Part shown: piece by piece, positions 1 through 47,695 of the stretch
Numbering within the stretch: position 1 is the first letter of the stretch
Layout of the letters: each line of letters starts with the position of its first letter
Source: Kiritimatiellia bacterium
GTDB taxonomy: Bacteria > Verrucomicrobiota > Kiritimatiellia > RFP12 > UBA3636
Assembly: GCA_017457625.1 (NCBI GenBank)
Contig: JAFTHC010000072.1
Location: 1 to 47,695, forward strand
Direction of reading: 5' to 3'
Length of the DNA stretch: 47,695 nucleotides
Notes under the pieces: model-generated
Databases searched by the model: none
What the model was told of the DNA's origin: nothing
Seen by the model: only the letters and a program-made list of their open reading frames with translations
Translations under genes and position numbers: made by a program

Positions 1-261
1 CAGATACGTGCGCCAGAGTTCGCGCTCCCGCTTTTCGAGCCAGTAATGCCCCCGGCGGCGGAAAACCTGGTAGCGCCGCTCGAAGGCGCGGGCCAGCCCG
101 CCGAACATCTCCTGGAAGTTTTGCGAAAGCAACAGGGAAAGCGGGAGCGGCTCGCACGTGACCGGGGGCAGGCGCGGCGCGGGCGGCGGAGCCGGGCGTT
201 GCCACCAGGCGAGGCCTTGGCGGACCAGAAGGACCTGTTCCGCGAAATCGATGTCCGACAT
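1..261 (-). CDS. hypothetical protein, N-terminal part only (gene runs off the left edge)
   Basis: Own minus-strand translation from the ATG at 261: MSDIDFAEQVLLVRQGLAWWQRPAPPPAPRLPPVTCEPLPLSLLLSQNFQEMFGGLARAFERRYQVFRRRGHYWLEKRERELWRTYL. The frame is open to base 1 and third codon positions are G/C-rich. It is absent from the ORF track because there is no stop in the window. No family recognised. Confidence 0.45.
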   Translation of the reverse strand, partial: MSDIDFAEQVLLVRQGLAWWQRPAPPPAPRLPPVTCEPLPLSLLLSQNFQEMFGGLARAFERRYQVFRRRGHYWLEKRERELWRTYL

Positions 262-290
262 GATTCCTTGCGACATGTGGTAGACCTTGG

Positions 291-535
291 TTGCGGGTGG
301 AAAAAGAGACGTGGCGGGGTCTGGAAACCGGGTAGGCGAAGGGATGGGCGGAGAACGGGGATTGTAGCGCGCTGGTCGGGCGGAGAGCGTGGGCGGAGGG
401 AGGGTGGGTGCAGGACCGGTGGCCGGTCGGATAGAGGGAACGGAAGGCGGGAACGGAGAGCGGAGAGCGCTGGGTGGACGAGAACGGGCGGCGAGGGGGT
501 GGATCATCGCACGCCGGCGGAGGCGTGTCAAGCAA
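291..535 (+). other. strand-asymmetric purine-rich (G/A) non-coding tract containing a G-quadruplex-type motif
   Basis: The plus strand reads almost entirely as G/A runs (ggaaaaagagacgtggcgggg ... gggcggagggagggtgggtg ... ggaacggaaggcgggaacggagagcggagagc). GGGCGGAGGGAGGGTGGG at 391-408 fits the (G3N1-7)x4 pattern. Only an Arg/Gly-rich artefact ORF (46..567) covers it. Confidence 0.4.
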
Positions 536-933
536 AATCAACTACGGTCGGACAACAACGATTTTAAATAGGTTAGTGGTTGTTGAACCGCGGAATCCGA
601 CCGGGCAAACCGCAGGCGATTGGGCGAACCACAATATCCGTCCGACGAAAACAAGCAGGGACTAGAGTCCGTGACTGTCGCGCATACCGTCCCGCCGGCG
701 CGCGCATACAATTCGGTCAAATTCATCTTGCAATGGCCGCCCGTTTTTTGGATAATGCCGTCCCGTTCCGAGGGTCCGGTTTTCGGACCGTGCCGGCGGA
801 ACCACAACCGAACTTGCATTCTTGCTCCAAGAATCGCCACGGGAAATGTAGGAACCTTCCTCGGCCAGACCTCTTCGGCAGGGATGCGCGTACCAGCGCG
901 CCTCTCTTCGTTTCTCTGACCAGGCCTCCTACA

Positions 934-970
934 GCCTCCCGTGGAAAAACGCCGGGAGGCTTTCTTTCGC
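934..970 (+). terminator. intrinsic-terminator-like hairpin (or attenuator) 44 nt upstream of the 1014 start
   Basis: 8-bp stem GCCTCCCG (934-941) pairs with CGGGAGGC (953-960) around an 11-nt loop, followed by TTTCTTTCG (961-969). There is no T-tract in the minus orientation. No plus-strand CDS lies upstream, so it may end an sRNA or act as a leader switch. Confidence 0.45.
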
Positions 971-1013
971 CCAGCCCCCGACCCAACCCCAGGGCGAAGG
1001 AAACGACAGACGC

Positions 1014-1694
1014 ATGGCGCACGGCCCGACAACACCGAAACGAACTCCCGCGACCCGGATCGCCGCGGTTGTCCTTCTTCTGGCGGGACCGGCCTTGCCC
1101 GCCGCGGCGCAAGAGCGGCCCGACCGCGGGCGCGAGGCCCCCGTCGTCCGGCGGATCGATGCGTATCAGACGCCTCCGTCGGGGGGCTGGTCCCCCCTTG
1201 CCGTTTCGCTGCTGCCCGCTTCGTCCGTGCCGCCCGAAGACCACGACATCGGGTTGTTGCGGATCAATCTCCTTGCCGGCCGGCACCGGTCGCTGGCGGG
1301 ACTCGACGTCGGTCTTGTCGCCAACGACCTGACGGCGGGCCTGACAGGCGTCCAAGTCGCCGGATTCGTCAACACGGTTTCCCACTCCGAAGCCGGACTC
1401 CAGATCGCGGGCCTGCTCAACGGTTCGCGGCACGAGTTCACGGGGCTGCAGCTGGGGCTCGTCCTCAACCGGACGGACGGCGAGCACGCCGGCGCCCAGA
1501 TCGGACTCGTGAACAGGGCGGCCGCGCTCTCCGGACTGCAAGTCGGCTTCCTCAATTCGGTCGAACGGGGGCAGGGCGTCCAGATCGGCGTCTTCAACTT
1601 CGCCACCGTGTTCGAGGGTTTGCAGATCGGCCTTTCCAACGTGAACCGGGAGTCGTCCGTCCCCTTCTTCCCTCTCATCAACTTCGCGTTCTGA
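1014..1694 (+). CDS. secreted repeat protein with about eight tandem ~15-16 aa G-[LVA]-Q-[ILV]-[GA]-x-x-N repeats
   Basis: Signal peptide RIAAVVLLLAGPALPAAAQE. Repeats include GVQVAGFVN, GLQIAGLLN, GLQLGLVLN, GAQIGLVN, GLQVGFLN, GVQIGVFN and GLQIGLSN. Resembles the surface repeat proteins of the Leptospira/Bacteroidota GxQxGxxN type; this is from memory and was not searched. Confidence 0.8.
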   Translation: MAHGPTTPKRTPATRIAAVVLLLAGPALPAAAQERPDRGREAPVVRRIDAYQTPPSGGWSPLAVSLLPASSVPPEDHDIGLLRINLLAGRHRSLAGLDVGLVANDLTAGLTGVQVAGFVNTVSHSEAGLQIAGLLNGSRHEFTGLQLGLVLNRTDGEHAGAQIGLVNRAAALSGLQVGFLNSVERGQGVQIGVFNFATVFEGLQIGLSNVNRESSVPFFPLINFAF

Positions 1695-1698
1695 CGGC

Positions 1699-2097
1699 AT
1701 GAAGACGAATCATTTCCAAACCCTTTTCGCGGCCGTCCTGCTATCGGTTTGTTCCGCAGGTTGTCTTGCGCCCCGCACTGCGGGCGTTGACATACAAAAC
1801 GGCGAACTCCGTGTGGCCGACGCCGCGTTTCTTTCCCGTCTCGTTCTCGTCAAGGAAGCCACACAACGAACGCCGGAAGGGTTCCTTCGGGTTTCCGTTT
1901 CCGTTGAAAATTCCGGGACGCGCACGTATCCCTGTCAATATCGGTTCGTCTGGCTCGACGCGGACGGCCTTGAAATCGACTCGGCAAAGTCCCAATGGAC
2001 GCCCGTATTTCTCCTCGGCCGCCAGAAACTGGACCTCCAGCGGACCTCTCCTACTATCGACGCGGCGGGATACAGGCTTGAAATCCGGCGTCAATGA
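1699..2097 (+). CDS. YcfL-like lipoprotein (DUF1425 family)
   Basis: Lipobox LLSVCSAGC. The YcfL-like core is SVENSGTRTYPCQYRFVWLDADGLEI...SQWTPVFLLGRQ. Starts 5 nt after the previous stop. Confidence 0.8.
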   Translation: MKTNHFQTLFAAVLLSVCSAGCLAPRTAGVDIQNGELRVADAAFLSRLVLVKEATQRTPEGFLRVSVSVENSGTRTYPCQYRFVWLDADGLEIDSAKSQWTPVFLLGRQKLDLQRTSPTIDAAGYRLEIRRQ

Positions 2098-2125
2098 TCC
2101 ACGAACGAAAGACCGACAAGAAACC

Positions 2126-3127
2126 ATGAAGAGCATCACGCGACTTTTAACAATCCTTCTTGTTTCGACCATCGCGTCCGCCGGGGCGGAACCCATCGAC
2201 GCCCTTCTCGTCGTAAGGAACAACGATGCGGAGTTCATGGGCTCCCTTGCAGACATAGGCGTCGGCCTTTCGTCCGCTCTTTCCGGATCGCAATTTGCGG
2301 TCATCGATCCGAAAGACGTCGCGGAAGAGGGGATTGACACAGGCGTCTGGGGCGGCGGCTTGGCGACAGCTTCGGCGGTTCGACTTGCCGAGGCGTGCGA
2401 CGCCCAGGTGTTGCTGACGGCTACGGTCGATTCGTCCGACACGGAAGATTTCGGGAATCCTCCTGTCGCCCGGCGGCTTTCGATCAAGATCACGTTGCAA
2501 GCCAAGCGCCTTCCCAAAGGAGCGACCATCGCGTCCGCCGACGCTTCGGGCATGACGGAAAAACACCTGATTGACGAATACCGACGGAACGAGAAGAAAA
2601 TCAAGCACGATCTCGTTTCCTCAGTCGTTGCCGAAGCGTCCGAGCGGTTCTTGGAAGCCTGCCGCGGTCCTTTGTCCCGGCTGCCCGACACGGAGGGACG
2701 CGTTGAAGTCGCGTTTGGATGCAATCTGCCTGGTGCGTCGCTCGTTGTGGACGGTTCATCTCGCGGAACATTGCCATCGTCGGGAGAATCTCCGCTTCGT
2801 CTGCATTTTTCCCCGGGACTCCATCGGGTCGAAGTCGAGTTGGCGGGGATGGAAACATTCCGAACCCAAGCCAAGTTCGAGGGCGGGACAACGTTCCTCG
2901 TTGTCCTTCGCGAAAACGAGGAAGGACGCGCCCGACGGATGGATGACGAGAGGTTTGCAACGGCCATGGACCGGTTGCGCGAATCCGGCAAAACGGATGA
3001 CGCCGCAAAACTCGTCAAAGCGGAAGGATACGGAAAATACCTGTCCGCGAGCCACGTCCGCGTCGAAGGCATGCCGGACATATTGGACCATTCCGCTTTC
3101 AACCTCCCCGAGGAACCAATTCGATGA
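2126..3127 (+). CDS. secreted PEGA-domain protein
   Basis: Internal start MKSITRLLTILLVSTIASAGA (signal peptide) within ORF 1766..3127; the upstream extension overlaps the ycfL-like gene and is Arg/Ser-rich. PEGA-like segment: VEVAFGCNLPGASLVVDGSSRGTLP...LHFSPGLHRVEVELAGMETF. Confidence 0.75.
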   Translation: MKSITRLLTILLVSTIASAGAEPIDALLVVRNNDAEFMGSLADIGVGLSSALSGSQFAVIDPKDVAEEGIDTGVWGGGLATASAVRLAEACDAQVLLTATVDSSDTEDFGNPPVARRLSIKITLQAKRLPKGATIASADASGMTEKHLIDEYRRNEKKIKHDLVSSVVAEASERFLEACRGPLSRLPDTEGRVEVAFGCNLPGASLVVDGSSRGTLPSSGESPLRLHFSPGLHRVEVELAGMETFRTQAKFEGGTTFLVVLRENEEGRARRMDDERFATAMDRLRESGKTDDAAKLVKAEGYGKYLSASHVRVEGMPDILDHSAFNLPEEPIR

Positions 3128-3687
3128 ATCACGCCGTCCGGGCGGCCCTTTCGGTCGCGTTTCTGTTTTGTTTCGCCGCGAGTTGCCTTGCACCCGCTCC
3201 GCCCAAACCTAGCTTTCGAAATCTCTCCGCCCTTGAGGAGCGCCTCAGGACGAATCTCAACGGAGCCGCCGCGTTCCAGTCGTTTCTGGCCGAGCGGAAG
3301 GCATTGCTCGGGCGGAATCCGGTCATCCAGGTCGGCAACATCCGGAACAAAACGACAGATCACGAAATGCCCCTTCGCATTGCCGGTCTGCGCATGCACT
3401 TGCGTGGCGGTTTGGTTTCCGCCGGGTCCATGACGGTCGTGGACGACCACGGCGCCCGGGATTCCCAGGCCGGGGAAATCGTCGAAAGCATTGAAGCCAA
3501 TGCAGGACTCGGTCTTCGGGACAACGCCAACGTTCAGGCTTTTGGAACCCATTTGTCGCCCGATCTGACGTTGCGGGGGACCCTTTCATCCTATGACGGA
3601 GGCGACGTATGCGAATTACTTCTTGAAATCGTGGACCTTTCCACAGGAAGCATCGTCTGGCAAGACTGGTCACAACTCGGACTCTAA
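3124..3687 (+). CDS. LpoB-like lipoprotein (COG3417, penicillin-binding-protein activator family)
   Basis: Lipobox FCFAASC. The segments PVIQVGNIRNKTTDH and LLLEIVDLSTGSIVWQD align with E. coli LpoB (LLVDSVNNRTNG ... LQMQLMLVQTGEIIWSG). 4-nt ATGA overlap with the PEGA gene. Confidence 0.7.
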   Translation: MNHAVRAALSVAFLFCFAASCLAPAPPKPSFRNLSALEERLRTNLNGAAAFQSFLAERKALLGRNPVIQVGNIRNKTTDHEMPLRIAGLRMHLRGGLVSAGSMTVVDDHGARDSQAGEIVESIEANAGLGLRDNANVQAFGTHLSPDLTLRGTLSSYDGGDVCELLLEIVDLSTGSIVWQDWSQLGL

Positions 3688-3740
3688 TCCCTTTCGCCGA
3701 GGCATTTCGGCGGAAAACAACAAACAAAACAAACAAAAAC

Positions 3741-4220
3741 ATGAAAAAGACAAACCTCTCCGCACTCGCCGCCGCGGCCGTTGCGCTCGCGCTCGGCTCG
3801 GGCTGCGCTTCCCAGGGCATCACGTCGGGAGCCGACTACGCCCGATTCCCGAACACCGAAACCGAACGGTACATCCTGAAATACGACGTCAAGCCGACTC
3901 AAGTCTCGACATCGGCACAGGTAACCCGCGCGCTCGGCCTCACGTTCGGCGCGCCCTCCACCGTGATTCTCAACGACCGCGACGCCAAGTCCGGCATTTT
4001 GTTCACGATTTTCGGCAAGGGCATGACGGACGCGAAGAACGCCGCGCTCAACAAGGCTTTGCTCGAGAACAAGTGCGAGGCGATCCTCGGAGCCCGTTAC
4101 CAGATCGACAAGAAGGACTATGTCCTGTTCAGCACCTATGATTGCAAGATCACCGGTTGGCCGGCCACGGCGAAAAGCCTTGACAAGGTGGAAAAACCGG
4201 AATCCAAAGCCAACAAATAA
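3741..4220 (+). CDS. lipoprotein, unknown function
   Basis: Lipobox ALALGSGC. Balanced amino-acid composition. Preceded by an A/C-rich leader aaaacaacaaacaaaacaaacaaaaac (3714-3740). Confidence 0.75.
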   Translation: MKKTNLSALAAAAVALALGSGCASQGITSGADYARFPNTETERYILKYDVKPTQVSTSAQVTRALGLTFGAPSTVILNDRDAKSGILFTIFGKGMTDAKNAALNKALLENKCEAILGARYQIDKKDYVLFSTYDCKITGWPATAKSLDKVEKPESKANK

Positions 4221-4272
4221 CCCCGACCGGAGATCCGGAGCCGGAACGCCCGGCTCCGGATTTCCGCTTTAC

Positions 4273-5436
4273 ATGAAACCTACAGCATTGCATCCTCTTT
4301 TTCCGCGTTTGCGGAACGTTTGCATCGCGTTTTTGCCGGCGGTCCTGGCTGGTTGCGTTTCGCCGGATCCGCGCGGCATCTGGCTGCAGGGCCGGGAATT
4401 GGAAGGGGCTGGCATGCGGAGCCGCGCCGCGGAATTCTACCAAACGGCGGCGAACACGGATTTTCCGATAGCCCAATACGATCTGGCACGGCTGTTCTGG
4501 GCGTCTGGCGGCATTGAGGAACAAAAACACGCACTCCTGCTTTGGCTTGACATATCCCAGGTCGACCCGACAAACTTCCTGTTCGGACGCAACGATTCCG
4601 GGGCCGACCCCGCCGCCATCGCGTCTCTCCTGGAATTGGAAAAGGCCTTTAAAAACGGCACTTGCGTGGCCAAGGACGGGAAAGTCGCTGAATTTCTCTT
4701 TTCGAAAGCGGCCGAAATAGCCAAAAGGCCTTCAGTGGAAGCTTGGCTCCGCAAATACGGCGGCCTTTCCGAATCGGCGGCTCTCGAGAGGGCTATCTCC
4801 CATGCGCGCCTCCCGGGAAAGTCCGGCGTGGTTCGCGCGAAAACGGAGTTTGACTATTTCTACATCCGCAGTTTGATCGATCGGGATTCCACCCCCAAAA
4901 ACGGCATCCCGGCGGGCGGAGACGGATACGAACTCATCTCGCAGGGACAGACCGCAGACGGTCTGACGTGGACGTTCGAAGCAGAGCCGCAGGAAGGTTC
5001 GGACAAATTGAACGCACAAAGTCGTTTCGTTGCCGATGCCGGCCGCATCATGAAGGAAACGTATTTGAACTCTCACCCGGGAACCGATCCGGAAACCGTC
5101 TTTATCGCCGACAAATACCGACGCTTCCGCGGCGGCATGTTCACGTACCAAGCGGATATCGTAGTAATCGGGCGGGCGGAAGTATCTCTGCCGGGTTTTT
5201 CCGTTTCGTCCCAGACGGGCCACGGCGTCCTTCGCGTCCCGTGCGACGCGGCCAGGATCGGAAACGCCTTCGCATTTGCGCAAGGCAATATCGAAACCAT
5301 CGTCAATTCCCAAAACGTGCTCTTGACCACCGGAAGAAAACCGTCTTCCGGCGCCCATTACCGCGTGGACGACGTGAAAACGATTCCGGGCGCGGACGGC
5401 ACCACGTTGCTCGAAATCAATTTCACCGTCGAATAA
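4273..5436 (+). CDS. lipoprotein with Sel1/TPR-like N-terminal repeat, unknown function
   Basis: Internal start MKPTALHPLF... with lipobox PAVLAGC inside ORF 4120..5436. Sel1-like segment: AAEFYQTAANTDFPIAQYDLARLFWASGGIEEQKHALLLW. Ends 15 nt before cpaB. Confidence 0.7.
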   Translation: MKPTALHPLFPRLRNVCIAFLPAVLAGCVSPDPRGIWLQGRELEGAGMRSRAAEFYQTAANTDFPIAQYDLARLFWASGGIEEQKHALLLWLDISQVDPTNFLFGRNDSGADPAAIASLLELEKAFKNGTCVAKDGKVAEFLFSKAAEIAKRPSVEAWLRKYGGLSESAALERAISHARLPGKSGVVRAKTEFDYFYIRSLIDRDSTPKNGIPAGGDGYELISQGQTADGLTWTFEAEPQEGSDKLNAQSRFVADAGRIMKETYLNSHPGTDPETVFIADKYRRFRGGMFTYQADIVVIGRAEVSLPGFSVSSQTGHGVLRVPCDAARIGNAFAFAQGNIETIVNSQNVLLTTGRKPSSGAHYRVDDVKTIPGADGTTLLEINFTVE

Positions 5437-5451
5437 GGAGTCCAGACGCCC

Positions 5452-6168
5452 ATGAAAAACGCAATTCCCCTCGTCGTGGCCGTGTTGTTCGGCCTGGCCG
5501 CCGTGTTCGCGGTGAGCAACCGGCTTTCGAAAACGGAGCGGGCCGCCGCGTCCGGGACGGAGACGACGGCCGTCCTCGTCGCGCGGACCGACGTGCGCGC
5601 GGGCGAAGTCCTTTCGGACAAGAACCTCCGGACGCGCCGGATTCCCAGGGCTGCGTTCCGGGAAGGGCAGCACATGCGCGCGGAGGACCTCAATCTCGTG
5701 TCGGGGCAGCGCGTCCGCGCCGCCCTGTCGGACGGGGATTACCTTTTTGCCGGCGATCTGGCGCGCGCGGAAGGGACGGACGCCGGCGCCGCCGAACCGG
5801 GCAAATGGATCGTGCCGGTCCATTTCTCGGACTCGACGCTCCTGCGCGCCGGGCTGCTCGCCGCCGGCGACGAATTCGCCCTCGTGGCGCGCGGCGCGAT
5901 CCACCGGACGGTCCGCGGGACGGACGAGTCGGAGCCGGCCCGCGACGTTTCCGAGGACGGCATGTACGTGCTGTTCCCCTGCCTGCGCGTCCACCGGACC
6001 GCACCGGACGGAGCCTTCGTCTGCCTGCCGCCGGAGGAGGCCATGAGGCTCCAGCTCGCGCAGCTTTCGCTCGAACTCTACCCGATGCTCCGGATGCGCA
6101 ACGACCCGCGCAACGCGGACGCGGCGGCCCTTCCGCAGATCCGCGGCTCGCAACTCCGCGCGCGGTGA
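5452..6168 (+). CDS. cpaB: Flp pilus assembly protein CpaB/RcpC
   Basis: N-terminal TM IPLVVAVLFGLAAVFAV followed by a SAF-like segment VLVARTDVRAGEVLSDKNL. AAGGAG sits upstream. Position is immediately before the secretin. Confidence 0.85.
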   Translation: MKNAIPLVVAVLFGLAAVFAVSNRLSKTERAAASGTETTAVLVARTDVRAGEVLSDKNLRTRRIPRAAFREGQHMRAEDLNLVSGQRVRAALSDGDYLFAGDLARAEGTDAGAAEPGKWIVPVHFSDSTLLRAGLLAAGDEFALVARGAIHRTVRGTDESEPARDVSEDGMYVLFPCLRVHRTAPDGAFVCLPPEEAMRLQLAQLSLELYPMLRMRNDPRNADAAALPQIRGSQLRAR

Positions 6169-6223
6169 CGCGAGGTCCGTCTCCTTGTTTTCCCTTTTTC
6201 CCGATTCCACCTCCCAACGACCC

Positions 6224-7831
6224 ATGAAACGACTCCTGTCCCCCGCACCCGTCCTTGCCGCGCTGATCCTGGCCGCCGGGTCCGCCGGCGCCGACGCGGA
6301 CGCACTCACCGTCGAACTGCGGCCGAACGAAGCCGGAACGCTCGAACTGGATTTCGTCCCGGCGTCCTTCCTGCCCGTGTCCGGGAAGGGGCTCGTGAAA
6401 GCGGACGTCTTTCCCGGGCTTGCGACCGTTTCCCTTGTCGCGGGGGCCCGCCCCGGCTCGGCGCAGTTCCGTTTCATGGACGCGTCCGGGACGTCCGTCG
6501 CCCTCGTGACGGCGGTCGTCGTCTCCGAACTGGATTCCGTCCACGCCTCGCTCGTCCGCGAACTCGACGAATCGTTTCCGGGCCTGCGGGCCGAGAAGGG
6601 GTCGCGTGTCGTCGTCGTGAAGGGGACGGTGACGAGCGAGGCGAAATGGAACGCCCTCCGCGACCTTCTGGCCTCGGGCGAATACGCCGGGCTCGTGGAG
6701 TCGCGCGTCCGGTTCGGCGCGGACGCCGGAACGGTGTCCCGCCTCCGGGCGGCGCTCGCGAAAGCGGGACTTTCCGTGGCGGAGCCGGACGCCGAACCGG
6801 GTCCCGGCCAGATCGCCGTGGCCTACGCCAAGGAAGAAAACGAACTGTCGGTTTCCGGCCAAGTCTGGACGAAGGCGGAGCTGGACGCAATCGGCGACGT
6901 CCTCGGCCGCCAGAGCTGGCTCGCCGCCCCGGGCGACGCTTCGCCCGACGCGGAGAAGAAGGTCCGCACGGTCCTCTCCGTTTCGCTCGACCGCTCGCCG
7001 CTGGAGATGAGCGTCGCCGTCCTGAGCGTGGACAAGACGAAGAGCCGCGAGATCGGCAGCGACATGGCGCCGACCGTGGCGGCGGCCTTCAAGGGCTTCT
7101 ACAATTTCCTGACCGGCGAACACGCCAGCGAAGTCTTCCGGCTCGACATCGATTTCGCGACCACGGTCCGCGCGATCGCCGGCGCCGGGGCTTCCCGCAA
7201 CAGCATGAAGGCGGTTTTCACGTTCCTCGCCAACGACGAGACGCCGCAGACGGCCCACTTCGGCTCGTCGCTCACGGTGACGCCCGTTTCGTCGGGCGAC
7301 GGATCCGCCGGCGACAAGGAAAAATACGAACTGGGGCTCGTCCTCGTTTCGAACGGGACGAAACCGATTTCGGCCGACGAGGCGGAGATCCACCTGGATT
7401 TCACCTACAACGGACCGGTCGAATCGAAATACGTCGGCATGCCGGGCGGCGGCGCCGTCGAGACCGGGCATTCGGTCCACAAGCTCCCTTCGCTCGTGCG
7501 CAACTGCCGCTACGGGCGGACCATCGCCGTGGCCGGCTACGAAAAGATCGTCAAGAACGACACGGAGCCCGAAGGCCTGCCGCTGCTGCGGCACATCCCC
7601 GTCATCAACTGGTTCGTGGCCAAGGAATCGCATTTCGACGAAAAACTCACGATGGTCATACTCGTGAGCATCCGGAAAATCGGCGACGACGAAGCGCCGC
7701 GCGAAGGCATCGGCCCCATCGACGACATTTCGGGCGACATGGACAAACCCTACCAAAAAATCCTCGATCCGGAGAAGGGAACGGCCGGCCGGCCGGACGA
7801 GCGCTCGCTCGTCGACTGGTTCCGGTGGTAG
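6224..7831 (+). CDS. cpaC: secretin (CpaC/RcpA family)
   Basis: Signal peptide MKRLLSPAPVLAALILAAGSAGA. C-terminal secretin signature: LPLLRHIPVINWFVAKESHFDEKLTMVILVSIRKI. Confidence 0.85.
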   Translation: MKRLLSPAPVLAALILAAGSAGADADALTVELRPNEAGTLELDFVPASFLPVSGKGLVKADVFPGLATVSLVAGARPGSAQFRFMDASGTSVALVTAVVVSELDSVHASLVRELDESFPGLRAEKGSRVVVVKGTVTSEAKWNALRDLLASGEYAGLVESRVRFGADAGTVSRLRAALAKAGLSVAEPDAEPGPGQIAVAYAKEENELSVSGQVWTKAELDAIGDVLGRQSWLAAPGDASPDAEKKVRTVLSVSLDRSPLEMSVAVLSVDKTKSREIGSDMAPTVAAAFKGFYNFLTGEHASEVFRLDIDFATTVRAIAGAGASRNSMKAVFTFLANDETPQTAHFGSSLTVTPVSSGDGSAGDKEKYELGLVLVSNGTKPISADEAEIHLDFTYNGPVESKYVGMPGGGAVETGHSVHKLPSLVRNCRYGRTIAVAGYEKIVKNDTEPEGLPLLRHIPVINWFVAKESHFDEKLTMVILVSIRKIGDDEAPREGIGPIDDISGDMDKPYQKILDPEKGTAGRPDERSLVDWFRW

Positions 7832-7848
7832 GAAACGGCGTTCCGCGC

Positions 7849-9540
7849 ATGCAACTGGTCTGCCCGTCCCTGTCCCTGCGCCGTCCCCTGCCGGACGGCG
7901 GTTCTCCGCTCGTGCTCGGCCGCGCCGAGGACGCCGGGTTGCGCCTGGCCGATCCTGCGGTGTCGCGGCACCACGCGCGGCTCTCGGTTTCGGGCGGCCG
8001 GTGCATCGTGGAAGACCTCGGGAGCCGCGGCGGGACGTTTCTGGGAGGCGTGCGGCTTTCGGGCCCCGCGCCGGCCGGTCCCGGCGACGAGCTTCGGCTC
8101 GGCGGAACGGTTTTCCGATTCGAGGCCGATCCGGGCGCTCCGGCGGCCGCTCCGGCCGTGGCGGGGTCCGCGGCCGGCGGAGACGACGGCCCGCCCGATC
8201 CGCGGGAAGAGGCGCTGAAAGCCCGTTTCGCGGACGCGGCGCTGCTGTGCACGCCGGCGAACATGGCCCTGCAGAAGCGCTTCCGCGACCGGATCGTGGA
8301 GCGCATGGAGCGCTCCGCCCGGAAGGGCGACAAGGTCCTGGCCCGGTGGGAGGACCCGACCTACGGGCCGCGCCTGGAGGCGGCGCTGGACGAAATCCTG
8401 CGGGAATGCCGCCACGAAATCCCGGCGGACGTCCCGGCGGACGCCTTCCGGGCGGCCCTGCGCGACGAAATCGCCGAATACGGCCCGATCAGCCCGCTCC
8501 TGCGCGCGGACGACGTTTCCGAAATCATGGTCAACGGCCCCGGCCGCGTTTTCGCGGAAATCGGCGGTCTCCTGTTCGAGACCGGGGTCCGGTTCTTCGA
8601 CGACTCGCACCTGCTCAACCACATCAAGAACATCGCCGCCTCGGTGGGGCGGCGCGTGGACGACGCGAGCCCGATGGTCGACGCCCGCCTTCCCGACGGA
8701 TCGCGCGTCAACGCCGTCATTCCGCCGCTCGCGCTCGACGGCCCGTCCCTCACGATCCGGAAATTCCCTTCGAAGAAACTCACGGTCGACGATCTCGTCG
8801 CGTTCGGGAGCCTGTCTCCGGGCATGGCGGCGTTTCTGCGGGAGGCGGTTCTCGCGCGCAAGAACGTCGTCGTCTCCGGCGGAACCGGCTCGGGCAAGAC
8901 GACGCTGCTGAACGTGCTCTCGCAGTTCATTCCGCGCGGCGAGCGCGTCGTCACGATCGAAGACTCGGCCGAGCTCAAGCTCTCGCACCGCAACGTCGTC
9001 CGGCTCGAAGCGCGGCCGCCCAACGTCGAAGGAACGGGCCGCGTGACGATCCGCGACCTCGTCGTGAATGCGCTCCGCATGCGGCCGGACCGCATCGTCG
9101 TGGGCGAATGCCGCGGCGCTGAGGCGCTCGACATGCTGCAGGCGATGAACACGGGCCACGACGGTTCTCTCACGACGCTGCACGCCAACACGCCCCGCGA
9201 CGCGCTCTCCCGCCTGGAGAACATGGTGATGATGGCGGGCTTCGACCTCCCGTCGCAGGCCATCCGGGAGCAGATTTCCTCGGCCGTGGACGTCATCGTG
9301 CAGCAGAACCGCCTGCCGGACGGATCGCGCAAGATCGTTTCGATCGAGGAAGTCGGGGCTCCCGAAGGATCGACGATCACGCTCTCCCCCGTGTTCGTCT
9401 TCGAACCAGCCGGCCTGTCGCCGGAGGGCAAGGTCCTCGGCCGGCACGTGCCGACCGGGAACATCCCGCAATTCGTCCACGACCGCAACGCGGCCGGCAC
9501 GCTCCGCATGGACATGTCGGCGTTCGTCGAAACCGCCTGA
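7849..9540 (+). CDS. cpaF: FHA-domain fused to CpaF/TadA secretion ATPase
   Basis: FHA at the N-terminus: LVLGRAEDAGLRLADPAVSRHHARLSV...VEDLGSRGGTFLGG. ATPase motifs are Walker A GGTGSGKT (8878-8901), VVTIEDSAEL and GHDGSLTTLHAN. The first ~400 codons of track ORF 6646..9540 overlap the secretin and were rejected. Confidence 0.9.
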   Translation: MQLVCPSLSLRRPLPDGGSPLVLGRAEDAGLRLADPAVSRHHARLSVSGGRCIVEDLGSRGGTFLGGVRLSGPAPAGPGDELRLGGTVFRFEADPGAPAAAPAVAGSAAGGDDGPPDPREEALKARFADAALLCTPANMALQKRFRDRIVERMERSARKGDKVLARWEDPTYGPRLEAALDEILRECRHEIPADVPADAFRAALRDEIAEYGPISPLLRADDVSEIMVNGPGRVFAEIGGLLFETGVRFFDDSHLLNHIKNIAASVGRRVDDASPMVDARLPDGSRVNAVIPPLALDGPSLTIRKFPSKKLTVDDLVAFGSLSPGMAAFLREAVLARKNVVVSGGTGSGKTTLLNVLSQFIPRGERVVTIEDSAELKLSHRNVVRLEARPPNVEGTGRVTIRDLVVNALRMRPDRIVVGECRGAEALDMLQAMNTGHDGSLTTLHANTPRDALSRLENMVMMAGFDLPSQAIREQISSAVDVIVQQNRLPDGSRKIVSIEEVGAPEGSTITLSPVFVFEPAGLSPEGKVLGRHVPTGNIPQFVHDRNAAGTLRMDMSAFVETA

Positions 9541-9553
9541 AGGAACGCCCGGA

Positions 9554-10408
9554 ATGGATTTCTCCGCCGCCGACGCCGGTCTTCTGCTGCTGGTCTTCGC
9601 CGCCGCGTGCGCGCTGGCCGGCGCCGCGTTCGCCGCGGCGCGGGACCGCGCCGCCGAAAAGGCGCTGGCGGCCCGCGGCGGCGCCGGGGCGGTCCGCGCG
9701 GCGACCCGGGCCGCGGCGGGCGCGTTTTTCGCCGCGGCGCTGGCGACGGCGGGCGCGTCCCTGGCGGGCGCGTCCCTGGCCGGTTCCGCGGTCGCCGCGC
9801 TGGCGGCCGGCGCCGCGGCCGCGGCGGCGCCGGGCCTCTCCGCGCGCCGGCGCGCGGCCCGCGTGGAGTCGGATTTCGAGGCGCAGATCCTCGACCTGGC
9901 CACGGCCCTCTCGAACGGGCTGCGGGCGGGGCTGGCGCCCAACGCGGCGCTTGCGGCGGCGGCGGACCGCCTGCCGGATCCCATGTCCGGCGAACTGGAG
10001 GCCGTCCTGCGCGAGACGCGCCAGGCGGGCGTCCCCCTCCCCGAGGCCCTGGCGCGGCTCTACGGCCGCCACCCCTCCGAAGACCTCGCCCTGCTTGTCG
10101 GTTCCGTGTCGCTCACGCAGCAGACGGGCGGCAGTCTCGCGACGGTCCTCGCGCGGCTCGTCGAAACGATCCGGGAGCGGACCGAGTTCAAGCGGCGGCT
10201 CCGCGCGATGACGGAGCAGAGCCGGTTCGAGGCGGCCGCCATGGCCCTGGCGCCCGTGTTCGTTTTCTTGCTGCTCTTTTTCATCGACCGGCCGCTCATG
10301 TTGCCGCTCGTGACGACCGAGCAGGGCTGGTTCGCGCTGGCGGCCGACGCGGCGATGTCGGCCGTGGGGTTCGCCATCATTTCGAAAATCGGGAAAATCG
10401 AGGTGTAG
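9554..10408 (+). CDS. tadB: TadB-type platform protein (T2SS F family)
   Basis: T2SSF-like core LALLVGSVSLTQQTGGSLATVLARLVETIRERTEFKRRLRAMTEQSRFEA plus terminal TM segments. Very Ala-rich N-terminus. Confidence 0.85.
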   Translation: MDFSAADAGLLLLVFAAACALAGAAFAAARDRAAEKALAARGGAGAVRAATRAAAGAFFAAALATAGASLAGASLAGSAVAALAAGAAAAAAPGLSARRRAARVESDFEAQILDLATALSNGLRAGLAPNAALAAAADRLPDPMSGELEAVLRETRQAGVPLPEALARLYGRHPSEDLALLVGSVSLTQQTGGSLATVLARLVETIRERTEFKRRLRAMTEQSRFEAAAMALAPVFVFLLLFFIDRPLMLPLVTTEQGWFALAADAAMSAVGFAIISKIGKIEV

Positions 10409-10409
10409 G

Positions 10410-11309
10410 ATGGACGAAACGCGGACCACGCTCTCCTGCCTTCTCGTTTTCGCGGCCGTCGTCGGCTCCTATCTGGCCGCCGACGCGCTCGTGAAACTGC
10501 CGCGGCGGTCGTCTTCGCCCCTCTCCGGGGATCCGACCCTTCCGCCGCCGTATCGCCTCCTCCTTCCCCTGGTTCTCTGGGCGGGGCCGGGCATCGGCGC
10601 CCGCCTCGCGGAGGCGGCGCCGCGCCGCGCCGCCGCGCTGCGCTCGACGCTGGCCCTCGCGGGCGTCCGCCTCGGCCCGGAGCACGTGTTCGGCCTGCAG
10701 ACGGTTCTCGCCGCGGCCGGAGCCCTCGCGGGCGTGCTGCTTTTCGTCCTGACCGGCGACGCGGGGACCGGCGCGTTTTTCGCGGTCTTGGCCGCGCTCG
10801 CGGGCTGGATCCAGCCCGGGCTCGACCTGGAAGCGCGCGCGCGGCGGCGGCAGGAGGCGGTCGTGCGCGCCTTGCCGTTCGCCATCGATCTGATCGCCGC
10901 CGCGATGCGGGCCGGCGTCGACTTCGTCTCGGCCGTCCGCCACTACGTGCAGCTCGGCCTGGACAACCCGCTGGCGGCCGAATTCCGCACGCTGCTGCGC
11001 GAGATGACGGAGGCGAACGTCCCCCAGGCCGAGGCGCTGGACCGCATGGCGGCCCGCATCCGGTCGCCCGAGTTCCGCTCGTTCGTCGACGCCGTCGCGC
11101 ACGGGCTCGAGGTCGGCGCCTCGGTCGCGGACACCATGGCGGCGCAGGGCGAGGACCTGCGCCGCGCCCGGTTCGCCCTCGCGGAACGCAAGGCGGCCCG
11201 CGCGCCGAGTCTCATGATCTTCCCGCTGGCGCTGTTCATCCTGCCGGCGGTTTTCATCGTGGTTTTCTTCCCCGTCTGGTTGCGCTGGAAGGCGTCGCAC
11301 GGCGGATAA
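10410..11309 (+). CDS. tadC: TadC-type platform protein (T2SS F family)
   Basis: LPFAIDLIAAAMRAGVDFVSAV ... VDAVAHGLEVGASVADTMAAQGEDLRRARFALAERKAARAPSLMIFPLALFILPAVF. Starts 1 nt after the tadB stop. Confidence 0.85.
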   Translation: MDETRTTLSCLLVFAAVVGSYLAADALVKLPRRSSSPLSGDPTLPPPYRLLLPLVLWAGPGIGARLAEAAPRRAAALRSTLALAGVRLGPEHVFGLQTVLAAAGALAGVLLFVLTGDAGTGAFFAVLAALAGWIQPGLDLEARARRRQEAVVRALPFAIDLIAAAMRAGVDFVSAVRHYVQLGLDNPLAAEFRTLLREMTEANVPQAEALDRMAARIRSPEFRSFVDAVAHGLEVGASVADTMAAQGEDLRRARFALAERKAARAPSLMIFPLALFILPAVFIVVFFPVWLRWKASHGG

Positions 11310-11328
11310 CGGGAAAGGTTTCTCGCAC

Positions 11329-12813
11329 ATGTCCGCCTCAATCCGTTTCGTGTCTGGATCGCTCGCCGGGTCGTCGTTCGGCGTCGGGGACGCCGTCGGC
11401 ATCGGCCGGTCGCGCTCGTGCGCGGTGCGGCCGGCCGAGCCGGACGTGTCCGGCCATCACGCCGTCGTCTCCCCCGGGGAAAGCGGACTTCTGCTCGAGG
11501 TTTCCGGCCGGGCCGGCGCCGTCGTAGACGGCCGCGCGGTTTCCCCGGGCGCTTCCGTCGCCCTGGCGCCCGGCGCCCGCGTCCGCCTCGGCTCCTCGCT
11601 GGAGTTCGAAGTCGCGGGCGACGCTCCCGCTGCGGACGAGACCGCGGCGGGCGAGACCGCGGCGGACGAGACCGCGGCGGACGAGACCACGGCGCCGGAC
11701 GTGGATGACGGTGCGGACGAAACGCGCGCGCTGGAAACACAGGCGGCGACGCCTGCCGAGCTGGAGCGTCTCCGGGGCATGCACCAGGCGCGCCGCCGCC
11801 GATCCGTCCTGTTCCGGGTCGCCCTCGTCGCCGCGGCCTTTCTGGCGGCCCTCGGCGTTTCGCTTTGGCGCCAGCGCGCCCCGGAAACCGAACGGCTCCT
11901 GCATCCGCGCGGCGAAAAAGGGGACACCCTGCGGACGAAGGTCGAAATCGACGCGCCCGGACCGGACGTCGCGGAGCCGCCCTTCCTGTTCGTCTACGGC
12001 GCCAATGCGCCCGTATCCCGCTCGACCGACGGCGCCGGCCGCCGCTGGACGACGGTCGGCGGCCGGCTCCGGACGAGCCGCGGCCGGGACGTCGACTTTC
12101 CCGTCCGCGCCTGCGCGTTCGACGATCCGGAGGGTCTCCGCGCGCCGCGGGAAGAGCGCTTCCGCGCGTGGCTCGAAGCGGTCGCCCCCGAACGGAACTG
12201 GACGCTGCTGGGGGAAGAGCCGCCGGCCCGGCTGCGCTTCCTCGGCGGCGAGCGGGGGCTCGGCCCCGGCATTCCCTACCGCCAGTGGCGCTACAAGACC
12301 GGCGAAGGCGGCGTGCAGCGAGACGGCCGCGTCGCCTTCTTCCGGGCCGGCCGGCGCTGCTACGCGGTCTGCTGGGAGCTCGAAAGCTCCGTGTTCGCCC
12401 TGTCCCGGCGCGCCGGCGCGCCCGGCCGGGCGCTCGAAGAGCTGGTCGTCAGCCCGTCTTCGTTCGCGGAAGGCCGGTGGGAAGGCGCGCCGGAGTCGGG
12501 CCTTTCCCCGGACCCGGCCGCGACCGCGCGCTCGCCGTTGGAATGGGAGGAGACGGAAACGCGCCTGCGGGAAGCGCTCGTGGCGGCGGCGCTCGCGGGC
12601 GAACCGACGGCCGGCACGCAGGCGGCCGCTGGGCTCTCCGCCCTGCGCCGGGCCAAGGACGCGGCGTGGAAGGACTTCTGGGCGCGCCGCGTCGAAGCGG
12701 CGCACGATCCGCGCGCGGCCGCGGCCGTCGACGCGGAGGCCGTCGCCGCGTTCCGCGGCTCCGACGACCGCCGGCGCGACCTGCTCCGCGACAAGAACTG
12801 GTGGAAGAAATGA
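11329..12813 (+). CDS. FHA-domain single-pass membrane protein with large C-terminal (predicted periplasmic) domain
   Basis: FHA: VGIGRSRSCAVRPAEPDVSGHHAVVSP. An acidic DETAA repeat is followed by TM VLFRVALVAAAFLAALGVSLW and then ~310 aa with no recognisable family. Confidence 0.8.
   Translation: MSASIRFVSGSLAGSSFGVGDAVGIGRSRSCAVRPAEPDVSGHHAVVSPGESGLLLEVSGRAGAVVDGRAVSPGASVALAPGARVRLGSSLEFEVAGDAPAADETAAGETAADETAADETTAPDVDDGADETRALETQAATPAELERLRGMHQARRRRSVLFRVALVAAAFLAALGVSLWRQRAPETERLLHPRGEKGDTLRTKVEIDAPGPDVAEPPFLFVYGANAPVSRSTDGAGRRWTTVGGRLRTSRGRDVDFPVRACAFDDPEGLRAPREERFRAWLEAVAPERNWTLLGEEPPARLRFLGGERGLGPGIPYRQWRYKTGEGGVQRDGRVAFFRAGRRCYAVCWELESSVFALSRRAGAPGRALEELVVSPSSFAEGRWEGAPESGLSPDPAATARSPLEWEETETRLREALVAAALAGEPTAGTQAAAGLSALRRAKDAAWKDFWARRVEAAHDPRAAAAVDAEAVAAFRGSDDRRRDLLRDKNWWKK
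11635..11694 (+). repeat. in-frame 15-nt tandem repeat x4 (DETAA/GETAA/DETAA/DETTA)
   Basis: The sequence reads gacgagaccgcggcg, ggcgagaccgcggcg, gacgagaccgcggcg, gacgagaccacggcg. It lies between the FHA domain and the TM helix. Confidence 0.9.
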
Positions 12814-15218
12814 GAAAACCGGCTCCCGCGCTCGAACTTTCCAAGGACGGCCGCGTGCTGTTCCGCGCCGACGCCGCCGGTTTTCCCGGGACCCTGACGA
12901 TCGGCCGGAGCCGCGAATGCGACTGGTGCCTGGCCGGCGCCGATCCGTCCGCCAGCGGCCGCCACGCGGAGGTGACCCGGCGGCGGGGTTCGTTTTACGT
13001 CCGCGATCTCGGCAGCCGCAACGGCGTTCTCGCGGACGGCGTCCGCGTCGCCTCGTGCCGGCTCCGGCCCGGCCGCCCCGTCCGGATCGGCGGCTGCGAG
13101 CTGGCCGTCGTGGCGGGCGCCGCCGCCGCCGATTCGCCGGCGTTCCACCGGATCGAGCAGACCGGCGGCCCGGAAGCGGGGCGCGCGTTCGACCTGAAGC
13201 CCGGCCCGGGTCTCGCCGTCGGCTCCGATCCGGCCTGCGACGTGGTCTGCCCCGGGCCGTTCGTCTCCCGGCGGCATCTGCTGTTCCGGCTCGACGAACG
13301 AGGCGATCCGGTCGTCGAATGCACCGGCGCGCGCAACGGCGCGACCGTGAACGGCCTGCCGCTCCTCAAGACCCAGCAGCTCGCGGACGGCGATTCGATC
13401 GTGGCGGCCGACCGGGAGTTCCGCTTCCTGGACAAAAACGTCCCCCACGTCCGCGCCGGTCTGGGGCGCAAGGCCCTCGTGGCCGGCGCGACCCTCCTGC
13501 TCGCCCTCGCCGCGCGCCAGATCTGGCTCGCGGCCCGCCCCGACGCCGGCCGCCTCCTCGACCGGGCGCGCGCCGCCGCCGCCGCCGAATCGTTTTCCGA
13601 GGCGTTCGCGCTCGCGGACGAAGCGGCCGCCGCGCGTCGCGCGCCGGTCTACGAATCCGCGCGCCGCGCCCTTCTGGCCGACCTCTCGCGCTGGACCAAC
13701 GCGATCGTCCGGTGGCGGGGTCCCGGCGACTGCGCCCGGTCGATGCTCCGGGCCCGCCGGTGGAAGGCCGCCCCCGACTACCGCTCCGGCGCGTCCGACT
13801 GGGGGTGGAACACGACGACCTCCCCCGCCATGCAGGCCGAGGAGCGCCGGGCGTTCGACCTGCTCGACGCGTTCAACGGCCCCGGCGCCGGCCGGAACCT
13901 GCTTCGCGACGAGGCCGTCGCGGGCGCCGCGGCCGATCCCGTCCTGCGGGACCGGGCCGCGGCCGCGTTCGAGGCCGCGGCCGACCGGCTCGCGGCGGCG
14001 ACGGCCGCCGTGTGGCGGGCCGCCGCGCCGCCGCCGCCGCCGGACTGGTATCTGCGGCCGCTCGTCGAATCGGCCGCCGCCGTCGAAGACGCTCTCCGCG
14101 CCGCCGCCGCCGCCAACGCCGCGCTCGACGCCCGGTTCGGCGCGCTCCGGCTCCCCGACTGCCTCGCGGCGCCGCCCGACGGCGCAGCCCGGCTCGCGCG
14201 GGATCTGGCCGCGCTCGCCTCGCAGGACGCGCAAGCGCGCGAACGCGCCGAAGAGGACCGCCGGACCGGCCGGTATCCGGTCCTGCGCCGCAGCCGCCTG
14301 CTCGCCGACCGGATCGAGGCGGCCGGGCCGGTCGTCGGCCGCCTCGTCGCGGCCGAGGCCGTTTTCGCGTCCAATCTCGCCGCGGTCGCGCGTTGCGACG
14401 GCGCGGCGTTCGCGCCGGCGCTTCCGCTGCCGGACGAGGACGACGCGCGCGCCGTCCATCCGGCGCTGGCCGGCTACGCCGCTTCGCTCGCCTCGCTGCA
14501 AGCCGACCTCGACGGCTTCCGCGTCGAATGGGATTCCGCCGCCGGCCAGCTCGCGCGCTGGGACCTGGATCCGGCCCGGCCGGCGATCCCCGGCGACATG
14601 GCGTTCCTGTTTTCGCTGGAAAAACTCCCCGCCGCGCCGCCGCGCGGCGCGCCGCTTCCGCCGGCGGGCGCCGCCGCGCCCGCCGATCCCTACGACTTCG
14701 CGGTCGGGGCCCGGGACTTCCGGGATTTCCTGGACCCCTCGATCAAGACCCGGTTCGAAACGGCGGCGACCGCCTACGTGCGCGGGTCCAAGCTGGAATC
14801 GTCCTGGAGCGGACCCGTGCCGCCGGAGCTCGCGCGGCTCGGCGTGTCGTTCGCCATGCCGCTCGTGCGGCGGACGGCCAACCGGCTCCGCGTCCTGCGC
14901 GCCGCCGCCGCCGCGCTCGACGGGACGCCCGCCCGCGATCCCCGCGGCCTGCACGCGCTCGTCCGGACCGTCCCCGACGCGCCGGGCCGCCCGAATCTGG
15001 CCGCCGGGGCGCTGCGCCTGCACGGGCTCGTGTCCGCGGCCGCGGACAAGTGGCGGCAGGGGCCGCTCTCGGCCGCCGCCGCGCCCGCCGGGCGCGACGC
15101 CGCGCTCGCCGAGGCCGTCCGCGCCCTGCTGTTTCCGCCCGCCAAGGCCGCGGAGCGCGCCGCCGCCGCGGCCCGCATCGCCGAAAAACTCGCGGCCGAC
15201 CGGGAGGAGGCGCCGTGA
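12810..15218 (+). CDS. double-FHA single-pass membrane protein with ~570 aa Ala-rich C-terminal domain
   Basis: FHA1: TIGRSRECDWCLAGADPSASGRHAEVTRRRGSFYVRDLGSRNGVLADG. FHA2: LAVGSDPACDVVCPGPFVSRRHLLFRL...GARNGATVNG. TM: ALVAGATLLLALAARQIWLAA. ATGA overlap with the previous gene. Confidence 0.8.
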   Translation: MRKPAPALELSKDGRVLFRADAAGFPGTLTIGRSRECDWCLAGADPSASGRHAEVTRRRGSFYVRDLGSRNGVLADGVRVASCRLRPGRPVRIGGCELAVVAGAAAADSPAFHRIEQTGGPEAGRAFDLKPGPGLAVGSDPACDVVCPGPFVSRRHLLFRLDERGDPVVECTGARNGATVNGLPLLKTQQLADGDSIVAADREFRFLDKNVPHVRAGLGRKALVAGATLLLALAARQIWLAARPDAGRLLDRARAAAAAESFSEAFALADEAAAARRAPVYESARRALLADLSRWTNAIVRWRGPGDCARSMLRARRWKAAPDYRSGASDWGWNTTTSPAMQAEERRAFDLLDAFNGPGAGRNLLRDEAVAGAAADPVLRDRAAAAFEAAADRLAAATAAVWRAAAPPPPPDWYLRPLVESAAAVEDALRAAAAANAALDARFGALRLPDCLAAPPDGAARLARDLAALASQDAQARERAEEDRRTGRYPVLRRSRLLADRIEAAGPVVGRLVAAEAVFASNLAAVARCDGAAFAPALPLPDEDDARAVHPALAGYAASLASLQADLDGFRVEWDSAAGQLARWDLDPARPAIPGDMAFLFSLEKLPAAPPRGAPLPPAGAAAPADPYDFAVGARDFRDFLDPSIKTRFETAATAYVRGSKLESSWSGPVPPELARLGVSFAMPLVRRTANRLRVLRAAAAALDGTPARDPRGLHALVRTVPDAPGRPNLAAGALRLHGLVSAAADKWRQGPLSAAAAPAGRDAALAEAVRALLFPPAKAAERAAAAARIAEKLAADREEAP

Positions 15219-15397
15219 ACGACCGCGGATCGGTGCTCCTGGAATACGTCGTGCTCTGCTGCTTCGTCGGCACCGCGCTCATCCTGTTCATGCATGCGAA
15301 TTTCTACAACCCCGTCGACGGGTTCGTCGGCCTCGGCCGCGATCTCGTCGCGTTCTACCAACGCTTCCAGACCCTGCTGGCCCGCCCCGTCCCGTGA
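15215..15397 (+). CDS. small Flp/TadE-type prepilin-like protein (60 aa)
   Basis: GTG start in a GTGA overlap. VNDRG-SVLLEYVVLCCFVGTALILF matches the Flp G/xxxxEY processing motif followed by a hydrophobic helix. Confidence 0.55.
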   Translation: MNDRGSVLLEYVVLCCFVGTALILFMHANFYNPVDGFVGLGRDLVAFYQRFQTLLARPVP

Positions 15398-15410
15398 TTC
15401 CCGTTGTGAG

Positions 15411-15449
15411 AAACCCAACCCAACAAACAACCCAACCAAAGGAACAACC
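15411..15449 (+). promoter_or_regulatory. A/C-rich unstructured leader upstream of the flp pilin gene
   Basis: aaacccaacccaacaaacaacccaaccaaaggaacaacc is nearly G-free in a high-GC background and contains the only weak SD-like aagga. A similar tract precedes the lipoprotein gene at 3741. Confidence 0.35.
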
Positions 15450-15782
15450 ATGAAATTCAGGAAAACGCGCCTCGTCCGCACGCTCTGCCGCCTCTTCGGC
15501 GAAGAGAAAGGCCAGGCCATGATGGAATACGTCGTGCTCGCGGTCCTCATCGTCGCCGCCGCCGTCTTCGCCGTCGTCAAGTTCGGCGGAGCGATCGTCC
15601 GCCAGTTCGGCGTGGCCGAAAAAGGCGCCGTCGGAAACGAAGCGGGCGCCGTCGAACTCCAACAACAGAGCCAGGATACGGCCAATACGGACGTCACGCA
15701 AGGGCAAAACGCCAACGCAGCCTACAGCACGCTCTCGGAAGGCGGCGGCGAAGGCGGCGAAGGCGAAGGCTCTTCCGACTGA
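15450..15782 (+). CDS. flp: Flp-family pilin with extended acidic/Gly C-terminal tail
   Basis: GEEKG-QAMMEYVVLAVLIVAAAVFAVV matches G/xxxxEY plus a hydrophobic helix. The 110 aa length is long for Flp. Tail: SEGGGEGGEGEGSSD. Confidence 0.8.
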   Translation: MKFRKTRLVRTLCRLFGEEKGQAMMEYVVLAVLIVAAAVFAVVKFGGAIVRQFGVAEKGAVGNEAGAVELQQQSQDTANTDVTQGQNANAAYSTLSEGGGEGGEGEGSSD

Positions 15783-15796
15783 CGACCGGTTTTCCC

Positions 15797-16333
15797 GTGT
15801 CCCCGCTTCCCCTCGCCTTTTTCGCCGCGTGGCTCCTCGCGCTCTGCGTCTGCGATCTGCGCGCCCGCCGGCTGCCCAACGCGCTCACGCTGGGCGGCGC
15901 GGCGGTCGCGCTCGCCGCGCGGCTGGGCGCGGGGTGGCCGTCGGCCGCGCCGTTTCTGGACGGTCTGGCCGGCGGCGCGCTCGCGGCGCTGCTGCTGCTG
16001 CTGCCGTTTCTCGTCCGGGCGGCGGGCGCGGGGGACGTGAAGATGCTCTTCGCGGCCGGGTGCGCGCTCGGCCGCGGCCGGGCGGCGGGCTTTCTGCTGT
16101 TCGTTTCGCTCGCGGGGCTCGCGCTCGGACTCGTCTGGTTCCTGTCCGCCCGGTTCGACCGGCGGCGGATCCGGCATCTGGCGCGGACGCTCTTCGATCC
16201 GCGCTACGACCGCGCGGCCGGACGCGCGGCGCTGCCGCCGAAATCGGCGGAGGCGTGCCGCGTCCCGTTCGGCCTGGCCATCGCCGCCGGCGCGGCGCTC
16301 GAGCTGGCGCTGGAACCGGGAGGCGCCGCGTGA
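15797..16333 (+). CDS. cpaA: A24-family prepilin peptidase, CpaA/TadV type (no methyltransferase domain)
   Basis: Polytopic membrane protein with the two Asp motifs LCVCDLRARRLPN and AAGAGDVKMLFAAG. GTG start. Confidence 0.85.
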   Translation: MSPLPLAFFAAWLLALCVCDLRARRLPNALTLGGAAVALAARLGAGWPSAAPFLDGLAGGALAALLLLLPFLVRAAGAGDVKMLFAAGCALGRGRAAGFLLFVSLAGLALGLVWFLSARFDRRRIRHLARTLFDPRYDRAAGRAALPPKSAEACRVPFGLAIAAGAALELALEPGGAA

Positions 16334-16944
16334 AGAGGGACGGAACCGTCCTCATGGAGGCCGTGCTCTGCCTGCCGCTGCTCGTCGCGCTGTGCATGGG
16401 CGTGGTGGAGTTCACGCGCCTCTGGCAGGCGCGGTTCCTCGCGTTCCTCGCGGCCGACCACGCGGCGCGGGCGGCGCTCGTCCACAACCCGGCCGACTAT
16501 GCGGACGAAACGGGCGCGTTTCTCGAACGGGACGGCGTCGCCTGGGCGGCCGCCGTGGAAACGCTCGCCCCGCTCGCGCAACGCAGCGGCCTCGGGGCCG
16601 GCCTTTTTCCGGACCGGGCCCTCGCCGCGACCCGGACGCGCATCGTGCCGGAGAAGTCCGCCGAACGCGACGAAACCGTCGCGGTCACGGTCGAGTTCCT
16701 CGTGCCGCACCTGCTCGCGCCCGTGATTCCGCTTTCGGACGGACGCCCCGCCCCTTGGACGCTCTTTTCGCCCGCGGCCGTCACCGAAACCTGCGTCCTG
16801 CCCAAGCCGTGGTCGACGGAAGGTTTCCCGCGGCTTTCCGGCGCGGAACGCGACGTCCTGGTTCCGGTTCCGCCGGCCGCGCCGGAAGAGAGCGCCGACG
16901 ACGGTGCCGGGGAAGAATCCGGAGAAACGGAGGCGGCGTCGTGA
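16330..16944 (+). CDS. tadE: TadE-like pseudopilin
   Basis: GTGA overlap start. KRDG-TVLMEAVLCLPLLVALCMGVVEF matches the TadE N-terminal motif. Confidence 0.75.
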   Translation: MKRDGTVLMEAVLCLPLLVALCMGVVEFTRLWQARFLAFLAADHAARAALVHNPADYADETGAFLERDGVAWAAAVETLAPLAQRSGLGAGLFPDRALAATRTRIVPEKSAERDETVAVTVEFLVPHLLAPVIPLSDGRPAPWTLFSPAAVTETCVLPKPWSTEGFPRLSGAERDVLVPVPPAAPEESADDGAGEESGETEAAS

Positions 16945-19574
16945 GCCTCGCGCGCCCGTTTCTCGGCTCGATCCGGCGTCTTGCGCGCGACGAAAACGGC
17001 GCGGCTCTCGCGTTCACGCTCGGCGCCGTACTCTTCCTCTACGTGTTCTGCGGCGGCGCCTACATGGCCGGCGAAACGATCCGCCGCAAGGCCGAACTGC
17101 AGAACGCCTGCGACGCGGCCGCCTACTCCGCGTCCGTCGTCCAGGCCGACGTCCTTTCACGCATGGCCGTCCTCAACCGCGCCATGTCCTGGTCCTACGT
17201 CCAGATGACGCGCGCCCAGATGGACGCCATCGTCTACCGCTGGCTCGACCTGACGCGGTGGCGCTTCCGGCAGGACCTCGCGGGCATCGGGCACAGGGAC
17301 TTCGTTTCGTCGCTTTTTGCCGGCAAGAACGCCGGATATTCGCACATCGGCCACACGCCGATCGGATGTAATTTTGGCGTCGGCGGCATCGGCTGCCGCG
17401 AAGGTCTTCACGACGACAAGGATTACGGCTTTTCCCACTACATCGGCATGGGTCCGCGCAAGGACGAACTGTTCCGGGTCCGCGTCGGCTACCGCGCCGG
17501 CACGTATCTGGTCTGGAACGGGAGCGGCGACTTCGACTACGAGGTCGACGGCGAAACCATCGCGCGCGGCGTGATCGGGCAGCTGGAGAAAGGCGGCGGC
17601 GGCGAGGGCGTTCCCGGCATCGCGTCCGTCGTGGCCGCGAACCGCCTGGCCGTGTCCCTGTGCAACGGGATGCTCGCCTGGGAAAACCGGCAGATGGGTC
17701 CGGCGATCCAGGAAACGGCGCGGCTCGCGCTGCTTCTCAACCTGCCGCGCGACGCGAACGGCGACGTGCCGGCCGGCCTCGCGGACGACTACGCGGCGGT
17801 CATCGTGCCGGGCGTTTCGCCCGCGCCGCCCGAGTACCGGGATGCCGACGCGGACGCGGACGGCGCCGTCGCGTCCGGCTACTTCCGCGCACTGCACAAC
17901 ACGGAAGAAGACGAACTGCGGTTTCTCGCGATGGCGGACGGCGTTCCGCCGGAGCGCGCCGGGGACCTGCGCCTCGTGGACTACTTTTCGCCGTCGTCGG
18001 GGAACGGGGGGCGGCGCCTTGCGGGCGGTCTCGACCAGTGGTTCGTCCGGTGCGCCGTCGACGAACCGGAACAAGACCGGCTGGACGTCGTCCGGAAATG
18101 GTCCGCCCCCGCCCCCTACATCGCCCGCGGCTACAAAAACGCCAATTACGGCGAAGGCGCCAGCGCCGGCTCCCTCGCGCAGAAGGCGACGGGGCTCGGC
18201 GTCGACATCCACCGGGGCAACTACGTCTTCGACGGAACGGACGTTGCCGGCTTGATCGGCGCAATCGGGAAAAACGGATTTCCCAAGCTCTCCAAATTCC
18301 TTGCAGACAAACCTTCCTCCCCATGGAAGAAGGCATTTTGGCGCGCAGCCCGATTATTGATGCAGAAAATCGACGATGCGGTTTCGCCCTTCCGGAGCGT
18401 TGCCGATTCCTGGCGCAAAGCGGTCCTCAACGTTGTCGGCCGAATCGCTTCGACGGACGTGGAACCATCCTGCATCAACGTCCGGTCGCGTTTTCCCGAC
18501 CAGTGCGAAACGCCGAATGAAACCTACGGGCTCGTGTCCGAATACGAGTGGGCGACGGCGAACTGGATCTGCTGCTGGCTCAACGTCAAATACTGCAAGT
18601 TCTGCATCCACGTCCCGCTCCCCATCGCGGCCATCCACGGCGGCGCGGCCGGCGACGGCTACGGGTCGTCCGGGCAGCCGCTTTCATGGCTCGGGGAAGA
18701 GATCAAGGCGATCAAGAAAGGCGGCGGCCATTCCCGGAGCGCCTACCGCTCCACGTTCATCGGATTGGACGGCGAATTTCCGACGGCGTGCGGCCATCCC
18801 GGCGGCGTGAACGGCCGGGGCGCCAACATGCTTCTCAAGGGCTACGTCCGGATCTACGGCGACGACCGCCGTCTCCTCGTGCCGGCGGCCCGGGACCTCT
18901 ACGTCGGCGAACCGGCCAAACCGTGGATTCTCGGCGACGAATACTTCGCCGGCGGCGGCACGACCGTCGTGGGCCTGGCGCGCAAGACCCGCAACGTCTT
19001 CGAGACGTTTCTCGGACCGATCGCCCCGCCCGGGCTCTACGGCGCCTTCGAGCCGGACACGAACGCCGCGCCCCGCCTCGTCGCCTTCTCCGCCGCGCGG
19101 GCCGGATACGCGCGGCGGACCGGGGACGGACTGGCGGACGGAGCCGATTCCGTCAACGCGGGCAACCCGCCTTCGCCGCGCTGGGAAACCGTCGCGGGAC
19201 ACGAGGCGGACGGGCCCGCCCCGCGTCTGCCCGACGGCATGAACGCGGCGCTCCGCGCCCGTCTGGCCGCCGCGCGCATCGGCTGCGTGTGCGGCCCTGC
19301 CTCGGCCGCCGCGCTGCGGCACGGCTGGAACCTCTCGCAGACCGACTGGAACGGCCAGCTTCTCCCCCTGCGCCACGCCTTCGCCGGAACGGACGACGCC
19401 GGCGACTGGGAATGGGACGACGGCGCCGCCCTGCGGCGGCTTCTCGAGCGCCTCGTCTCGGCCGACGCCGTCTGGAAAAGCCTCGGCGAGGGCGACGGCG
19501 GCTCCCTGGAAAGCATCCTCGGAACGAATCCCGACACCGTTTTCAACCTTCTCCTGAAACGCCGAATCCTCTAG
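16941..19574 (+). CDS. tadG: large TadG-like pilus-associated protein (877 aa)
   Basis: GTGA overlap start. N-terminus ARDENGAALAFTLGAVLFLYVFCGGAYMAGETIRRKAELQNACDAAAYSASV resembles the TadG/Tad N-terminal domain. Cys cluster: CINVRSRFPDQCE...WICCWLNVKYCKFCIH. Confidence 0.75.
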   Translation: MSLARPFLGSIRRLARDENGAALAFTLGAVLFLYVFCGGAYMAGETIRRKAELQNACDAAAYSASVVQADVLSRMAVLNRAMSWSYVQMTRAQMDAIVYRWLDLTRWRFRQDLAGIGHRDFVSSLFAGKNAGYSHIGHTPIGCNFGVGGIGCREGLHDDKDYGFSHYIGMGPRKDELFRVRVGYRAGTYLVWNGSGDFDYEVDGETIARGVIGQLEKGGGGEGVPGIASVVAANRLAVSLCNGMLAWENRQMGPAIQETARLALLLNLPRDANGDVPAGLADDYAAVIVPGVSPAPPEYRDADADADGAVASGYFRALHNTEEDELRFLAMADGVPPERAGDLRLVDYFSPSSGNGGRRLAGGLDQWFVRCAVDEPEQDRLDVVRKWSAPAPYIARGYKNANYGEGASAGSLAQKATGLGVDIHRGNYVFDGTDVAGLIGAIGKNGFPKLSKFLADKPSSPWKKAFWRAARLLMQKIDDAVSPFRSVADSWRKAVLNVVGRIASTDVEPSCINVRSRFPDQCETPNETYGLVSEYEWATANWICCWLNVKYCKFCIHVPLPIAAIHGGAAGDGYGSSGQPLSWLGEEIKAIKKGGGHSRSAYRSTFIGLDGEFPTACGHPGGVNGRGANMLLKGYVRIYGDDRRLLVPAARDLYVGEPAKPWILGDEYFAGGGTTVVGLARKTRNVFETFLGPIAPPGLYGAFEPDTNAAPRLVAFSAARAGYARRTGDGLADGADSVNAGNPPSPRWETVAGHEADGPAPRLPDGMNAALRARLAAARIGCVCGPASAAALRHGWNLSQTDWNGQLLPLRHAFAGTDDAGDWEWDDGAALRRLLERLVSADAVWKSLGEGDGGSLESILGTNPDTVFNLLLKRRIL

Positions 19575-19591
19575 AACGCCACGCCACCACG

Positions 19592-20632
19592 ATGAAACGA
19601 ACGATACCGATCCTGCTCTGCGCCGCGGGCGCGCTGGCCGCCGCCCGGGCGGCCGAGCCGCCGGCCGCGCCGGACGCCGCGCCGGACACCGCGCTCGCCG
19701 GCCGCGGCACGCTGGTCGCGGCCTGGGCGGATTCCTTCCGCCGCACGGCGGCGACGAACGCCGCCGCGCTGCCCAACGCCTTCGAGCCCGCCGCCGCCGC
19801 CCGCTGGGCGGACGGCCCGGCCCGCGAACTCACGGCCGCGCTGCAGGCCGACTTTTTCGCGGGCGCCCACGTGCTGCTGGGCCCGTTCGGCGAAACGGAC
19901 GCGCTCGTCGCCTTCCACAACCCGTTCTGGGACGCGCTGCTCTTCGTGGAAACGGGCGGCGGATATCTTCCCGGATCGCCGGACAAGGCCGGTTCGTTCC
20001 GGCCCGGAAAGGTCGTCCGTTTCCGCTGGATCGACGGCGAAACGTTCCGCGGATCGACCGTGGCCCCGGGCGGACCGTTTGCGCTCGGCGTCCTCCGCGC
20101 GCAGGCGGCCACGGTGCGCCGCTTCGACGAACGGTTCCCCGACGCGGACGGATCCGCGTTTCTGGACGACGCCGCGCTCGGCGTCGCGCCCGCGGACGGC
20201 GACGCGGCCGCGTGGACCCGCATCCTGGACGGCCCCGCCGTGCGGCTCCGGGCCGGCCTGGCGCTTGCGACCAACCGCATGGACCGCGCCGTCGCCGGAC
20301 GCTGCGAAGAGCTGCTCCGCCGCGGTTCCGCGCCGGCGCTGCGGCGCCATTTCGCGGACGGCGCGCACGCGCGTTTCCGGGATTCGTTCCTCCGCCTGCC
20401 GCCCGCCATGCGCGAGGGGTTCTCGCTCTACGGCTACGTCCCGGGCGGGGACGGCTCTCTCTTCCTGTTCGTGAACGAAGACGTCCCGCGCCTGTTCGCG
20501 ACCGTTTCGATGCCGCGCGGCCGCACGCGCGACGCCGCAAGCGGCGAACCGGCGTTCGAGTGGTATGACCTGCGCGAAGCGGCACGCTACCTGAAGGCCG
20601 TGCGCGAAGCCGGAAAGGAGGAACCGCAATGA
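19592..20632 (+). CDS. secreted protein, unknown function (translationally coupled to the lipase gene)
   Basis: Signal peptide MKRTIPILLCAAGALAAARA. No family recognised. Its stop overlaps the lipase start (ATGA at 20629-20632). Confidence 0.7.
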   Translation: MKRTIPILLCAAGALAAARAAEPPAAPDAAPDTALAGRGTLVAAWADSFRRTAATNAAALPNAFEPAAAARWADGPARELTAALQADFFAGAHVLLGPFGETDALVAFHNPFWDALLFVETGGGYLPGSPDKAGSFRPGKVVRFRWIDGETFRGSTVAPGGPFALGVLRAQAATVRRFDERFPDADGSAFLDDAALGVAPADGDAAAWTRILDGPAVRLRAGLALATNRMDRAVAGRCEELLRRGSAPALRRHFADGAHARFRDSFLRLPPAMREGFSLYGYVPGGDGSLFLFVNEDVPRLFATVSMPRGRTRDAASGEPAFEWYDLREAARYLKAVREAGKEEPQ

Positions 20633-22692
20633 GAAAGAGCGTGTTCCACGCGGCGGCGGCCGCCGCCGCGCTGCTCCTCGCGATCCCCGCGGAAGGCTCC
20701 CTCTCGAACGTCTTCAGCGGTCTGGCGGGCAACGCGGTCTCGGAATTCTTCTACGATCCGCCGAGCGGCGTCGTCAAAGTCCCGTGGTTCGGTTCCTGCC
20801 CCGATTTCGAATCGAACCACTCGGCCGCCGAACGGCAGCGCGTCGCGGACATGGGGGTTCTCGCCGAAGCCGCCTACCAGGACGGGAAGAAACCTCCCGC
20901 CGGCTACTCGGCCCTTTCGCCCAAGGAGGCCGCGAAACTGGCCGGACCGGGCTTTTCCGTAGCCGAGGACGGGACCGTCTCCCTGTCGGGCGTCAAGTGG
21001 GCGTCCGGCTTCGACGCGGTGCTCTACCGCAACGACCGGACGGGGGAAATCACGGTCGCGTTCCGCGGCACGGAGCTCACGTCTCCCGGCGACATCGCGA
21101 CGGACATCGCCCAAATCGGCACCGGCTCCGTTCCGGCCCAATACAAGGCCGCCGCGGAGCTGCTCCGCAACGTCCTGGCGGGCACGGACGGCCCCGTCTC
21201 CGTCGCCGGCCATTCGCTCGGCGGCGGCCTTGCGCAATACGCGGTCGCCGCCAATTCGCCCGGGTCCGCGTCGCGGCTCTCCGGCTACACGTTCAACTCC
21301 GCCGGCCTCTCCCACGCCGTCGTGGATTCCCTGCCCGACGCCGCCCGCGAGTCCGCCGCCGCGCGGATGACCAACGTCCGCAACGACGGCGACAGCGTGA
21401 GTTTCTTCGGCTGCCACCTCGGCACGATGTATGACGTCCCGAACGACGGCTTTTTCGCCCACTCCGTTTCGATCCTGAACCGCAATCTCGTCGGCAAGGA
21501 CCAGCTGCCGGCGGAAATCGCGGACGCCGCGGGCGGCAACGGCTTTGCGGGGATTCTCGACAACCTGCGCGACGGGTTCGCGGCGATGTTCCCGGACGGT
21601 CTTTCCGGCGAACTGGCCGCCGCCGCCGAGGACTGGCTCCGCGCCTGGGCGGAACGCGAAGCGGCGCGTCTGGCCGGAAAACTCGACGAAGCGCTCGAGC
21701 GCGAGCTGGCGCGGCTCGAGAAACGGTTTCTCGGGCTCCTGCCCGAAGGCCCGGCCCGCGAGGCCGGCTCCCGCCTCGTCTCCGACCTGAAGGCCGGCAA
21801 CTGGGACGCGCTCGCCGGCGACGCCCTGGACGTCGGCCTGGGCGCCGGCGAAACCGCGCTCCGCGACTCGCTCGAGCGCCTCGGCATCCACGGCGACGAG
21901 CAGGACGCCATCGTGAAAGGCGCGCGGGACGCCGTCGACGCGGCCATCGCGGGCGGCGATCCCGTTTCGGCGATCGGCGACGCGGCGCGGGGCTACGTCG
22001 ACGGAAAAATCCGGGAACGGTTCGGGGACGACGTCGCCGACAAGTTCGGAAAACTCTGGGACGCCGCCTTGGGCGAAGGCGATCCGTGGGTCGCACTCGG
22101 CGATTTCGTCGACTCGGTCGAGGTCTGGGCGTTCGACAAGTTCGAAGAGAAGGTCGAAAACTTCCTCCGCGGCGAGCTGGACGGCCTGTTCGCCCGCCAT
22201 CCCGAGTTGACGGAAATGTTCGGCCTCTCGACGGACAAGCTCATGGCTCTCGGCGGCAACGTCTGGGGCATCGTGACGGGCGACGGGACGCTGGCGGAAA
22301 AACTCGGCGCCGTCGCGGATCTGGTCGCCGACACGCTCGCCGAAGCGTTCGAAACCTTCGTCGACTGGGCCATCGGAAAGGCCCTCGAACAACTTGACGC
22401 CATCGTGTCGAAAATCTCGGAAGCCGTCGAAAAAGCCGTGCAGAAGATACTCGACGGCGTCAACCGGCTCGTCGACAAGGCCAACGAGCTCGTCGACAGG
22501 TGGAACGCCGCCTGCGACTCCTACCTGAAAAAGCTCGACAAGATCCTCGCCGGCGCCGGGCGCGTGGCCACGGTCCTCGGCGGCGAGGACTGGGCCGAAA
22601 TCTCCGAAGGCATCCAAAACGCGCGCCGGAACGTCCGGCTCCTCCACTTGGATCGGATTCCGCACGTCGCCATCCCGCCCGCGACCCCGTGA
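20629..22692 (+). CDS. secreted class-3-lipase-like alpha/beta hydrolase with ~400 aa helical C-terminal extension
   Basis: Signal peptide AAAALLLAIPAEG. ITVAFRGTE ... VSVAGHSLGGGLAQYA, with the nucleophile Ser codon at 21214-21216. Candidate triad residues are Asp in VRNDGDSVSFF and His in FFAHSVS. The C-terminal half is Asp/Glu/Ala/Leu-rich and helical. Confidence 0.8.
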   Translation: MRKSVFHAAAAAAALLLAIPAEGSLSNVFSGLAGNAVSEFFYDPPSGVVKVPWFGSCPDFESNHSAAERQRVADMGVLAEAAYQDGKKPPAGYSALSPKEAAKLAGPGFSVAEDGTVSLSGVKWASGFDAVLYRNDRTGEITVAFRGTELTSPGDIATDIAQIGTGSVPAQYKAAAELLRNVLAGTDGPVSVAGHSLGGGLAQYAVAANSPGSASRLSGYTFNSAGLSHAVVDSLPDAARESAAARMTNVRNDGDSVSFFGCHLGTMYDVPNDGFFAHSVSILNRNLVGKDQLPAEIADAAGGNGFAGILDNLRDGFAAMFPDGLSGELAAAAEDWLRAWAEREAARLAGKLDEALERELARLEKRFLGLLPEGPAREAGSRLVSDLKAGNWDALAGDALDVGLGAGETALRDSLERLGIHGDEQDAIVKGARDAVDAAIAGGDPVSAIGDAARGYVDGKIRERFGDDVADKFGKLWDAALGEGDPWVALGDFVDSVEVWAFDKFEEKVENFLRGELDGLFARHPELTEMFGLSTDKLMALGGNVWGIVTGDGTLAEKLGAVADLVADTLAEAFETFVDWAIGKALEQLDAIVSKISEAVEKAVQKILDGVNRLVDKANELVDRWNAACDSYLKKLDKILAGAGRVATVLGGEDWAEISEGIQNARRNVRLLHLDRIPHVAIPPATP

Positions 22693-23423
22693 GAACGACA
22701 GCGCCGGCCCCGGCCGCGCGCGGCCGCAGAGAAGGAACCGTCCTCATGGAGACGGTTCTCGTCCTGCCCGTCTACCTGGCGCTTCTCGGCGGACTGTTCA
22801 TCGTCGGGGACGTGCTGGTCGGGCGGCTGCGGCTTTCTTCGATGGACCGGCTCGCCGCGTGGCGCGGCGATTCGCCGCACCAGGCGTCCGTCCGGGACGT
22901 CTACGCCGGCCGGATCGCCGATCCGGACGACCCGGGAAGCGGGGCGTCCATGATCCTGGACGAGGCGCGCACGTGGGCGCTCGACCCGAGCGCCGATCCG
23001 GACGGGACCGCGAGCGGCGGCGGCTCCGCCGCCGTCGAACTGGCCGGCAACGGCTGGGCCGATCTGGTCTACGGCCGCGCGGACGCGGAAGTGGACGTCC
23101 CGTTCTGGGTCGGGGCGGCCAACGCGCCCCTTCTGTCCGATCCGGACGCGGCCGGACGCTTCCGGTTCCAGTCCAGGGCGGTCCTGTATCCGGGCATGGC
23201 CGGCGGCGAGTCGGGCCGCGTTTTTCTCGTGCGCCGGCGAACCGCGCCGGATCCGGCCGTTCCGCGGCGGGACGCGACCGCCGCCGCCTTGGCCACGACC
23301 TGGGCGGCCGTCGTCGCCGATCCGCTGCCCGGCCTGCGGACGGCGCCGGCCGTCGCCTCGCCGGCGGGCGACGGCGCGGGAACTTACGTGCGGCATCCCG
23401 TGGCCGTCGCGTTGGGAGAATGA
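22689..23423 (+). CDS. second TadE-like pseudopilin
   Basis: GTGA overlap start. RREG-TVLMETVLVLPVYLALLGGLFIV has the same G-TVLME motif as the 16330 gene. Confidence 0.7.
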   Translation: MRTTAPAPAARGRREGTVLMETVLVLPVYLALLGGLFIVGDVLVGRLRLSSMDRLAAWRGDSPHQASVRDVYAGRIADPDDPGSGASMILDEARTWALDPSADPDGTASGGGSAAVELAGNGWADLVYGRADAEVDVPFWVGAANAPLLSDPDAAGRFRFQSRAVLYPGMAGGESGRVFLVRRRTAPDPAVPRRDATAAALATTWAAVVADPLPGLRTAPAVASPAGDGAGTYVRHPVAVALGE

Positions 23424-23427
23424 CGCG

Positions 23428-23901
23428 ATGAAGGTTCCGTTTTTCGCAGTCGCCCTCGCGGCCGCGGCGGCCGTGGCCGCCGACTTCCGGATGCCGCCGT
23501 CGTTCCGGCCGCTCGCTTCGGACGACACCGGCCGGACCTGGAAGGAAACGGGCGCGATCGCGCAGCCCTTCGCGGCGGCGCTCGCGACCGTCCGCGCCGC
23601 GTTCGACGCGCAGGGATGGACCGTCGAGCGCGAATTCGCTCCAGAAGGGGGCGCCGATTCTTCGCGCATGTTCCAGTGCGCGTCCGGCGATGCCGGCATC
23701 CTGCTCCTCGCCCTCCGCGATTCGCCCACGAACACCTTCGTTTCCTGGGGATTCCTCTCGCGCGGAGGGGAGAATGGTTCCCACGCGGAGGGCGCGGAGG
23801 TCGAATCTCACGCGGAGGGCGCGGAGTCCGCGGAGGGGGCGGAGAGTGAAGGTAGGGACGGCTCCACGAGCCGTCCGAAACCGGAAGAAGAAAAGGAATG
23901 A
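23428..23901 (+). CDS. small secreted protein with acidic repeat tail
   Basis: Signal peptide MKVPFFAVALAAAAAVAA, a ~95 aa globular part, then the tail SHAEGAEVESHAEGAESAEGAESEG (DNA repeat about 23781-23850). Its stop overlaps the radical SAM start. Confidence 0.65.
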   Translation: MKVPFFAVALAAAAAVAADFRMPPSFRPLASDDTGRTWKETGAIAQPFAAALATVRAAFDAQGWTVEREFAPEGGADSSRMFQCASGDAGILLLALRDSPTNTFVSWGFLSRGGENGSHAEGAEVESHAEGAESAEGAESEGRDGSTSRPKPEEEKE

Positions 23902-25139
23902 ACGACATGTCCATCACCCTCTCCCTCACGCACGACTGCAACCTGCGCTGCTCCTACTGCTACGCGGGACGGAAGAGCCATCGCGCGATGACTCGCGCGA
24001 CGATGCAGCGGGCGCTCGAATGGGCGGTCGGCTACCACAAGGCCCATGCGCTCGGGCGGAATTTCGTCCTCGGCTTCTTCGGCGGCGAGCCGCTGCTGGA
24101 ATGGGATCTTCTGCGCGAGGCGGACGCGCTGGCGGAACGACTCTGCCGCGAGGCCGGTCTGGAACTGCGCCGGACGCTCACGACGAACGGAACGCTGCTG
24201 GACGAAGAGAAGGCGCGCTGGCTGACGGAACGCCACTACACGATCGGTCTTTCGCTGGACGGCCCGCCGGAGCGCCATGACCGGTTCCGCCGGCACGCCG
24301 ACGGGAGCGGATCCTACGCCGAGGCCGTCCGCGCCGTCCGGCTGCTTTCGCCGTATCGGGAGCCGTGTCCGGAATTCAACTGCGTCGTCCGGCCCGATTC
24401 GCTCGAATCCGTGCCGGAGGCCGTCCGGCACCTGGCGGCGCTGGCCGGCTTCCCGATCGCGCTCAATCCCGATTTCACGGCCGCATGGAAGCCATCCGAC
24501 CGCGAGCCCTTCCGCCGGGCCTACGGCGAGGTGGCCGATTTCTGCGTTTCCGAATGGCGCGAGGGGAGGCCTCTGCACGTCACGTGGATCGACGCCAAGT
24601 TGAAGACGCTCCTGATGGACGGCTACCGCGAACAGGACCGGTGCTGCCCGGTGAGGAGAGAGCTGGCCGCTGCGCCGTCGGGCAACCTGTATCCCTGCCC
24701 GAACCTCGTGGGCGAGGACGACCGCGCCGACCTGCGGCTTGGCGACGTGTTCTCGGGGATTGACGCGGAGGCGCTCCGCAAGGCGCTTTCGCGGTGCGGT
24801 TCGTCCCTGCCGGCCTGCAAGTCGTGTCCCGTCGCCCCGCGCTGCCAGAACTGGTGCGGATGCGCCAACTGGTTCTCGACCGGCCGCACGGACGCCGTCT
24901 CGCCGTTCCAGTGCTTTTACGAAAAGACGACGATCGAACTCGCGGACCGGGTCGCCGAGACCCTTCTCGCAGAGAAGTGCGAACCGTTCCTCGCCCACTT
25001 CGGCGAGTTCATCCGGGTCGCCGCGCCGGAAGTCGCCGCCGAAGTCTCGGGCGCCGCCCGAAGCCCGTCCGCCTCCCTCCCTCAACCCCAACCCCGCGGG
25101 TCGCGGGCGGACGCGGCGGATGCCGCGCCCGCCACGTGA
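23898..25139 (+). CDS. radical SAM enzyme with SPASM-type C-terminal Cys clusters (anSME-like)
   Basis: CNLRCSYC (CX3CX2C) at 23937-23960. GGEPLL. C-terminal clusters: CCPVRRELAAAPSGNLYPCP and CKSCPVAPRCQNWCGC. Confidence 0.9.
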   Translation: MNDMSITLSLTHDCNLRCSYCYAGRKSHRAMTRATMQRALEWAVGYHKAHALGRNFVLGFFGGEPLLEWDLLREADALAERLCREAGLELRRTLTTNGTLLDEEKARWLTERHYTIGLSLDGPPERHDRFRRHADGSGSYAEAVRAVRLLSPYREPCPEFNCVVRPDSLESVPEAVRHLAALAGFPIALNPDFTAAWKPSDREPFRRAYGEVADFCVSEWREGRPLHVTWIDAKLKTLLMDGYREQDRCCPVRRELAAAPSGNLYPCPNLVGEDDRADLRLGDVFSGIDAEALRKALSRCGSSLPACKSCPVAPRCQNWCGCANWFSTGRTDAVSPFQCFYEKTTIELADRVAETLLAEKCEPFLAHFGEFIRVAAPEVAAEVSGAARSPSASLPQPQPRGSRADAADAAPAT

Positions 25140-25155
25140 CCCGCCCAATAACGCC

Positions 25156-33955: not shown

Positions 33956-34423
33956 CTAGAGCGGACGCACGCGCGTGTCGGCGCCGAAGAGGACGCGGAC
34001 GCGCTGGCCGGGGACGAAGTAGTCGTCGCCGAGCGTCTGCGTGACGTTCACGACGCGCCCGTCGTCGAGCTTCACGCGCAGTTCGACGCCGTTCTGCTTC
34101 GTGGCGCTTTTTTCGGCGCCTGCGCCGACGGCGCCGCCGGCGACGCCGCCAAGCGCGGTGGCTACGGTGCGGCCGTGCCCGCCGCCGATCGTCGAACCGA
34201 CCGCGGCGCCGAGGATGCTGCCGGCCAGAAGGCCGACGGAGCCTTCCTTGCCTTCGATCGTGACGGGCGTCACGGCGAGGAGTTCGCCTTCCTGTTCGAC
34301 GTAGCCGGAGCGGGAAGTCGAACTGCTGTAGCTCGAGCCGGAAAGATTGTCGGCGCAACCGGGGGCGAGGAGGAGCGCGGCCGCGGCGGCGGCGAGCGCG
34401 GAGAGGAGGGTTGTGGTTTTCAT
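33956..34423 (-). CDS. SlyB/glycine-zipper outer-membrane lipoprotein
   Basis: Lipobox LLLAPGC (start taken at MKTTT; an ATG three codons upstream at 34432 is also possible). Glycine zipper: GSILGAAVGSTIGGGHGRTVATALGGVAGGAVGAG. Confidence 0.8.
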   Translation of the reverse strand: MKTTTLLSALAAAAAALLLAPGCADNLSGSSYSSSTSRSGYVEQEGELLAVTPVTIEGKEGSVGLLAGSILGAAVGSTIGGGHGRTVATALGGVAGGAVGAGAEKSATKQNGVELRVKLDDGRVVNVTQTLGDDYFVPGQRVRVLFGADTRVRPL

Positions 34424-34534
34424 GCGTCCCATTCTACCGCACTCGTCCCCGCGCGTGCAAGCACAATCGCACGCGGGGCGGGGCGCAAACGGAAAACCGC
34501 CCCCGGGCCAGAGGCCGGGAGCGGTTCCGTGGAT

Positions 34535-34611
<77 letters not shown>

Positions 34612-34616
34612 ATGGG

Positions 34617-34693
34617 TGGCGCGTCTCGCAGGATTCGAACCTGCAACCTCCTGATCCGTAGTCAGGTGCTCTATCCAATTGGGCGAGAGACGC
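34617..34693 (-). tRNA. tRNA-Arg (ACG)
   Basis: Folded by hand: GCGTCTC-TC-GCCC-AATTGGATA-GAGC-A-CCTGA-CTACGGA-TCAGG-AGGTT-GCAGG-TTCGAAT-CCTGC-GAGACGC-G-CCA. There is one C-A mismatch in the D stem. Confidence 0.85.
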
Positions 34694-34790
34694 GCGGAGT
34701 CCGCGACCGGGCCGCAAGGCCCTTGCGTCGCAAAGACGGTGGGGACTCTACCAAAATCCGGACCCGAAATCAAGCGAAATTTTCGCGTTT

Positions 34791-35303
34791 TCAGAACGCG
34801 GTCGGTTTGCGGGGCGGCAGCGGCGGCAGCGGCAGGTCGTAGAGGGTTTCGTCCTCCTCGAACGCCGGCGCGGCCGGCGCGGCGCCGGCGTCCGCGCGGA
34901 GCGCGGCTTCGCCCGACTCGAAAGCGCGGTCTACCGCGGCGTCGAGCGCCGCGCCGCCGCCGCCCGCTTCGACGCGGGAGAGCGCGTCCGCGACGTCGGG
35001 CGCGAACGCGACGCCGCCCTCGCGCGCGGCCTGGCGCAGCGCGGCGGCGCGGCGGCGCGGATCGCCGCTTTCCAGGTCGCCTTTGCGCGCGGCGCGCGCC
35101 GCCGCGAGGCGCGCCGGGTCGCGCGCGCCGGCGCCGAGGGCGTCCGCTTCGCCGGCGCGCGGCGTCGCGAGGAAGCGCTCCACTTCGCGCGAGAGTTTCC
35201 CGCCGCAGCGCGGGCACGGCGGATCGGCGTCCGCGACCGGGCGCCGCGCGAAGAAGCGCAACGTCTTGCGGCAGGCGGGGCAGGCGAATTCGTAGATGGG
35301 CAT
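34791..35303 (-). CDS. FmdB-family zinc-ribbon protein
   Basis: MPIYEFACPACRKTL...CPRCGG (CxxC...CxxC) followed by an Ala/Asp-rich tail. Confidence 0.75.
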   Translation of the reverse strand: MPIYEFACPACRKTLRFFARRPVADADPPCPRCGGKLSREVERFLATPRAGEADALGAGARDPARLAAARAARKGDLESGDPRRRAAALRQAAREGGVAFAPDVADALSRVEAGGGGAALDAAVDRAFESGEAALRADAGAAPAAPAFEEDETLYDLPLPPLPPRKPTAF

Positions 35304-35321
35304 GGGACGGGACCGCGCGCG

Positions 35322-36467
35322 TCAGCGGGCGGCGGGAAGGCTCGCAGCGGCGCCGACGACGTTGCGGACGCGGTTCTGGAGCTGCGAGTTGGTGCAGATG
35401 GCCTGGACGAGGAAGACGCACCCGATGCCGTTGGCCGGATCGGTCCACGTCTGCGTGCCCATCCAGCCGCCCCAGCCGAACGAGCCGCGGCCGGAGAGCA
35501 GGCCCTGCGGGCCGTTCTCGGCCTGGACGTGGTTGAAGTAGCCGTATTGCTGCCCGGCGAAGTTGTCCCAGTCGAAGGACGGCGTTTGGCGCGGCGTGAG
35601 CAGGCCGGAGGTCATGGCGCGGAAGGCGGCCGGCGAAAGCAGGCGGCGGCCGTCCGGCGCGACGCCGCCCGCGAGCAGCATCCGCGTCCAGGCCTGCATG
35701 TCGCGCGCCGTGGAGAAGAGGCCCGCGCCGCCGGATTCGAACGGCGGCGGCGCGTCCCAGTCCGCCACGCCGAGGTGCCCGATGCGCTCGACGTGCTCCT
35801 GGAAGCGCTTCGTCTCCGGGTTGAGCCAGTAGGGCTTGCAGAGGCGGTCCCGTTTTTCCGGCGGCACGAAGAACGCCGTGTCGCGCATGCCGAGCGGCTC
35901 GAAAATCTCCTCGCGCAGGAACTCGCCGAAGCGCCGGCCCGTCGCGACCTCGATCACGGCGCCCATCACGTCGGCCGAGTAGCCGTATTGCCAGCGGGCG
36001 CCCGGGTCGAACGCGAGTCCGCGGCGGCCGAGCTCGTTGGCGAAGGCCACGGTCGGGAGGCCGGGGTGGTCGTCCCACGGGAAGTCGTAGGTCAGGCCCG
36101 ACGTCATGGAGAGCAGGTCGCGCAGGAAGGGCGGTCGCGCGGCGGGGCGCTTCTCCGGTCCGACCCGCACGTCCGCGAAGCCGGGCAGGAAGCGTTCGAC
36201 GGGCTCTTCGAGCGTGAAGAGCCCGCGTTCGACGCACAGCGCGGCGGCGAAACCGGTGAGCGGCTTCGAGGAGGAGAACATCCGGAATATGGTGTCGCGG
36301 TCGGGCGGCGGCGCGTCGGGCCGCGCGAGGTCGACGCGGCCGAAAAAGCCTTCGTAGAGGTCGCGCCCGCCGTCGAAGACGAGCGCCAGCGCGCACGGCC
36401 ATTCGCCCGCGGCGATCGCGCGGCCGATGGTTTCGTCGAGGCGGGTTTTGAGGAAGGAGGAGTCCAT
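35322..36467 (-). CDS. beta-lactamase-family serine hydrolase (class C / esterase-like)
   Basis: FRMFSSSKPLTGFAAALCVERG (SxxK). YGYSADVMG. WGGWMGTQTWTDP. Confidence 0.85.
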   Translation of the reverse strand: MDSSFLKTRLDETIGRAIAAGEWPCALALVFDGGRDLYEGFFGRVDLARPDAPPPDRDTIFRMFSSSKPLTGFAAALCVERGLFTLEEPVERFLPGFADVRVGPEKRPAARPPFLRDLLSMTSGLTYDFPWDDHPGLPTVAFANELGRRGLAFDPGARWQYGYSADVMGAVIEVATGRRFGEFLREEIFEPLGMRDTAFFVPPEKRDRLCKPYWLNPETKRFQEHVERIGHLGVADWDAPPPFESGGAGLFSTARDMQAWTRMLLAGGVAPDGRRLLSPAAFRAMTSGLLTPRQTPSFDWDNFAGQQYGYFNHVQAENGPQGLLSGRGSFGWGGWMGTQTWTDPANGIGCVFLVQAICTNSQLQNRVRNVVGAAASLPAAR

Positions 36468-36506
36468 GGAGCAACGAACAACGAGAAACGAACAACGGGA
36501 AACGGA

Positions 36507-37634
36507 TCAATTGGGAGAGGTCGCGCGCTCGACTTCGTCCGCGACGCGGGCGGCGGCGTCGGGGCGGGCGGCGGCGAGCGCGCCGGCCCGGAGCTTCGCG
36601 GCGGAGAGCTTCGCTTCGTCCGTGTTCCCGCGGATCGCGGCGACGATTCCGACGAACGACTTCCGGTGCTTGCCGTCGAGGAACTTTTCCTGCTCGAAGG
36701 CGACGGCGGCGCCGCGCAGCATCATCATGTCCGCGTTGCGCGACTGGTGGTCGCGCGCAAGTCCGGGCAGCGGCACGAGGATCGCGGGCAGACCCGCGAG
36801 CGCGAGCTCGAAGCACGAGGACGCGCCGGCGCGCGAAATGCAGAGGTCGGCCTCCGCGTAGCGGCGCGCCATGTCGTGCTCGAAGCCGACGACCTCGATC
36901 CCGACGCCCGCTTCGCGCAGGCCCGAAGCGTCCCAGAGCGCGCGGACTTCGTCCTCGTTGCGCGTGCCGGCGAGGTGCACGATGCGGTCCGGGAGCGCGG
37001 CGCGCCCGAGGGTCTTCAGGGCTTCCGAGAACGCGCGCACGACGCCGCGGTTGAGGTCGCGCGCGCCCTGGCTGCCGCCCATGACGAGGAGCGAAAACTT
37101 TTCCGGGTCCGCCTTCGTGCCGCCGATGCCCTTGGAGAACTCCGCCCGGAGCGGCAGGCCCGTTTCCGCGAGGTGCGTCCCCGCCGGGAAGAAGCGCTGC
37201 ATGTGCGGGAAGCAGATGCAGACCGTCGTCGCCCAGCGCGCGAGGAAGGCGACGGCCGCGCCGGGGATCGCGTTCGCCTCGTGCAGGACGACGGGCACGC
37301 GCAGCGACCGCGCGGCGAGCACCGGCGCGATCGACGTGTAGGAGCCCATCGCGAGGAGCGCGTCCGGCCGGAACGCGCGCAGCTGGCGCTTGGCGGAGCG
37401 GCAGGCGCGCCAGAGCTTGAAGAGGGATTTCGGGCGGCGCGGCGAAACCGGATCGACCGGGACGAGCATCGCCTCGGCGCCCTCGGGCAGGTCCGCCTTC
37501 GCACGCTCGGCCTCGACCGCGCGTCCGGACAGGATCACGGCGACGCGGTGCCCGCGGCGGCGCAGCTCCGCCGCGACCGCGAGCCCCGGGAACATGTGGC
37601 CGCCGGTTCCGCCGCAGGAGACCGCGATGTTCAT
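36507..37634 (-). CDS. murG: UDP-GlcNAc:lipid I N-acetylglucosaminyltransferase MurG
   Basis: MNIAVSCGGTGGHMFPGLAVA. LLVMGGSQGA. RAGASSCFELALAGLPAILVPLP...DHQSRNA. Confidence 0.9.
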   Translation of the reverse strand: MNIAVSCGGTGGHMFPGLAVAAELRRRGHRVAVILSGRAVEAERAKADLPEGAEAMLVPVDPVSPRRPKSLFKLWRACRSAKRQLRAFRPDALLAMGSYTSIAPVLAARSLRVPVVLHEANAIPGAAVAFLARWATTVCICFPHMQRFFPAGTHLAETGLPLRAEFSKGIGGTKADPEKFSLLVMGGSQGARDLNRGVVRAFSEALKTLGRAALPDRIVHLAGTRNEDEVRALWDASGLREAGVGIEVVGFEHDMARRYAEADLCISRAGASSCFELALAGLPAILVPLPGLARDHQSRNADMMMLRGAAVAFEQEKFLDGKHRKSFVGIVAAIRGNTDEAKLSAAKLRAGALAAARPDAAARVADEVERATSPN

Positions 37635-38257
37635 GGCGGCGACCTCCGGTCGTCAAAGGACGAAGGCGCGGCCGTTCCGGCGAGGAGCGCGCCAAGGGCG
37701 GCGCGGGAGGATTCTTCGACCTCGGCGTAGAGCGAGCGGCCCGAGGCGTCCATGCCCACGAGCAGCGGGAGGTCCTCCACCTCGAGCGACCAGCACGCCT
37801 CCGTGGCGCCGAACTCGTCGAGGAAATGCACGGCGGCGACGCGCTTCACGCAACGCGCCAGCAGCGCCGCCGCGCCGCCCACGGCCTGCAGGTAGACGCA
37901 GCCGAAACGGCGGCACGCTTCGCGCGTGGCGGCTCCCATGCCGCCCTTGCCGACGATTGCGCGCAACCCGTGGCGCTCCACGATCGCGGCCATGTAGGGC
38001 TCCTCGCGGACGCTCGTCGTGGGCCCGGCGGCGACCACGCGCCACGCGCCCGTGGCGGGGTCCCGCACGACCACCGGCCCGCAGTGGAACAGCGCGCCGC
38101 CCGCCAGGTCCACCGGGCATTCGCCGCTCTCGAACACGGCCTTGTGGAAGCGGTCGCGCCCCGTGTGGACGAGGCCGGAGAGAAGAATTTCGTCCCCCGC
38201 GCGCAGGGCGCGGACGTCCGCTTCCGCGAGCGGCGTGCGCAGACGGATCGCGGCCAT
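37631..38257 (-). CDS. Fe-S hydro-lyase beta subunit (class I fumarate hydratase / tartrate dehydratase C-terminal type)
   Basis: LRAGDEILLSGLVHTGRDRFHK. GPTTSVREEPY. IVGKGGMG. YLQAVGGAAALL. SLEVEDLPLLVGMDASG. Start taken at MAAIRL (38257), 5 nt past the upstream stop. 4-nt overlap with murG. Confidence 0.85.
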   Translation of the reverse strand: MAAIRLRTPLAEADVRALRAGDEILLSGLVHTGRDRFHKAVFESGECPVDLAGGALFHCGPVVVRDPATGAWRVVAAGPTTSVREEPYMAAIVERHGLRAIVGKGGMGAATREACRRFGCVYLQAVGGAAALLARCVKRVAAVHFLDEFGATEACWSLEVEDLPLLVGMDASGRSLYAEVEESSRAALGALLAGTAAPSSFDDRRSPP

Positions 38258-38261
38258 GGCG

Positions 38262-39602
38262 CTACTTCGCAAAGGAGCGCGGCGCGGGCAGCACCGGGAC
38301 GATTTCGACGGGTCCCTCGTAGACGAAGGGCGCGGCCGCCGCCGGCGCGGTTTCCGGCGCGGCGGCGGAGACGCCGCCCGCGTCCGGTTCTTCGCCGCCG
38401 CCGGCGGGCCAAAGCGCGGCCACGAGGCCGACGAACGCGGCCAGAACCGCCACGCCCGCGACGCCGAGCAGCGCCGGGCGCACCCAACGCGCCTTCGCCG
38501 CGGCGCGCAGGCGCGCGGCGCACGAAGACGCGCACCGGCCGGCCGCCGCGCGGAGATTGGAGAAGAAAACGGAAAAGGCGTTCGGCGCGTCGGGCTCGGC
38601 CCGAAGCTCCTCGTCCGGGAAAAGCGCGGGCTCCGGCAGCGGCGCCGGCGCCGCTGCCGGCGGCGGAACCTCGGCCGCGCCGCGCTCCGGCGGCGCGAAC
38701 AGGTCGTCCTCGACGAACGCCGGCCGCGCGGCCGACGAAACGACGGGATGCGGCGCGGCCGCGATGCGCGGATCGGGCTCCGGCGAAACGACTTTGCGCG
38801 GCGCCGGCTCGGGTGCCGGGACGGGCGCCGGCTCCGGCCGGCGGGGCCGGGGCGCGGCGGGGCCGGGGAAGACGAACGGGACGGCCGGGACCTCGACGGG
38901 CTGCGGCGCGACCGGCGGCGCGACCTCGTTCCAGTAGGGAACCGCGGCCGCCGAGCCGACGGCCGTCGGCTCCGGTTCGCTTTTCGCGACGGGCGCCGGC
39001 GCGGGTTTGGGCGCGGGATCGTCGAAACGGACGAGCTTGGACGGCGGTTCCGGCGGAACGACGCCGGGCTCGACCGGGGCGATGCGCTTTTCGGGAAGTT
39101 GCGGCGCGGGCTTCGGCGCGGGCGCGGGCTTCGGCGCCGGCGCCGGCGCCATGAAATCGAGCAGCGTTTCCTCGGCCGGGGCGGCCGCGACCTTCTTCGC
39201 CTCGGCGGGCGCCGGGGCGGCCGCGACCTTCTTCTCGCTCGGCGCGGGTTCGGCCGGCGGCGGCGCGGCGTGGGGAACCGCCGGGCGGACGCTCACGAGC
39301 GCGCCGCTCTCGGCGCTGATCGTCTCGAGCGCGACGATCGGCATTTCGCCGTCGGGGTGGTTCTTCTCCGTGCCGTTCGGGTTCGCGAGGTAGTCCGCCA
39401 CGAGCGGCTGGGCGGGCACGCCGACGGCGCGCGCGAAGAGCTTGATGAAACCCTTCGTGTAGACGGGCGCGGAAAAGGCGTGGTAGTCGTCCGTCTCCAA
39501 CCCGACGACCTGGTCGCGGGTCATCTGGGTGGCGTGCATGATGTCGTCGACCGAAAGGCCGGCCTTTTCGCGCGCGGCGCGAAGCGTGTCGCCGAGAGAC
39601 AT
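38262..39602 (-). CDS. RodZ-like HTH protein with long Pro/Ala-rich region and C-proximal TM helix
   Basis: Start at MSLGDTLRAAREKAGLSVDDIMHATQMTRDQVVGLETDDYHAFSAPVYTKGFIKLFARAVGV (RodZ/HTH_25-like). APAPKPAPAPKP repeats. TM: LLGVAGVAVLAAFVGLVAAL. Confidence 0.75.
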   Translation of the reverse strand: MSLGDTLRAAREKAGLSVDDIMHATQMTRDQVVGLETDDYHAFSAPVYTKGFIKLFARAVGVPAQPLVADYLANPNGTEKNHPDGEMPIVALETISAESGALVSVRPAVPHAAPPPAEPAPSEKKVAAAPAPAEAKKVAAAPAEETLLDFMAPAPAPKPAPAPKPAPQLPEKRIAPVEPGVVPPEPPSKLVRFDDPAPKPAPAPVAKSEPEPTAVGSAAAVPYWNEVAPPVAPQPVEVPAVPFVFPGPAAPRPRRPEPAPVPAPEPAPRKVVSPEPDPRIAAAPHPVVSSAARPAFVEDDLFAPPERGAAEVPPPAAAPAPLPEPALFPDEELRAEPDAPNAFSVFFSNLRAAAGRCASSCAARLRAAAKARWVRPALLGVAGVAVLAAFVGLVAALWPAGGGEEPDAGGVSAAAPETAPAAAAPFVYEGPVEIVPVLPAPRSFAK

Positions 39603-39778
39603 GTCGGGCGCTCCTGGAATGGGAAAGGGTGGAGGTGTCTGTTGCGCCGCCAATGCTAGCAAAACCCGCGCCCGCCCGCAAGGGCGAGATTCCGGTTGCG
39701 CCGCGGCGGCGGTTGTGCTACGATTCAACCGACCCGCGGGAAAGCCGCGGGCGACACCCCCTTCGGCGGAAAAAGCCC

Positions 39779-41041
39779 ATGAAACGTTTCGAATACGTCG
39801 CGGCCGACGCGTCCGGCCAGGAACAACGCGGTCTCGTGGAGGCCAACGACATGGCGGAGGCCCAGTTGGCGCTGCGCCAGCACGGCCTCACCCCGCGCAG
39901 CCTCGTGCCCGAGGGCGCGCGCCCCGGCGGCAAGAAGAAGAAGGGCGGCATGAACATGGAGCTCAAGCTCCCCATGCCGAAATTCCTGCGCGGGCGCGTG
40001 AAGACGCGCGACCTGGCGGTCCTCACCCGCCAGCTGGCCACGCTCGTGGACTCCGGTCTGCCGCTGCTGCGCGGCCTGCGCATCCTCACCAAGCAGTCGT
40101 CGGTCCCCGCCGTCAAGGACGTCCTCTCCAAGATGTGCGAATCGGTCGAAGGCGGCTCCAACTTCTCCGAAGCGCTCGCCCAGCACCCCAAGACGTTCGA
40201 CAACCTCTACGTCAACATGGCGAAGGCCGGCGAAGCCGGCGGCTCGCTCAACGAATCGCTCAACCGCCTGGCGGACTTCCTCGAAAAGGGCCAGAAACTC
40301 AAGAGCAAGATCAAGTCGGCCATGACCTACCCGACGGTGGTCCTCGTGATCGCGCTGGGCATCACGGCGTTCCTGATGGCCACGGTCATCCCGCAGTTCG
40401 AGAAGCTCTTCAAGGACATGCTCGGCAAGAACGCGCAGCTGCCCCCGATCACGCGGTTCGTCGTGAACATCTCGAACAACTTCGTGGACTACGCCGTGCC
40501 GATCATCTTCGGCGTGATCGCGCTCGTGTTCCTGATCCGGCTCCTGGGCAAGACCGAAAAGGGCCGCTACGGGATCGACCTGTTCAAGCTCAAGATGCCG
40601 GTCTTCGGCGAAATCATCCGCAAAGGCGCCATCGCGCGCTCGACGCGCACGCTCGGCACGCTGATGCAGTCGGGCGTCCCGGTCCTGCAGGCGCTCGACA
40701 TCGTGCGCGACACGTCGGGCAACGCCGTGATCGCCAAGGCCTACCAGGACATCCACGACGCGGTGAAGGAAGGCGAGAACATGACGCCCTCGATGGAAGC
40801 GTCGAAGCAGTTCCCGCCGATGGTCGTCTCGATGGTGGACGTCGGCGAAGAGACCGGCTCGCTGCCGGACATGCTCACGCGCGTGGCGAACACCTACGAC
40901 GGCGAGGTGGACGACGCGGTGAACGCCATGACCTCCATCATCGAGCCGATCATGATCGTGTTCCTCGCGCTCATCGTCGGCACCATCGTCGTGGCGATGT
41001 TCTCGCCGCTGATGGGCCTGCTCACCAAACTCGGCGGCTAA
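39779..41041 (+). CDS. gspF: GspF/PilC-type inner-membrane platform protein
   Basis: Two T2SSF repeats: LTRQLATLVDSGLPLLRGLRIL ... FSEALAQHPKTF, and TRTLGTLMQSGVPVLQALDIV ... MVSMVDVGEETGSL. Confidence 0.9.
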   Translation: MKRFEYVAADASGQEQRGLVEANDMAEAQLALRQHGLTPRSLVPEGARPGGKKKKGGMNMELKLPMPKFLRGRVKTRDLAVLTRQLATLVDSGLPLLRGLRILTKQSSVPAVKDVLSKMCESVEGGSNFSEALAQHPKTFDNLYVNMAKAGEAGGSLNESLNRLADFLEKGQKLKSKIKSAMTYPTVVLVIALGITAFLMATVIPQFEKLFKDMLGKNAQLPPITRFVVNISNNFVDYAVPIIFGVIALVFLIRLLGKTEKGRYGIDLFKLKMPVFGEIIRKGAIARSTRTLGTLMQSGVPVLQALDIVRDTSGNAVIAKAYQDIHDAVKEGENMTPSMEASKQFPPMVVSMVDVGEETGSLPDMLTRVANTYDGEVDDAVNAMTSIIEPIMIVFLALIVGTIVVAMFSPLMGLLTKLGG

Positions 41042-41071
41042 CGCGGAACGACTTCGAGACACTTCAAGACC

Positions 41072-42079
41072 ATGAAACGCGAAAAAGCGAAATCCCACGG
41101 CTTCACGCTCATCGAACTGATGGTCGTGATCCTGGTCATCTGCCTGCTGGCGGCCATGACGTTCCGCATGATCGGCAACGTCCAGCAGAACCGCAAGAAG
41201 TCCGAGACGCAGGCGATCCTCGAAAAAGTGGCCCTGGCGCTCGAAAAATACAAGAACCTCTACGGAAAATATCCTCCCGTCCCCTACTACGAAGGCGGGG
41301 ACATCCACGGCCAGCCGGTCCGTTTCGAGTATCCGGAGTTCGACGACGAGTATTTTCCCTCGTTCACGGCGACAACGCCGCAGAAAATCTGCAACGCCGA
41401 CGAACTCGAGGAAATTCCGTGGCAGGAAGTCAAGGGTGAAAAAGGGTGTGGCGTGTTCACGTTCGGCCTCTGTTCGTTCTTCTTGCCGCGCTACCAGCTG
41501 GGCTCCAATGGCGGTCTGGCCTGGTTCGGCCTGAAGAACGCAACGAACGACGCGGACGAAGGCGACCAGGACGCGGTCTCCTACGACGAGGACGCCCACA
41601 TTTTCGAGCAGTGGCGAGCCCACAACAAGCGGCGGGCCGACAGCCGCGTCGGCGATTCCACGCGCGACCTCAACGCCGTCGCCCAGATTCTTCCCCTGCT
41701 CGGAGGCTCCATGAGTCCGGACGGAAAAATCGAAGGCGGCGTCATCGCCATCATGGGCGGGGAACGCAAGGAACTCCGGACTGTCAAAACCAAGGGCGGA
41801 ACGTTTTACGTCGCCGTCAACCGGGCCGTCATCAAAGACGCCTGGGGGGAGGGCAACTCCAACCTCGGCGACCACGAACTGCACTACTACTCGCGCCCGC
41901 CCTACGAAACCTACCAGCTCCGGTCGGCCGGGCCGGACGACATGACGATCGGCGACTTGTGCGGAGACGCCTCCCACCATCACGCCAAACAGCGCAAGGA
42001 CGCGGACGGAAACACCGTCTACGTGATCGGCGCCGGCGACGTGGAGACGCTCGACGACATCGTCTGCGGGAACGACTAG
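41072..42079 (+). CDS. oversized prepilin-type protein (335 aa) with possible H-X9-DG C-terminal motif
   Basis: KSHG-FTLIELMVVILVICLLAA cleavage/methylation motif. C-terminal HHHAKQRKDADGNTVYV fits H-X9-DG. Confidence 0.8.
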   Translation: MKREKAKSHGFTLIELMVVILVICLLAAMTFRMIGNVQQNRKKSETQAILEKVALALEKYKNLYGKYPPVPYYEGGDIHGQPVRFEYPEFDDEYFPSFTATTPQKICNADELEEIPWQEVKGEKGCGVFTFGLCSFFLPRYQLGSNGGLAWFGLKNATNDADEGDQDAVSYDEDAHIFEQWRAHNKRRADSRVGDSTRDLNAVAQILPLLGGSMSPDGKIEGGVIAIMGGERKELRTVKTKGGTFYVAVNRAVIKDAWGEGNSNLGDHELHYYSRPPYETYQLRSAGPDDMTIGDLCGDASHHHAKQRKDADGNTVYVIGAGDVETLDDIVCGND

Positions 42080-42104
42080 GGGCGGGCCGGAACGGAGAAA
42101 GACC

Positions 42105-42860
42105 ATGAAGAACGACTCGAAAACCGGGGTGCGGTCCGCCTTCACGCTCGTGGAGCTTCTCGTCGTGATCGCCGTCATTGGCATCATCGTCGGCATCGTC
42201 ATGCCCCTCGTCGGCGGCATGGGGCAGCACGCGCTCGATTCCCGGGCCAAAGACCTGTGCAACCAAGTCGCCGCGGCCTGGAACCTCGTTTCGATCAACA
42301 ACTCCCGGCTGCCCGGCAAGTCGCTGCTGACGGCGGTCGTCGACTGCGAGGACTACGACGGCGACCTGTGTTTCCGGATGACGCCCGCCGCCGGCGCCCT
42401 GCTCAACGAATGGAAGGCGGCCACGCCGATCCCCTCCGCGGACATGAACCGGTTCGACCCGATGAAAAAGGAAGGGGGAAAGAAGTTCCATCCGCGCGTC
42501 GCCAAGTCCGACTACCCGGACTACGAGACGGCCGTCGAGTTCCCGACGGATTACGTTTTGGAGCGCGACGTGGGGCAGAAGCGGTTCGGCGTCTACGCGC
42601 CGTGGGTCGTGCGGGCGCTCCGGGAGGAAGCGGACGCCACCGAGTTCGAGGAAGTCCTTTCCTCGGACGCGGCCAAAACCCTGTTCGACGGCAACGGAAA
42701 ATACGCCCACGGCATCGTGACGGTCATGCTCGACACGAACGCGGACGGACTGATCAAGGTTCCTTCGAAGAAAACGGGCCTGCCCGACGCCGAACTGCGG
42801 GCCAAGGCGGCCGCCTGGGTCCGGAACGAAAAAAACACGAAGACCATCCGGTCGTGGTAG
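42105..42860 (+). CDS. prepilin-type pseudopilin
   Basis: VRSA-FTLVELLVVIAVIGIIVGI (Ala at position -1). Confidence 0.8.
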   Translation: MKNDSKTGVRSAFTLVELLVVIAVIGIIVGIVMPLVGGMGQHALDSRAKDLCNQVAAAWNLVSINNSRLPGKSLLTAVVDCEDYDGDLCFRMTPAAGALLNEWKAATPIPSADMNRFDPMKKEGGKKFHPRVAKSDYPDYETAVEFPTDYVLERDVGQKRFGVYAPWVVRALREEADATEFEEVLSSDAAKTLFDGNGKYAHGIVTVMLDTNADGLIKVPSKKTGLPDAELRAKAAAWVRNEKNTKTIRSW

Positions 42861-42872
42861 CCGCTTCGCGGC

Positions 42873-42929
42873 GTTCGCAGGTTCGCAAGTTCGCAGTCAC
42901 AAGTTCGCAAGTTCGAAAATCCGCAAGTT
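42873..42929 (+). repeat. array of GTTCGCA(A/G) octamers immediately upstream of a pseudopilin gene
   Basis: GTTCGCA occurs at 42873, 42881, 42889 (8-nt period) and 42903, with GTTCGAA at 42911 and CGCAAGTTT at 42923. This is a lower-GC island ending 3 nt before the ATG at 42933. Confidence 0.6.
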
Positions 42930-42932
42930 TCC

Positions 42933-43709
42933 ATGAAAAAGTCAGGCTTCACGCTCATCGAGCTGTTGCTCGTGATCGCCGTGATCGGCGTCCTTTCCGG
43001 ACTTCTTTTCACCGGCGTCCTCTCCGTCACCGGCCAGGCCAACGCGAAGCGAGTCGCCAACAACGCGCGGCTCCTGGAGGCGGCCATCCGCGAATACCGC
43101 CACGACAACAAGCGGTGGCCCTTCCCCGACACCGAGCGCCCGACCGCATCGCAGGTCGAGCGCCAGATTTCCGGAACCAAGACGAAATACAAGGACGTCT
43201 CGTGGAAGGTTTCCTACGGCGGTTTTTCCGCGACGACCGGCCAGCTCAATGGCGAAAACAACGACGTCGTCGTCGAAATGCTGCTCAACGGAACGGCCGG
43301 CAAGGGCGGTCCGAAGAAACAGTACCTGGACCTCCGGCCCTTCACGACCACGCTGAAGGGAACCGAGACGACGTTTCCCGTCGAGGAGACGGTTCCCGCC
43401 AACGAAGTCTGGAAAGGCGGCGACCTGCGCAACTACGACGCCAAGGCCCGGACCGACGGCAAGAACATCCCGCTCGTCTACCGCGGCAAATTCGTCAAAT
43501 GCCCCGCCTGCGGGACGCTCCACACCCAGAGCGGATCTCTCACGCATTGCCGCAACAGGGGCTGTCCGGACGCCGTCACGGACGACAGCGGAGAAATCTT
43601 GGGGCATGAATTCACGAAGGACGAACTCCGGAAACTGGTCGACGGCGCCATGCCCTACGTGATCACGTTCGACCTCGTCAACAAAACCGTTTCGGTCTCC
43701 ACCATGTAA
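42933..43709 (+). CDS. prepilin-type pseudopilin with C-terminal Cys4 motif
   Basis: KKSG-FTLIELLLVIAVIGVLSGLL. KCPACGTLHTQSGSLTHCRNRGCPD (CxxC-x13-C-x4-C). Confidence 0.8.
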   Translation: MKKSGFTLIELLLVIAVIGVLSGLLFTGVLSVTGQANAKRVANNARLLEAAIREYRHDNKRWPFPDTERPTASQVERQISGTKTKYKDVSWKVSYGGFSATTGQLNGENNDVVVEMLLNGTAGKGGPKKQYLDLRPFTTTLKGTETTFPVEETVPANEVWKGGDLRNYDAKARTDGKNIPLVYRGKFVKCPACGTLHTQSGSLTHCRNRGCPDAVTDDSGEILGHEFTKDELRKLVDGAMPYVITFDLVNKTVSVSTM

Positions 43710-43753
43710 CGCGGAGAGAGTTGCGGAACCGGACAACCCGACGGAAAGCAGAC

Positions 43754-44590
43754 ATGAACGGACTTCCAGACAATTCCACGGCCCGCGGCCGGCGGTCCGG
43801 CGGCTTCACGCTGCTGGAACTCATCGCCGTGATCGGCATCGTCGCCCTCATGGCCACGGTCGTCGTGGGCGGTTTCACCGGCATGGCGGAGGCGATGGCC
43901 CGGACCGCGGCCTGGCAGTCGCTGCAGCGGGCCGTCATGCTGGCGCGGGAAGACGCAACGATCGACGGCAACGACACGTATCTGTTCGCCGTCGACGTCG
44001 ACCGGTTCTGCCTCGTGCGCAAGGCCGGCGTCGTGACGGGCGTTGTCAACGGAGAGCGGCCCTGGGGCATCGGCGAATCGACGAAAAACTGCAAATGGAT
44101 CGTCGACGAATACGCGGACCTGGCCGACCGGTGGGAATCGCTCGGCGTGACGCTCCAGACGACGGCCGACGGCGACCTGACGACCGAAGCGGCCACGCTC
44201 GCCGAAATCATCACGGAAGACTACGACGGAACGCTCGTCTTCGACATCGACACGGGCTCCTACGCCCGCATCACGACGCCGTCGCACTGGGAGAGTTCCA
44301 TCGACGCGTGGGTGTTCGGCGTCGAAAAGGACGCGTCCGGGTTCGCCGTCAACAACCGCTACGGGTGGGTCACCCAGCCCGTTTACGCCCTTCCGGAAGG
44401 CTGGGTTTTCGAAGGGACCTGGAACGACGACGGGACGAAAAAGGACTCGGCGATCAAGAACATCAAGGTGCACTTCGAACCGGGCGGAAAACTGGAGAAA
44501 TCCGTATCCATCAAACTCGAAAAACCGGCTTCGGGACAGAAAATGGAGATTTCGGTCACGAACACGGGCGTCAAACCCGTCAAAAACTGA
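43754..44590 (+). CDS. prepilin-type pseudopilin
   Basis: RRSGG-FTLLELIAVIGIVALMATVVV. Start at MNGLPD (ATG 43754) inside track ORF 43721..44590. Confidence 0.75.
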   Translation: MNGLPDNSTARGRRSGGFTLLELIAVIGIVALMATVVVGGFTGMAEAMARTAAWQSLQRAVMLAREDATIDGNDTYLFAVDVDRFCLVRKAGVVTGVVNGERPWGIGESTKNCKWIVDEYADLADRWESLGVTLQTTADGDLTTEAATLAEIITEDYDGTLVFDIDTGSYARITTPSHWESSIDAWVFGVEKDASGFAVNNRYGWVTQPVYALPEGWVFEGTWNDDGTKKDSAIKNIKVHFEPGGKLEKSVSIKLEKPASGQKMEISVTNTGVKPVKN

Positions 44591-44638
44591 TTTTCCCCCT
44601 CTCCCCGGAAACGCCACCAGGCATCGAGGACTTCCATC

Positions 44639-45322
44639 ATGAAAACGCTTCGGAACAAAAAATCGGAACGCCCGGGAAACGGCGGATTTTCCATGATCGA
44701 GGTGTCGCTCGCCCTGCTGCTGGCGGCCACCGGTCTGCTGGCCGTGTTCGCGCTGTTCCCGGCCTCTCTCCGGATGAGCGAGGAATCGAGGGCCGACATG
44801 GTCGAATCCACCTTCGCTTCGTCCGTCTTGGAGACGATCGCCGGCAACGTCCGGCAGATCGACGACATCGCCGACTGGAACGATCCGGAAACGTGGTGGA
44901 AAGTCGCTTCGGACAACGGCTCGGTCTTCGGCGGGGCGGTGAAGTCCGCGACGGCCGAACAGTTCAGAGACGCCTGGGAATCCGGAAGCCCGAACGGCTA
45001 CGGGAATTTTTCCCTGTCCACGGTGCAGGTCGCGGGGCTCTACAAGACGAGCGAGAACCGGCCGAACGAGATTTTCTACTACGGGAACGAACTCTTCGAA
45101 AACGAAGTCCCGGCGGGCGCCCGTTCCCTCGAAAAACTCAACGAGCCGCCCCAGTGGCTCCTGCGGCTCCAGGTCGTCCGGCGCACCGCGTCTCCGGGCG
45201 GCGATTCCCGGCTCCCGAACCGCTACGTTGCGACCGTCGTGTCGACCACCACCCCGAAACCGGAACAATACGTGCGCAACGCCTCCTATTCCCGGGAGTT
45301 CACGTTCCTGCACCGCCCCTAA
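44639..45322 (+). CDS. prepilin-type pseudopilin
   Basis: PGNGG-FSMIEVSLALLLAATGLLAVFALF. Confidence 0.75.
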   Translation: MKTLRNKKSERPGNGGFSMIEVSLALLLAATGLLAVFALFPASLRMSEESRADMVESTFASSVLETIAGNVRQIDDIADWNDPETWWKVASDNGSVFGGAVKSATAEQFRDAWESGSPNGYGNFSLSTVQVAGLYKTSENRPNEIFYYGNELFENEVPAGARSLEKLNEPPQWLLRLQVVRRTASPGGDSRLPNRYVATVVSTTTPKPEQYVRNASYSREFTFLHRP

Positions 45323-45356
45323 AGCGCCGGACCCGGCGACCGAAAGACCGAATGAC

Positions 45357-46031
45357 ATGAGACGAAACGAAGGATTCACGCTGATCGAGCTGGTCGTCGC
45401 CACGGCGGTCCTCCTCGTGCTGACCCTCATCATCGGGGCCCTGTTCCGCCAGGCCCTCTCCGCGTGGGACACGGGCCGGATCCGGGGCGAAGGCGGCATG
45501 ATCGTCCGCGGGCTCGTCGGGACCGTTTCCAAGGATTTGACGACCGCGATCGACGGCCGACCCTACGGCTTCGATCTGCCCAAGGCATCCGGCAGTTCGC
45601 TGGATTTCGTCTGTCTGCGCGCGGCCGAGCCGGACGAATCCCCGGCCCGGTTCGAGGTCCACCACATCACCTACAGCGGGGCCACGCGGACGGACAGAGT
45701 CCGGACGGCCAGCGGGTGGACCACGGTTTCGACCGTCGATCTGGCCGATTCGGACAGCAGTTCCTTCACCATCAAGTCGGTCGAATACGCGGCGATCGGG
45801 ATGCCGTCCGCCGCGTCCCAAAAGGCCCGGGGATACGAAACGGAAACCGGCTTTTCCGGCGCCGACTCCGCGAAATGGGGCGGCAATGCAGGCCCGAGCG
45901 CCGTGAAGATCCGGGTGACGTTCCAGGAAAAGGGTCGGTTCGAGGGCTTGGCGGTCCGGTCGAAGGGTCCCAACGGTTTCGGCGACGAGGAGTCCGGCTC
46001 CAAGTTCTCCGACGACATCGTCATCCAATAG
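45357..46031 (+). CDS. prepilin-type pseudopilin (GspJ-like size and position)
   Basis: RRNEG-FTLIELVVATAVLLVLTLIIGALF. Start ATG 45357 inside ORF 45228..46031. Confidence 0.75.
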   Translation: MRRNEGFTLIELVVATAVLLVLTLIIGALFRQALSAWDTGRIRGEGGMIVRGLVGTVSKDLTTAIDGRPYGFDLPKASGSSLDFVCLRAAEPDESPARFEVHHITYSGATRTDRVRTASGWTTVSTVDLADSDSSSFTIKSVEYAAIGMPSAASQKARGYETETGFSGADSAKWGGNAGPSAVKIRVTFQEKGRFEGLAVRSKGPNGFGDEESGSKFSDDIVIQ

Positions 46032-46059
46032 GGCGGGCCGCAAACAGGGAGAATCATCC

Positions 46060-46560
46060 ATGAAGAACCGAAACGCGTTCACCCTCATCGAAATTCTCGT
46101 GGTCGTCTGCGTCATCACGATCCTGATCGGGCTCACGGCGAGCGCCACGTTTTCGGCCCGCCGCAAGGCCAGCGTTTCCGCCGCCACGACCGAAGTCGAA
46201 CAGCTCGCGGCCGCCTGCAAGGCGTATCGCGTCGGAAACCCCGAGGGCGCCTGGCCGCATCCGACCGGCGGCGCCTGGGTCGACGCGAAACGCGACGTGC
46301 TCAAAAAGCTCCTCGGCGGCGACGGCGCGGACGGCCTCCCCGCCCTTCTCGACATCCCCGAAGAGCGGCTGGAAGGCTCCGAAGGCCTCTATCTGGATCC
46401 GTGGGGGAACCCCTACCAGATCAAGACGGCGGCCGACTCGGCCGGCGAGGCCGGCGAAATCAAGATCGACGAAGTCGTCGAGGTCGTCGTTTCGTTTCCG
46501 GGCCAGTTTTCGCGCTACTACGACGCGGAGGACTCCGGCGTGACCTATACCGACCTGTGA
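46060..46560 (+). CDS. gspG: GspG-like major pseudopilin
   Basis: NRNA-FTLIEILVVVCVITILIGL and the GspG-type motif LDPWGNPYQI. Confidence 0.8.
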   Translation: MKNRNAFTLIEILVVVCVITILIGLTASATFSARRKASVSAATTEVEQLAAACKAYRVGNPEGAWPHPTGGAWVDAKRDVLKKLLGGDGADGLPALLDIPEERLEGSEGLYLDPWGNPYQIKTAADSAGEAGEIKIDEVVEVVVSFPGQFSRYYDAEDSGVTYTDL

Positions 46561-46577
46561 CGGAGAAAGGCAGTCCC

Positions 46578-47695
46578 ATGCAGAACACGAACAGCGGCGC
46601 GGAACGGCCGCCCCTCGAAGCCGGAACCGGCGCGCGCGCCGGTTCGGCCCTTGTCATCGTCATCGGATTTCTCGCCGTCCTGACGATCCTCGGCATCGCC
46701 TTTTCGACCTTCGTCCGCACGGAACAGGCCGGGGCGACGAGTCTCAAGAACGCCTTGGTCGCCAAGCAGGCCCTCAACACCGCGATCGGCCGGATCGCCG
46801 AGTCCATCGACCTTTCGTTCGGCGACGTTTCCAACAACTGGGCGATCGGCGTTTGGCCGTATCCATGGTTGGCGTCCTCGAACGAGGAACGCCAGGATTT
46901 CTTCCAGTCCGCGGCGCTCTCGACCGGCGAAAAGCCCGTGGCGCGCATCGTCACCAAGGAAATCGCCGACATGCTCACGCCGGCGCAGCGATACCTCGCG
47001 CGGACCGCGAAATGCTCGTGGGCGCCGATCTACGGGTCGCTCGAGGCGGGTTCGGCGCTTCCAAAGCCGTCGAAGGCGAAGGACATGAACGGACAGGACG
47101 CCCAGTTCGGGCGTTACGGCGTGCAAGGCTACAACTCGTCCGACAGCGTCGTCGGCCGCTACGCGTTCATCGCGATCGAGACGACCGGCCTGCTCGACGC
47201 CAACTGCGCGGGCGGCGGCCGGAGCTCCTCCGGCGAGATCGGCGACACGAGGAAACCCCTCGGGTCCCTCCAGTCCGACTCGTCCGAACCGGGCCGCCTC
47301 TCGACGCGCGGAGAGGACCCGGCGTTCTTCCTGCTGCCCGACACGGCCACGTCGAGCGGCGACGCCGTCCTGAAGGACTGCATCGCGCTGGATCCCGCCG
47401 GAAACGAAATCCCGTTGGCCCTCAAGAACGCGTCGTCGTTCCTCAGAACCCGCAAATCCGTCCAGGGCAACAAAACGACCGGCGGCGCCTTTTCCTCGTT
47501 CGGCGAAATCCGAGCGGCGGCCGGCTCGGCCTTCGACCTCGACCCGCCGGACAAACCGGCGTCCAAGGACAAGGCCTCGTCCGCGTATTTCCCGGCCGAT
47601 CTCTTCTCCATGTTCGCCCCGTCGCTCGAAGACCTCGATCCGGACGGGCTCCAGAAGGTGCGTCTTCTCGGCGAAGGGGAAATGGCCAAACTGCC
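46578..47695 (+). CDS. GspK-like minor pseudopilin, 3' end outside the window
   Basis: Own translation: MQNTNSGAERPPLEAGTGARAGSALVIVIGFLAVLTILGIAFSTFVRTEQAGATSLKNALVAKQALNTAI ... RYAFIAIETTGLLDANCAG. The frame is open to the window end with G/C-rich third positions. It is not in the ORF track because there is no stop. Confidence 0.65.
   Translation, partial: MQNTNSGAERPPLEAGTGARAGSALVIVIGFLAVLTILGIAFSTFVRTEQAGATSLKNALVAKQALNTAIGRIAESIDLSFGDVSNNWAIGVWPYPWLASSNEERQDFFQSAALSTGEKPVARIVTKEIADMLTPAQRYLARTAKCSWAPIYGSLEAGSALPKPSKAKDMNGQDAQFGRYGVQGYNSSDSVVGRYAFIAIETTGLLDANCAGGGRSSSGEIGDTRKPLGSLQSDSSEPGRLSTRGEDPAFFLLPDTATSSGDAVLKDCIALDPAGNEIPLALKNASSFLRTRKSVQGNKTTGGAFSSFGEIRAAAGSAFDLDPPDKPASKDKASSAYFPADLFSMFAPSLEDLDPDGLQKVRLLGEGEMAKL

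What the first reader, a model, noticed from the sequence alone, without database searches (positions are those of the whole stretch)
7849..9540. The Tad motor ATPase itself carries an N-terminal FHA domain
Seen: residues 1-95 (about 7849-8130) have the FHA hallmarks GR...SRHHA...DLGSRGGT. They are followed, after a ~110 aa linker, by a complete CpaF module with Walker A GGTGSGKT at 8878-8901.

Established: FHA domains bind phosphothreonine. Canonical CpaF/TadA proteins have no FHA domain and are positioned by TadZ/CpaE.

Inference: motor recruitment or activity is directly gated by a pThr mark written by the kinase at 28179 and erased by the PP2C at 27295. This would replace the missing TadZ-type localisation factor.
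Basis: partly seen in the sequence, partly recalled or inferred. Interest (0 to 1): 0.7.

Follow-up and report, generated by a model that had tools for sequence, protein, structure and literature searches.

The report
FHA-fused Tad pilus motor ATPase
The pilus motor gene at 7849-9540 really does carry a phosphothreonine-reader (FHA) domain at its front end, but this fusion is an already described and widespread class of Tad/CpaF ATPase, so this is a new example from Kiritimatiellia-type bacteria and not a new kind of motor.

Summary
ORF 7849-9540 (+) encodes 563 aa with a Pfam FHA domain (res 22-85, E=4.5e-15) and a CpaF/TadA ATPase (T2SSE E=1.4e-64; E=7e-122 to solved Caulobacter CpaF), with Walker A at 8878-8901.

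The FHA region is translated. dN/dS is 0.12 against a 93%-identical orthologue, and more than 100 full-length homologues keep G24, R25, S39, R40 and H42.

One correction applies. The "~110 aa linker" is a disordered stretch of about 20-25 aa (res ~94-117) followed by CpaF's helical three-helix-bundle region.

The fusion is not new. M. xanthus KilF was described in 2021 as an FHA-fused Tad-like ATPase, and a 2025 CpaF paper defines "class III" as FHA-IDR-3HB-NTD-CAD. Here 55 of the 150 nearest 50%-cluster representatives carry the FHA domain.

The new context is a conserved PVC cassette (Kiritimatiellia/Lentisphaeria): CpaB, secretin, FHA-CpaF, TadB, TadC, an FHA membrane protein and a 2xFHA membrane protein. 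No TadZ was found. A PP2C and a tandem-kinase receptor STPK lie in the same gene run, together with a second FHA-less CpaF paralogue.

Gating by pThr is plausible but untested. The clade has lost the canonical FHA Asn.

Verdict: new member of a known kind, with modest interest.

The parts
7849..9540 (+). FHA-CpaF gene (563 aa): the class III CpaF/TadA motor ATPase.
   Evidence: Pfam FHA and T2SSE. PDB CpaF E=7e-122. More than 100 full-length homologues.
7849..8127 (+). FHA domain (res 1-93). It carries GR (7918-7923), SRHHA (7963-7977) and DLGSRGGT (8014-8037). Gly61 replaces the canonical Asn.
   Evidence: Pfam E=4.5e-15. PDB FHA hits. AF2 beta-sandwich with pLDDT about 90. dN/dS 0.12. Asn kept in only 1/99 of the clade.
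8128..8199 (+). Short disordered tether (res ~94-117). Its length and sequence vary between homologues.
   Evidence: AF2 pLDDT below 50 for res 97-115. Gappy alignment columns. dN/dS 0.50.
8200..8505 (+). Helical N-terminal region of CpaF (three-helix bundle and following helices, res 118-219).
   Evidence: AF2 helices 118-219. Conserved FxDAALLC..MALK..H..I motif. Foldseek aligns about 423 columns to CpaF chains that include this region.
8515..9537 (+). CpaF NTD and C-terminal ATPase domain (res 223-563), with Walker A GGTGSGKT at 8878-8901.
5452..6168 (+). CpaB/RcpC-like protein (SAF domain).
   Evidence: Pfam SAF 2.4e-8. Found upstream in 70/71 related loci.
6185..7831 (+). Divergent secretin-like protein.
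   Evidence: Only a sub-threshold Pfam Secretin hit (19.1 bits). Orthologues in L001, L003 and L004 carry Secretin. Found upstream in 67/71 loci.
9554..10408 (+). TadB-like platform protein (T2SSF).
   Evidence: Pfam 2.1e-14. Found in 58/58 loci.
10410..11309 (+). TadC-like platform protein (T2SSF).
   Evidence: Pfam 4.8e-14. Found in 58/58 loci.
11329..12813 (+). Single-pass membrane protein. It has a cytoplasmic N-terminal FHA domain, a Thr-rich acidic juxtamembrane segment (11635-11751), a transmembrane helix at res 159-177 and a periplasmic domain.
   Evidence: Pfam FHA 2.7e-7. Sequence and hydropathy.
11722..11739 (+). Conserved twin-Thr motif T132-R-A-L-E-T137 (T-x-x-hydrophobic-x-T). 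It is a candidate phospho-acceptor and FHA docking site.
   Evidence: 32 of 34 orthologues keep T..[LMIVF].T within 60 aa before the transmembrane helix, with consensus ETxAMQTRxA(S/T)PEE(I/L). Its function is inferred only.
12810..15218 (+). Membrane protein with two cytoplasmic FHA domains, one transmembrane helix and a large periplasmic part.
   Evidence: Pfam FHA x2, 2.1e-29. Start and hydropathy. Found in 57/58 loci.
15450..15782 (+). Flp-type pilin with a G/QAMMEY processing motif and a hydrophobic helix.
   Evidence: Weak Pfam Flp_Fap hit.
15797..16333 (+). Prepilin peptidase (A24, TadV/CpaA type).
   Evidence: Pfam 2.7e-15.
25156..26220 (+). Second CpaF paralogue (354 aa). It has the NTD and ATPase only, with no FHA, IDR or 3HB. 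Walker A is GATSSGKT at 25585.
   Evidence: 50% identity to the FHA-CpaF core. PDB CpaF E=3e-87.
27295..28182 (+). PP2C-type Ser/Thr phosphatase.
   Evidence: Pfam PP2C_2 1.6e-10 and SpoIIE. It overlaps the kinase start by 4 nt.
28179..30857 (+). Receptor-type Ser/Thr kinase. It has two tandem kinase domains (HLDLKPSN at 28608, HRDLKPAN at 29475). The juxtamembrane [12 protein letters not shown] repeat lies at 29943-29978 and the transmembrane helix at 30027-30086. A Pro-rich spacer and a C-terminal periplasmic domain follow.
   Evidence: Pfam Pkinase 1.1e-54 with 2 stretches. Sequence.

Best explanation
Shown: 7849-9540 encodes the CpaF/TadA-type hexameric motor ATPase of a Flp/Tad (type IVc) pilus machine in a Kiritimatiellia-like PVC bacterium. 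Its architecture is the already described 'class III' form: FHA, a short disordered tether, the three-helix bundle, the NTD and the ATPase domain. It belongs to a conserved cassette of CpaB, secretin, FHA-CpaF, TadB, TadC, an FHA membrane protein and a 2xFHA membrane protein. That cassette has no TadZ/CpaE.

Inferred mechanism: the FHA domain hangs on a tether of about 20-25 residues in front of the hexamer. It acts as a phosphothreonine-dependent docking module. A transmembrane tandem-kinase STPK, encoded in the same gene run, phosphorylates Thr sites on membrane components. The PP2C encoded next to the kinase reverses this.

The best candidate sites are the conserved T-x-x-hydrophobic-x-T motif in the juxtamembrane segment of the FHA membrane protein at 11329-12813, and the kinase's own TAETRF repeats.

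Under this model the pThr marks recruit or retain FHA-CpaF at the TadB/TadC platform, possibly through the FHA membrane proteins as a scaffold. Pilus assembly would then be switched by an envelope signal instead of being positioned by TadZ. This works like the T6SS threonine-phosphorylation pathway (PpkA, PppA, Fha1), and matches what has been proposed but not tested for the Myxococcus Kil system.
For: Identity:
- Pfam FHA and T2SSE.
- E=7e-122 to CpaF structures.
- Foldseek TM 0.85 to CpaF.
- The AF2 domain layout.

A real Tad system:
- Two T2SSF genes, an A24 peptidase, TadE/TadG-like genes and an Flp pilin with a G/QAMMEY motif.

The FHA domain is functional and selected:
- dN/dS is 0.12.
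- G24, R25, S39, R40 and H42 are invariant in 64 homologues.

The cassette is conserved:
- TadB 58/58, TadC 58/58 and the 2xFHA protein 57/58.
- Gene order is the same in L001-L004.

Linkage to phospho-signalling:
- The PP2C and kinase lie in the same-strand run, with gaps of -4 to 19 nt.
- Kinase, PP2C or ATPase2 homologues lie within +-10 kb of FHA-CpaF in 24 of 86 loci, in at least four different arrangements (also L001 and L003).

Candidate ligand:
- The twin-Thr T..[LMIVF].T motif is conserved in 32 of 34 orthologues of the FHA membrane protein, inside otherwise unconserved sequence.
- Thr repeats also occur in the kinase juxtamembrane region of the window and of orthologues.

No TadZ was found.

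Literature: the KilF FHA fusion and a proposed signalling cascade (PMC8460266), and class III CpaF (PMC12019362).
Against: - No phosphorylation, binding or localisation data exist for this or any other FHA-CpaF.
- The canonical FHA Asn that contacts the peptide backbone (GSxNGT) is Gly61 here. It is kept in only 1 of 99 close homologues, against 16 of 31 scorable distant FHA-CpaF proteins. Peptide recognition may therefore be altered or weakened.
- The domain also matches the phospho-independent Yop-YscD_cpl family (38 bits, cutoff 33.2).
- PVC genomes encode many Hanks kinases, so a kinase within 20 kb is only moderately more than chance. Genome-wide kinase counts could not be obtained.
- Most loci (62 of 86) showed no kinase within the +-10 kb that could be fetched.
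- Four FHA domains are encoded in the locus, so the conserved Thr motif may be read by one of the others.
- A second CpaF paralogue without FHA lies next to the kinase. It is not clear which ATPase drives which step.
Confidence: 0.6

Rival explanations
1. The FHA domain is a phospho-independent structural adaptor, like the FHA-like cytoplasmic domains of T3SS YscD/PrgH/EscD. It binds unphosphorylated partners such as the FHA membrane proteins, TadB/TadC or other FHA domains. This would simply anchor the hexamer under the platform. The nearby kinase and PP2C would regulate something else, or only the other FHA proteins.
For: - The canonical peptide-binding Asn has been lost across the clade, being kept in 1 of 99 close homologues.
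- The domain gives an above-threshold match to Pfam Yop-YscD_cpl (2e-9, 38 bits against a cutoff of 33.2).
- The two FHA membrane proteins have the YscD-like layout of cytoplasmic FHA, one transmembrane helix and a periplasmic domain.
- Most related loci show no kinase within +-10 kb.
Against: - The phosphate-contacting Arg25 and Ser39, the following Arg40, and His42 are invariant in 64 homologues. Phospho-independent YscD-type domains typically lack these residues; this last point is from general knowledge and was not tested here.
- The kinase and PP2C are translationally coupled into the same gene run.
- They recur near the cassette in several gene orders.
Confidence: 0.22
2. The FHA domain regulates the motor in cis or within the hexamer. 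It would bind a pThr on CpaF itself, or on a neighbouring subunit or paralogue. That would lock or release the ATPase ring, as GarA/OdhI self-bind their phosphorylated N-terminus. It would set activity or direction (extension against retraction) and would not recruit the motor to the membrane.
For: - The tether is short, about 20-25 aa, which keeps the FHA domain close to the 3HB and NTD.
- The closest solved FHA sequences include GarA and OdhI, which self-bind.
- A paralogous FHA-less CpaF in the same operon suggests division of labour between two motors.
Against: - There is no conserved Thr at a fixed column in the linker or at the start of the 3HB across homologues. The Thr shifts between two positions in alignment A1.
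- The linker itself is poorly conserved, with dN/dS 0.50.
- The best conserved Thr motif lies in a different protein.
Confidence: 0.1
3. Annotation artefact: the true start lies downstream, for example at M139, and the FHA-like stretch is untranslated or a relic.
For: - The codon-usage score is low over 7891-8108 (0.026, against about 0.13 downstream) in the sliding-window coding scan.
- The putative RBS (AGGAAA) lies rather far from the ATG.
Against: - dN/dS is 0.12 over res 1-95.
- The FHA motifs are invariant in 64 homologues spanning 56-93% identity.
- Independent gene calls in L001-L006 all include the FHA domain.
- 80 genome loci match from query residues 1-23 onward.
Confidence: 0.01

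Closest known systems
Class III CpaF (FHA-IDR-3HB-NTD-CAD), defined in the 2025 Nat Commun CpaF cryo-EM paper (PMC12019362). The published example is Achromobacter xylosoxidans E3HIW0.
   Same: The domain order is the same: N-terminal FHA, disordered tether, helical bundle, NTD and ATPase. The ATPase core is about 48-49% identical to C. crescentus CpaF in the Foldseek structural alignments.
   Different: The paper says class III is found mostly in betaproteobacteria, whereas this protein comes from a large PVC clade. The tether is short. The clade lacks the canonical FHA Asn. Phylogenetic relatedness to the betaproteobacterial fusions was not tested.
KilF, the ATPase of the Myxococcus xanthus Kil Tad-like prey-killing apparatus (Seef et al. 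2021, PMC8460266).
   Same: - Both are Tad-like ATPases fused to an N-terminal FHA domain.
- Both loci are rich in other FHA proteins.
- Both secretins are atypical.
- A signalling cascade upstream of assembly has been proposed for Kil.
   Different: - Kil is described as having a single ATPase, as being split into two clusters and as restricted to predatory deltaproteobacteria.
- Here there are two CpaF paralogues, one contiguous locus, TadG-like and TadE-like genes, and a PVC host with no known predatory lifestyle.
- The Kil paper's main text names no kinase, whereas here an STPK and a PP2C are in the operon.
The T6SS threonine phosphorylation pathway (PpkA kinase, PppA PP2C phosphatase, Fha1 scaffold) of Pseudomonas aeruginosa.
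   Same: Both have a transmembrane Hanks kinase, an adjacent PP2C and FHA proteins encoded inside a secretion or filament machine locus. The proposed logic is the same: an envelope signal leads to pThr, then FHA docking, then ATPase recruitment and assembly. This is a comparison of how it works only.
   Different: The machine is different (Tad pilus, not T6SS). Here the FHA domain is fused to the motor ATPase itself and is not a separate scaffold that recruits ClpV. The kinase has two tandem kinase domains.
Canonical Tad systems with TadZ/CpaE (A. actinomycetemcomitans, C. crescentus).
   Same: The core set is shared: Flp pilin, A24 peptidase, CpaB/RcpC, secretin, CpaF/TadA, TadB, TadC and TadE/TadG-like pseudopilins.
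   Different: There is no TadZ/CpaE. The locus adds three FHA-bearing proteins, a second CpaF paralogue, a radical SAM enzyme, a PP2C and an STPK.

Membership tests
CpaF/TadA (Tad / type IVc pilus ATPase) | A PilT/VirB11-type ATPase core with Walker A, closest to CpaF among the secretion ATPases. | tested here: met
   - T2SSE E=1.4e-64.
- CpaF structures E=7e-122, against FlaI/GspE at about 1e-40 and PilT at about 1e-11.
- Foldseek best matches are CpaF, with TMt 0.85.
- Walker A lies at 8878-8901.
- NCBIfam TIGR03819 scores 333 bits, below its 373 cutoff. That model is the conjugal-transfer-associated TadA subtype.
CpaF/TadA (Tad / type IVc pilus ATPase) | Encoded with TadB and TadC, CpaB/RcpC, a secretin, an A24 prepilin peptidase and an Flp pilin. 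| tested here: met
   Synteny holds in 58/58 loci for TadB and TadC. The secretin and Flp Pfam hits in the window are sub-threshold, but orthologues carry Secretin and the pilin has the G/xxxxEY motif.
FHA domain (PF00498) | A profile match above the curated threshold. | tested here: met
   56.3 bits against 20.7, E=4.5e-15. PDB FHA domains are hit by sequence.
FHA domain (PF00498) | A beta-sandwich fold. | tested here: met
   The AF2 model has nine predicted beta-strands (3 residues or longer) between res 2 and 92, with pLDDT about 87-94. No domain-only fold search was run.
FHA domain (PF00498) | The conserved phosphate-binding Gly-Arg and Ser-x-x-His residues. | tested here: met
   G24, R25, S39 and H42 are invariant in 64 homologues.
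FHA domain (PF00498) | The conserved Asn of the beta6-beta7 loop (GSxNGT), which contacts the ligand backbone. | tested here: not met
   The position is Gly61 here. It aligns to the Asn of GarA. Asn is present in 1 of 99 close homologues and 16 of 31 distant FHA-CpaF proteins.
FHA domain (PF00498) | Binds phosphothreonine peptides. | not testable with these tools
   This needs ITC, fluorescence polarisation or pull-downs with phosphopeptides.
Class III CpaF architecture (PMC12019362) | FHA, then IDR, then 3HB, NTD and CAD in one polypeptide. | tested here: met
   Pfam together with the AF2 segment pattern: beta 1-93, disordered 97-115, helices 118-219, then alpha/beta domains. The definition is read.
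Kil-type Tad-like apparatus (M. xanthus) | An FHA-fused ATPase and an over-representation of FHA proteins in the locus. | tested here: met
   Four FHA domains occur in three proteins. The definition is read.
Kil-type Tad-like apparatus (M. xanthus) | A single ATPase, no TadG, and genes split into two clusters. | tested here: not met
   There are two CpaF paralogues, a TadG-like gene with a sub-threshold Pfam Tad hit (20.9 bits, cutoff 22.3), and one contiguous run.
Kil-type Tad-like apparatus (M. xanthus) | Phylogenetic placement within the Kil clade (Myxococcales, Bdellovibrionales, Bradymonadales) and a role in prey killing. | not tested
The hosts found are PVC MAGs.
TadZ/CpaE-dependent Tad system | A ParA/MinD-like TadZ/CpaE encoded in the locus. 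| tested here: not met
   - The only P-loop NTPases in plausible ORFs of the window are the two CpaF paralogues.
- None of the scanned ORFs gave a CbiA, AAA_31 or ParA Pfam hit.
- No deviant Walker A was found in the 86 loci.
- A copy elsewhere in the genome cannot be excluded.

The most novel reading that the evidence does not exclude
The PVC Tad machine may be a phospho-switched, two-motor pilus that assembles on demand and needs no TadZ. A receptor-type tandem kinase would sense an envelope or contact signal. It would phosphorylate the conserved juxtamembrane T-x-x-hydrophobic-x-T motif of the FHA membrane protein. The FHA domain of CpaF is an Asn-less variant with its own specificity, and it would dock on that mark. 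The FHA-less CpaF paralogue next to the kinase would take the opposite step, retraction or a second substrate. This would extend the contact-triggered, Kil-like logic to abundant gut and anaerobic-digester PVC bacteria that are not known to be predators.
Probability: 0.2. Interest if true: 0.6.

Novelty: new member of a known kind. Interest (0 to 1): 0.3.

Why it matters
What the FHA domain on CpaF-type motors does is still experimentally open. KilF has been localised but its FHA domain was never dissected, and class III CpaF has only been catalogued.

This PVC family is a clean comparative system for that question:
- The FHA-ATPase, two FHA membrane proteins, a PP2C and a receptor kinase lie in one operon-like run.
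- There is a sharply conserved candidate phospho-motif to test.

If the model holds, it would show how a Tad pilus can be assembled on a signal without TadZ. As a discovery about the fusion itself, however, it adds only a new lineage to a known architecture.

Tried and rejected
- **Wrong start or untranslated N-terminus.** Rejected by dN/dS of 0.12, invariant FHA residues and independent gene calls.
- **'~110 aa linker'.** Rejected. AF2 and the alignment show about 20-25 disordered residues followed by a conserved helical region.
- **A hidden TadZ/CpaE.** I searched with Pfam scans of all plausible ORFs of the gene run, and with Walker-A and deviant-Walker-A regular expressions in six frames of the window and 86 loci. 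None was found. The regex approach could miss a very divergent TadZ.
- **Filing the locus as a Kil system.** Not adopted. Two ATPases, a TadG-like gene, a single cluster and a PVC host argue against it. No KilF sequence was available for a tree.
- **Taxonomy of distant FHA-CpaF representatives** through the listing of cluster members. This gave only two names, Planctomycetota and Candidatus Raymondbacteria.
- **A literature search for 'KilF'** alone returned only unrelated word matches. A search for Tad pili in Kiritimatiellae found nothing.
- **A conserved Thr in the CpaF linker or 3HB start** as a self-ligand. The Thr is not at a fixed column in alignment A1, so this was not pursued.
- **My first tblastn with the second ATPase** used a wrong frame. 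It was corrected.
- **The kinase co-occurrence test** is limited by the 10-kb flank cap. In the window the kinase lies 19 kb from CpaF, so syntenic loci (L002, L004) could not be checked.
Full report
**1. The observation**

- The ORF at 7849-9540 (+) translates to 563 aa. Its ATG lies 17 nt after the stop of the upstream secretin-like gene.
- Pfam gives FHA (res 22-85, E=4.5e-15, 56.3 bits against a 20.7 cutoff) and T2SSE (res 210-486, E=1.4e-64).
- The first 100 residues alone hit solved FHA domains: a GGDEF-protein FHA, GarA, Rv0020c, OdhI, Rv1747, EmbR and Ki-67.
- Residues 206-546 hit the Caulobacter CpaF structures at E=7e-122, far better than FlaI, GspE, VirB11 or PilT.
- An AlphaFold2 model built on 64 homologues (mean pLDDT 81) shows four parts:
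  - a confident all-beta domain at res 1-93;
  - a disordered stretch at res 97-115 only;
  - confident helices at res 118-219;
  - the two alpha/beta domains of the ATPase.
- Foldseek places the model on CpaF with TM 0.85 over about 423 columns.
The '~110 aa linker' is a tether of about 20-25 aa plus CpaF's own helical N-terminal (three-helix-bundle) region. That region is conserved in sequence (FxDAALLC..MALK..).

**2. Is the N-terminus really made?**

That test fails.
- Against the 93%-identical orthologue (L005), residues 1-95 show 35.5 synonymous and 14.5 non-synonymous changes, giving dN/dS 0.12. The tether gives 0.50, the helical region 0.16 and the ATPase 0.05.
- More than 100 database homologues at 57-93% identity cover 96-100% of the query, and all carry FHA plus T2SSE.
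- In 64 aligned sequences G24, R25, S39, R40, H42, D56, S59, G62 and T63 are invariant.
- Independent gene calls on six contigs include the FHA domain.

**3. Surroundings**

A codon-usage frame scan shows one same-strand run of genes from about 4120 to 30857. Wherever precise gene starts were assigned, intergenic gaps are -4 to 19 nt, apart from one 231-nt gap before the pilin. In order:

| Coordinates | Gene | Evidence |
|---|---|---|
| 5452-6168 | CpaB/RcpC-like (SAF) | |
| 6185-7831 | divergent secretin | |
| 7849-9540 | FHA-CpaF | |
| 9554-10408 | TadB | |
| 10410-11309 | TadC | |
| 11329-12813 | single-FHA membrane protein | |
| 12810-15218 | double-FHA membrane protein | |
| 15450-15782 | Flp pilin with G/QAMMEY motif | |
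| 15797-16333 | A24 prepilin peptidase | |
| ~16960-19574 | TadG-like | |
| 20629-22692 | Mbeg1-like hydrolase | |
| ~22710-23423 | TadE-like | |
| 23898-25139 | radical SAM enzyme | |
| 25156-26220 | second CpaF paralogue | |
| 27295-28182 | PP2C | |
| 28179-30857 | receptor-type kinase with two tandem kinase domains | |

- The second CpaF paralogue is 50% identical to the FHA-CpaF core and has no FHA, tether or helical bundle.
- No ParA/MinD-type TadZ/CpaE is present. The only P-loop NTPases in plausible ORFs are the two CpaF paralogues.
- A deviant-Walker-A scan of the window and 86 related loci found nothing credible.

**4. Relatives**

- A scan of one genome per GTDB species found 252 relatives. 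The best 80 are all PVC MAGs labelled Kiritimatiellia, Lentisphaeria, Victivallales or 'Verrucomicrobia'. Their matches begin at query residues 1-23, so the FHA domain is included.
- The cassette is conserved. Among 58 loci with at least 6.5 kb downstream:
  - TadB is present in 58;
  - TadC is present in 58;
  - the double-FHA protein is present in 57;
  - the more divergent single-FHA protein is detectable in 34.
- CpaB-like and secretin-like genes precede FHA-CpaF in 70 and 67 of 71 loci.
- Homologues of the kinase, PP2C or second ATPase lie inside the +-10 kb that could be fetched in 24 of 86 loci. They occur in several different arrangements:
  - tandem kinase plus PP2C upstream in L045, L052, L056, L068 and L081;
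  - the same pair downstream in L053;
  - the ATPase2 orthologue (66-71% identity) beside a kinase on the opposite strand in L055, L057, L067, L069, L079, L085 and L086;
  - see also L001 and L003.
- Linkage that survives rearrangement supports a functional tie. I could not obtain the background kinase density of these genomes, so the strength of this support is moderate.

**5. Known or new?**

The fusion is already in the literature.
- Seef et al. [quoted passage not shown] They also report an over-representation of FHA proteins and propose a T6SS-like signalling cascade (PMC8460266).
- The 2025 CpaF cryo-EM paper sorts 292 orthologues into three classes. Class III is FHA-IDR-3HB-NTD-CAD and is 'mostly found in betaproteobacteria' (PMC12019362).
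- A 2025 review still lists the FHA proteins of kil clusters as untested candidates (PMC12428579).
- In an exhaustive search of 1.84 billion 50%-cluster representatives, 55 of the 150 best hits carry an N-terminal FHA domain by a local HMM. Named examples include Planctomycetota and Candidatus Raymondbacteria.
- I found no paper on Tad pili in Kiritimatiellae.
- The finding is therefore a new lineage of a known architecture.

**6. Two details that qualify the mechanism**

(a) The FHA domain has lost one hallmark residue.
- It keeps the phosphate-binding Arg and Ser and the structural His. The canonical Asn of the GSxNGT loop is Gly61.
- In the close PVC family that position is G, A, S or F, and Asn appears in only 1 of 99 proteins. 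By contrast, 16 of 31 scorable distant FHA-CpaF proteins keep it.
- From general knowledge, this Asn contacts the ligand backbone and matters for binding in several FHA domains.
- pThr-peptide binding therefore cannot be assumed, and specificity may differ.

(b) There is a concrete candidate ligand.
- The single-FHA membrane protein has a Thr-rich acidic segment between its FHA domain and its transmembrane helix (DETAAGETAADETAADETT...DETRALETQAATPAEL, 11635-11775).
- In 32 of 34 orthologues the 60 residues before the helix contain a twin-Thr motif T-x-x-[LMIVF]-x-T. The consensus is ETxAMQTRxA(S/T)PEE(I/L), embedded in otherwise unconserved sequence.
- A hydrophobic residue at pT+3 is the classical shape of an FHA ligand (general knowledge).
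- The kinase's juxtamembrane region also carries Thr repeats. The window has [12 protein letters not shown] at 29943-29978. Orthologues have TERTLAADEKTLATM and TEQTMAVDEETMATM.
- Which of the four FHA domains reads these sites cannot be decided by sequence.

**7. Most likely mechanism**

- Shown: this is a class III CpaF motor in a bona fide Flp/Tad locus that lacks TadZ and is rich in FHA proteins. A PP2C and a receptor kinase sit in the same gene run.
- Inferred:
  - the kinase senses an envelope signal through its periplasmic part;
  - it phosphorylates juxtamembrane Thr sites on itself and/or on the FHA membrane proteins;
  - the tethered FHA domain of CpaF docks on these marks, bringing or holding the hexamer at the TadB/TadC platform;
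  - the PP2C resets the system.
- I put this at about 0.6, with identity near certain and the pThr gating step roughly even.
- Rivals:
  - a phospho-independent scaffold role like YscD-type domains (0.22; supported by the lost Asn and the Yop-YscD_cpl hit, opposed by the invariant Arg, Ser and His);
  - cis or intra-hexamer autoregulation (0.1);
  - an annotation artefact (about 0.01, refuted).
- The idea that the FHA domain 'replaces TadZ' is consistent with the absence of TadZ, but it is not otherwise testable here.

**8. Verdict**

- It is a new member of a known kind, with interest of about 0.3.
- The value lies in the comparative system and not in the fusion itself. That system offers an operonic kinase and PP2C, a conserved twin-Thr motif, an Asn-less FHA clade and a second bare CpaF paralogue.

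Noticed in passing
window 25156-26220 (+): A second CpaF paralogue of 354 aa has the NTD and ATPase only, with Walker A GATSSGKT. It is 50% identical to the FHA-CpaF core. It lies in the same gene run just upstream of the PP2C and kinase. Orthologues (66-71% identity) sit beside a kinase in at least seven other PVC loci. Canonical Tad systems use one bifunctional CpaF, so two paralogues suggest a division of labour.
   Followed up: partly
window 11635-11775 (motif T132..T137 at 11722-11739); loci L002-L084: The FHA membrane protein encoded after TadC has a Thr-rich acidic juxtamembrane segment. It ends in a twin-Thr motif T-x-x-[LMIVF]-x-T, with consensus ETxAMQTRxA(S/T)PEE(I/L), conserved in 32 of 34 orthologues. 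It is a candidate phospho-acceptor and FHA docking site.
   Followed up: partly
window 28179-30857 (+): The kinase has two tandem Hanks kinase domains (HLDLKPSN and HRDLKPAN). It also has a juxtamembrane [12 protein letters not shown] repeat (29943-29978), one transmembrane helix, and a long PEPxPAPEP proline-rich periplasmic spacer. A C-terminal domain of about 120 aa with no Pfam match follows. Orthologues of 1200-1285 aa replace the spacer with long coiled-coil-like, Lys/Glu-rich regions.
   Followed up: partly
window 8029-8031 (Gly61 of FHA-CpaF); homologues P0001-P0120: The canonical FHA Asn (GSxNGT) is replaced across the whole PVC clade by G, A, S or F, and Asn is kept in only 1 of 99 proteins. 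About half of the more distant FHA-CpaF proteins keep it.
   Followed up: yes
window 23428-25139 (+): A radical SAM enzyme (23898-25139) overlaps by 4 nt a preceding 157-aa secreted-looking ORF (23428-23901). Both lie inside the tad gene run, between the TadE-like gene and the second ATPase. They may carry out a pilin or peptide modification. No homologue was seen within +-10 kb of the other loci.
   Followed up: no
window 20629-22692 (+): A 687-aa signal-peptide protein with an Mbeg1-like (lipase/hydrolase-type) domain lies in the middle of the pilus locus. No homologue was found in the flanks of the 86 related loci. It may be a strain-specific cargo, effector or insertion.
   Followed up: no
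window 1766-5436 (+); L004 1593-7656; L005 445-6061: A conserved upstream block of lipoprotein-type genes precedes the CpaB-like gene in the window and in two related contigs. It contains a weak PEGA hit, LpoB-like, DUF1425 in the relatives, and unknown ORFs of about 385-490 aa. It may belong to the same machine.
   Followed up: no
window 1-6000 and 40000-47695 versus 6000-40000: G+C is 0.59-0.64 at both ends of the window and 0.68-0.76 in the middle. The high-GC part includes both the tad locus and ordinary housekeeping-type genes (glycosyltransferases, beta-lactamase-fold, fumarase C-terminal). The shift therefore does not simply mark the pilus locus as an island.
   Followed up: no
window 6185-7831 (+): The secretin-like gene gives only a sub-threshold Pfam Secretin match (19.1 bits, res 442-494) and no N0/N1-type domain hit. 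Orthologues in some relatives score as Secretin. This recalls the atypical short secretin noted for the Kil system.
   Followed up: no

What the first reader, a model, noticed from the sequence alone, without database searches (positions are those of the whole stretch)
11329..15218. Two single-pass membrane proteins with one and two cytoplasmic FHA domains sit where TadZ/TadD-type accessory genes normally are
Seen: gene 11329 has one FHA domain, a DETAA x4 acidic repeat, a TM helix and ~310 aa of unknown sequence. Gene 12810 has two tandem FHA domains (about 12880-13420), a TM helix (about 13470-13530) and ~570 aa of Ala/Arg-rich, apparently helical sequence. The two genes overlap by ATGA and lie directly after tadC and before the pilin genes.

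Inference: they are transmembrane adaptors that couple phosphorylation status in the cytoplasm to the periplasmic part of the machine, or the reverse. The predicted periplasmic domains match nothing I recognise.
Basis: partly seen in the sequence, partly recalled or inferred. Interest (0 to 1): 0.65.

Follow-up and report, generated by a model that had tools for sequence, protein, structure and literature searches.

The report
Membrane FHA protein pair in Tad-like pilus locus
Two real, conserved but unnamed membrane proteins with phosphothreonine-reading (FHA) domains are a fixed part of a pilus machine in gut and rumen Kiritimatiellae, where they probably link a nearby protein kinase and phosphatase to pilus assembly.

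Summary
P1 (11329-12813) has one FHA domain, an xETAA x4 repeat, one TM helix and a 311-aa C-domain. P2 (12810-15218) has two FHA domains, one TM helix and a 560-aa all-helical C-domain. The genes overlap by ATGA and lie between tadC and two Flp pilin genes.

Both C-terminal regions are real coding sequence (GC3 about 0.9; dN/dS 0.10-0.43 against an 80% relative). Each defines a small unnamed family: about 10-25 clusters among 1.84 billion representatives, with no Pfam, NCBIfam or PDB sequence match.

In at least 10 loci, those with an organism label being Kiritimatiellae, the order TadB-TadC-P1-P2 is fixed. Wherever the motor gene is on the contig it is an FHA-CpaF, and no TadZ is present. 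A PP2C phosphatase and a receptor Ser/Thr kinase recur in this locus type.

One Victivallales relative carries the pair (P1 without its C-domain) inside a type VI secretion cluster.

Best reading: bitopic phosphothreonine adaptors, analogous to T6SS PpkA/PppA/Fha and architecturally like SctD/CdsD and GltG. This is inferred and untested. I rate it a new variant of a known kind, of moderate interest.

The parts
11329..12813 (+). P1 gene (494 aa): FHA, Thr/acid-rich linker, juxtamembrane motif, TM, 311-aa C-domain
   Evidence: GC3 0.88. Pfam FHA 31.3 bits. dN/dS 0.19 against L001. Family alignment A3. AF2 mean pLDDT 75.
11401..11592 (+). P1 FHA domain (aa 25-88)
   Evidence: Pfam. G26-R27-S28, S41 and H44 are invariant in 9 members; the 'NG' Asn is variable. 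Top Foldseek hits are FHA domains such as DgcB and GarA, TMt 0.8.
11627..11694 (+). 15-nt tandem repeat x4.5 encoding xETAA x4, within the disordered Thr-rich linker (aa 99-130)
   Evidence: TRF score 115, 92% matches. Across the family the linker is 32-162 aa with 6-20% Thr (10-20% in 8 of 9 members) against 3-7% elsewhere. pLDDT is below 50. Copy number differs in the 80% relative.
11719..11760 (+). Conserved juxtamembrane motif ETRALETQAATPAE with invariant T132, T137 and E144; candidate phospho-acceptor and FHA-docking site
   Evidence: These columns are invariant in 9 members. Position T132+3 is always L/F/I/M. A weakly aligned counterpart is also present in the T6SS-linked P1N-like protein of L007. 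Phosphorylation is inferred, not shown.
11806..11874 (+). P1 transmembrane helix (aa 160-182)
   Evidence: Hydropathy 2.25. Conserved in all members. K/R count is 57 on the N side against 26 on the C side.
11878..12810 (+). P1 C-domain (aa 184-494), predicted periplasmic: beta-rich part (aa 190-360) plus helical part (aa 403-487)
   Evidence: dN/dS 0.10-0.20. No Pfam, NCBIfam or PDB sequence hit. 8 remote relatives in the exhaustive search. Weak hits to the PsbP/DcrB/MTC28/EagT6 fold, E about 2e-3.
12810..15218 (+). P2 gene (802 aa): FHA1, FHA2, TM, 560-aa all-alpha C-domain; ATGA overlap with P1 and GTGA overlap with the first Flp gene
   Evidence: GC3 0.92. Pfam FHA 103.2 bits and Yop-YscD_cpl 58.6 bits. 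dN/dS 0.30. Alignment A4. AF2 mean pLDDT 79.
12897..13091 (+). P2 FHA1 (aa 30-94), canonical
   Evidence: G32-R33, S49, H52, S69, N71 and G72 are invariant in 12 members.
13167..13427 (+). P2 FHA2 (aa about 120-206), degenerate: the phosphate-binding Arg is replaced
   Evidence: Position 139 is S/T/C/N and never R in 12 members. S153, H156 and N176 are kept. Best Pfam stretch for Yop-YscD_cpl.
13473..13535 (+). P2 transmembrane helix (aa 222-242)
   Evidence: Hydropathy 1.70 in the window protein and 1.55-2.48 in 18 homologues. K/R count 64:44. AF2 helix 214-242.
13536..15215 (+). P2 C-domain (aa 243-802), predicted periplasmic, made of long helices; invariant W295, W302, W318, W331, Y628-D629, W748
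   Evidence: dN/dS 0.26-0.43. pLDDT is mostly 85-95 for aa 250-600. All 50 listed Foldseek matches (of 164 with E<=10) are FHA-type domains; none covers the C-domain. The profile hits only designed antiparallel coiled coils in PDB. No Pfam family, apart from a weak TPR hit in 1 of 12 members.
5452..6168 (+). CpaB/RcpC-like (SAF domain)
   Evidence: Pfam SAF 34.8 bits. Syntenic in relatives.
6185..7831 (+). Secretin (divergent)
   Evidence: Weak Pfam Secretin hit, E 1e-3. Homologues in L083, L085 and L089 are annotated Secretin.
7849..9540 (+). FHA-CpaF motor ATPase (563 aa)
   Evidence: Pfam FHA 55 bits and T2SSE 216.8 bits. Start read from the translation. 55-61% identical in relatives, with the FHA region included.
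9554..11309 (+). TadB-like (9554-10408) and TadC-like (10410-11309) platform proteins
   Evidence: Pfam T2SSF.
15215..15782 (+). Two Flp-type pilin genes (15215-15397, 60 aa; 15450-15782, about 110 aa)
   Evidence: G|SVLLEY and G|QAMMEY motifs, conserved in L001, L083 and L085. Weak Flp_Fap hit.
15797..19574 (+). Prepilin peptidase (15797-16333), TadE (16315-16944) and an 880-aa TadG-like minor pilin (16932-19574)
   Evidence: Pfam Peptidase_A24, TadE and Tad.
25156..26220 (+). Second CpaF-like ATPase without an FHA domain
   Evidence: Pfam T2SSE 181 bits. Start. Dozens of metagenome loci at 64-94% identity among the 80 kept.
27295..28182 (+). PP2C-type Ser/Thr phosphatase
   Evidence: Pfam PP2C_2 and SpoIIE. 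Recurs with the locus.
28179..30857 (+). Receptor-type Ser/Thr kinase: N-terminal kinase-like region, kinase domain, TM, Pro-rich repeats, extracytoplasmic tail; ATGA overlap with the PP2C gene
   Evidence: Pfam Pkinase 187 bits, 2 stretches. TM at aa about 626-648 and xPEP repeats. Overlap. Recurs with the locus.

Best explanation
P1 and P2 are two genuine, co-translated inner-membrane proteins. Each crosses the membrane once, with its FHA domain(s) in the cytoplasm and its C-domain in the periplasm. They are fixed accessory subunits of a Tad-like (type IVc) pilus machine typical of Kiritimatiellae. This machine has an FHA-bearing CpaF motor and no TadZ.

The most likely mechanism is a threonine-phosphorylation switch of the kind known from type VI secretion (PpkA/PppA/Fha). 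The locus-encoded receptor Ser/Thr kinase phosphorylates threonines in P1's disordered cytoplasmic linker and juxtamembrane motif (invariant T132 and T137). The resulting phosphothreonines are read by the canonical FHA domains of P2 (FHA1), P1 and/or CpaF. This would cluster the pair at the TadB/TadC platform and recruit or license the motor. The PP2C phosphatase resets the switch.

The periplasmic domains (a PsbP-like plus helical domain in P1, a long all-helical domain in P2) would anchor the pair to the periplasmic part of the machine (CpaB or the secretin) or to the envelope.

Shown here: the genes are real and under constraint; their architecture; the conservation of residues; the synteny; the recurrence of kinase and phosphatase.

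Inferred only: the topology, who phosphorylates whom, which FHA binds what, and any contact in the periplasm.
For: Real and constrained: GC3 about 0.9. dN/dS is 0.19 for P1 and 0.30 for P2 against an 80% relative, with the C-domains at 0.10-0.43.

FHA assignments pass Pfam cut-offs and the fold search. The phosphate-contacting Arg and Ser/His are invariant in the P1 FHA and in P2 FHA1.

A single conserved TM segment with positive-inside bias is present in 28 family members.

P1's linker is disordered and variable in length, but Thr-enriched (10-20% against 3-7% elsewhere) in 8 of 9 members and at 6% in the ninth. It carries two invariant Thr, the first always followed by a hydrophobic residue at +3, the classic FHA ligand pattern.

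TadB-TadC-P1-P2 is fixed in the window and in L001/2, L003, L004/5, L006, L083/4, L085/6 and L089. The P1-P2 pair is also seen on the shorter contigs L087 and L090, and a T2SSF gene precedes P1 in L086. Base composition in these loci ranges from 49% to 74% GC. The 4-nt overlaps P1/P2 and P2/Flp1 are mostly kept.

FHA-CpaF is present in 8 of 8 loci that include the motor gene.

No TadZ-type P-loop occurs in the window, and no ParA/CbiA family appears in the Pfam lists of L083, L085 or L089.

PP2C and a membrane-spanning Ser/Thr kinase lie in the same-strand array, coupled by an ATGA overlap. Homologues lie within 10 kb of the conserved second ATPase in about 18 of 32 long metagenome loci, and 9 of those also show Tad genes. 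PP2C lies directly upstream of cpaB in L004/5.

A P2-family gene preceded by a P1-like FHA-TM gene sits inside a T6SS cluster, between tssM and tssA, in a Victivallales MAG. T6SS is the class of machine where FHA/kinase/phosphatase gating is established.
Against: Nothing here shows phosphorylation or binding.

P2 FHA2 lacks the key Arg in all members, and the P1 FHA lacks the conserved Asn. Both proteins match the T3SS SctD cytoplasmic-domain profile, whose FHA fold is not known to read phosphothreonine. A phospho-independent scaffold role is therefore possible.

Kinase and phosphatase genes were not seen within 10 kb of P1/P2 in L083 or L085, nor near the T6SS-linked pair in L007. Linkage is frequent but not universal in the DNA I hold.

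Topology rests on hydropathy and charge bias only. The window's own P2 TM is marginal (H=1.70, with an internal Arg).

The AF2 models rest on shallow alignments of 9 and 12 sequences.
Confidence: 0.5

Rival explanations
1. P1 and P2 are purely structural subunits of an assembly platform or alignment complex. They would play the role of GspL/GspM or PilN/PilO (bitopic pairs that tie the cytoplasmic ATPase to the periplasmic ring), or of SctD in type III secretion. Their FHA folds would serve as phosphorylation-independent protein-binding modules that dock the motor.
For: Two adjacent, overlapping genes for bitopic proteins lie right after the platform genes in every locus. Both match Yop-YscD_cpl; P2 scores above its cut-off. 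FHA2 lacks the Arg in all members. TadZ is absent, so something else must position the motor. Kinase genes were not seen near some loci.
Against: The Arg/Ser/His set is invariant in P2 FHA1 and the P1 FHA across proteins that are only 24-36% identical. This is hard to explain without phosphate binding. The conserved Thr-rich linker and invariant Thr add to that, as does the recurring PP2C and kinase. The periplasmic folds are neither ferredoxin-like (GspL/M, PilN/O) nor ring-building motifs.
Confidence: 0.25
2. The signal runs the other way. The periplasmic domains act as sensors of envelope contact or damage, and the FHA domains recruit or activate cytoplasmic partners. The pair would be an input device, like TagQRST upstream of PpkA in Pseudomonas T6SS, and not a docking site downstream of the kinase.
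For: The same P2 family is used with two unrelated machines, Tad and T6SS. That argues against a machine-specific periplasmic contact. P1's C-domain resembles a fold common in extracytoplasmic binding or sensor proteins (PsbP, DcrB, MTC28).
Against: The locus kinase has its own extracytoplasmic domain and could sense directly. P1's periplasmic domain is dispensable in the T6SS-linked version. There is no ligand-binding signature.
Confidence: 0.15
3. The locus is a Kil-type contact-dependent killing apparatus, and P1 and P2 are the orthologues of the uncharacterised Myxococcus FHA proteins MXAN_4649 and MXAN_4648 that flank kilH and kilG. This is a rival as to classification and is compatible with the mechanisms above.
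For: The Kil system has an FHA-KilF motor and several FHA genes, two of them directly next to the platform genes, one described as PrgH-like and one as FHA plus TPR (PMC8460266, supplementary file 1). The window also has a giant TadG-like minor pilin and a lipase-like gene downstream.
Against: Full-length relatives of P2 were found only in Kiritimatiellae and Victivallales among 185,579 species genomes; the Myxococcota hits were FHA-only and not next to Tad genes. The exhaustive search with the C-domains gave only 22 hits, and every one I could place maps to Kiritimatiellae-type loci. I could not obtain the Myxococcus sequences, so direct homology is untested.
Confidence: 0.15
4. The long C-terminal regions are frame artefacts of a very GC-rich sequence.
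For: The window has 72-76% GC here, with many long spurious ORFs on both strands.
Against: GC3 is about 0.9 in frame. dN/dS is 0.10-0.43. Homologues with the same architecture occur in genomes of 49-54% GC that are not Ala-rich. The AF2 models are confident.
Confidence: 0.01

Closest known systems
T6SS threonine-phosphorylation pathway (PpkA kinase, PppA PP2C phosphatase, Fha1/TagH FHA protein)
   Same: An FHA protein, a membrane receptor Ser/Thr kinase and a PP2C phosphatase are encoded together with an envelope-spanning machine. A P2-family member lies inside a T6SS cluster. P2 gives a sub-threshold hit to TIGR03354 TagH.
   Different: Fha1 and TagH are not bitopic proteins with large periplasmic domains (established knowledge). 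The machine here is a Tad-like pilus. The TagH model scores 53 bits against a cut-off of 120.
SctD (YscD/PrgH/EscD) and chlamydial CdsD (CT664) of type III secretion
   Same: The domain grammar is cytoplasmic FHA fold(s), one TM helix, then a periplasmic domain. P2 passes the Pfam Yop-YscD_cpl cut-off (58.6 against 33.2). Foldseek hits include CT664 and YscD FHA domains. From my own knowledge, not checked here: CdsD has extra FHA domains and is a kinase substrate in another PVC phylum.
   Different: The periplasmic parts are not ring-building alpha/beta motifs. There are no T3SS genes in the locus. P1 is below the profile's cut-off (19.8 bits).
Myxococcus xanthus Kil system FHA proteins (KilD, MXAN_4648, MXAN_4649) and FHA-KilF
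   Same: It is a Tad-like machine with an FHA-fused motor and several FHA genes, two of them adjacent to the TadB/TadC homologues. Their function is acknowledged as unknown (PMC8460266, PMC10433427, PMC12428579).
   Different: KilD is described as cytoplasmic FHA plus TPR. The Kil genes are split over two clusters. No C-domain homology was detected and the phylum is different. Direct comparison was not possible.
GltG of the Myxococcus Agl-Glt gliding machine
   Same: Two FHA domains, then a TM helix, then a long periplasmic extension, in a trans-envelope machine (PMC11761067). The L007 relative gives a weak NF033760 hit.
   Different: GltG ends in a TonB-C-like domain and pairs with a TolQR-like motor. 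The score is 36 bits against a cut-off of 650.
Class III (FHA-bearing) CpaF/TadA motors
   Same: The window's CpaF has the N-terminal FHA domain described for class III CpaF (PMC12019362; Pfam).
   Different: That paper places class III mostly in Betaproteobacteria and names no partner proteins. Here the FHA motor always comes with P1 and P2 (8 of 8 loci).
GspL/GspM (T2SS) and PilM/PilN/PilO (T4aP) assembly-platform proteins; TadZ/CpaE and TadD of canonical Tad loci
   Same: Functional analogy only: small bitopic or peripheral proteins that tie the motor and platform to the periplasmic parts or position the machine. P1 and P2 occupy the post-tadC slot, and TadZ is missing.
   Different: There is no ParA/MinD P-loop, no lipobox and no consistent TPR. 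The folds differ.

Membership tests
FHA domain (PF00498) | Profile score above Pfam's gathering cut-off (20.7 bits) | tested here: met
   P1 scores 31.3 bits. P2 scores 103.2 bits with two stretches. All 9 P1-family and all 12 P2-family members match.
FHA domain (PF00498) | Beta-sandwich FHA fold | tested here: met
   Top Foldseek PDB hits are FHA domains: TMt 0.8-0.9, rmsd 1.5-3 A.
FHA domain (PF00498) | Phosphothreonine-contacting residues (GR Arg, SxxH Ser/His, NG Asn) | tested here: inconclusive
   P2 FHA1 keeps all of them, invariant. The P1 FHA keeps Arg, Ser and His but its Asn is variable. P2 FHA2 has S/T/C/N in place of the Arg in 12 of 12 members.
FHA domain (PF00498) | Binding of phosphothreonine peptides | not testable with these tools
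   Needs ITC or peptide arrays.
SctD / YscD / PrgH (T3SS inner-membrane ring) | N-terminal cytoplasmic domain matching PF16697 above the cut-off (33.2 bits) | tested here: inconclusive
   P2 scores 58.6 bits (met). P1 scores 19.8 bits (not met).
SctD / YscD / PrgH (T3SS inner-membrane ring) | Periplasmic ring-building alpha/beta motifs | tested here: not met
   P2's C-domain is all-alpha. P1's C-domain is PsbP-like plus helices. No SctD periplasmic hits.
SctD / YscD / PrgH (T3SS inner-membrane ring) | Encoded within a T3SS gene cluster | tested here: not met
   The neighbours are Tad genes.
T6SS TagH/Fha (TIGR03354) | NCBIfam score above the cut-off (120.25 bits) | tested here: not met
   P2 scores 53.3 bits. 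The L007 relative scores 80.2 bits.
T6SS TagH/Fha (TIGR03354) | Encoded in a T6SS cluster with a PpkA-type kinase and a PppA-type phosphatase | tested here: inconclusive
   The window has a kinase and PP2C but a Tad machine. The L007 relative is in a T6SS cluster, but no kinase or PP2C was seen within 10 kb.
TadZ / CpaE | ParA/MinD-type ATPase with the deviant Walker A motif KGGxGK[ST] | tested here: not met
   The motif is absent from all six frames of the window, and neither P1 nor P2 hits a ParA/CbiA family.
TadD (pilotin) | Lipoprotein signal and TPR repeats | tested here: not met
   No lipobox: the N-termini are FHA domains. A weak TPR hit occurs in only 1 of 12 P2 members.
Kil-system FHA proteins (KilD, MXAN_4648, MXAN_4649) | Sequence homology beyond the FHA domain | not tested
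   The Myxococcus sequences could not be fetched with the scans left. Indirectly, no Myxococcota locus among 80 genome hits had C-domain similarity or adjacent Tad genes.
Kil-system FHA proteins (KilD, MXAN_4648, MXAN_4649) | Adjacency to TadB/TadC homologues in a Tad-like system with an FHA-fused motor | tested here: met
   compared with PMC8460266 supplementary file 1.
GltG (NF033760) | NCBIfam score above the cut-off (650 bits) and a TonB-C-like C-terminus | tested here: not met
   The L007 relative scores 36 bits. The window's P2 gives no hit. There is no TonB-like fold hit.

The most novel reading that the evidence does not exclude
P1 and P2 form a portable, machine-agnostic phospho-switch module. 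It would be a bitopic FHA pair that plugs a receptor Ser/Thr kinase and PP2C phosphatase into different envelope-spanning nanomachines of PVC bacteria: a Tad-like pilus in Kiritimatiellae and a T6SS in Victivallales. It would take over the motor-positioning role that TadZ has elsewhere. The 560-aa all-helical P2 C-domain would be a previously unseen periplasmic scaffold fold.
Probability: 0.3. Interest if true: 0.75.

Novelty: new variant of a known kind. Interest (0 to 1): 0.55.

Why it matters
FHA-domain proteins are conspicuous in Tad-like killing and invasion machines of predatory bacteria. Reviews as recent as 2025 still list their role as unknown.

This locus type shows the same theme in an unrelated, largely uncultured phylum that is common in rumen and human-gut metagenomes. 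One P1 cluster alone has 173 member sequences.

The locus comes as a complete, compact parts list: an FHA motor, two membrane FHA adaptors, a kinase, a phosphatase and a second ATPase.

It gives concrete, testable sites:
- P1 T132 and T137, and the Thr-rich repeat;
- Arg/Ser of three FHA domains;
- a naturally degenerate fourth FHA domain.

It also defines two unannotated protein families whose C-domains have no Pfam model and no solved structure.

The T6SS-embedded relative suggests that one adaptor design is reused across machines.

Tried and rejected
1. Word-index homologue searches with full-length P1 and P2 each returned only the query and one relative at about 80% identity. The 8000-candidate limit was reached in both searches, probably filled by Ala-rich and FHA words. 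I replaced them with an exhaustive search of the two C-domains joined together.

2. PDB sequence searches with the C-domains found nothing, apart from one chance hit at E 0.7. A profile of the P2 C-domain hit only designed antiparallel coiled coils, which I treat as generic heptad similarity and not as homology.

3. Pfam and NCBIfam scans of all family members found no family for either C-domain.

4. I asked whether FHA genes that follow tadC in Brocadiia (L032, L071) and Acidobacteria (L027) belong to the P1 or P2 families. HMMs of the C-domains found nothing there. They are analogous, not homologous.

5. The Myxococcota, Polyangiaceae and Nannocystis loci from the genome scan are FHA-only matches and are not next to Tad platform genes. 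They could not serve as Kil comparators.

6. I suspected that the gene upstream of the T6SS-linked pair in L007 (7887-8924) was TagF. No Pfam or NCBIfam hit supported this, so I dropped the idea.

7. I considered the GC jump (about 60% at the window's ends, 70-76% in the middle) as a sign of a foreign island. GC3 stays high in the flank genes and the difference lies in GC1 and GC2, so it reflects protein composition. I make no transfer claim.

Full report
**1. The observation**

The window is very GC-rich in this region (72-76%) and is full of long spurious ORFs. I therefore first asked which frames are coding.

Third-position GC is about 0.9 in the frames of ORF 11329-12813 (P1, 494 aa) and ORF 12810-15218 (P2, 802 aa), along their whole lengths. 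The P1 stop and the P2 start overlap as ATGA at 12810-12813.

Pfam confirms one FHA domain in P1 (aa 25-88, 31.3 bits against a cut-off of 20.7). It confirms two in P2 (aa 30-94 and about 120-206, 103.2 bits). P2 also passes the cut-off of the T3SS SctD cytoplasmic-domain model, Yop-YscD_cpl.

The acidic repeat is a 15-nt tandem repeat of 4.5 copies at 11627-11694.

Each protein has one hydrophobic segment: P1 aa 160-182 and P2 aa 222-242.

The upstream genes are CpaB, a divergent secretin, an FHA-CpaF motor (7849-9540), TadB and TadC.

The downstream genes are two Flp-type pilins with G|xxxxEY motifs, a prepilin peptidase, TadE and an 880-aa TadG-like protein.

The only quibble is that the slot after tadC is normally TadD's, whereas TadZ precedes the ATPase gene.

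**2. Are the C-terminal regions real?**

Yes. The closest relatives (P0004 and P0002, 78-80% identical, on metagenome contigs L001 and L002) keep the same gene order.

Against L001, dN/dS is 0.19 for P1 and 0.30 for P2. The C-terminal segments range from 0.10 to 0.43, comparable with the FHA domains.

An exhaustive HMMER search of 1.84 billion representatives, using the two C-domains joined together, found only 22 proteins at E<=1e-3. They fall into two groups. One has 494-619 aa and matches the P1 C-domain at its C-terminus. The other has about 800-890 aa and matches the P2 C-domain from residue about 250.

These proteins have the same architectures as P1 and P2, and several are Lys/Glu-rich, not Ala-rich. 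The families are therefore not a by-product of GC content.

The alignments (A3 and A4) show invariant Trp, Tyr and Asp positions spread through the C-domains.

**3. Distribution and context**

A scan of 185,579 species genomes with the P2 alignment found full-length relatives only in four Kiritimatiellae MAGs from rumen, deer gut and human gut (L003-L006) and one Victivallales MAG (L007). All other hits were FHA-only.

In the Kiritimatiellae loci the order is conserved: CpaB, secretin, FHA-CpaF, TadB, TadC, P1, P2, Flp, Flp, peptidase, TadE, giant TadG and onward. P1 and P2 are only 23-35% identical there, against 56-61% for CpaF.

Further loci repeat the arrangement in genomes with as little as 49% GC. 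These were reached through the third homologue search and through context look-ups. Most keep the 4-nt overlaps P1/P2 and P2/Flp1.

In L089 the pilin genes are elsewhere, but TadB-TadC-P1-P2 stays intact. The pair therefore tracks the platform genes and not the pilins.

Wherever the motor gene is on the contig it carries the FHA domain (8 of 8 loci).

No TadZ-type P-loop exists in any frame of the window. No ParA-family hit appears in the precomputed Pfam lists of L083, L085 or L089.

The only name I found for a member in public sources is 'FHA domain-containing protein [Kiritimatiellae bacterium]'.

**4. Kinase and phosphatase**

The same-strand array continues to a radical SAM gene, a second FHA-less CpaF-like ATPase (25156-26220), a PP2C phosphatase (27295-28182) and a 900-aa Ser/Thr kinase (28179-30857).

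The phosphatase stop and the kinase start overlap as ATGA.

The kinase has a kinase-like N-terminal region, a bona fide kinase domain, a TM segment, a Pro-rich repeat and a short extracytoplasmic tail. It is therefore a receptor kinase.

To test whether this linkage is chance, I anchored a metagenome scan on the second ATPase. Among 32 loci of at least 9 kb, about 18 have kinase and/or PP2C homologues within 10 kb, and 11 show Tad genes of this locus type. Nine show both, often as PP2C-ATPase2-kinase directly after the TadG-like gene.

PP2C also lies just upstream of cpaB in L004 and L005.

The linkage is not seen in every stored locus, for example L083 and L085 within 10 kb.

**5. Residue-level reading**

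The P1 FHA keeps Gly-Arg-Ser and Ser-x-x-His invariantly, but its 'NG' Asn varies.

P2 FHA1 keeps the complete canonical set in all 12 members.

P2 FHA2 never has the Arg (it is S/T/C/N) but keeps Ser, His and Asn. The system thus carries three apparently competent phosphothreonine readers (including CpaF's, read) and one degenerate FHA.

P1's linker between the FHA domain and the TM helix is predicted disordered. It ranges from 32 to 162 aa across the family and contains 6-20% Thr (10-20% in 8 of the 9 members), against 3-7% in the rest of each protein. 'ET' units recur in it.

The linker ends in a conserved motif with invariant T132, T137 and E144. The residue three positions after T132 is always Leu, Phe, Ile or Met. 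From general knowledge of FHA specificity, pT-x-x-hydrophobic is a typical ligand. Phosphorylation of these sites is my inference.

**6. Structure**

AF2 with the family alignments gives mean pLDDT 75 for P1 and 79 for P2.

P1 consists of an FHA domain, a disordered linker, one long helix through the membrane, a beta-rich domain (aa 190-360) and a helical bundle (aa 403-487).

In Foldseek against PDB, the FHA domain dominates. The beta-rich domain gives weak (E about 2e-3) but recurrent hits to the PsbP/Mog1-like fold: PsbP, DcrB, MTC28, EagT6/SciW and PA94. Most of these proteins are extracytoplasmic.

P2 consists of two FHA domains, a TM helix and about 560 aa of long helices, with pLDDT mostly 85-95 over aa 250-600. 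All 50 listed Foldseek matches (of 164 with E<=10) are FHA-type domains, among them CT664/CdsD, YscD and EssC, so none of the best matches covers the C-domain.

Positive-inside counts support N-in/C-out topology: 57:26 for P1 and 64:44 for P2. This topology is inferred, not shown.

**7. The type VI secretion relative**

In the Victivallales MAG the P2-family gene (L007 9953-12121) lies between tssM and tssA, in a cluster with tssK, tssL, tssC, tagJ and tssF.

The gene before it (8964-9974) matches the P1 profile over the FHA domain (E 1e-18) and, weakly (9 bits), over the juxtamembrane segment. It ends right after its TM helix, with no periplasmic domain.

The pair is thus reused with a different machine, and that machine is the one where FHA/kinase/phosphatase gating is textbook knowledge. 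This is a single locus.

**8. Mechanism, rivals and comparison with known systems**

Taken together, the best-supported reading is this. P1 and P2 are bitopic phosphothreonine adaptors that connect the locus kinase and phosphatase to the TadB/TadC platform and the FHA-CpaF motor, in a system that lacks TadZ.

The main rival is a phosphorylation-independent scaffold of the GspL/M or SctD type. The degenerate FHA2 and the SctD-profile match favour it.

A sensor-first variant and a 'Kil orthologue' classification remain open.

By architecture the closest known proteins are SctD/CdsD and GltG. By logic the closest is the T6SS PpkA/PppA/Fha pathway. By context it is the Myxococcus Kil system, whose own FHA proteins are still unexplained. 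FHA-bearing CpaF itself is already described as 'class III'.

P1 and P2 fail the membership tests for SctD (periplasmic motifs, T3SS context), TagH, GltG, TadZ and TadD. Homology to the Kil FHA proteins could not be tested.

**9. Verdict**

The feature is real, conserved and unannotated. It is a new variant of a known kind (FHA accessory proteins of envelope machines) with two novel C-terminal domains. It is of moderate interest. It is not categorically new, and its mechanism rests on inference.

Noticed in passing
window 25156-26220: A second CpaF-like ATPase without an FHA domain. It is by far the most conserved gene of the array: dozens of metagenome loci at 64-94% identity among the 80 kept. 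It usually sits between a PP2C gene and a Ser/Thr kinase gene. Tad systems are generally described as single-ATPase machines.
   Followed up: partly
window 27295-30857: The PP2C stop and the kinase start overlap as ATGA (28179-28182). The kinase has an extra N-terminal kinase-like region, one TM helix (aa about 626-648), a long run of (A/E/T/V)PEP-type Pro-rich repeats and a C-terminal extracytoplasmic stretch of about 110 aa with no family match.
   Followed up: partly
L007 1805-19393: A Victivallales MAG carries a T6SS cluster (tssK, tssL, tssM, tssA, tssC, tagJ, tssF). Between tssM and tssA lie a P2-family gene and a tail-anchored P1-like FHA gene. The 345-aa gene just upstream (7887-8924) has no family hit.
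   Followed up: partly
window 16932-19574: An 880-aa protein has only an N-terminal TadG-like (Tad) motif. It is conserved in all related loci (870-895 aa) and recalls the large tip pilin KilN of Myxococcus.
   Followed up: no
window 20629-22692: A 687-aa Mbeg1-like / class-3-lipase-like protein lies downstream of the pilin genes. Weakly similar genes occupy the same position in L004, L005 and L095, and larger unannotated genes (991-1256 aa) do so in L083 and L085. It could be an effector or cargo.
   Followed up: no
window 23898-25139: A radical SAM gene lies directly before the second ATPase. It is 86-92% identical in L093 and L095. Its role in a pilus locus is unexplained.
   Followed up: no
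window 15100-15218 (P2 C-terminus): The window's P2 and its 80% relative lack the last 45 or so profile positions (a conserved 'lPG..aW..GGGR' tail) that all other family members have. In both, the stop still overlaps the first Flp gene.
   Followed up: partly
window 15294-15782: The mechanical ORF is over-extended. Comparison with relatives puts the start of the second Flp pilin at the Met at 15450 (MKFRKT...).
   Followed up: yes
window 4120-5436: A 438-aa protein with no family hit lies directly upstream of cpaB. It contains a lipobox-like LAGC sequence at about aa 76-79 and could be the pilotin-type accessory of this system. No homologue was seen in the related loci.
   Followed up: no
window 39629-47695: A separate type II secretion or type IV pilus-like cluster: a two-domain GspF/PilC-type platform protein followed by at least three genes with N-terminal methylation motifs. 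GC is lower here (about 62-63%).
   Followed up: no
window 1-6000 and 40000-47695 versus 6000-40000: GC is 59-64% at both ends and 68-76% in the middle. GC3 stays high (0.83-0.95) in flank genes, and the difference lies in codon positions 1 and 2. It therefore reflects protein composition and is not obviously foreign DNA.
   Followed up: partly
L027 672-1356; L032 5-4759; L071 6570-11499: In an Acidobacteria contig and in two Brocadiia MAG loci, an FHA gene also follows tadC (after CpaF and TadB in the Brocadiia loci), but without P1- or P2-type C-domains. FHA genes after the Tad platform genes may have arisen more than once.
   Followed up: partly

Follow-up and report, generated by a model that had tools for sequence, protein, structure and literature searches.

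Tad pili are known as adhesion organelles; predatory bacteria also use them to kill on contact, with toxic payloads that are still to be found (PMC8460266, PMC12075869). In the Kil system of M. xanthus, an FHA-fused ATPase, KilF, has been described (PMC8460266), and KilL, KilM and KilN make up TadE/F/G tip complexes (PMC12075869). Tad and Kil tips are heterotrimers of TadE/F/G-like proteins, and their effectors are still not known (PMC12075869). T4b pili, for their part, export operon-encoded, Sec-dependent soluble proteins (TcpF of the V. cholerae TCP and CofJ of ETEC CFA/III), an N-terminal peptide of the cargo binding the tip minor pilin (PMC9565799). Among enzymes delivered by the T6SS, the E. 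cloacae Tle is a phospholipase A1/A2 that acts in the periplasm and has an immunity protein, Tli (PDB 7UBZ; PMC11470151). Here we analyze a 47,695-nt stretch of DNA (hereafter, the window) in which two adjacent genes, X and Y, encode secreted proteins amid Tad minor-pilin genes, with Y bearing a lipase domain of the same family as that of Tle.

A lipase-headed secreted protein among Tad minor-pilin genes

The Tad operon of the window ends with a gene for a Ser/Thr protein kinase (Table 1). Its minor-pilin block runs in the order peptidase, TadE, TadG-like, X, Y, TadE/F-like, and is held together by a chain of 4-nt overlaps (peptidase/TadE, TadE/TadG, X/Y and Y/TadF). X and Y overlap as ATGA at 20629-20632, with an AGGAGG 8 nt 5' of the Y start, and the TadE/TadF-like gene begins with a GTG at 22689 that overlaps the Y stop as GTGA. 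Both X and Y are real genes, given that GC3 is 0.87-0.88 in their frames versus 0.71-0.77 in the minus-strand mirror ORFs, and that homologues of both were traced down to about 25-40 % identity. A previous, sequence-only reading of this DNA had proposed a lipase-fold protein inside a pilus operon, overlapping by ATGA an upstream gene for a secreted 346 aa protein and by GTGA a downstream TadE-like gene. This layout holds throughout, signal peptides included, with the downstream TadE match being sub-threshold, and the embedding of Y in the minor-pilin genes recurs in ~20 loci (see below).

Table 1. Features of the X-Y locus and the surrounding Tad operon (positions in the window)
Feature	Coordinates	Strand	Remarks
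TadA/CpaF-type ATPase with N-terminal FHA domain	7849..9540	+	Pfam FHA E 3.9e-15, T2SSE E 1.2e-64
Two FHA-domain proteins	11329..12813 and 12810..15218	+	domain matches
Flp-type major pilin candidate	15215..15397	+	60 aa; G/SVLLEY motif; no Pfam match; homologues at same position elsewhere
Prepilin peptidase, TadV-like	15797..16333	+	Pfam Peptidase_A24 E 2.7e-15
TadE pseudopilin	16330..16944	+	Pfam TadE 28.4 bits, above cutoff; GTGA overlap on each side
TadG-like large minor pilin	16941..19574	+	877 aa; Pfam Tad PF13400 20.9 bits versus cutoff 22.3
X, secreted protein, fold not recognized	19592..20632	+	346 aa; ATG to TGA; obligate upstream partner of Y
Y, modular secreted protein	20629..22692	+	687 aa; ATG to TGA; signal peptide, lipase head, conserved helical tail
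Y, predicted Sec signal peptide	20629..20697	+	residues 1 to about 23; judged by eye
Y, Mbeg1-like/class-3 lipase alpha/beta-hydrolase domain	20761..21498	+	residues ~45-290; Pfam, PDB profile, Foldseek
Y, Ser196, nucleophile	21214..21216	+	codon TCG; in GHSLGGG
Y, Asp255, catalytic acid candidate	21391..21393	+	codon GAC; in NDGDSVSF
Y, His278, catalytic His candidate	21460..21462	+	codon CAC; in FAHSV, after last beta strand
YC, conserved core of C-terminal helical domain	21676..22578	+	residues ~350-650; amphipathic, acidic; HMM
TadE/TadF-like pseudopilin	22689..23423	+	G/TVLME prepilin processing motif; TadE 15.6 bits, sub-threshold
Second TadA-like ATPase, without FHA	25156..26220	+	kept 3' of the X-Y block in related loci
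Ser/Thr protein kinase	28179..30857	+	two kinase domains; operon end

The N-terminus of Y, MRKSVFHAAAAAAALLLAIPAEG, is the sole hydrophobic segment of the protein (in 19-mer windows), and equivalent N-termini are present in its homologues; in about 12 of 24 Y proteins, a short hydrophobic motif follows at the mature N-terminus, just after the signal peptide. X begins with MKRTIPILLCAAGALAAARA followed by AEPP. Its family comprises 123 representatives among 1.84e9 proteins, nearly all of them ~320-400 aa long with N-terminal signal-like segments. Profile and structure searches, which the sequence-only reading had proposed for both proteins, returned no match for X in Pfam, NCBIfam or PDB, foldase families included, and its AF2 model was poor (pLDDT 57).

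The same searches recovered a Mbeg1-like/class-3 lipase head for Y. It matches the Pfam Mbeg1-like family PF11187 well above cutoff (41.6 versus 21.1 bits, E 1.3e-10, residues 127-234) and Pfam Lipase_3 below threshold, and P0001, a protein 95 % identical to Y, has a precomputed PF26363 'Phospholipase-like' annotation. The closest solved sequence relative of the head is 7ubz_B, the E. cloacae T6SS Tle (profile E 5.8e-9). Residues ~45-290 were modeled by AF2 with a pLDDT of mostly 70-91, and Foldseek aligned this model with feruloyl esterase A (1uza) and fungal class-3 lipases, the Rhizomucor lipase among them, at E 7e-6 to 1e-3 (probability 1.0).

The AFRGTE block (residues 144-149), the stretch GHSLGGGLAQYA (residues 194-205) and the Ser, Asp and His residues picked out earlier were all found. 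In an alignment of 15 homologues that includes a PAAR-fused T6SS lipase, Ser196 is unchanged and the Asp255 column kept in 15/15, and the 59-residue spacing from Ser to Asp fits that of class-3 lipases. As to the His, a loose xH[SG][IV]-type motif, in which the residue after His varies, was read by eye in 14 Tad-linked sequences; His263, the alternative, is kept solely in the close clade. Judged by profile, fold and alignment, the Y head is a secreted class-3/Mbeg1-like hydrolase whose predicted Ser196-Asp255-His278 triad is intact and conserved, and it is likely to act as a phospholipase or esterase on membrane lipids.

The helical tail of Y and the distribution of X

Behind the lipase head, acidic amphipathic helices make up a tail of about 390 aa. 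Residues ~310-672 are predicted to be all-helical by AF2, in a model too poor for further use (pLDDT 35-69), with a single 95-residue helix predicted at residues 555-649. The composition of this region (A 15.7, L 12.1, G 11.6, D 10.1 and E 8.2 %), together with the predicted helices, bears out the earlier description of ~400 aa of Asp/Glu/Ala/Leu-rich helical sequence, and the mean helical hydrophobic moment is 1.08, versus 0.60 in the head. Since the tail has a net charge of -28 and no hydrophobic segment, its insertion into a membrane finds no clear support. We built an HMM of the tail core, YC, from lipase-clade tails alone, using 714 shuffled or reversed decoys as a control. Scores of 58-121 bits were obtained for the Y proteins of 10 non-lipase loci, the matches covering their C-terminal 270-340 aa, and the top decoy reached 17.6 bits. 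We regard YC as the module that defines the Y family.

We then compared gene order across related loci, all from MAGs and several on partial contigs. The order peptidase-TadE-TadG-X-Y-TadF-...-ATPase2(-kinase) was found in L001-L003, L007-L013, L015-L025 and L027-L028, and is common to about 20 independent Kiritimatiellia, Lentisphaeria and Victivallales loci. In operon loci, a TadG-like gene is kept 5' of X (E 1e-53 to 1e-152), and a TadE/TadF-like orthologue lies directly 3' of Y except in L014, L016 and L009; homologues of the kinase occur in L008, L010, L012, L013, L017 and L022. Wherever a contig shows both genes, X adjoins Y on the 5' side, with one exception (L086, a gap of ~0.8 kb). 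Of the 14 loci from the genome scan (L007-L020), at least 8 retain the ATGA overlap. In L014, X-Y stands as an orphan cassette with no Tad genes nearby. X-Y is a mobile two-gene unit.

What X travels with became clear from the domain content of Y. Lipase domain, X and YC occur together in 8 loci. X and YC occur without a detected Mbeg1 head in 11 further loci, 9 of which encode a purely helical Y; X was found in none of the 65 loci that have the lipase domain without YC. In two loci, L018 and L019, X is present and Y has no detectable YC. The lengths of Y range from 451 to 1188 aa, and its heads vary: that of L015 is a divergent Mbeg1 lipase (hhalign probability 93 %, E 2.5e-7), that of L020 is weakly pancreatic-lipase-like (1eth E 1.7e-3; HG...GHSYGS...LDPA motifs), and the helix-only forms give apolipoprotein-like matches below threshold. 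X follows YC, whatever head Y bears, rather than the lipase. It follows that X is not a lipase-specific immunity protein, and since the same tail recurs with other heads in related operons, the pair looks less like toxin and antitoxin than like pilus cargo that can be exchanged. Of the earlier suggestion that the upstream protein neutralizes or escorts the lipase, the first half is not supported, and the second agrees better with the data: X may serve the tail as a chaperone or adaptor.

Comparison with described systems and competing explanations

With Tle-Tli, the locus shares the catalytic domain family, whose alpha/beta-hydrolase fold includes a nucleophile elbow and a Ser-acid-His triad, and P0007, a PAAR-fused protein located in a T6SS cluster, is closer to Y than Tle is. 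Unlike Tle, however, Y has Tad neighbors, a ~390-aa helical tail and a Sec signal, and neither a PAAR, VgrG or Hcp fusion nor such a neighborhood; the annotated part of the window holds no T6SS genes. X, in turn, is unrelated to the ankyrin protein Tli and does not travel with the toxin domain, as the 65 and 11 loci illustrate.

By gene and domain content the machine itself is Kil-like: its TadA/CpaF ATPase is FHA-fused and accompanied by additional FHA proteins (Kil definition, PMC8460266), its secretin has a poor Pfam match, and it includes a TadE/TadG/TadF-like minor-pilin block. It differs from Kil in its hosts, which are PVC gut and rumen bacteria rather than predatory Myxococcota or Bdellovibrionota, in having two ATPases instead of a single one, in its Ser/Thr kinase, and in the insertion of Sec-secreted, non-pilin X and Y between the TadG-like and TadF-like genes.

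Y resembles TcpF and CofJ in being operon-encoded with a Sec signal, and the hydrophobic motif at the mature N-terminus of about half of the Y proteins might be a counterpart of their secretion peptide; the pilus is T4c/Tad here and T4b there, and the proteins share no sequence homology. Neither TcpF nor CofJ is known to have an enzymatic head or a dedicated X-like partner. In the LipA-Lif pairs of Pseudomonas and Burkholderia, a lipase is encoded next to its lipase-specific foldase and secreted by the T2SS. The likeness lies in a periplasmic partner of ~340 aa beside a secreted lipase and in a pilus-like exit machine; yet X also accompanies Y proteins without a lipase head, and Y falls outside lipase families I.1 and I.2. 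We rejected X as a Lif-type foldase, as it matches no foldase profile and also pairs with helix-only Y.

If X and Y were an effector-immunity pair, Y would be a lipase toxin and X a periplasmic immunity protein blocking its active site. The relation of the Y head to an antibacterial T6SS phospholipase with a periplasmic immunity protein speaks for this, as do the signal peptide, adjacency and translational coupling of X. We nevertheless consider it very improbable, because X is found in the 11 loci without a Mbeg1 head and is missing from the 65 lipase loci without YC, the T6SS homologue's partner is an unrelated ankyrin protein, neither orphan X genes nor X arrays were seen among the surveyed loci, and X sits 5' of Y, where adaptors or chaperones tend to be encoded. 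A lipase-specific accessory or immunity factor might instead be the secreted protein encoded at 26234-27292, which has a signal peptide, a variable place within the cluster and no family or structure match. Its family is present in 7/7 assessable loci with a close Mbeg1 lipase (the window, L001, L003, L022-L024 and L028) and in 0/13 of loci L008-L020. Shared ancestry may explain this link, however, since lipase head and gene both occur in one and the same clade only; moreover, the family is missing from L015 despite its divergent Mbeg1 head, and over the C-terminal 135 aa identity is ~60 % between loci whose lipases share 26-39 %, a degree of conservation that would be unusual in an immunity protein. 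We therefore hold this role for it to be decidedly unlikely. That Y is an ordinary digestive lipase exported by another route, e.g., the T2SS/T4P-like cluster at 39.5-47.7 kb, is improbable as well: its signal is plain Sec, and 17 kb 3' there are a GspF/PilC-like gene and numerous pseudopilin genes, but Y overlaps its two neighbors by 4 nt and keeps its position between TadG and TadF across three PVC classes, which is not expected of a mere passenger gene.

It is unlikely, albeit worth serious weight, that X and Y belong to the structure or assembly of the pilus machine, or form a PilY1-like non-pilin tip adhesin, with no toxin function. The helical protein would then be a stalk, ruler or scaffold, and the head would help to bind or process lipid surfaces, or to remodel the producer's own outer membrane locally. 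The predicted 95-residue helix agrees with this, as do the location of X and Y between minor-pilin genes, conserved to the same degree, and the helix-only Y of 9 loci. On the other hand, the orphan cassette of L014 and the repeated swaps of enzymatic heads look more like accessory cargo, and the wide range of Y lengths is hard to square with a fixed structural role.

A working model and its implications

The sequence-only reading had taken the lipase for cargo or a pilus-associated enzyme, which is reasonable given that the TadG-X-Y-TadF order recurs in roughly 20 loci. Our own leading explanation, held tentatively and at a little under an even chance, is that a Tad machine with an FHA-ATPase and a Ser/Thr kinase carries Y, a modular Sec-exported protein, as cargo or at its tip. 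The YC tail would couple Y to this machine, to its TadE/TadG/TadF-like tip pilins or to a target membrane, and the N-terminal head would be exchangeable, being a Mbeg1-like/class-3 lipase in this Kiritimatiellae lineage. Periplasmic X, whose synthesis the ATGA-coupled start presumably keeps proportional to that of Y, would bind YC as a holdase, chaperone or adaptor, keeping Y soluble or inactive before passing it to the pilus. Extension of the pilus through the secretin could then expose or release Y, in the manner of TcpF on the TCP minor pilin or of exoproteins on the T2SS pseudopilus. Several observations count against this model. Y is purely helical in nine loci and may have begun as a structural protein instead of an effector, the acidic tail has no hydrophobic segment for a membrane, and Y of L018 and L019 has no detectable YC despite the presence of X. 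Moreover, no mechanism of self-protection against a periplasmic phospholipase was identified, and the DNA comes from uncultured anaerobes of the gut and rumen that are not known for antagonism or predation.

A more specific proposal, possible but on the unlikely side, is that PVC bacteria possess a Tad-derived delivery machine gated by FHA proteins and a Ser/Thr kinase, with polymorphic tip-block cargo and X as its adaptor. In this cargo, a helical docking tail would be joined to exchangeable heads, among them two or more of Mbeg1-type lipase and perhaps one of a different, unrelated lipase kind. If true, this would be a pilus-borne counterpart to the polymorphic effectors of the T6SS and the first identified enzymatic payload class for a Tad/Kil-like pilus; we found no Tad-linked lipase in the published literature.

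What the locus offers is a phospholipase-type enzyme, as predicted, wired into Tad tip-pilin genes, whose tail and partner occur in three PVC classes with varied heads. X and the YC tail represent two uncharacterized protein families with a clear genetic context. If Y is indeed delivered by the pilus, it would provide a concrete candidate payload class together with its docking module, and would add abundant anaerobes of the gut and rumen to the hosts of FHA-ATPase Tad systems.

Gene structure of X and Y and the lipase head of Y

At a G+C content of ~70 %, the window contains long spurious ORFs in all frames, and the plus-strand operon was picked out by codon-position G+C: every listed gene has a GC3 of 0.80-0.91, versus 0.71-0.77 in the minus-strand mirror ORFs. 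Two adjacent genes of this operon encode predicted secreted proteins, X (346 aa, N-terminus MKRTIPILLCAAGALAAARAAEPP) and Y (687 aa). The translation of Y contains AFRGTE, GHSLGGGLAQYA, NDGDSVSF and FAHSV, and its Ser196 codon is TCG at 21214-21216. The X stop and Y start overlap by ATGA, with AGGAGG 5' of the Y start, and the Y stop overlaps by GTGA the GTG start (22689) of the next gene, whose product carries a G/TVLME prepilin-type motif and matches TadE sub-threshold. All that the sequence-only reading had stated of X, Y and the downstream gene (translations, codon positions, overlaps) was thus correct.

That reading also took Y for a class-3/Mbeg1-like lipase, and profile and fold searches agree. 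Pfam Mbeg1-like matched Y significantly (41.6 bits, cutoff 21.1), Lipase_3 being sub-threshold, and Foldseek of the Y head, modelled by AF2 at residues ~45-290 with pLDDT mostly 70-91, gave E values of 7e-6 to 1e-3 against feruloyl esterase A and class-3 lipases of fungi. Among solved structures, the lipase-family profile retrieved a single relative at E 5.8e-9, 7ubz_B ('T6SS lipase effector'). This protein is E. cloacae Tle, which acts as a phospholipase A1/A2 and uses a Ser-Glu-His triad; an ankyrin immunity protein neutralises it (PMC11470151). As for the proposed catalytic residues, Ser196 and Asp255 are kept in 15/15 aligned homologues, which include distant Tad-linked sequences and one PAAR-fused T6SS lipase. 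The equivalent of His278 is a loose xH[SG][IV] motif that follows the last strand, read by eye in the 14 Tad-linked sequences; it was preferred to His263 because the latter is conserved in the close clade only. Loss of the triad among homologues, which would have counted against the lipase reading, is thus not observed. Membership of Y in the SA1320 family was rejected (53 bits versus a cutoff of 230, and a match confined to positions 1-93 of the 644 in the profile). The lipase domain of Y adds a new member to a family already known. In L004 (1689-12475), a distant Mbeg1-like protein, P0006 (824 aa), directly follows a cluster of MoxR AAA, DUF58 and transglutaminase genes, so that this domain occurs in a third genomic setting.

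The X family and the modular architecture of Y

Word-based protein searches found few relatives, on contigs ordered TadE, TadG-like, X, Y, TadF-like, small protein, ATPase. An exhaustive search of 1.84e9 proteins yielded 123 representatives of the X family, nearly all of 320-400 aa with signal-like N-termini. Scanning genomes with the X alignment gave 14 loci (L007-L020), 13 of them labelled as MAGs of Kiritimatiellae/-ia, Lentisphaeria/-ae, Victivallales or Verrucomicrobia and one from an unclassified record; rumen or gut samples are given in the titles of many records. GTDB representatives scanned with the lipase alignment gave no match, the search patterns being too narrow, and metagenomes scanned with it added seven loci where X neighbours a lipase-bearing Y, one with Y-TadF that is cut short upstream, and many having just the lipase domain. 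By local phmmer mapping, the order TadB-TadC-FHA1-FHA2-Flp-...-TadE-TadG-X-Y-TadF-...-ATPase2(-kinase) holds throughout the related loci, and the X/Y ATGA overlap is retained in at least eight of the 14 genome-scan loci.

The AF2 model of X was of low confidence and gave no Foldseek match in the PDB at E <= 0.001; weak Foldseek hints of an NTF2/cystatin/IcmL-like fold were not trusted. A PDB profile search of X returned noise only, and a search for internal duplication was negative (hhalign probability 0.7 %). A lipoprotein signal was rejected by eye, as ILLC is not a lipobox and lies too early in the sequence.

The ORF immediately downstream of X encodes a large secreted protein (451-1188 aa; in L086 it lies within ~0.8 kb of X). 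In the operon loci TadF comes next, after an extra ORF in L016 and L009. An HMM of the Y tail (YC), built solely from lipase-bearing Y proteins, scored 58-121 bits in 10 loci without an Mbeg1 head, where the match covered 270-340 aa at the C-terminal end of Y; the top score among 714 shuffled or reversed decoys was 17.6 bits. Weaker matches (27-30 bits) were found in L020 and L003, and none in L018 and L019. The heads preceding this tail vary: an Mbeg1 lipase in the window clade; in L015, an Mbeg1 lipase that has diverged and reads GHSEGGG (E 2.5e-7 and 93 % probability in hhalign); and, in L020, a different alpha/beta hydrolase with HG, GHSYGS and LDPA motifs, which weakly matches pancreatic lipase (1eth, E 1.7e-3; Pfam Lipase sub-threshold). 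In L008-L014 and L017 Y is purely helical, with sub-threshold apolipoprotein-like matches, and in L016 it has a weak glycine-zipper match.

Lipase, X or YC was matched in 90 loci. Of these, 65 had the lipase domain only, eight had lipase, X and YC, 11 had X and YC with no detected Mbeg1 head, and two (L018, L019) had X only; in three further loci with lipase and X the contig ends inside Y, and in one with lipase and YC it starts inside Y. By co-occurrence, the partner of X is thus the conserved tail of Y, not the lipase. The suggestion that X is a lipase-specific immunity protein is contradicted by the same counts, since the lipase mostly occurs without X and X accompanies YC where no Mbeg1 head is detected. 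A lipase-specific accessory may instead be the 352-aa secreted product of 26234-27292, whose homologues are restricted to loci with a close Mbeg1-lipase Y (7/7 assessable: the window, L001, L003, L022-L024 and L028; 0/13 others, L008-L020). This link is, however, confounded by clade, L015 with its divergent Mbeg1 head has no homologue, and the C-terminal ~135 aa are unusually conserved for an immunity protein. The N-terminus of this product is acidic and variable and its conserved C-terminus reads ...RSN...W[EQ]R; it had no Pfam, NCBIfam or PDB match, and the cluster position of its homologues varies between loci.

The Y tail matched Pfam, NCBIfam and PDB entries only sub-threshold, all helical proteins (apolipoprotein, DUF445, PspA), and these matches were treated as compositional effects. 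It is amphipathic (mean helical moment 1.08 versus 0.60 in the head) and acidic (-28), with no transmembrane segment; for both X and the tail, AF2 modelling was of too low quality to inform mechanism. At the other end of Y, a short hydrophobic, small-residue motif directly follows the signal peptide in about half of the Y proteins, lipase-headed and helix-only alike (examples LSNVFSGLAGNAV, LVSDFFSSFASSV and LLSSFFSSFGSAV; carriers the window at ~20698-20760, L001, L008, L009, L013, L014 and L017), and is missing from about half of the family.

The Y proteins of L003:4125-6692 and L023 (~9990-12520) have CxC-rich inserts (such as CPCGSGCKCEKC and CYCASGCSCRHC) at the head-tail junction, and the radical-SAM gene is present in L023 as well. 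The Y-slot proteins L018:5162-8038 (958 aa) and L019:10845-13799 (984 aa) have a predicted mature start at Trp (AMA, then WEAAVHAKG); no YC tail could be detected in them and they matched no family, with X and Tad genes present, and nothing in the searches supported the PLC-like heads that this Trp start had suggested by eye. In a Victivallales MAG, an orphan X-Y cassette (L014:9992-13140) sits among unrelated metabolic genes with no flanking Tad genes and no TadF after Y, much as Myxococcus has tip clusters dispersed away from its kil loci.

The surrounding Tad operon

Genes of the Tad operon in the window
Feature	Coordinates	Strand	Remark
CpaB-like	5452-6168	+	
Secretin-like	6224-7831	+	weak Pfam match
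TadA-type ATPase with N-terminal FHA domain	7849-9540	+	
TadB and TadC	9554-11309	+	
Two FHA proteins	11329-15218	+	
Flp-like pilin	15215-15397	+	candidate
Prepilin peptidase	15797-16333	+	
TadE	16330-16944	+	
TadG-like	16941-19574	+	
X	19592-20632	+	
Y	20629-22692	+	
TadE/F-like	22689-23423	+	
Small secreted protein	23428-23901	+	
Radical-SAM/SPASM maturase	23898-25139	+	
Second TadA-like ATPase	25156-26220	+	
Secreted protein of unknown family	26234-27292	+	
Two-domain Ser/Thr kinase	28179-30857	+	

Overlaps of 4 nt join FHA2/Flp, peptidase/TadE, TadE/TadG, X/Y, Y/TadF and small protein/radical-SAM. The Flp-like candidate would have an unusually short leader (VNDRG, followed by SVLLEY) if its start is the GTG overlapping the preceding stop. 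The canonical Tad system has a single ATPase; here there are two of the TadA/CpaF type, and the second, which lacks FHA, is kept next to the X-Y block in related loci. In gene content alone, the system resembles the Myxococcus Kil apparatus, whose reported signature is an FHA-fused ATPase with several FHA proteins, but differs from it in the number of ATPases, as Kil is reported to have one (PMC8460266).

The kinase at the operon end combines two kinase domains with a long Pro-rich linker, and the equivalent place in L001 (6671-7537) is taken by a PP2C phosphatase; with the FHA proteins, this is like the threonine-phosphorylation switch of some T6SS. In NCBIfam, the radical-SAM/SPASM peptide maturase comes closest to a PapB-type ranthipeptide maturase, though its 172 bits fall short of the cutoff of 340; the gene occurs in some lipase-bearing loci only (window, L021, L023, L024). 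Separately, 39542-47693 (G+C ~62 % versus ~70 % in the Tad operon) holds a GspF/PilC-like gene and then at least five long-pseudopilin genes with prepilin N-termini, one weakly matching the Verru_Chthon cassette protein D family.

A possible role for the X-Y pair

In the reading that we prefer, Y would be a Sec-exported cargo or tip-associated protein of the Tad machine, its tail would couple it to the machine or membrane, the lipase head would be an exchangeable warhead, and X, in a fixed ratio to Y, would act on the tail as its periplasmic chaperone or adaptor. We infer this mechanism, including export, activity, target and X-Y binding, wholly from genomic evidence. The nearest precedent for such export, by analogy, is TcpF/CofJ secretion by T4b pili, in which an N-terminal peptide docks on the tip minor pilin (PMC9565799). 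The hydrophobic motif after the Y signal peptide could likewise be a docking peptide, and as support for a TcpF/CofJ-like route it is suggestive only. In Kil, TadE/F/G-like proteins form the pilus tips, and the toxic payloads remain unknown (PMC8460266; PMC12075869).

That X and Y are instead structural or adhesin parts is plausible, because many Y proteins are helix-only. Secretion of Y independently of Tad is unlikely, because its placement is conserved and it overlaps its neighbours.

A literature search returned no report of the combination described here, in which a modular secreted protein with a lipase head and its own partner are encoded among the minor pilins of a Tad system that also has FHA and kinase genes, and are conserved across PVC classes with the heads swapped.

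Follow-up and report, generated by a model that had tools for sequence, protein, structure and literature searches.

The Enzyme Gene and Its Host Operon

The window, by which we mean the whole stretch of 47,695 nucleotides that was analyzed, comes from the genome of a gut Kiritimatiellae bacterium (G000; assembly 87% complete). It contains a pilus operon that carries the gene of a radical SAM/SPASM enzyme, P0002, in its 3′ part. The features on which the analysis turns are the following.

5452–30857, + strand: Tad/Kil-like operon, genes all in one direction (codon-model gene map; Pfam matches)
23428–23901, + strand: P0001, a 157-aa secreted protein directly before the radical SAM gene
23428–23765, + strand: P0001 signal peptide and alpha+beta core, residues 1–113 (orthologues; AF2)
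23766–23901, + strand: P0001 acidic tail of SHAEGAE repeats, absent from orthologues and predicted disordered (pLDDT 32–44)
23898–25139, + strand: radical SAM/SPASM enzyme P0002, 413 aa from the ATG at 23898, or 410 aa from the likelier ATG at 23907
23937–23960, + strand: CX3CX2C radical SAM cluster motif CNLRCSYC, residues 14–21, invariant in the family alignment
24642–24914, + strand: SPASM region with eight family-invariant cysteines (C249, C267, C307, C310, C316, C320, C322, C339)
25056–25139, + strand: non-family C-terminal extension of P0002, residues 387–413, disordered (pLDDT <50)
25096–25144, + strand: strong intercistronic hairpin immediately 5′ of ATPase 2 (RNA fold)
25156–26220, + strand: ATPase 2, VirB11/TadA-like, 354 aa (T2SSE 181 bits), a marker of the operon family

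The operon begins with genes for CpaB-SAF, secretin, the CpaF ATPase 1, TadB, TadC, two FHA proteins and two Flp pilins. These are followed by prepilin peptidase, TadE, a TadG-like protein, an unknown protein of 346 aa, a lipase-like protein of 683 aa and a TadE-like protein of 225 aa. P0001, the enzyme, ATPase 2, an unknown protein of 352 aa, a PP2C phosphatase and a Ser/Thr kinase complete the 3′ part. Pfam located the Tad/Flp core set (CpaB, secretin, CpaF, TadB/C, Flp, prepilin peptidase, TadE/G) within 5452–19574, with secretin, Flp and TadG-like matches that stay under the Pfam cut-offs. The original observation that the enzyme is embedded in a pilus operon is borne out. The arrangement recurs on at least 10 contigs, excluding an assembly artefact. 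Orthologues of ATPase 2 with 70–93% identity are present in G003, G004, G050, G055, L001 and L109.

The reading frame of P0001 is preferred over the antisense ORF at 22521–23735 on the basis of codon-position GC and of a codon model trained on the genome itself. Its core, modeled by AF2 with pLDDT 75–89, has orthologues in operons or genomes without the enzyme (G003, G004, G050, G055, L101 and L102), and is a small secreted protein constant across the operon family. The fold gave no significant match in the PDB (best Flpp3, E = 0.056). An ATGA overlap between P0001 and the enzyme, noted originally, does exist at 23898–23901, but the second ATG at 23907 is the likelier start given the family alignment and the 410-aa gene calls on the near-identical contigs L105–L108; translation from there leaves a 5-nt spacer and no overlap.

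At its other end the enzyme gene runs into operon sequence. The family alignment stops near residue 372, and the final 19 codons extend through the conserved hairpin element that precedes ATPase 2 (folding energy −46.6 kcal/mol, z = −5.2). In L102, which lacks the enzyme, the same sequence as the P0002 extension forms the C terminus of P0126. L109 has an extra copy of the hairpin (2931–2990, an 88% match to window 25089–25145) on the 5′ side of its radical SAM gene, which is thus bounded by direct repeats.

P0002 Is an Intact SPASM Maturase

P0002 belongs to the radical SAM superfamily, scoring 64.3 bits against PF04055 (cut-off 29.5). The two C-terminal cysteine clusters originally noticed proved to be a complete SPASM signature. 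The pattern sought was CX9–15GX4C, a gap, CX2CX5CX3C, a gap and a final C; P0002 has C250-x11-G262-x4-C267 and C307-x2-C310-x5-C316-x3-C320, together with C322 and C339. In an alignment of 32 family sequences all signature residues are invariant except C250, C249 being the invariant cysteine of that pair, and P0002 retains all 50 family-invariant residues. The eight invariant cysteines of this region would, as judged from the alignment, suffice for two auxiliary [4Fe-4S] clusters. The CNLRCSYC motif was likewise confirmed. With an AF2 model at pLDDT 90.5, these data show an intact three-cluster radical SAM/SPASM maturase of peptides or proteins, the enzyme class that had been proposed.

The top NCBIfam match is PapB (NF047865), with 172 bits (cut-off 340) and an alignment over positions 4–327 of 330. 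The model of the SCIFF maturases, which have an N-terminal RRE domain and a 45-aa precursor with six cysteines (TIGR03974), gave 128 bits (cut-off 425), aligned from model position 99, which indicates that the N-terminal (RRE) domain is missing in P0002. The same holds for the PDB sequence match, CteB (98.6 bits), which starts from CteB residue 99, past its N-terminal domain. In Foldseek comparisons the model matched CteB with a TM score of 0.73.

Could P0002 be an anaerobic sulfatase-maturating enzyme, one that generates formylglycine and lies in the operon by chance? It equals these enzymes in length (about 370 aa), shares their RRE-less SPASM architecture and matches the anSMEcpe fold (PDB 4K36–4K39) with TM 0.69–0.80; like them, it might act on whole proteins before export. 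However, the score against TIGR03942 is 91.6 bits (86 bits in the genome search), far under the cut-off of 349.45, and PF00884 has no match in the whole of the 87% complete G000, extending to the genome the earlier failure to see a sulfatase in the window. The conserved neighbors of the enzyme family, moreover, are tagged small proteins and not sulfatases. P0002 is not a sulfatase maturase, and this reading is effectively refuted.

The Enzyme Family and Its Tagged Partner Proteins

Among 8000 candidates scored, 974 relatives of P0002 were found at E ≤ 0.001. They form a widespread, uncurated family of about 370 aa without an RRE, to which the thioether-forming PapB and CteB are nearest. In the phylogenetic tree, a check called for originally, the window enzyme falls inside a Kiritimatiellia subclade (support 96–100). 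It pairs with the enzyme of L001 (support 100), and the pair is nested among Kiritimatiellia members that have partner genes and no Tad genes.

The partners are the distinctive feature of the family. A tagged small secreted protein or lipoprotein is encoded in the upstream slot at 34 of 87 family loci, compared with 6.5% of random positions. The usual neighbor is exported, small and marked by a conserved tag before its signal peptide. Only this short tag, at the extreme N terminus and preceding the signal or transmembrane segment, is common to the partners. In relatives from the same genus it takes the form MPTPPxSYS..EKLRLALLALA, and in G006, G008 and G009, also of this genus, partner-1 of the orthologous enzyme carries THAENAE repeats and is alone in having a CX3[DE] patch.

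Neither Pfam nor NCBIfam matches P0001 or any partner protein, and the upstream proteins of close relatives have no pairwise similarity to P0001. Visual inspection of the partners suggested an LGGxVP-type core motif, but the window proteins show no enrichment of it. All-against-all BLAST clustering of neighbors overlooked the partner family, whose members are short and of low complexity, and recovered only a separate clade with PHxH-type partners, which are absent from G000.

A Patchy Gene in a Conserved Operon

The enzyme occurs in just three operon variants, related to one another: the window type, L109 and L001. The complete syntenic operon of G003, in the same genus, lacks it, as do the G004 contig (same genus) and L102–L104 over the stretches where they are syntenic. 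In G050 and G055, from the same order, homologues of ATPase 2 and P0001 are present, though there is no radical SAM match at E ≤ 1e-30. The co-occurrence with Tad loci that had been suggested as a check is thus confined to these three variants.

The boundaries of the difference can be seen directly. L102–L104 are 95% identical to the window on the left flank (94.9% for L102 over window 19000–23765). L102 then has a 138-bp filler in place of the 1316 bp at 23766–25081, to which it is not homologous, and homology resumes at 25082. The presence of the enzyme in these operons is patchy, and between the window and L102 the difference is an indel with defined breakpoints. It is an optional add-on, and probably no built-in part of the pilus machine; its link to Tad pili is weak, and our literature search found no paper connecting radical SAM enzymes with Tad pili.

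The left breakpoint coincides exactly with the start of the P0001 acidic tail. Orthologues of P0001 in enzyme-less operons keep the core and end without the tail. The tail contains the DNA pattern CACGCRGAGNNCGCRGAG at 23782–23799 and 23809–23826, and a period-9 array at 23811–23844. Across the genome this pattern has 141 sites in 61 clusters against 0.04 expected, and 58 of the sites are intergenic. The 157-aa signal-peptide protein described originally is real and has orthologues elsewhere, but its SHAEGAE-type repeat is not specific to it and behaves like a dispersed DNA element. L001, including its P0001 homologue, has no HAE repeat.

Partner Genes Are Present in Sister Operons

In L109, whose radical SAM core is 92% identical to that of the window in amino acid sequence, two tagged genes lie directly 5′ of the enzyme gene. 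L001 (69% identical) has one tagged gene that overlaps the radical SAM stop, and a paralogue. The tag W-x-VEPPK...LR..LIV is invariant among them, and the tagged proteins of the two operons have lengths of 95, 105 or 92 aa. These are dedicated small tagged membrane proteins, and neither a pilin, a lipase nor P0001.

No such gene was found in the window or the 87% complete G000 assembly by tblastn, HMM or regular-expression searches, which covered xYP tags, SYS/EKLR leaders, VEPPK tags and the L001 and L109 partner proteins. We infer that the enzyme is without a cognate substrate gene in this assembly, although one could sit in the unassembled 13% of the genome. Two short stretches may be remnants. 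Window 23778–23836 matches the HAE tail of a 277-aa gene in L109, and 23875–23894, after the repeats, matches codons 4–10 of the partner-95 gene in the same order as in L109; the latter match covers just 20 bp (E = 0.01), and matches to HAE are to be expected at any place in the genome. The P0001 tail is collinear with L109 through HAE tail, tag codons and radical SAM gene. The tail looks like a chimeric recombination or deletion scar.

The enzyme nevertheless remains under purifying selection. Its dN/dS is 0.17 (relative to L109), close to the 0.14 of ATPase 2; with L001 as outgroup there are 8 unique amino acid changes in the window enzyme and 10 in that of L109, at dS 0.24. The lack of relaxed selection argues that a substrate persists in the lineage, unless the deletion was very recent.

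Interpretation

The reading that we prefer, with a probability of about 0.6, is that of an optional cassette enzyme whose partners have been lost here. A cassette made up of the enzyme and its small tagged partners would have lodged, within one gut Kiritimatiellae lineage, in a Kil-like Tad operon, at a variable accessory segment between the block of tip pilins and cargo and the second ATPase. The canonical substrate genes of the family would be the one to three adjoining genes for small exported or membrane proteins. In the window lineage the tagged partner genes were presumably deleted, leaving short remnants and setting the enzyme directly behind P0001, the constant secreted protein of the operon. 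As to chemistry, SAM cleavage would give a 5′-deoxyadenosyl radical that abstracts hydrogen from the substrate, leading to a crosslink; this would most likely be a thioether or C–C bond.

The original prediction was that the enzyme modifies a component of the pilus machine, the candidates being pilins, the lipase and P0001. For a shared component (Flp pilin, TadE/G pseudopilin, lipase-like cargo or the 352-aa protein) one can cite the embedding of the gene in the operon, its occurrence in three operon variants and the purifying selection despite absent partner genes. But operons that lack the enzyme work with the same components, no count of cysteines or CX3[DE] patterns in the shared proteins separates operons with the enzyme from those without, and wherever partner genes survive, as in L109 and L001, they encode dedicated tagged proteins. 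We regard a shared pilus component as a very unlikely substrate. P0001 itself is a somewhat different case, since the enzyme might have been co-opted to crosslink or otherwise modify its acquired His-Ala-Glu tail, or more broadly the dozens of proteins in the genus that bear the repeat in frame. A single 1.3-kb indel holds both tail and enzyme, their translation is coupled, the tail is missing where the enzyme is missing, related repeats occur in the upstream partner-1 of G006, G008 and G009, enzyme orthologues are found in 5 of 7 repeat-rich and 0 of 5 repeat-poor genomes of the genus, and selection on the enzyme continues. If this were so, a Tad/Kil-type machine would for the first time have a component modified by a radical SAM enzyme, and the dispersed repeat would be a portable modification site. 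However, the correlation within the genus is confounded by kinship, and G002 and G010 are repeat-rich yet have no orthologue. The wide intergenic spread of the repeat, its absence from L001 and the fact that partners from other phyla share the N-terminal tag and not the HAE repeats all weigh against it; the P0001 core occurs in operons that have neither enzyme nor acidic tail, and the tail contains neither the conserved part of the tag nor a cysteine for thioether chemistry. Such a rewiring onto the pilus seems to us decidedly improbable.

The enzyme might instead be a functionless hitch-hiker, newly orphaned and not yet decaying. Its partner genes are gone, sister operons have repeatedly lost the gene, and the window-type contigs are all near-identical, so that the rearrangement may be recent. 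Against this stand the 50 of 50 invariant residues and a window branch with no excess of amino acid changes at a dS of 0.24, and we consider it unlikely. On the preferred reading of an optional, partly eroded cassette, the enzyme does not represent a new step in pilus maturation, and the window lineage offers a naturally occurring deletion of the partners alongside a still conserved enzyme. The presence of the cassette in three variants of one operon family may mean that it is truly connected with pilus function, and enzyme and partners may together serve this family of pili as an accessory module; should the small membrane proteins of the cassette work with the Kil-like pilus, a new accessory function would have come to light. 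Clean candidate enzyme–substrate pairs for biochemistry are available in the sister operons, L109 and L001, and the locus adds a new data point for a widespread uncharacterized family in which an RRE-less SPASM enzyme accompanies exported proteins tagged before the signal peptide.

Comparison with Known Systems

The best sequence and fold matches of P0002 are PapB (freyrasin) and CteB (SCIFF/thermocellin; PDB 5WGG/5WHY), with which it shares three [4Fe-4S] cluster sites and, at the level of the family, presumed action on a ribosomal product encoded beside the enzyme. P0002 scores about half of their family cut-offs or less, however, and unlike CteB has no N-terminal RRE domain. The partners of its family are exported or membrane proteins, presumably recognized through the tag before the signal peptide, and the window has no Cys-rich core peptide; no CX3D/E-repeat precursor lies beside the enzyme there, P0001 having a single cysteine.

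The DAG-RiPPs, RiPP–lipoprotein hybrids matured via the lipoprotein pathway (PMC13056109), resemble the family partners in having a signal-peptide/lipobox precursor that is modified in the cytoplasm and then exported and processed. Their enzymes are MNIO enzymes and not radical SAM, and the window has no such precursor. In the protein-scale ranthionine crosslinking of methanogens by CrpC/CrpA (PMC13692751), the target of the SPASM radical SAM enzyme is an adjoining protein rather than a short peptide, but CrpC has an RRE and its substrate is Cys-rich, not an exported tagged protein.

For the host operon the closest parallel is the Kil system of Myxococcus (PMC8460266, PMC12075869), whose Tad-like pilus has tip complexes that can be exchanged; searching the paper on Kil tips (PMC12075869) for the term "radical SAM" gave no mention of it. 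Both have a Tad-like apparatus in which FHA proteins and several minor pilins are joined by a variable accessory region; the host operon additionally encodes a second ATPase, a PP2C phosphatase and a kinase.

The enzyme and its host operon

The window is contig C38 of G000, a MAG of 2.57 Mb that is 87% complete and has ~70% GC. Genes were mapped with a codon model trained on this genome, and their identities were assigned by Pfam. The operon runs from 5452 to 30857 with all genes co-directional (+), in the following order:

CpaB-SAF, secretin, CpaF ATPase 1, TadB and TadC
two FHA proteins
two Flp pilins and a prepilin peptidase
TadE and a TadG-like protein (877 aa)
an unknown protein (346 aa) and a lipase/Mbeg1-like protein (683 aa)
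a TadE-like protein (225 aa)
23428-23901, P0001, the secreted protein (157 aa); 23898/23907-25139, the radical SAM (rSAM) enzyme
25156-26220, a second VirB11/TadA-like ATPase (ATPase 2); then an unknown protein (352 aa)
a PP2C phosphatase and a Ser/Thr kinase

All the sequence features named in the original prediction are present. The CNLRCSYC motif lies at 23937-23960, the SPASM signature is complete (CX11GX4C, CX2CX5CX3C and a final C), and the ATGA junction between the P0001 and rSAM ORFs is real. P0001 is in the coding frame: its GC content by codon position (0.69/0.58/0.80) is more typical than the profile of the antisense ORF. The second ATG (23907) is the likelier start of the enzyme, since the family alignment and gene calls on near-identical contigs agree.

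The best NCBIfam model for the enzyme is PapB (172 bits), followed by the nif11-type (131), CXXX-repeat (129) and SCIFF (128) maturases; the anSME model gives only 92 bits, and none of these five reaches its own cut-off. The closest solved structure by sequence is CteB. The alignment begins at CteB residue 99, so that the window enzyme, unlike CteB, lacks the N-terminal recognition domain. The AF2 model is confident (pLDDT 90.5), with TM values of 0.73 against CteB and 0.69-0.80 against anSMEcpe; residues 387-413 are disordered. We conclude that this is a genuine rSAM/SPASM maturase, belonging to an uncurated family. A role as sulfatase maturase was rejected, because a search of the 87%-complete genome found neither a PF00884 sulfatase nor an anSME match above cut-off. 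G000 also carries a second, unrelated SPASM-type ORF of 338 aa with a CNLHCPHC motif (contig C123, 11003-12016), and a paralogue of the window enzyme, 37% identical, is found in the genomes G002 and G009.

Partners of the enzyme family

Scoring 8000 candidates gave 974 relatives at E ≤ 0.001, mostly of ~370 aa. Over 32 diverse members 50 alignment columns are invariant, including every cluster cysteine. We examined the neighborhoods of 80 genome loci together with metagenome loci. The slot immediately upstream of the enzyme is usually occupied by a small secreted protein, TAT-signal protein or lipoprotein, in two or three tandem copies at some loci. The sole conserved feature of these partners is a short tag preceding the signal peptide, M-[KR]-[IVL]-x-P...P-x-Y-P; the strict motif occurs in 34 of 87 family loci, compared with 6.5% at random positions. 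No Pfam or NCBIfam model matches the partners. The DAG-RiPPs, whose maturation runs via the lipoprotein pathway (PMC13056109), follow a similar logic, but the present family uses a radical SAM enzyme. CrpC/CrpA provides a precedent for protein-scale SPASM crosslinking (PMC13692751).

A sister clade (100 support) pairs instead with a ~130-aa protein containing GG[IM][RK]xPH[LF]H, for which there is no Pfam or NCBIfam match. Its members come from Chlorobi, Desulfobulbaceae, Bacteroidota, Planctomycetota and archaea (loci L030, L037-L039, L043, L046, L048, L053, L055, L056, L060, L061, L065-L068 and L077). There the rSAM gene always adjoins the partner, whose fuller motif is GG[IML][RK]xPH[LF]H..G[ED][IV]Y.LN..QW..FS.

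Cassettes in the same-genus genomes G006, G009 and G008 (L092 61-759, L093 2730-3428 and L094 6065-6802) open with a 232-245-aa protein that bears the tag, a PapA-like patch rich in Cys and containing three CX3[DE] motifs, and then THAENAE repeats; the next gene encodes a second tagged protein, a lipoprotein containing a LysM domain. In one Kiritimatiellia relative (L084 8369-11185) the tagged partner and rSAM show translational coupling to a 378-aa protein with an FGE-sulfatase domain. At L087 (3917-7684) a tandem array of five paralogous secreted proteins, each ~240 aa long, immediately precedes the rSAM and its tagged LysM partner.

The enzyme within the operon family

The original prediction was that the enzyme modifies a component of the Tad machine, such as P0001. 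In the tree, the window enzyme and that of L001, a compared locus, pair with 100 support; they are nested in a Kiritimatiellia clade of which the remaining members lack Tad genes and have lipoproteins with an SYS/EKLR tag as partners. We traced the operon family using ATPase 2 as marker. Same-genus G003 has the whole syntenic operon (ATPase 2 88% identical) with no rSAM gene, which is also absent from G004 (91%). In G050 and G055, of the same order, the ATPase 2 orthologues are 74% and 70% identical and P0001 has homologues; their genomes contain no rSAM match at E ≤ 1e-30. The Tad context is mostly not conserved. All four rSAM-less genomes have the P0001 core without its acidic tail, so that P0001 is a constant protein of the operon family. 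No significant PDB fold match was obtained for the core, which is predicted to be a small alpha+beta domain.

The sister operon L109 is close to the window (rSAM core 92% identical in amino acids, ATPase 2 93%). It encodes a homologue of the 352-aa protein, then 121-aa and 277-aa proteins, the latter with an HAE tail, and two tagged proteins (105 and 95 aa), followed by a hairpin copy, rSAM, the hairpin again and ATPase 2. In L001/L101 the operon is the same, and a distance of 9.8 kb separates the P0001 homologue from the rSAM (69%) downstream; a tagged 92-aa gene overlaps the rSAM stop, with a 141-aa paralogue nearby. These four small proteins have the invariant tag W-x-V-E-P-P-K...L-R..L-I-V in common, so that the cassette logic of the family also applies within the Tad operon.

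No tagged partner gene was found in the window or in the remainder of the 87%-complete G000 assembly. Window 23778-23836 matches the HAE tail of the 277-aa gene of L109, and 23875-23894 matches codons 4-10 of the 95-aa partner, in the same order ahead of rSAM. The P0001 tail may be the collapsed remnant of an L109-like region.

Three independent contigs (L102-L104) provide an rSAM-less variant. They are 94.9% identical to window 19000-23765, have an unrelated 138-bp filler in place of 23766-25081, and resume homology at 25082 with 86% identity. The window-specific segment comprises precisely the tail of P0001 with its stop codon, plus residues 1-394 of the rSAM enzyme; the final 19 residues of the enzyme (LPQPQPRGSRADAADAAPAT) correspond to the C-terminal end of L102's P0001 homologue. 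Across 19000-30882 the identity to L102 is 95% left of 23765 and, right of 25082, first 86% and then 78%; this stepwise drop suggests a recombination junction at the rSAM indel.

The same 19 residues overlie a conserved hairpin preceding ATPase 2 (-46.6 kcal/mol, z = -5.2), with these copies:

window 25096-25144
L109 2931-2990 and about 4225-4290, one of them preceding rSAM

ATGTCC follows each copy. As direct repeats they could mediate gain or loss of rSAM; the element may serve as a signal for mRNA processing or stability. The 3′ end of the L102 copy is of the type characteristic of the copy upstream of rSAM, which fits rSAM loss by recombination between flanking repeats. Both historical steps, the tail as a remnant and the repeat-mediated loss, are what we infer from short matches.

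The rSAM gene is intact with no sign of decay: dN/dS between the window and L109 is 0.17 (0.14 for ATPase 2), and with L001 as outgroup there are 8 unique amino acid changes in the window and 10 in L109. At least 10 contigs, drawn from several samples, have the window-type arrangement. The rSAM gene and tagged small membrane proteins are best read as an optional accessory cassette of the operon family, the window enzyme being apparently orphaned of its partners, and the comparative evidence does not favor modification of P0001 or another pilus part.

Between the gene for the 352-aa protein and ATPase 2, the operons differ in content (L089 8961-15798 in G003; L001 1370-15877), and this segment behaves like a bay for cargo or accessory genes. 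It can contain large Flp-headed proteins (572 and 614 aa), an ATPase_2/DUF234 protein, and proteins of the TPR, LRR and ankyrin types.

The acidic repeat

G000 has 141 sites with the HAE-x-AE DNA pattern, grouped in 61 clusters, where the expected number is 0.04; of these sites, 77 are in frame within predicted genes and 58 are intergenic. Seven of the 12 genomes of the genus have the pattern in abundance; it is rare or missing in the others searched, and almost missing from those outside the genus. Five of the 7 repeat-rich genomes have an orthologue of the rSAM enzyme and none of the 5 repeat-poor ones does, and the first partner in G006, G008 and G009 also bears an HAE-type repeat. The co-occurrence is suggestive, but confounded by kinship and the sheer abundance of the element. 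The repeat has a 9-bp period and reads SHAE[NSG]AE, with the window copy at 23782-23844; in-frame sites lie mostly in linkers and C-terminal tails.
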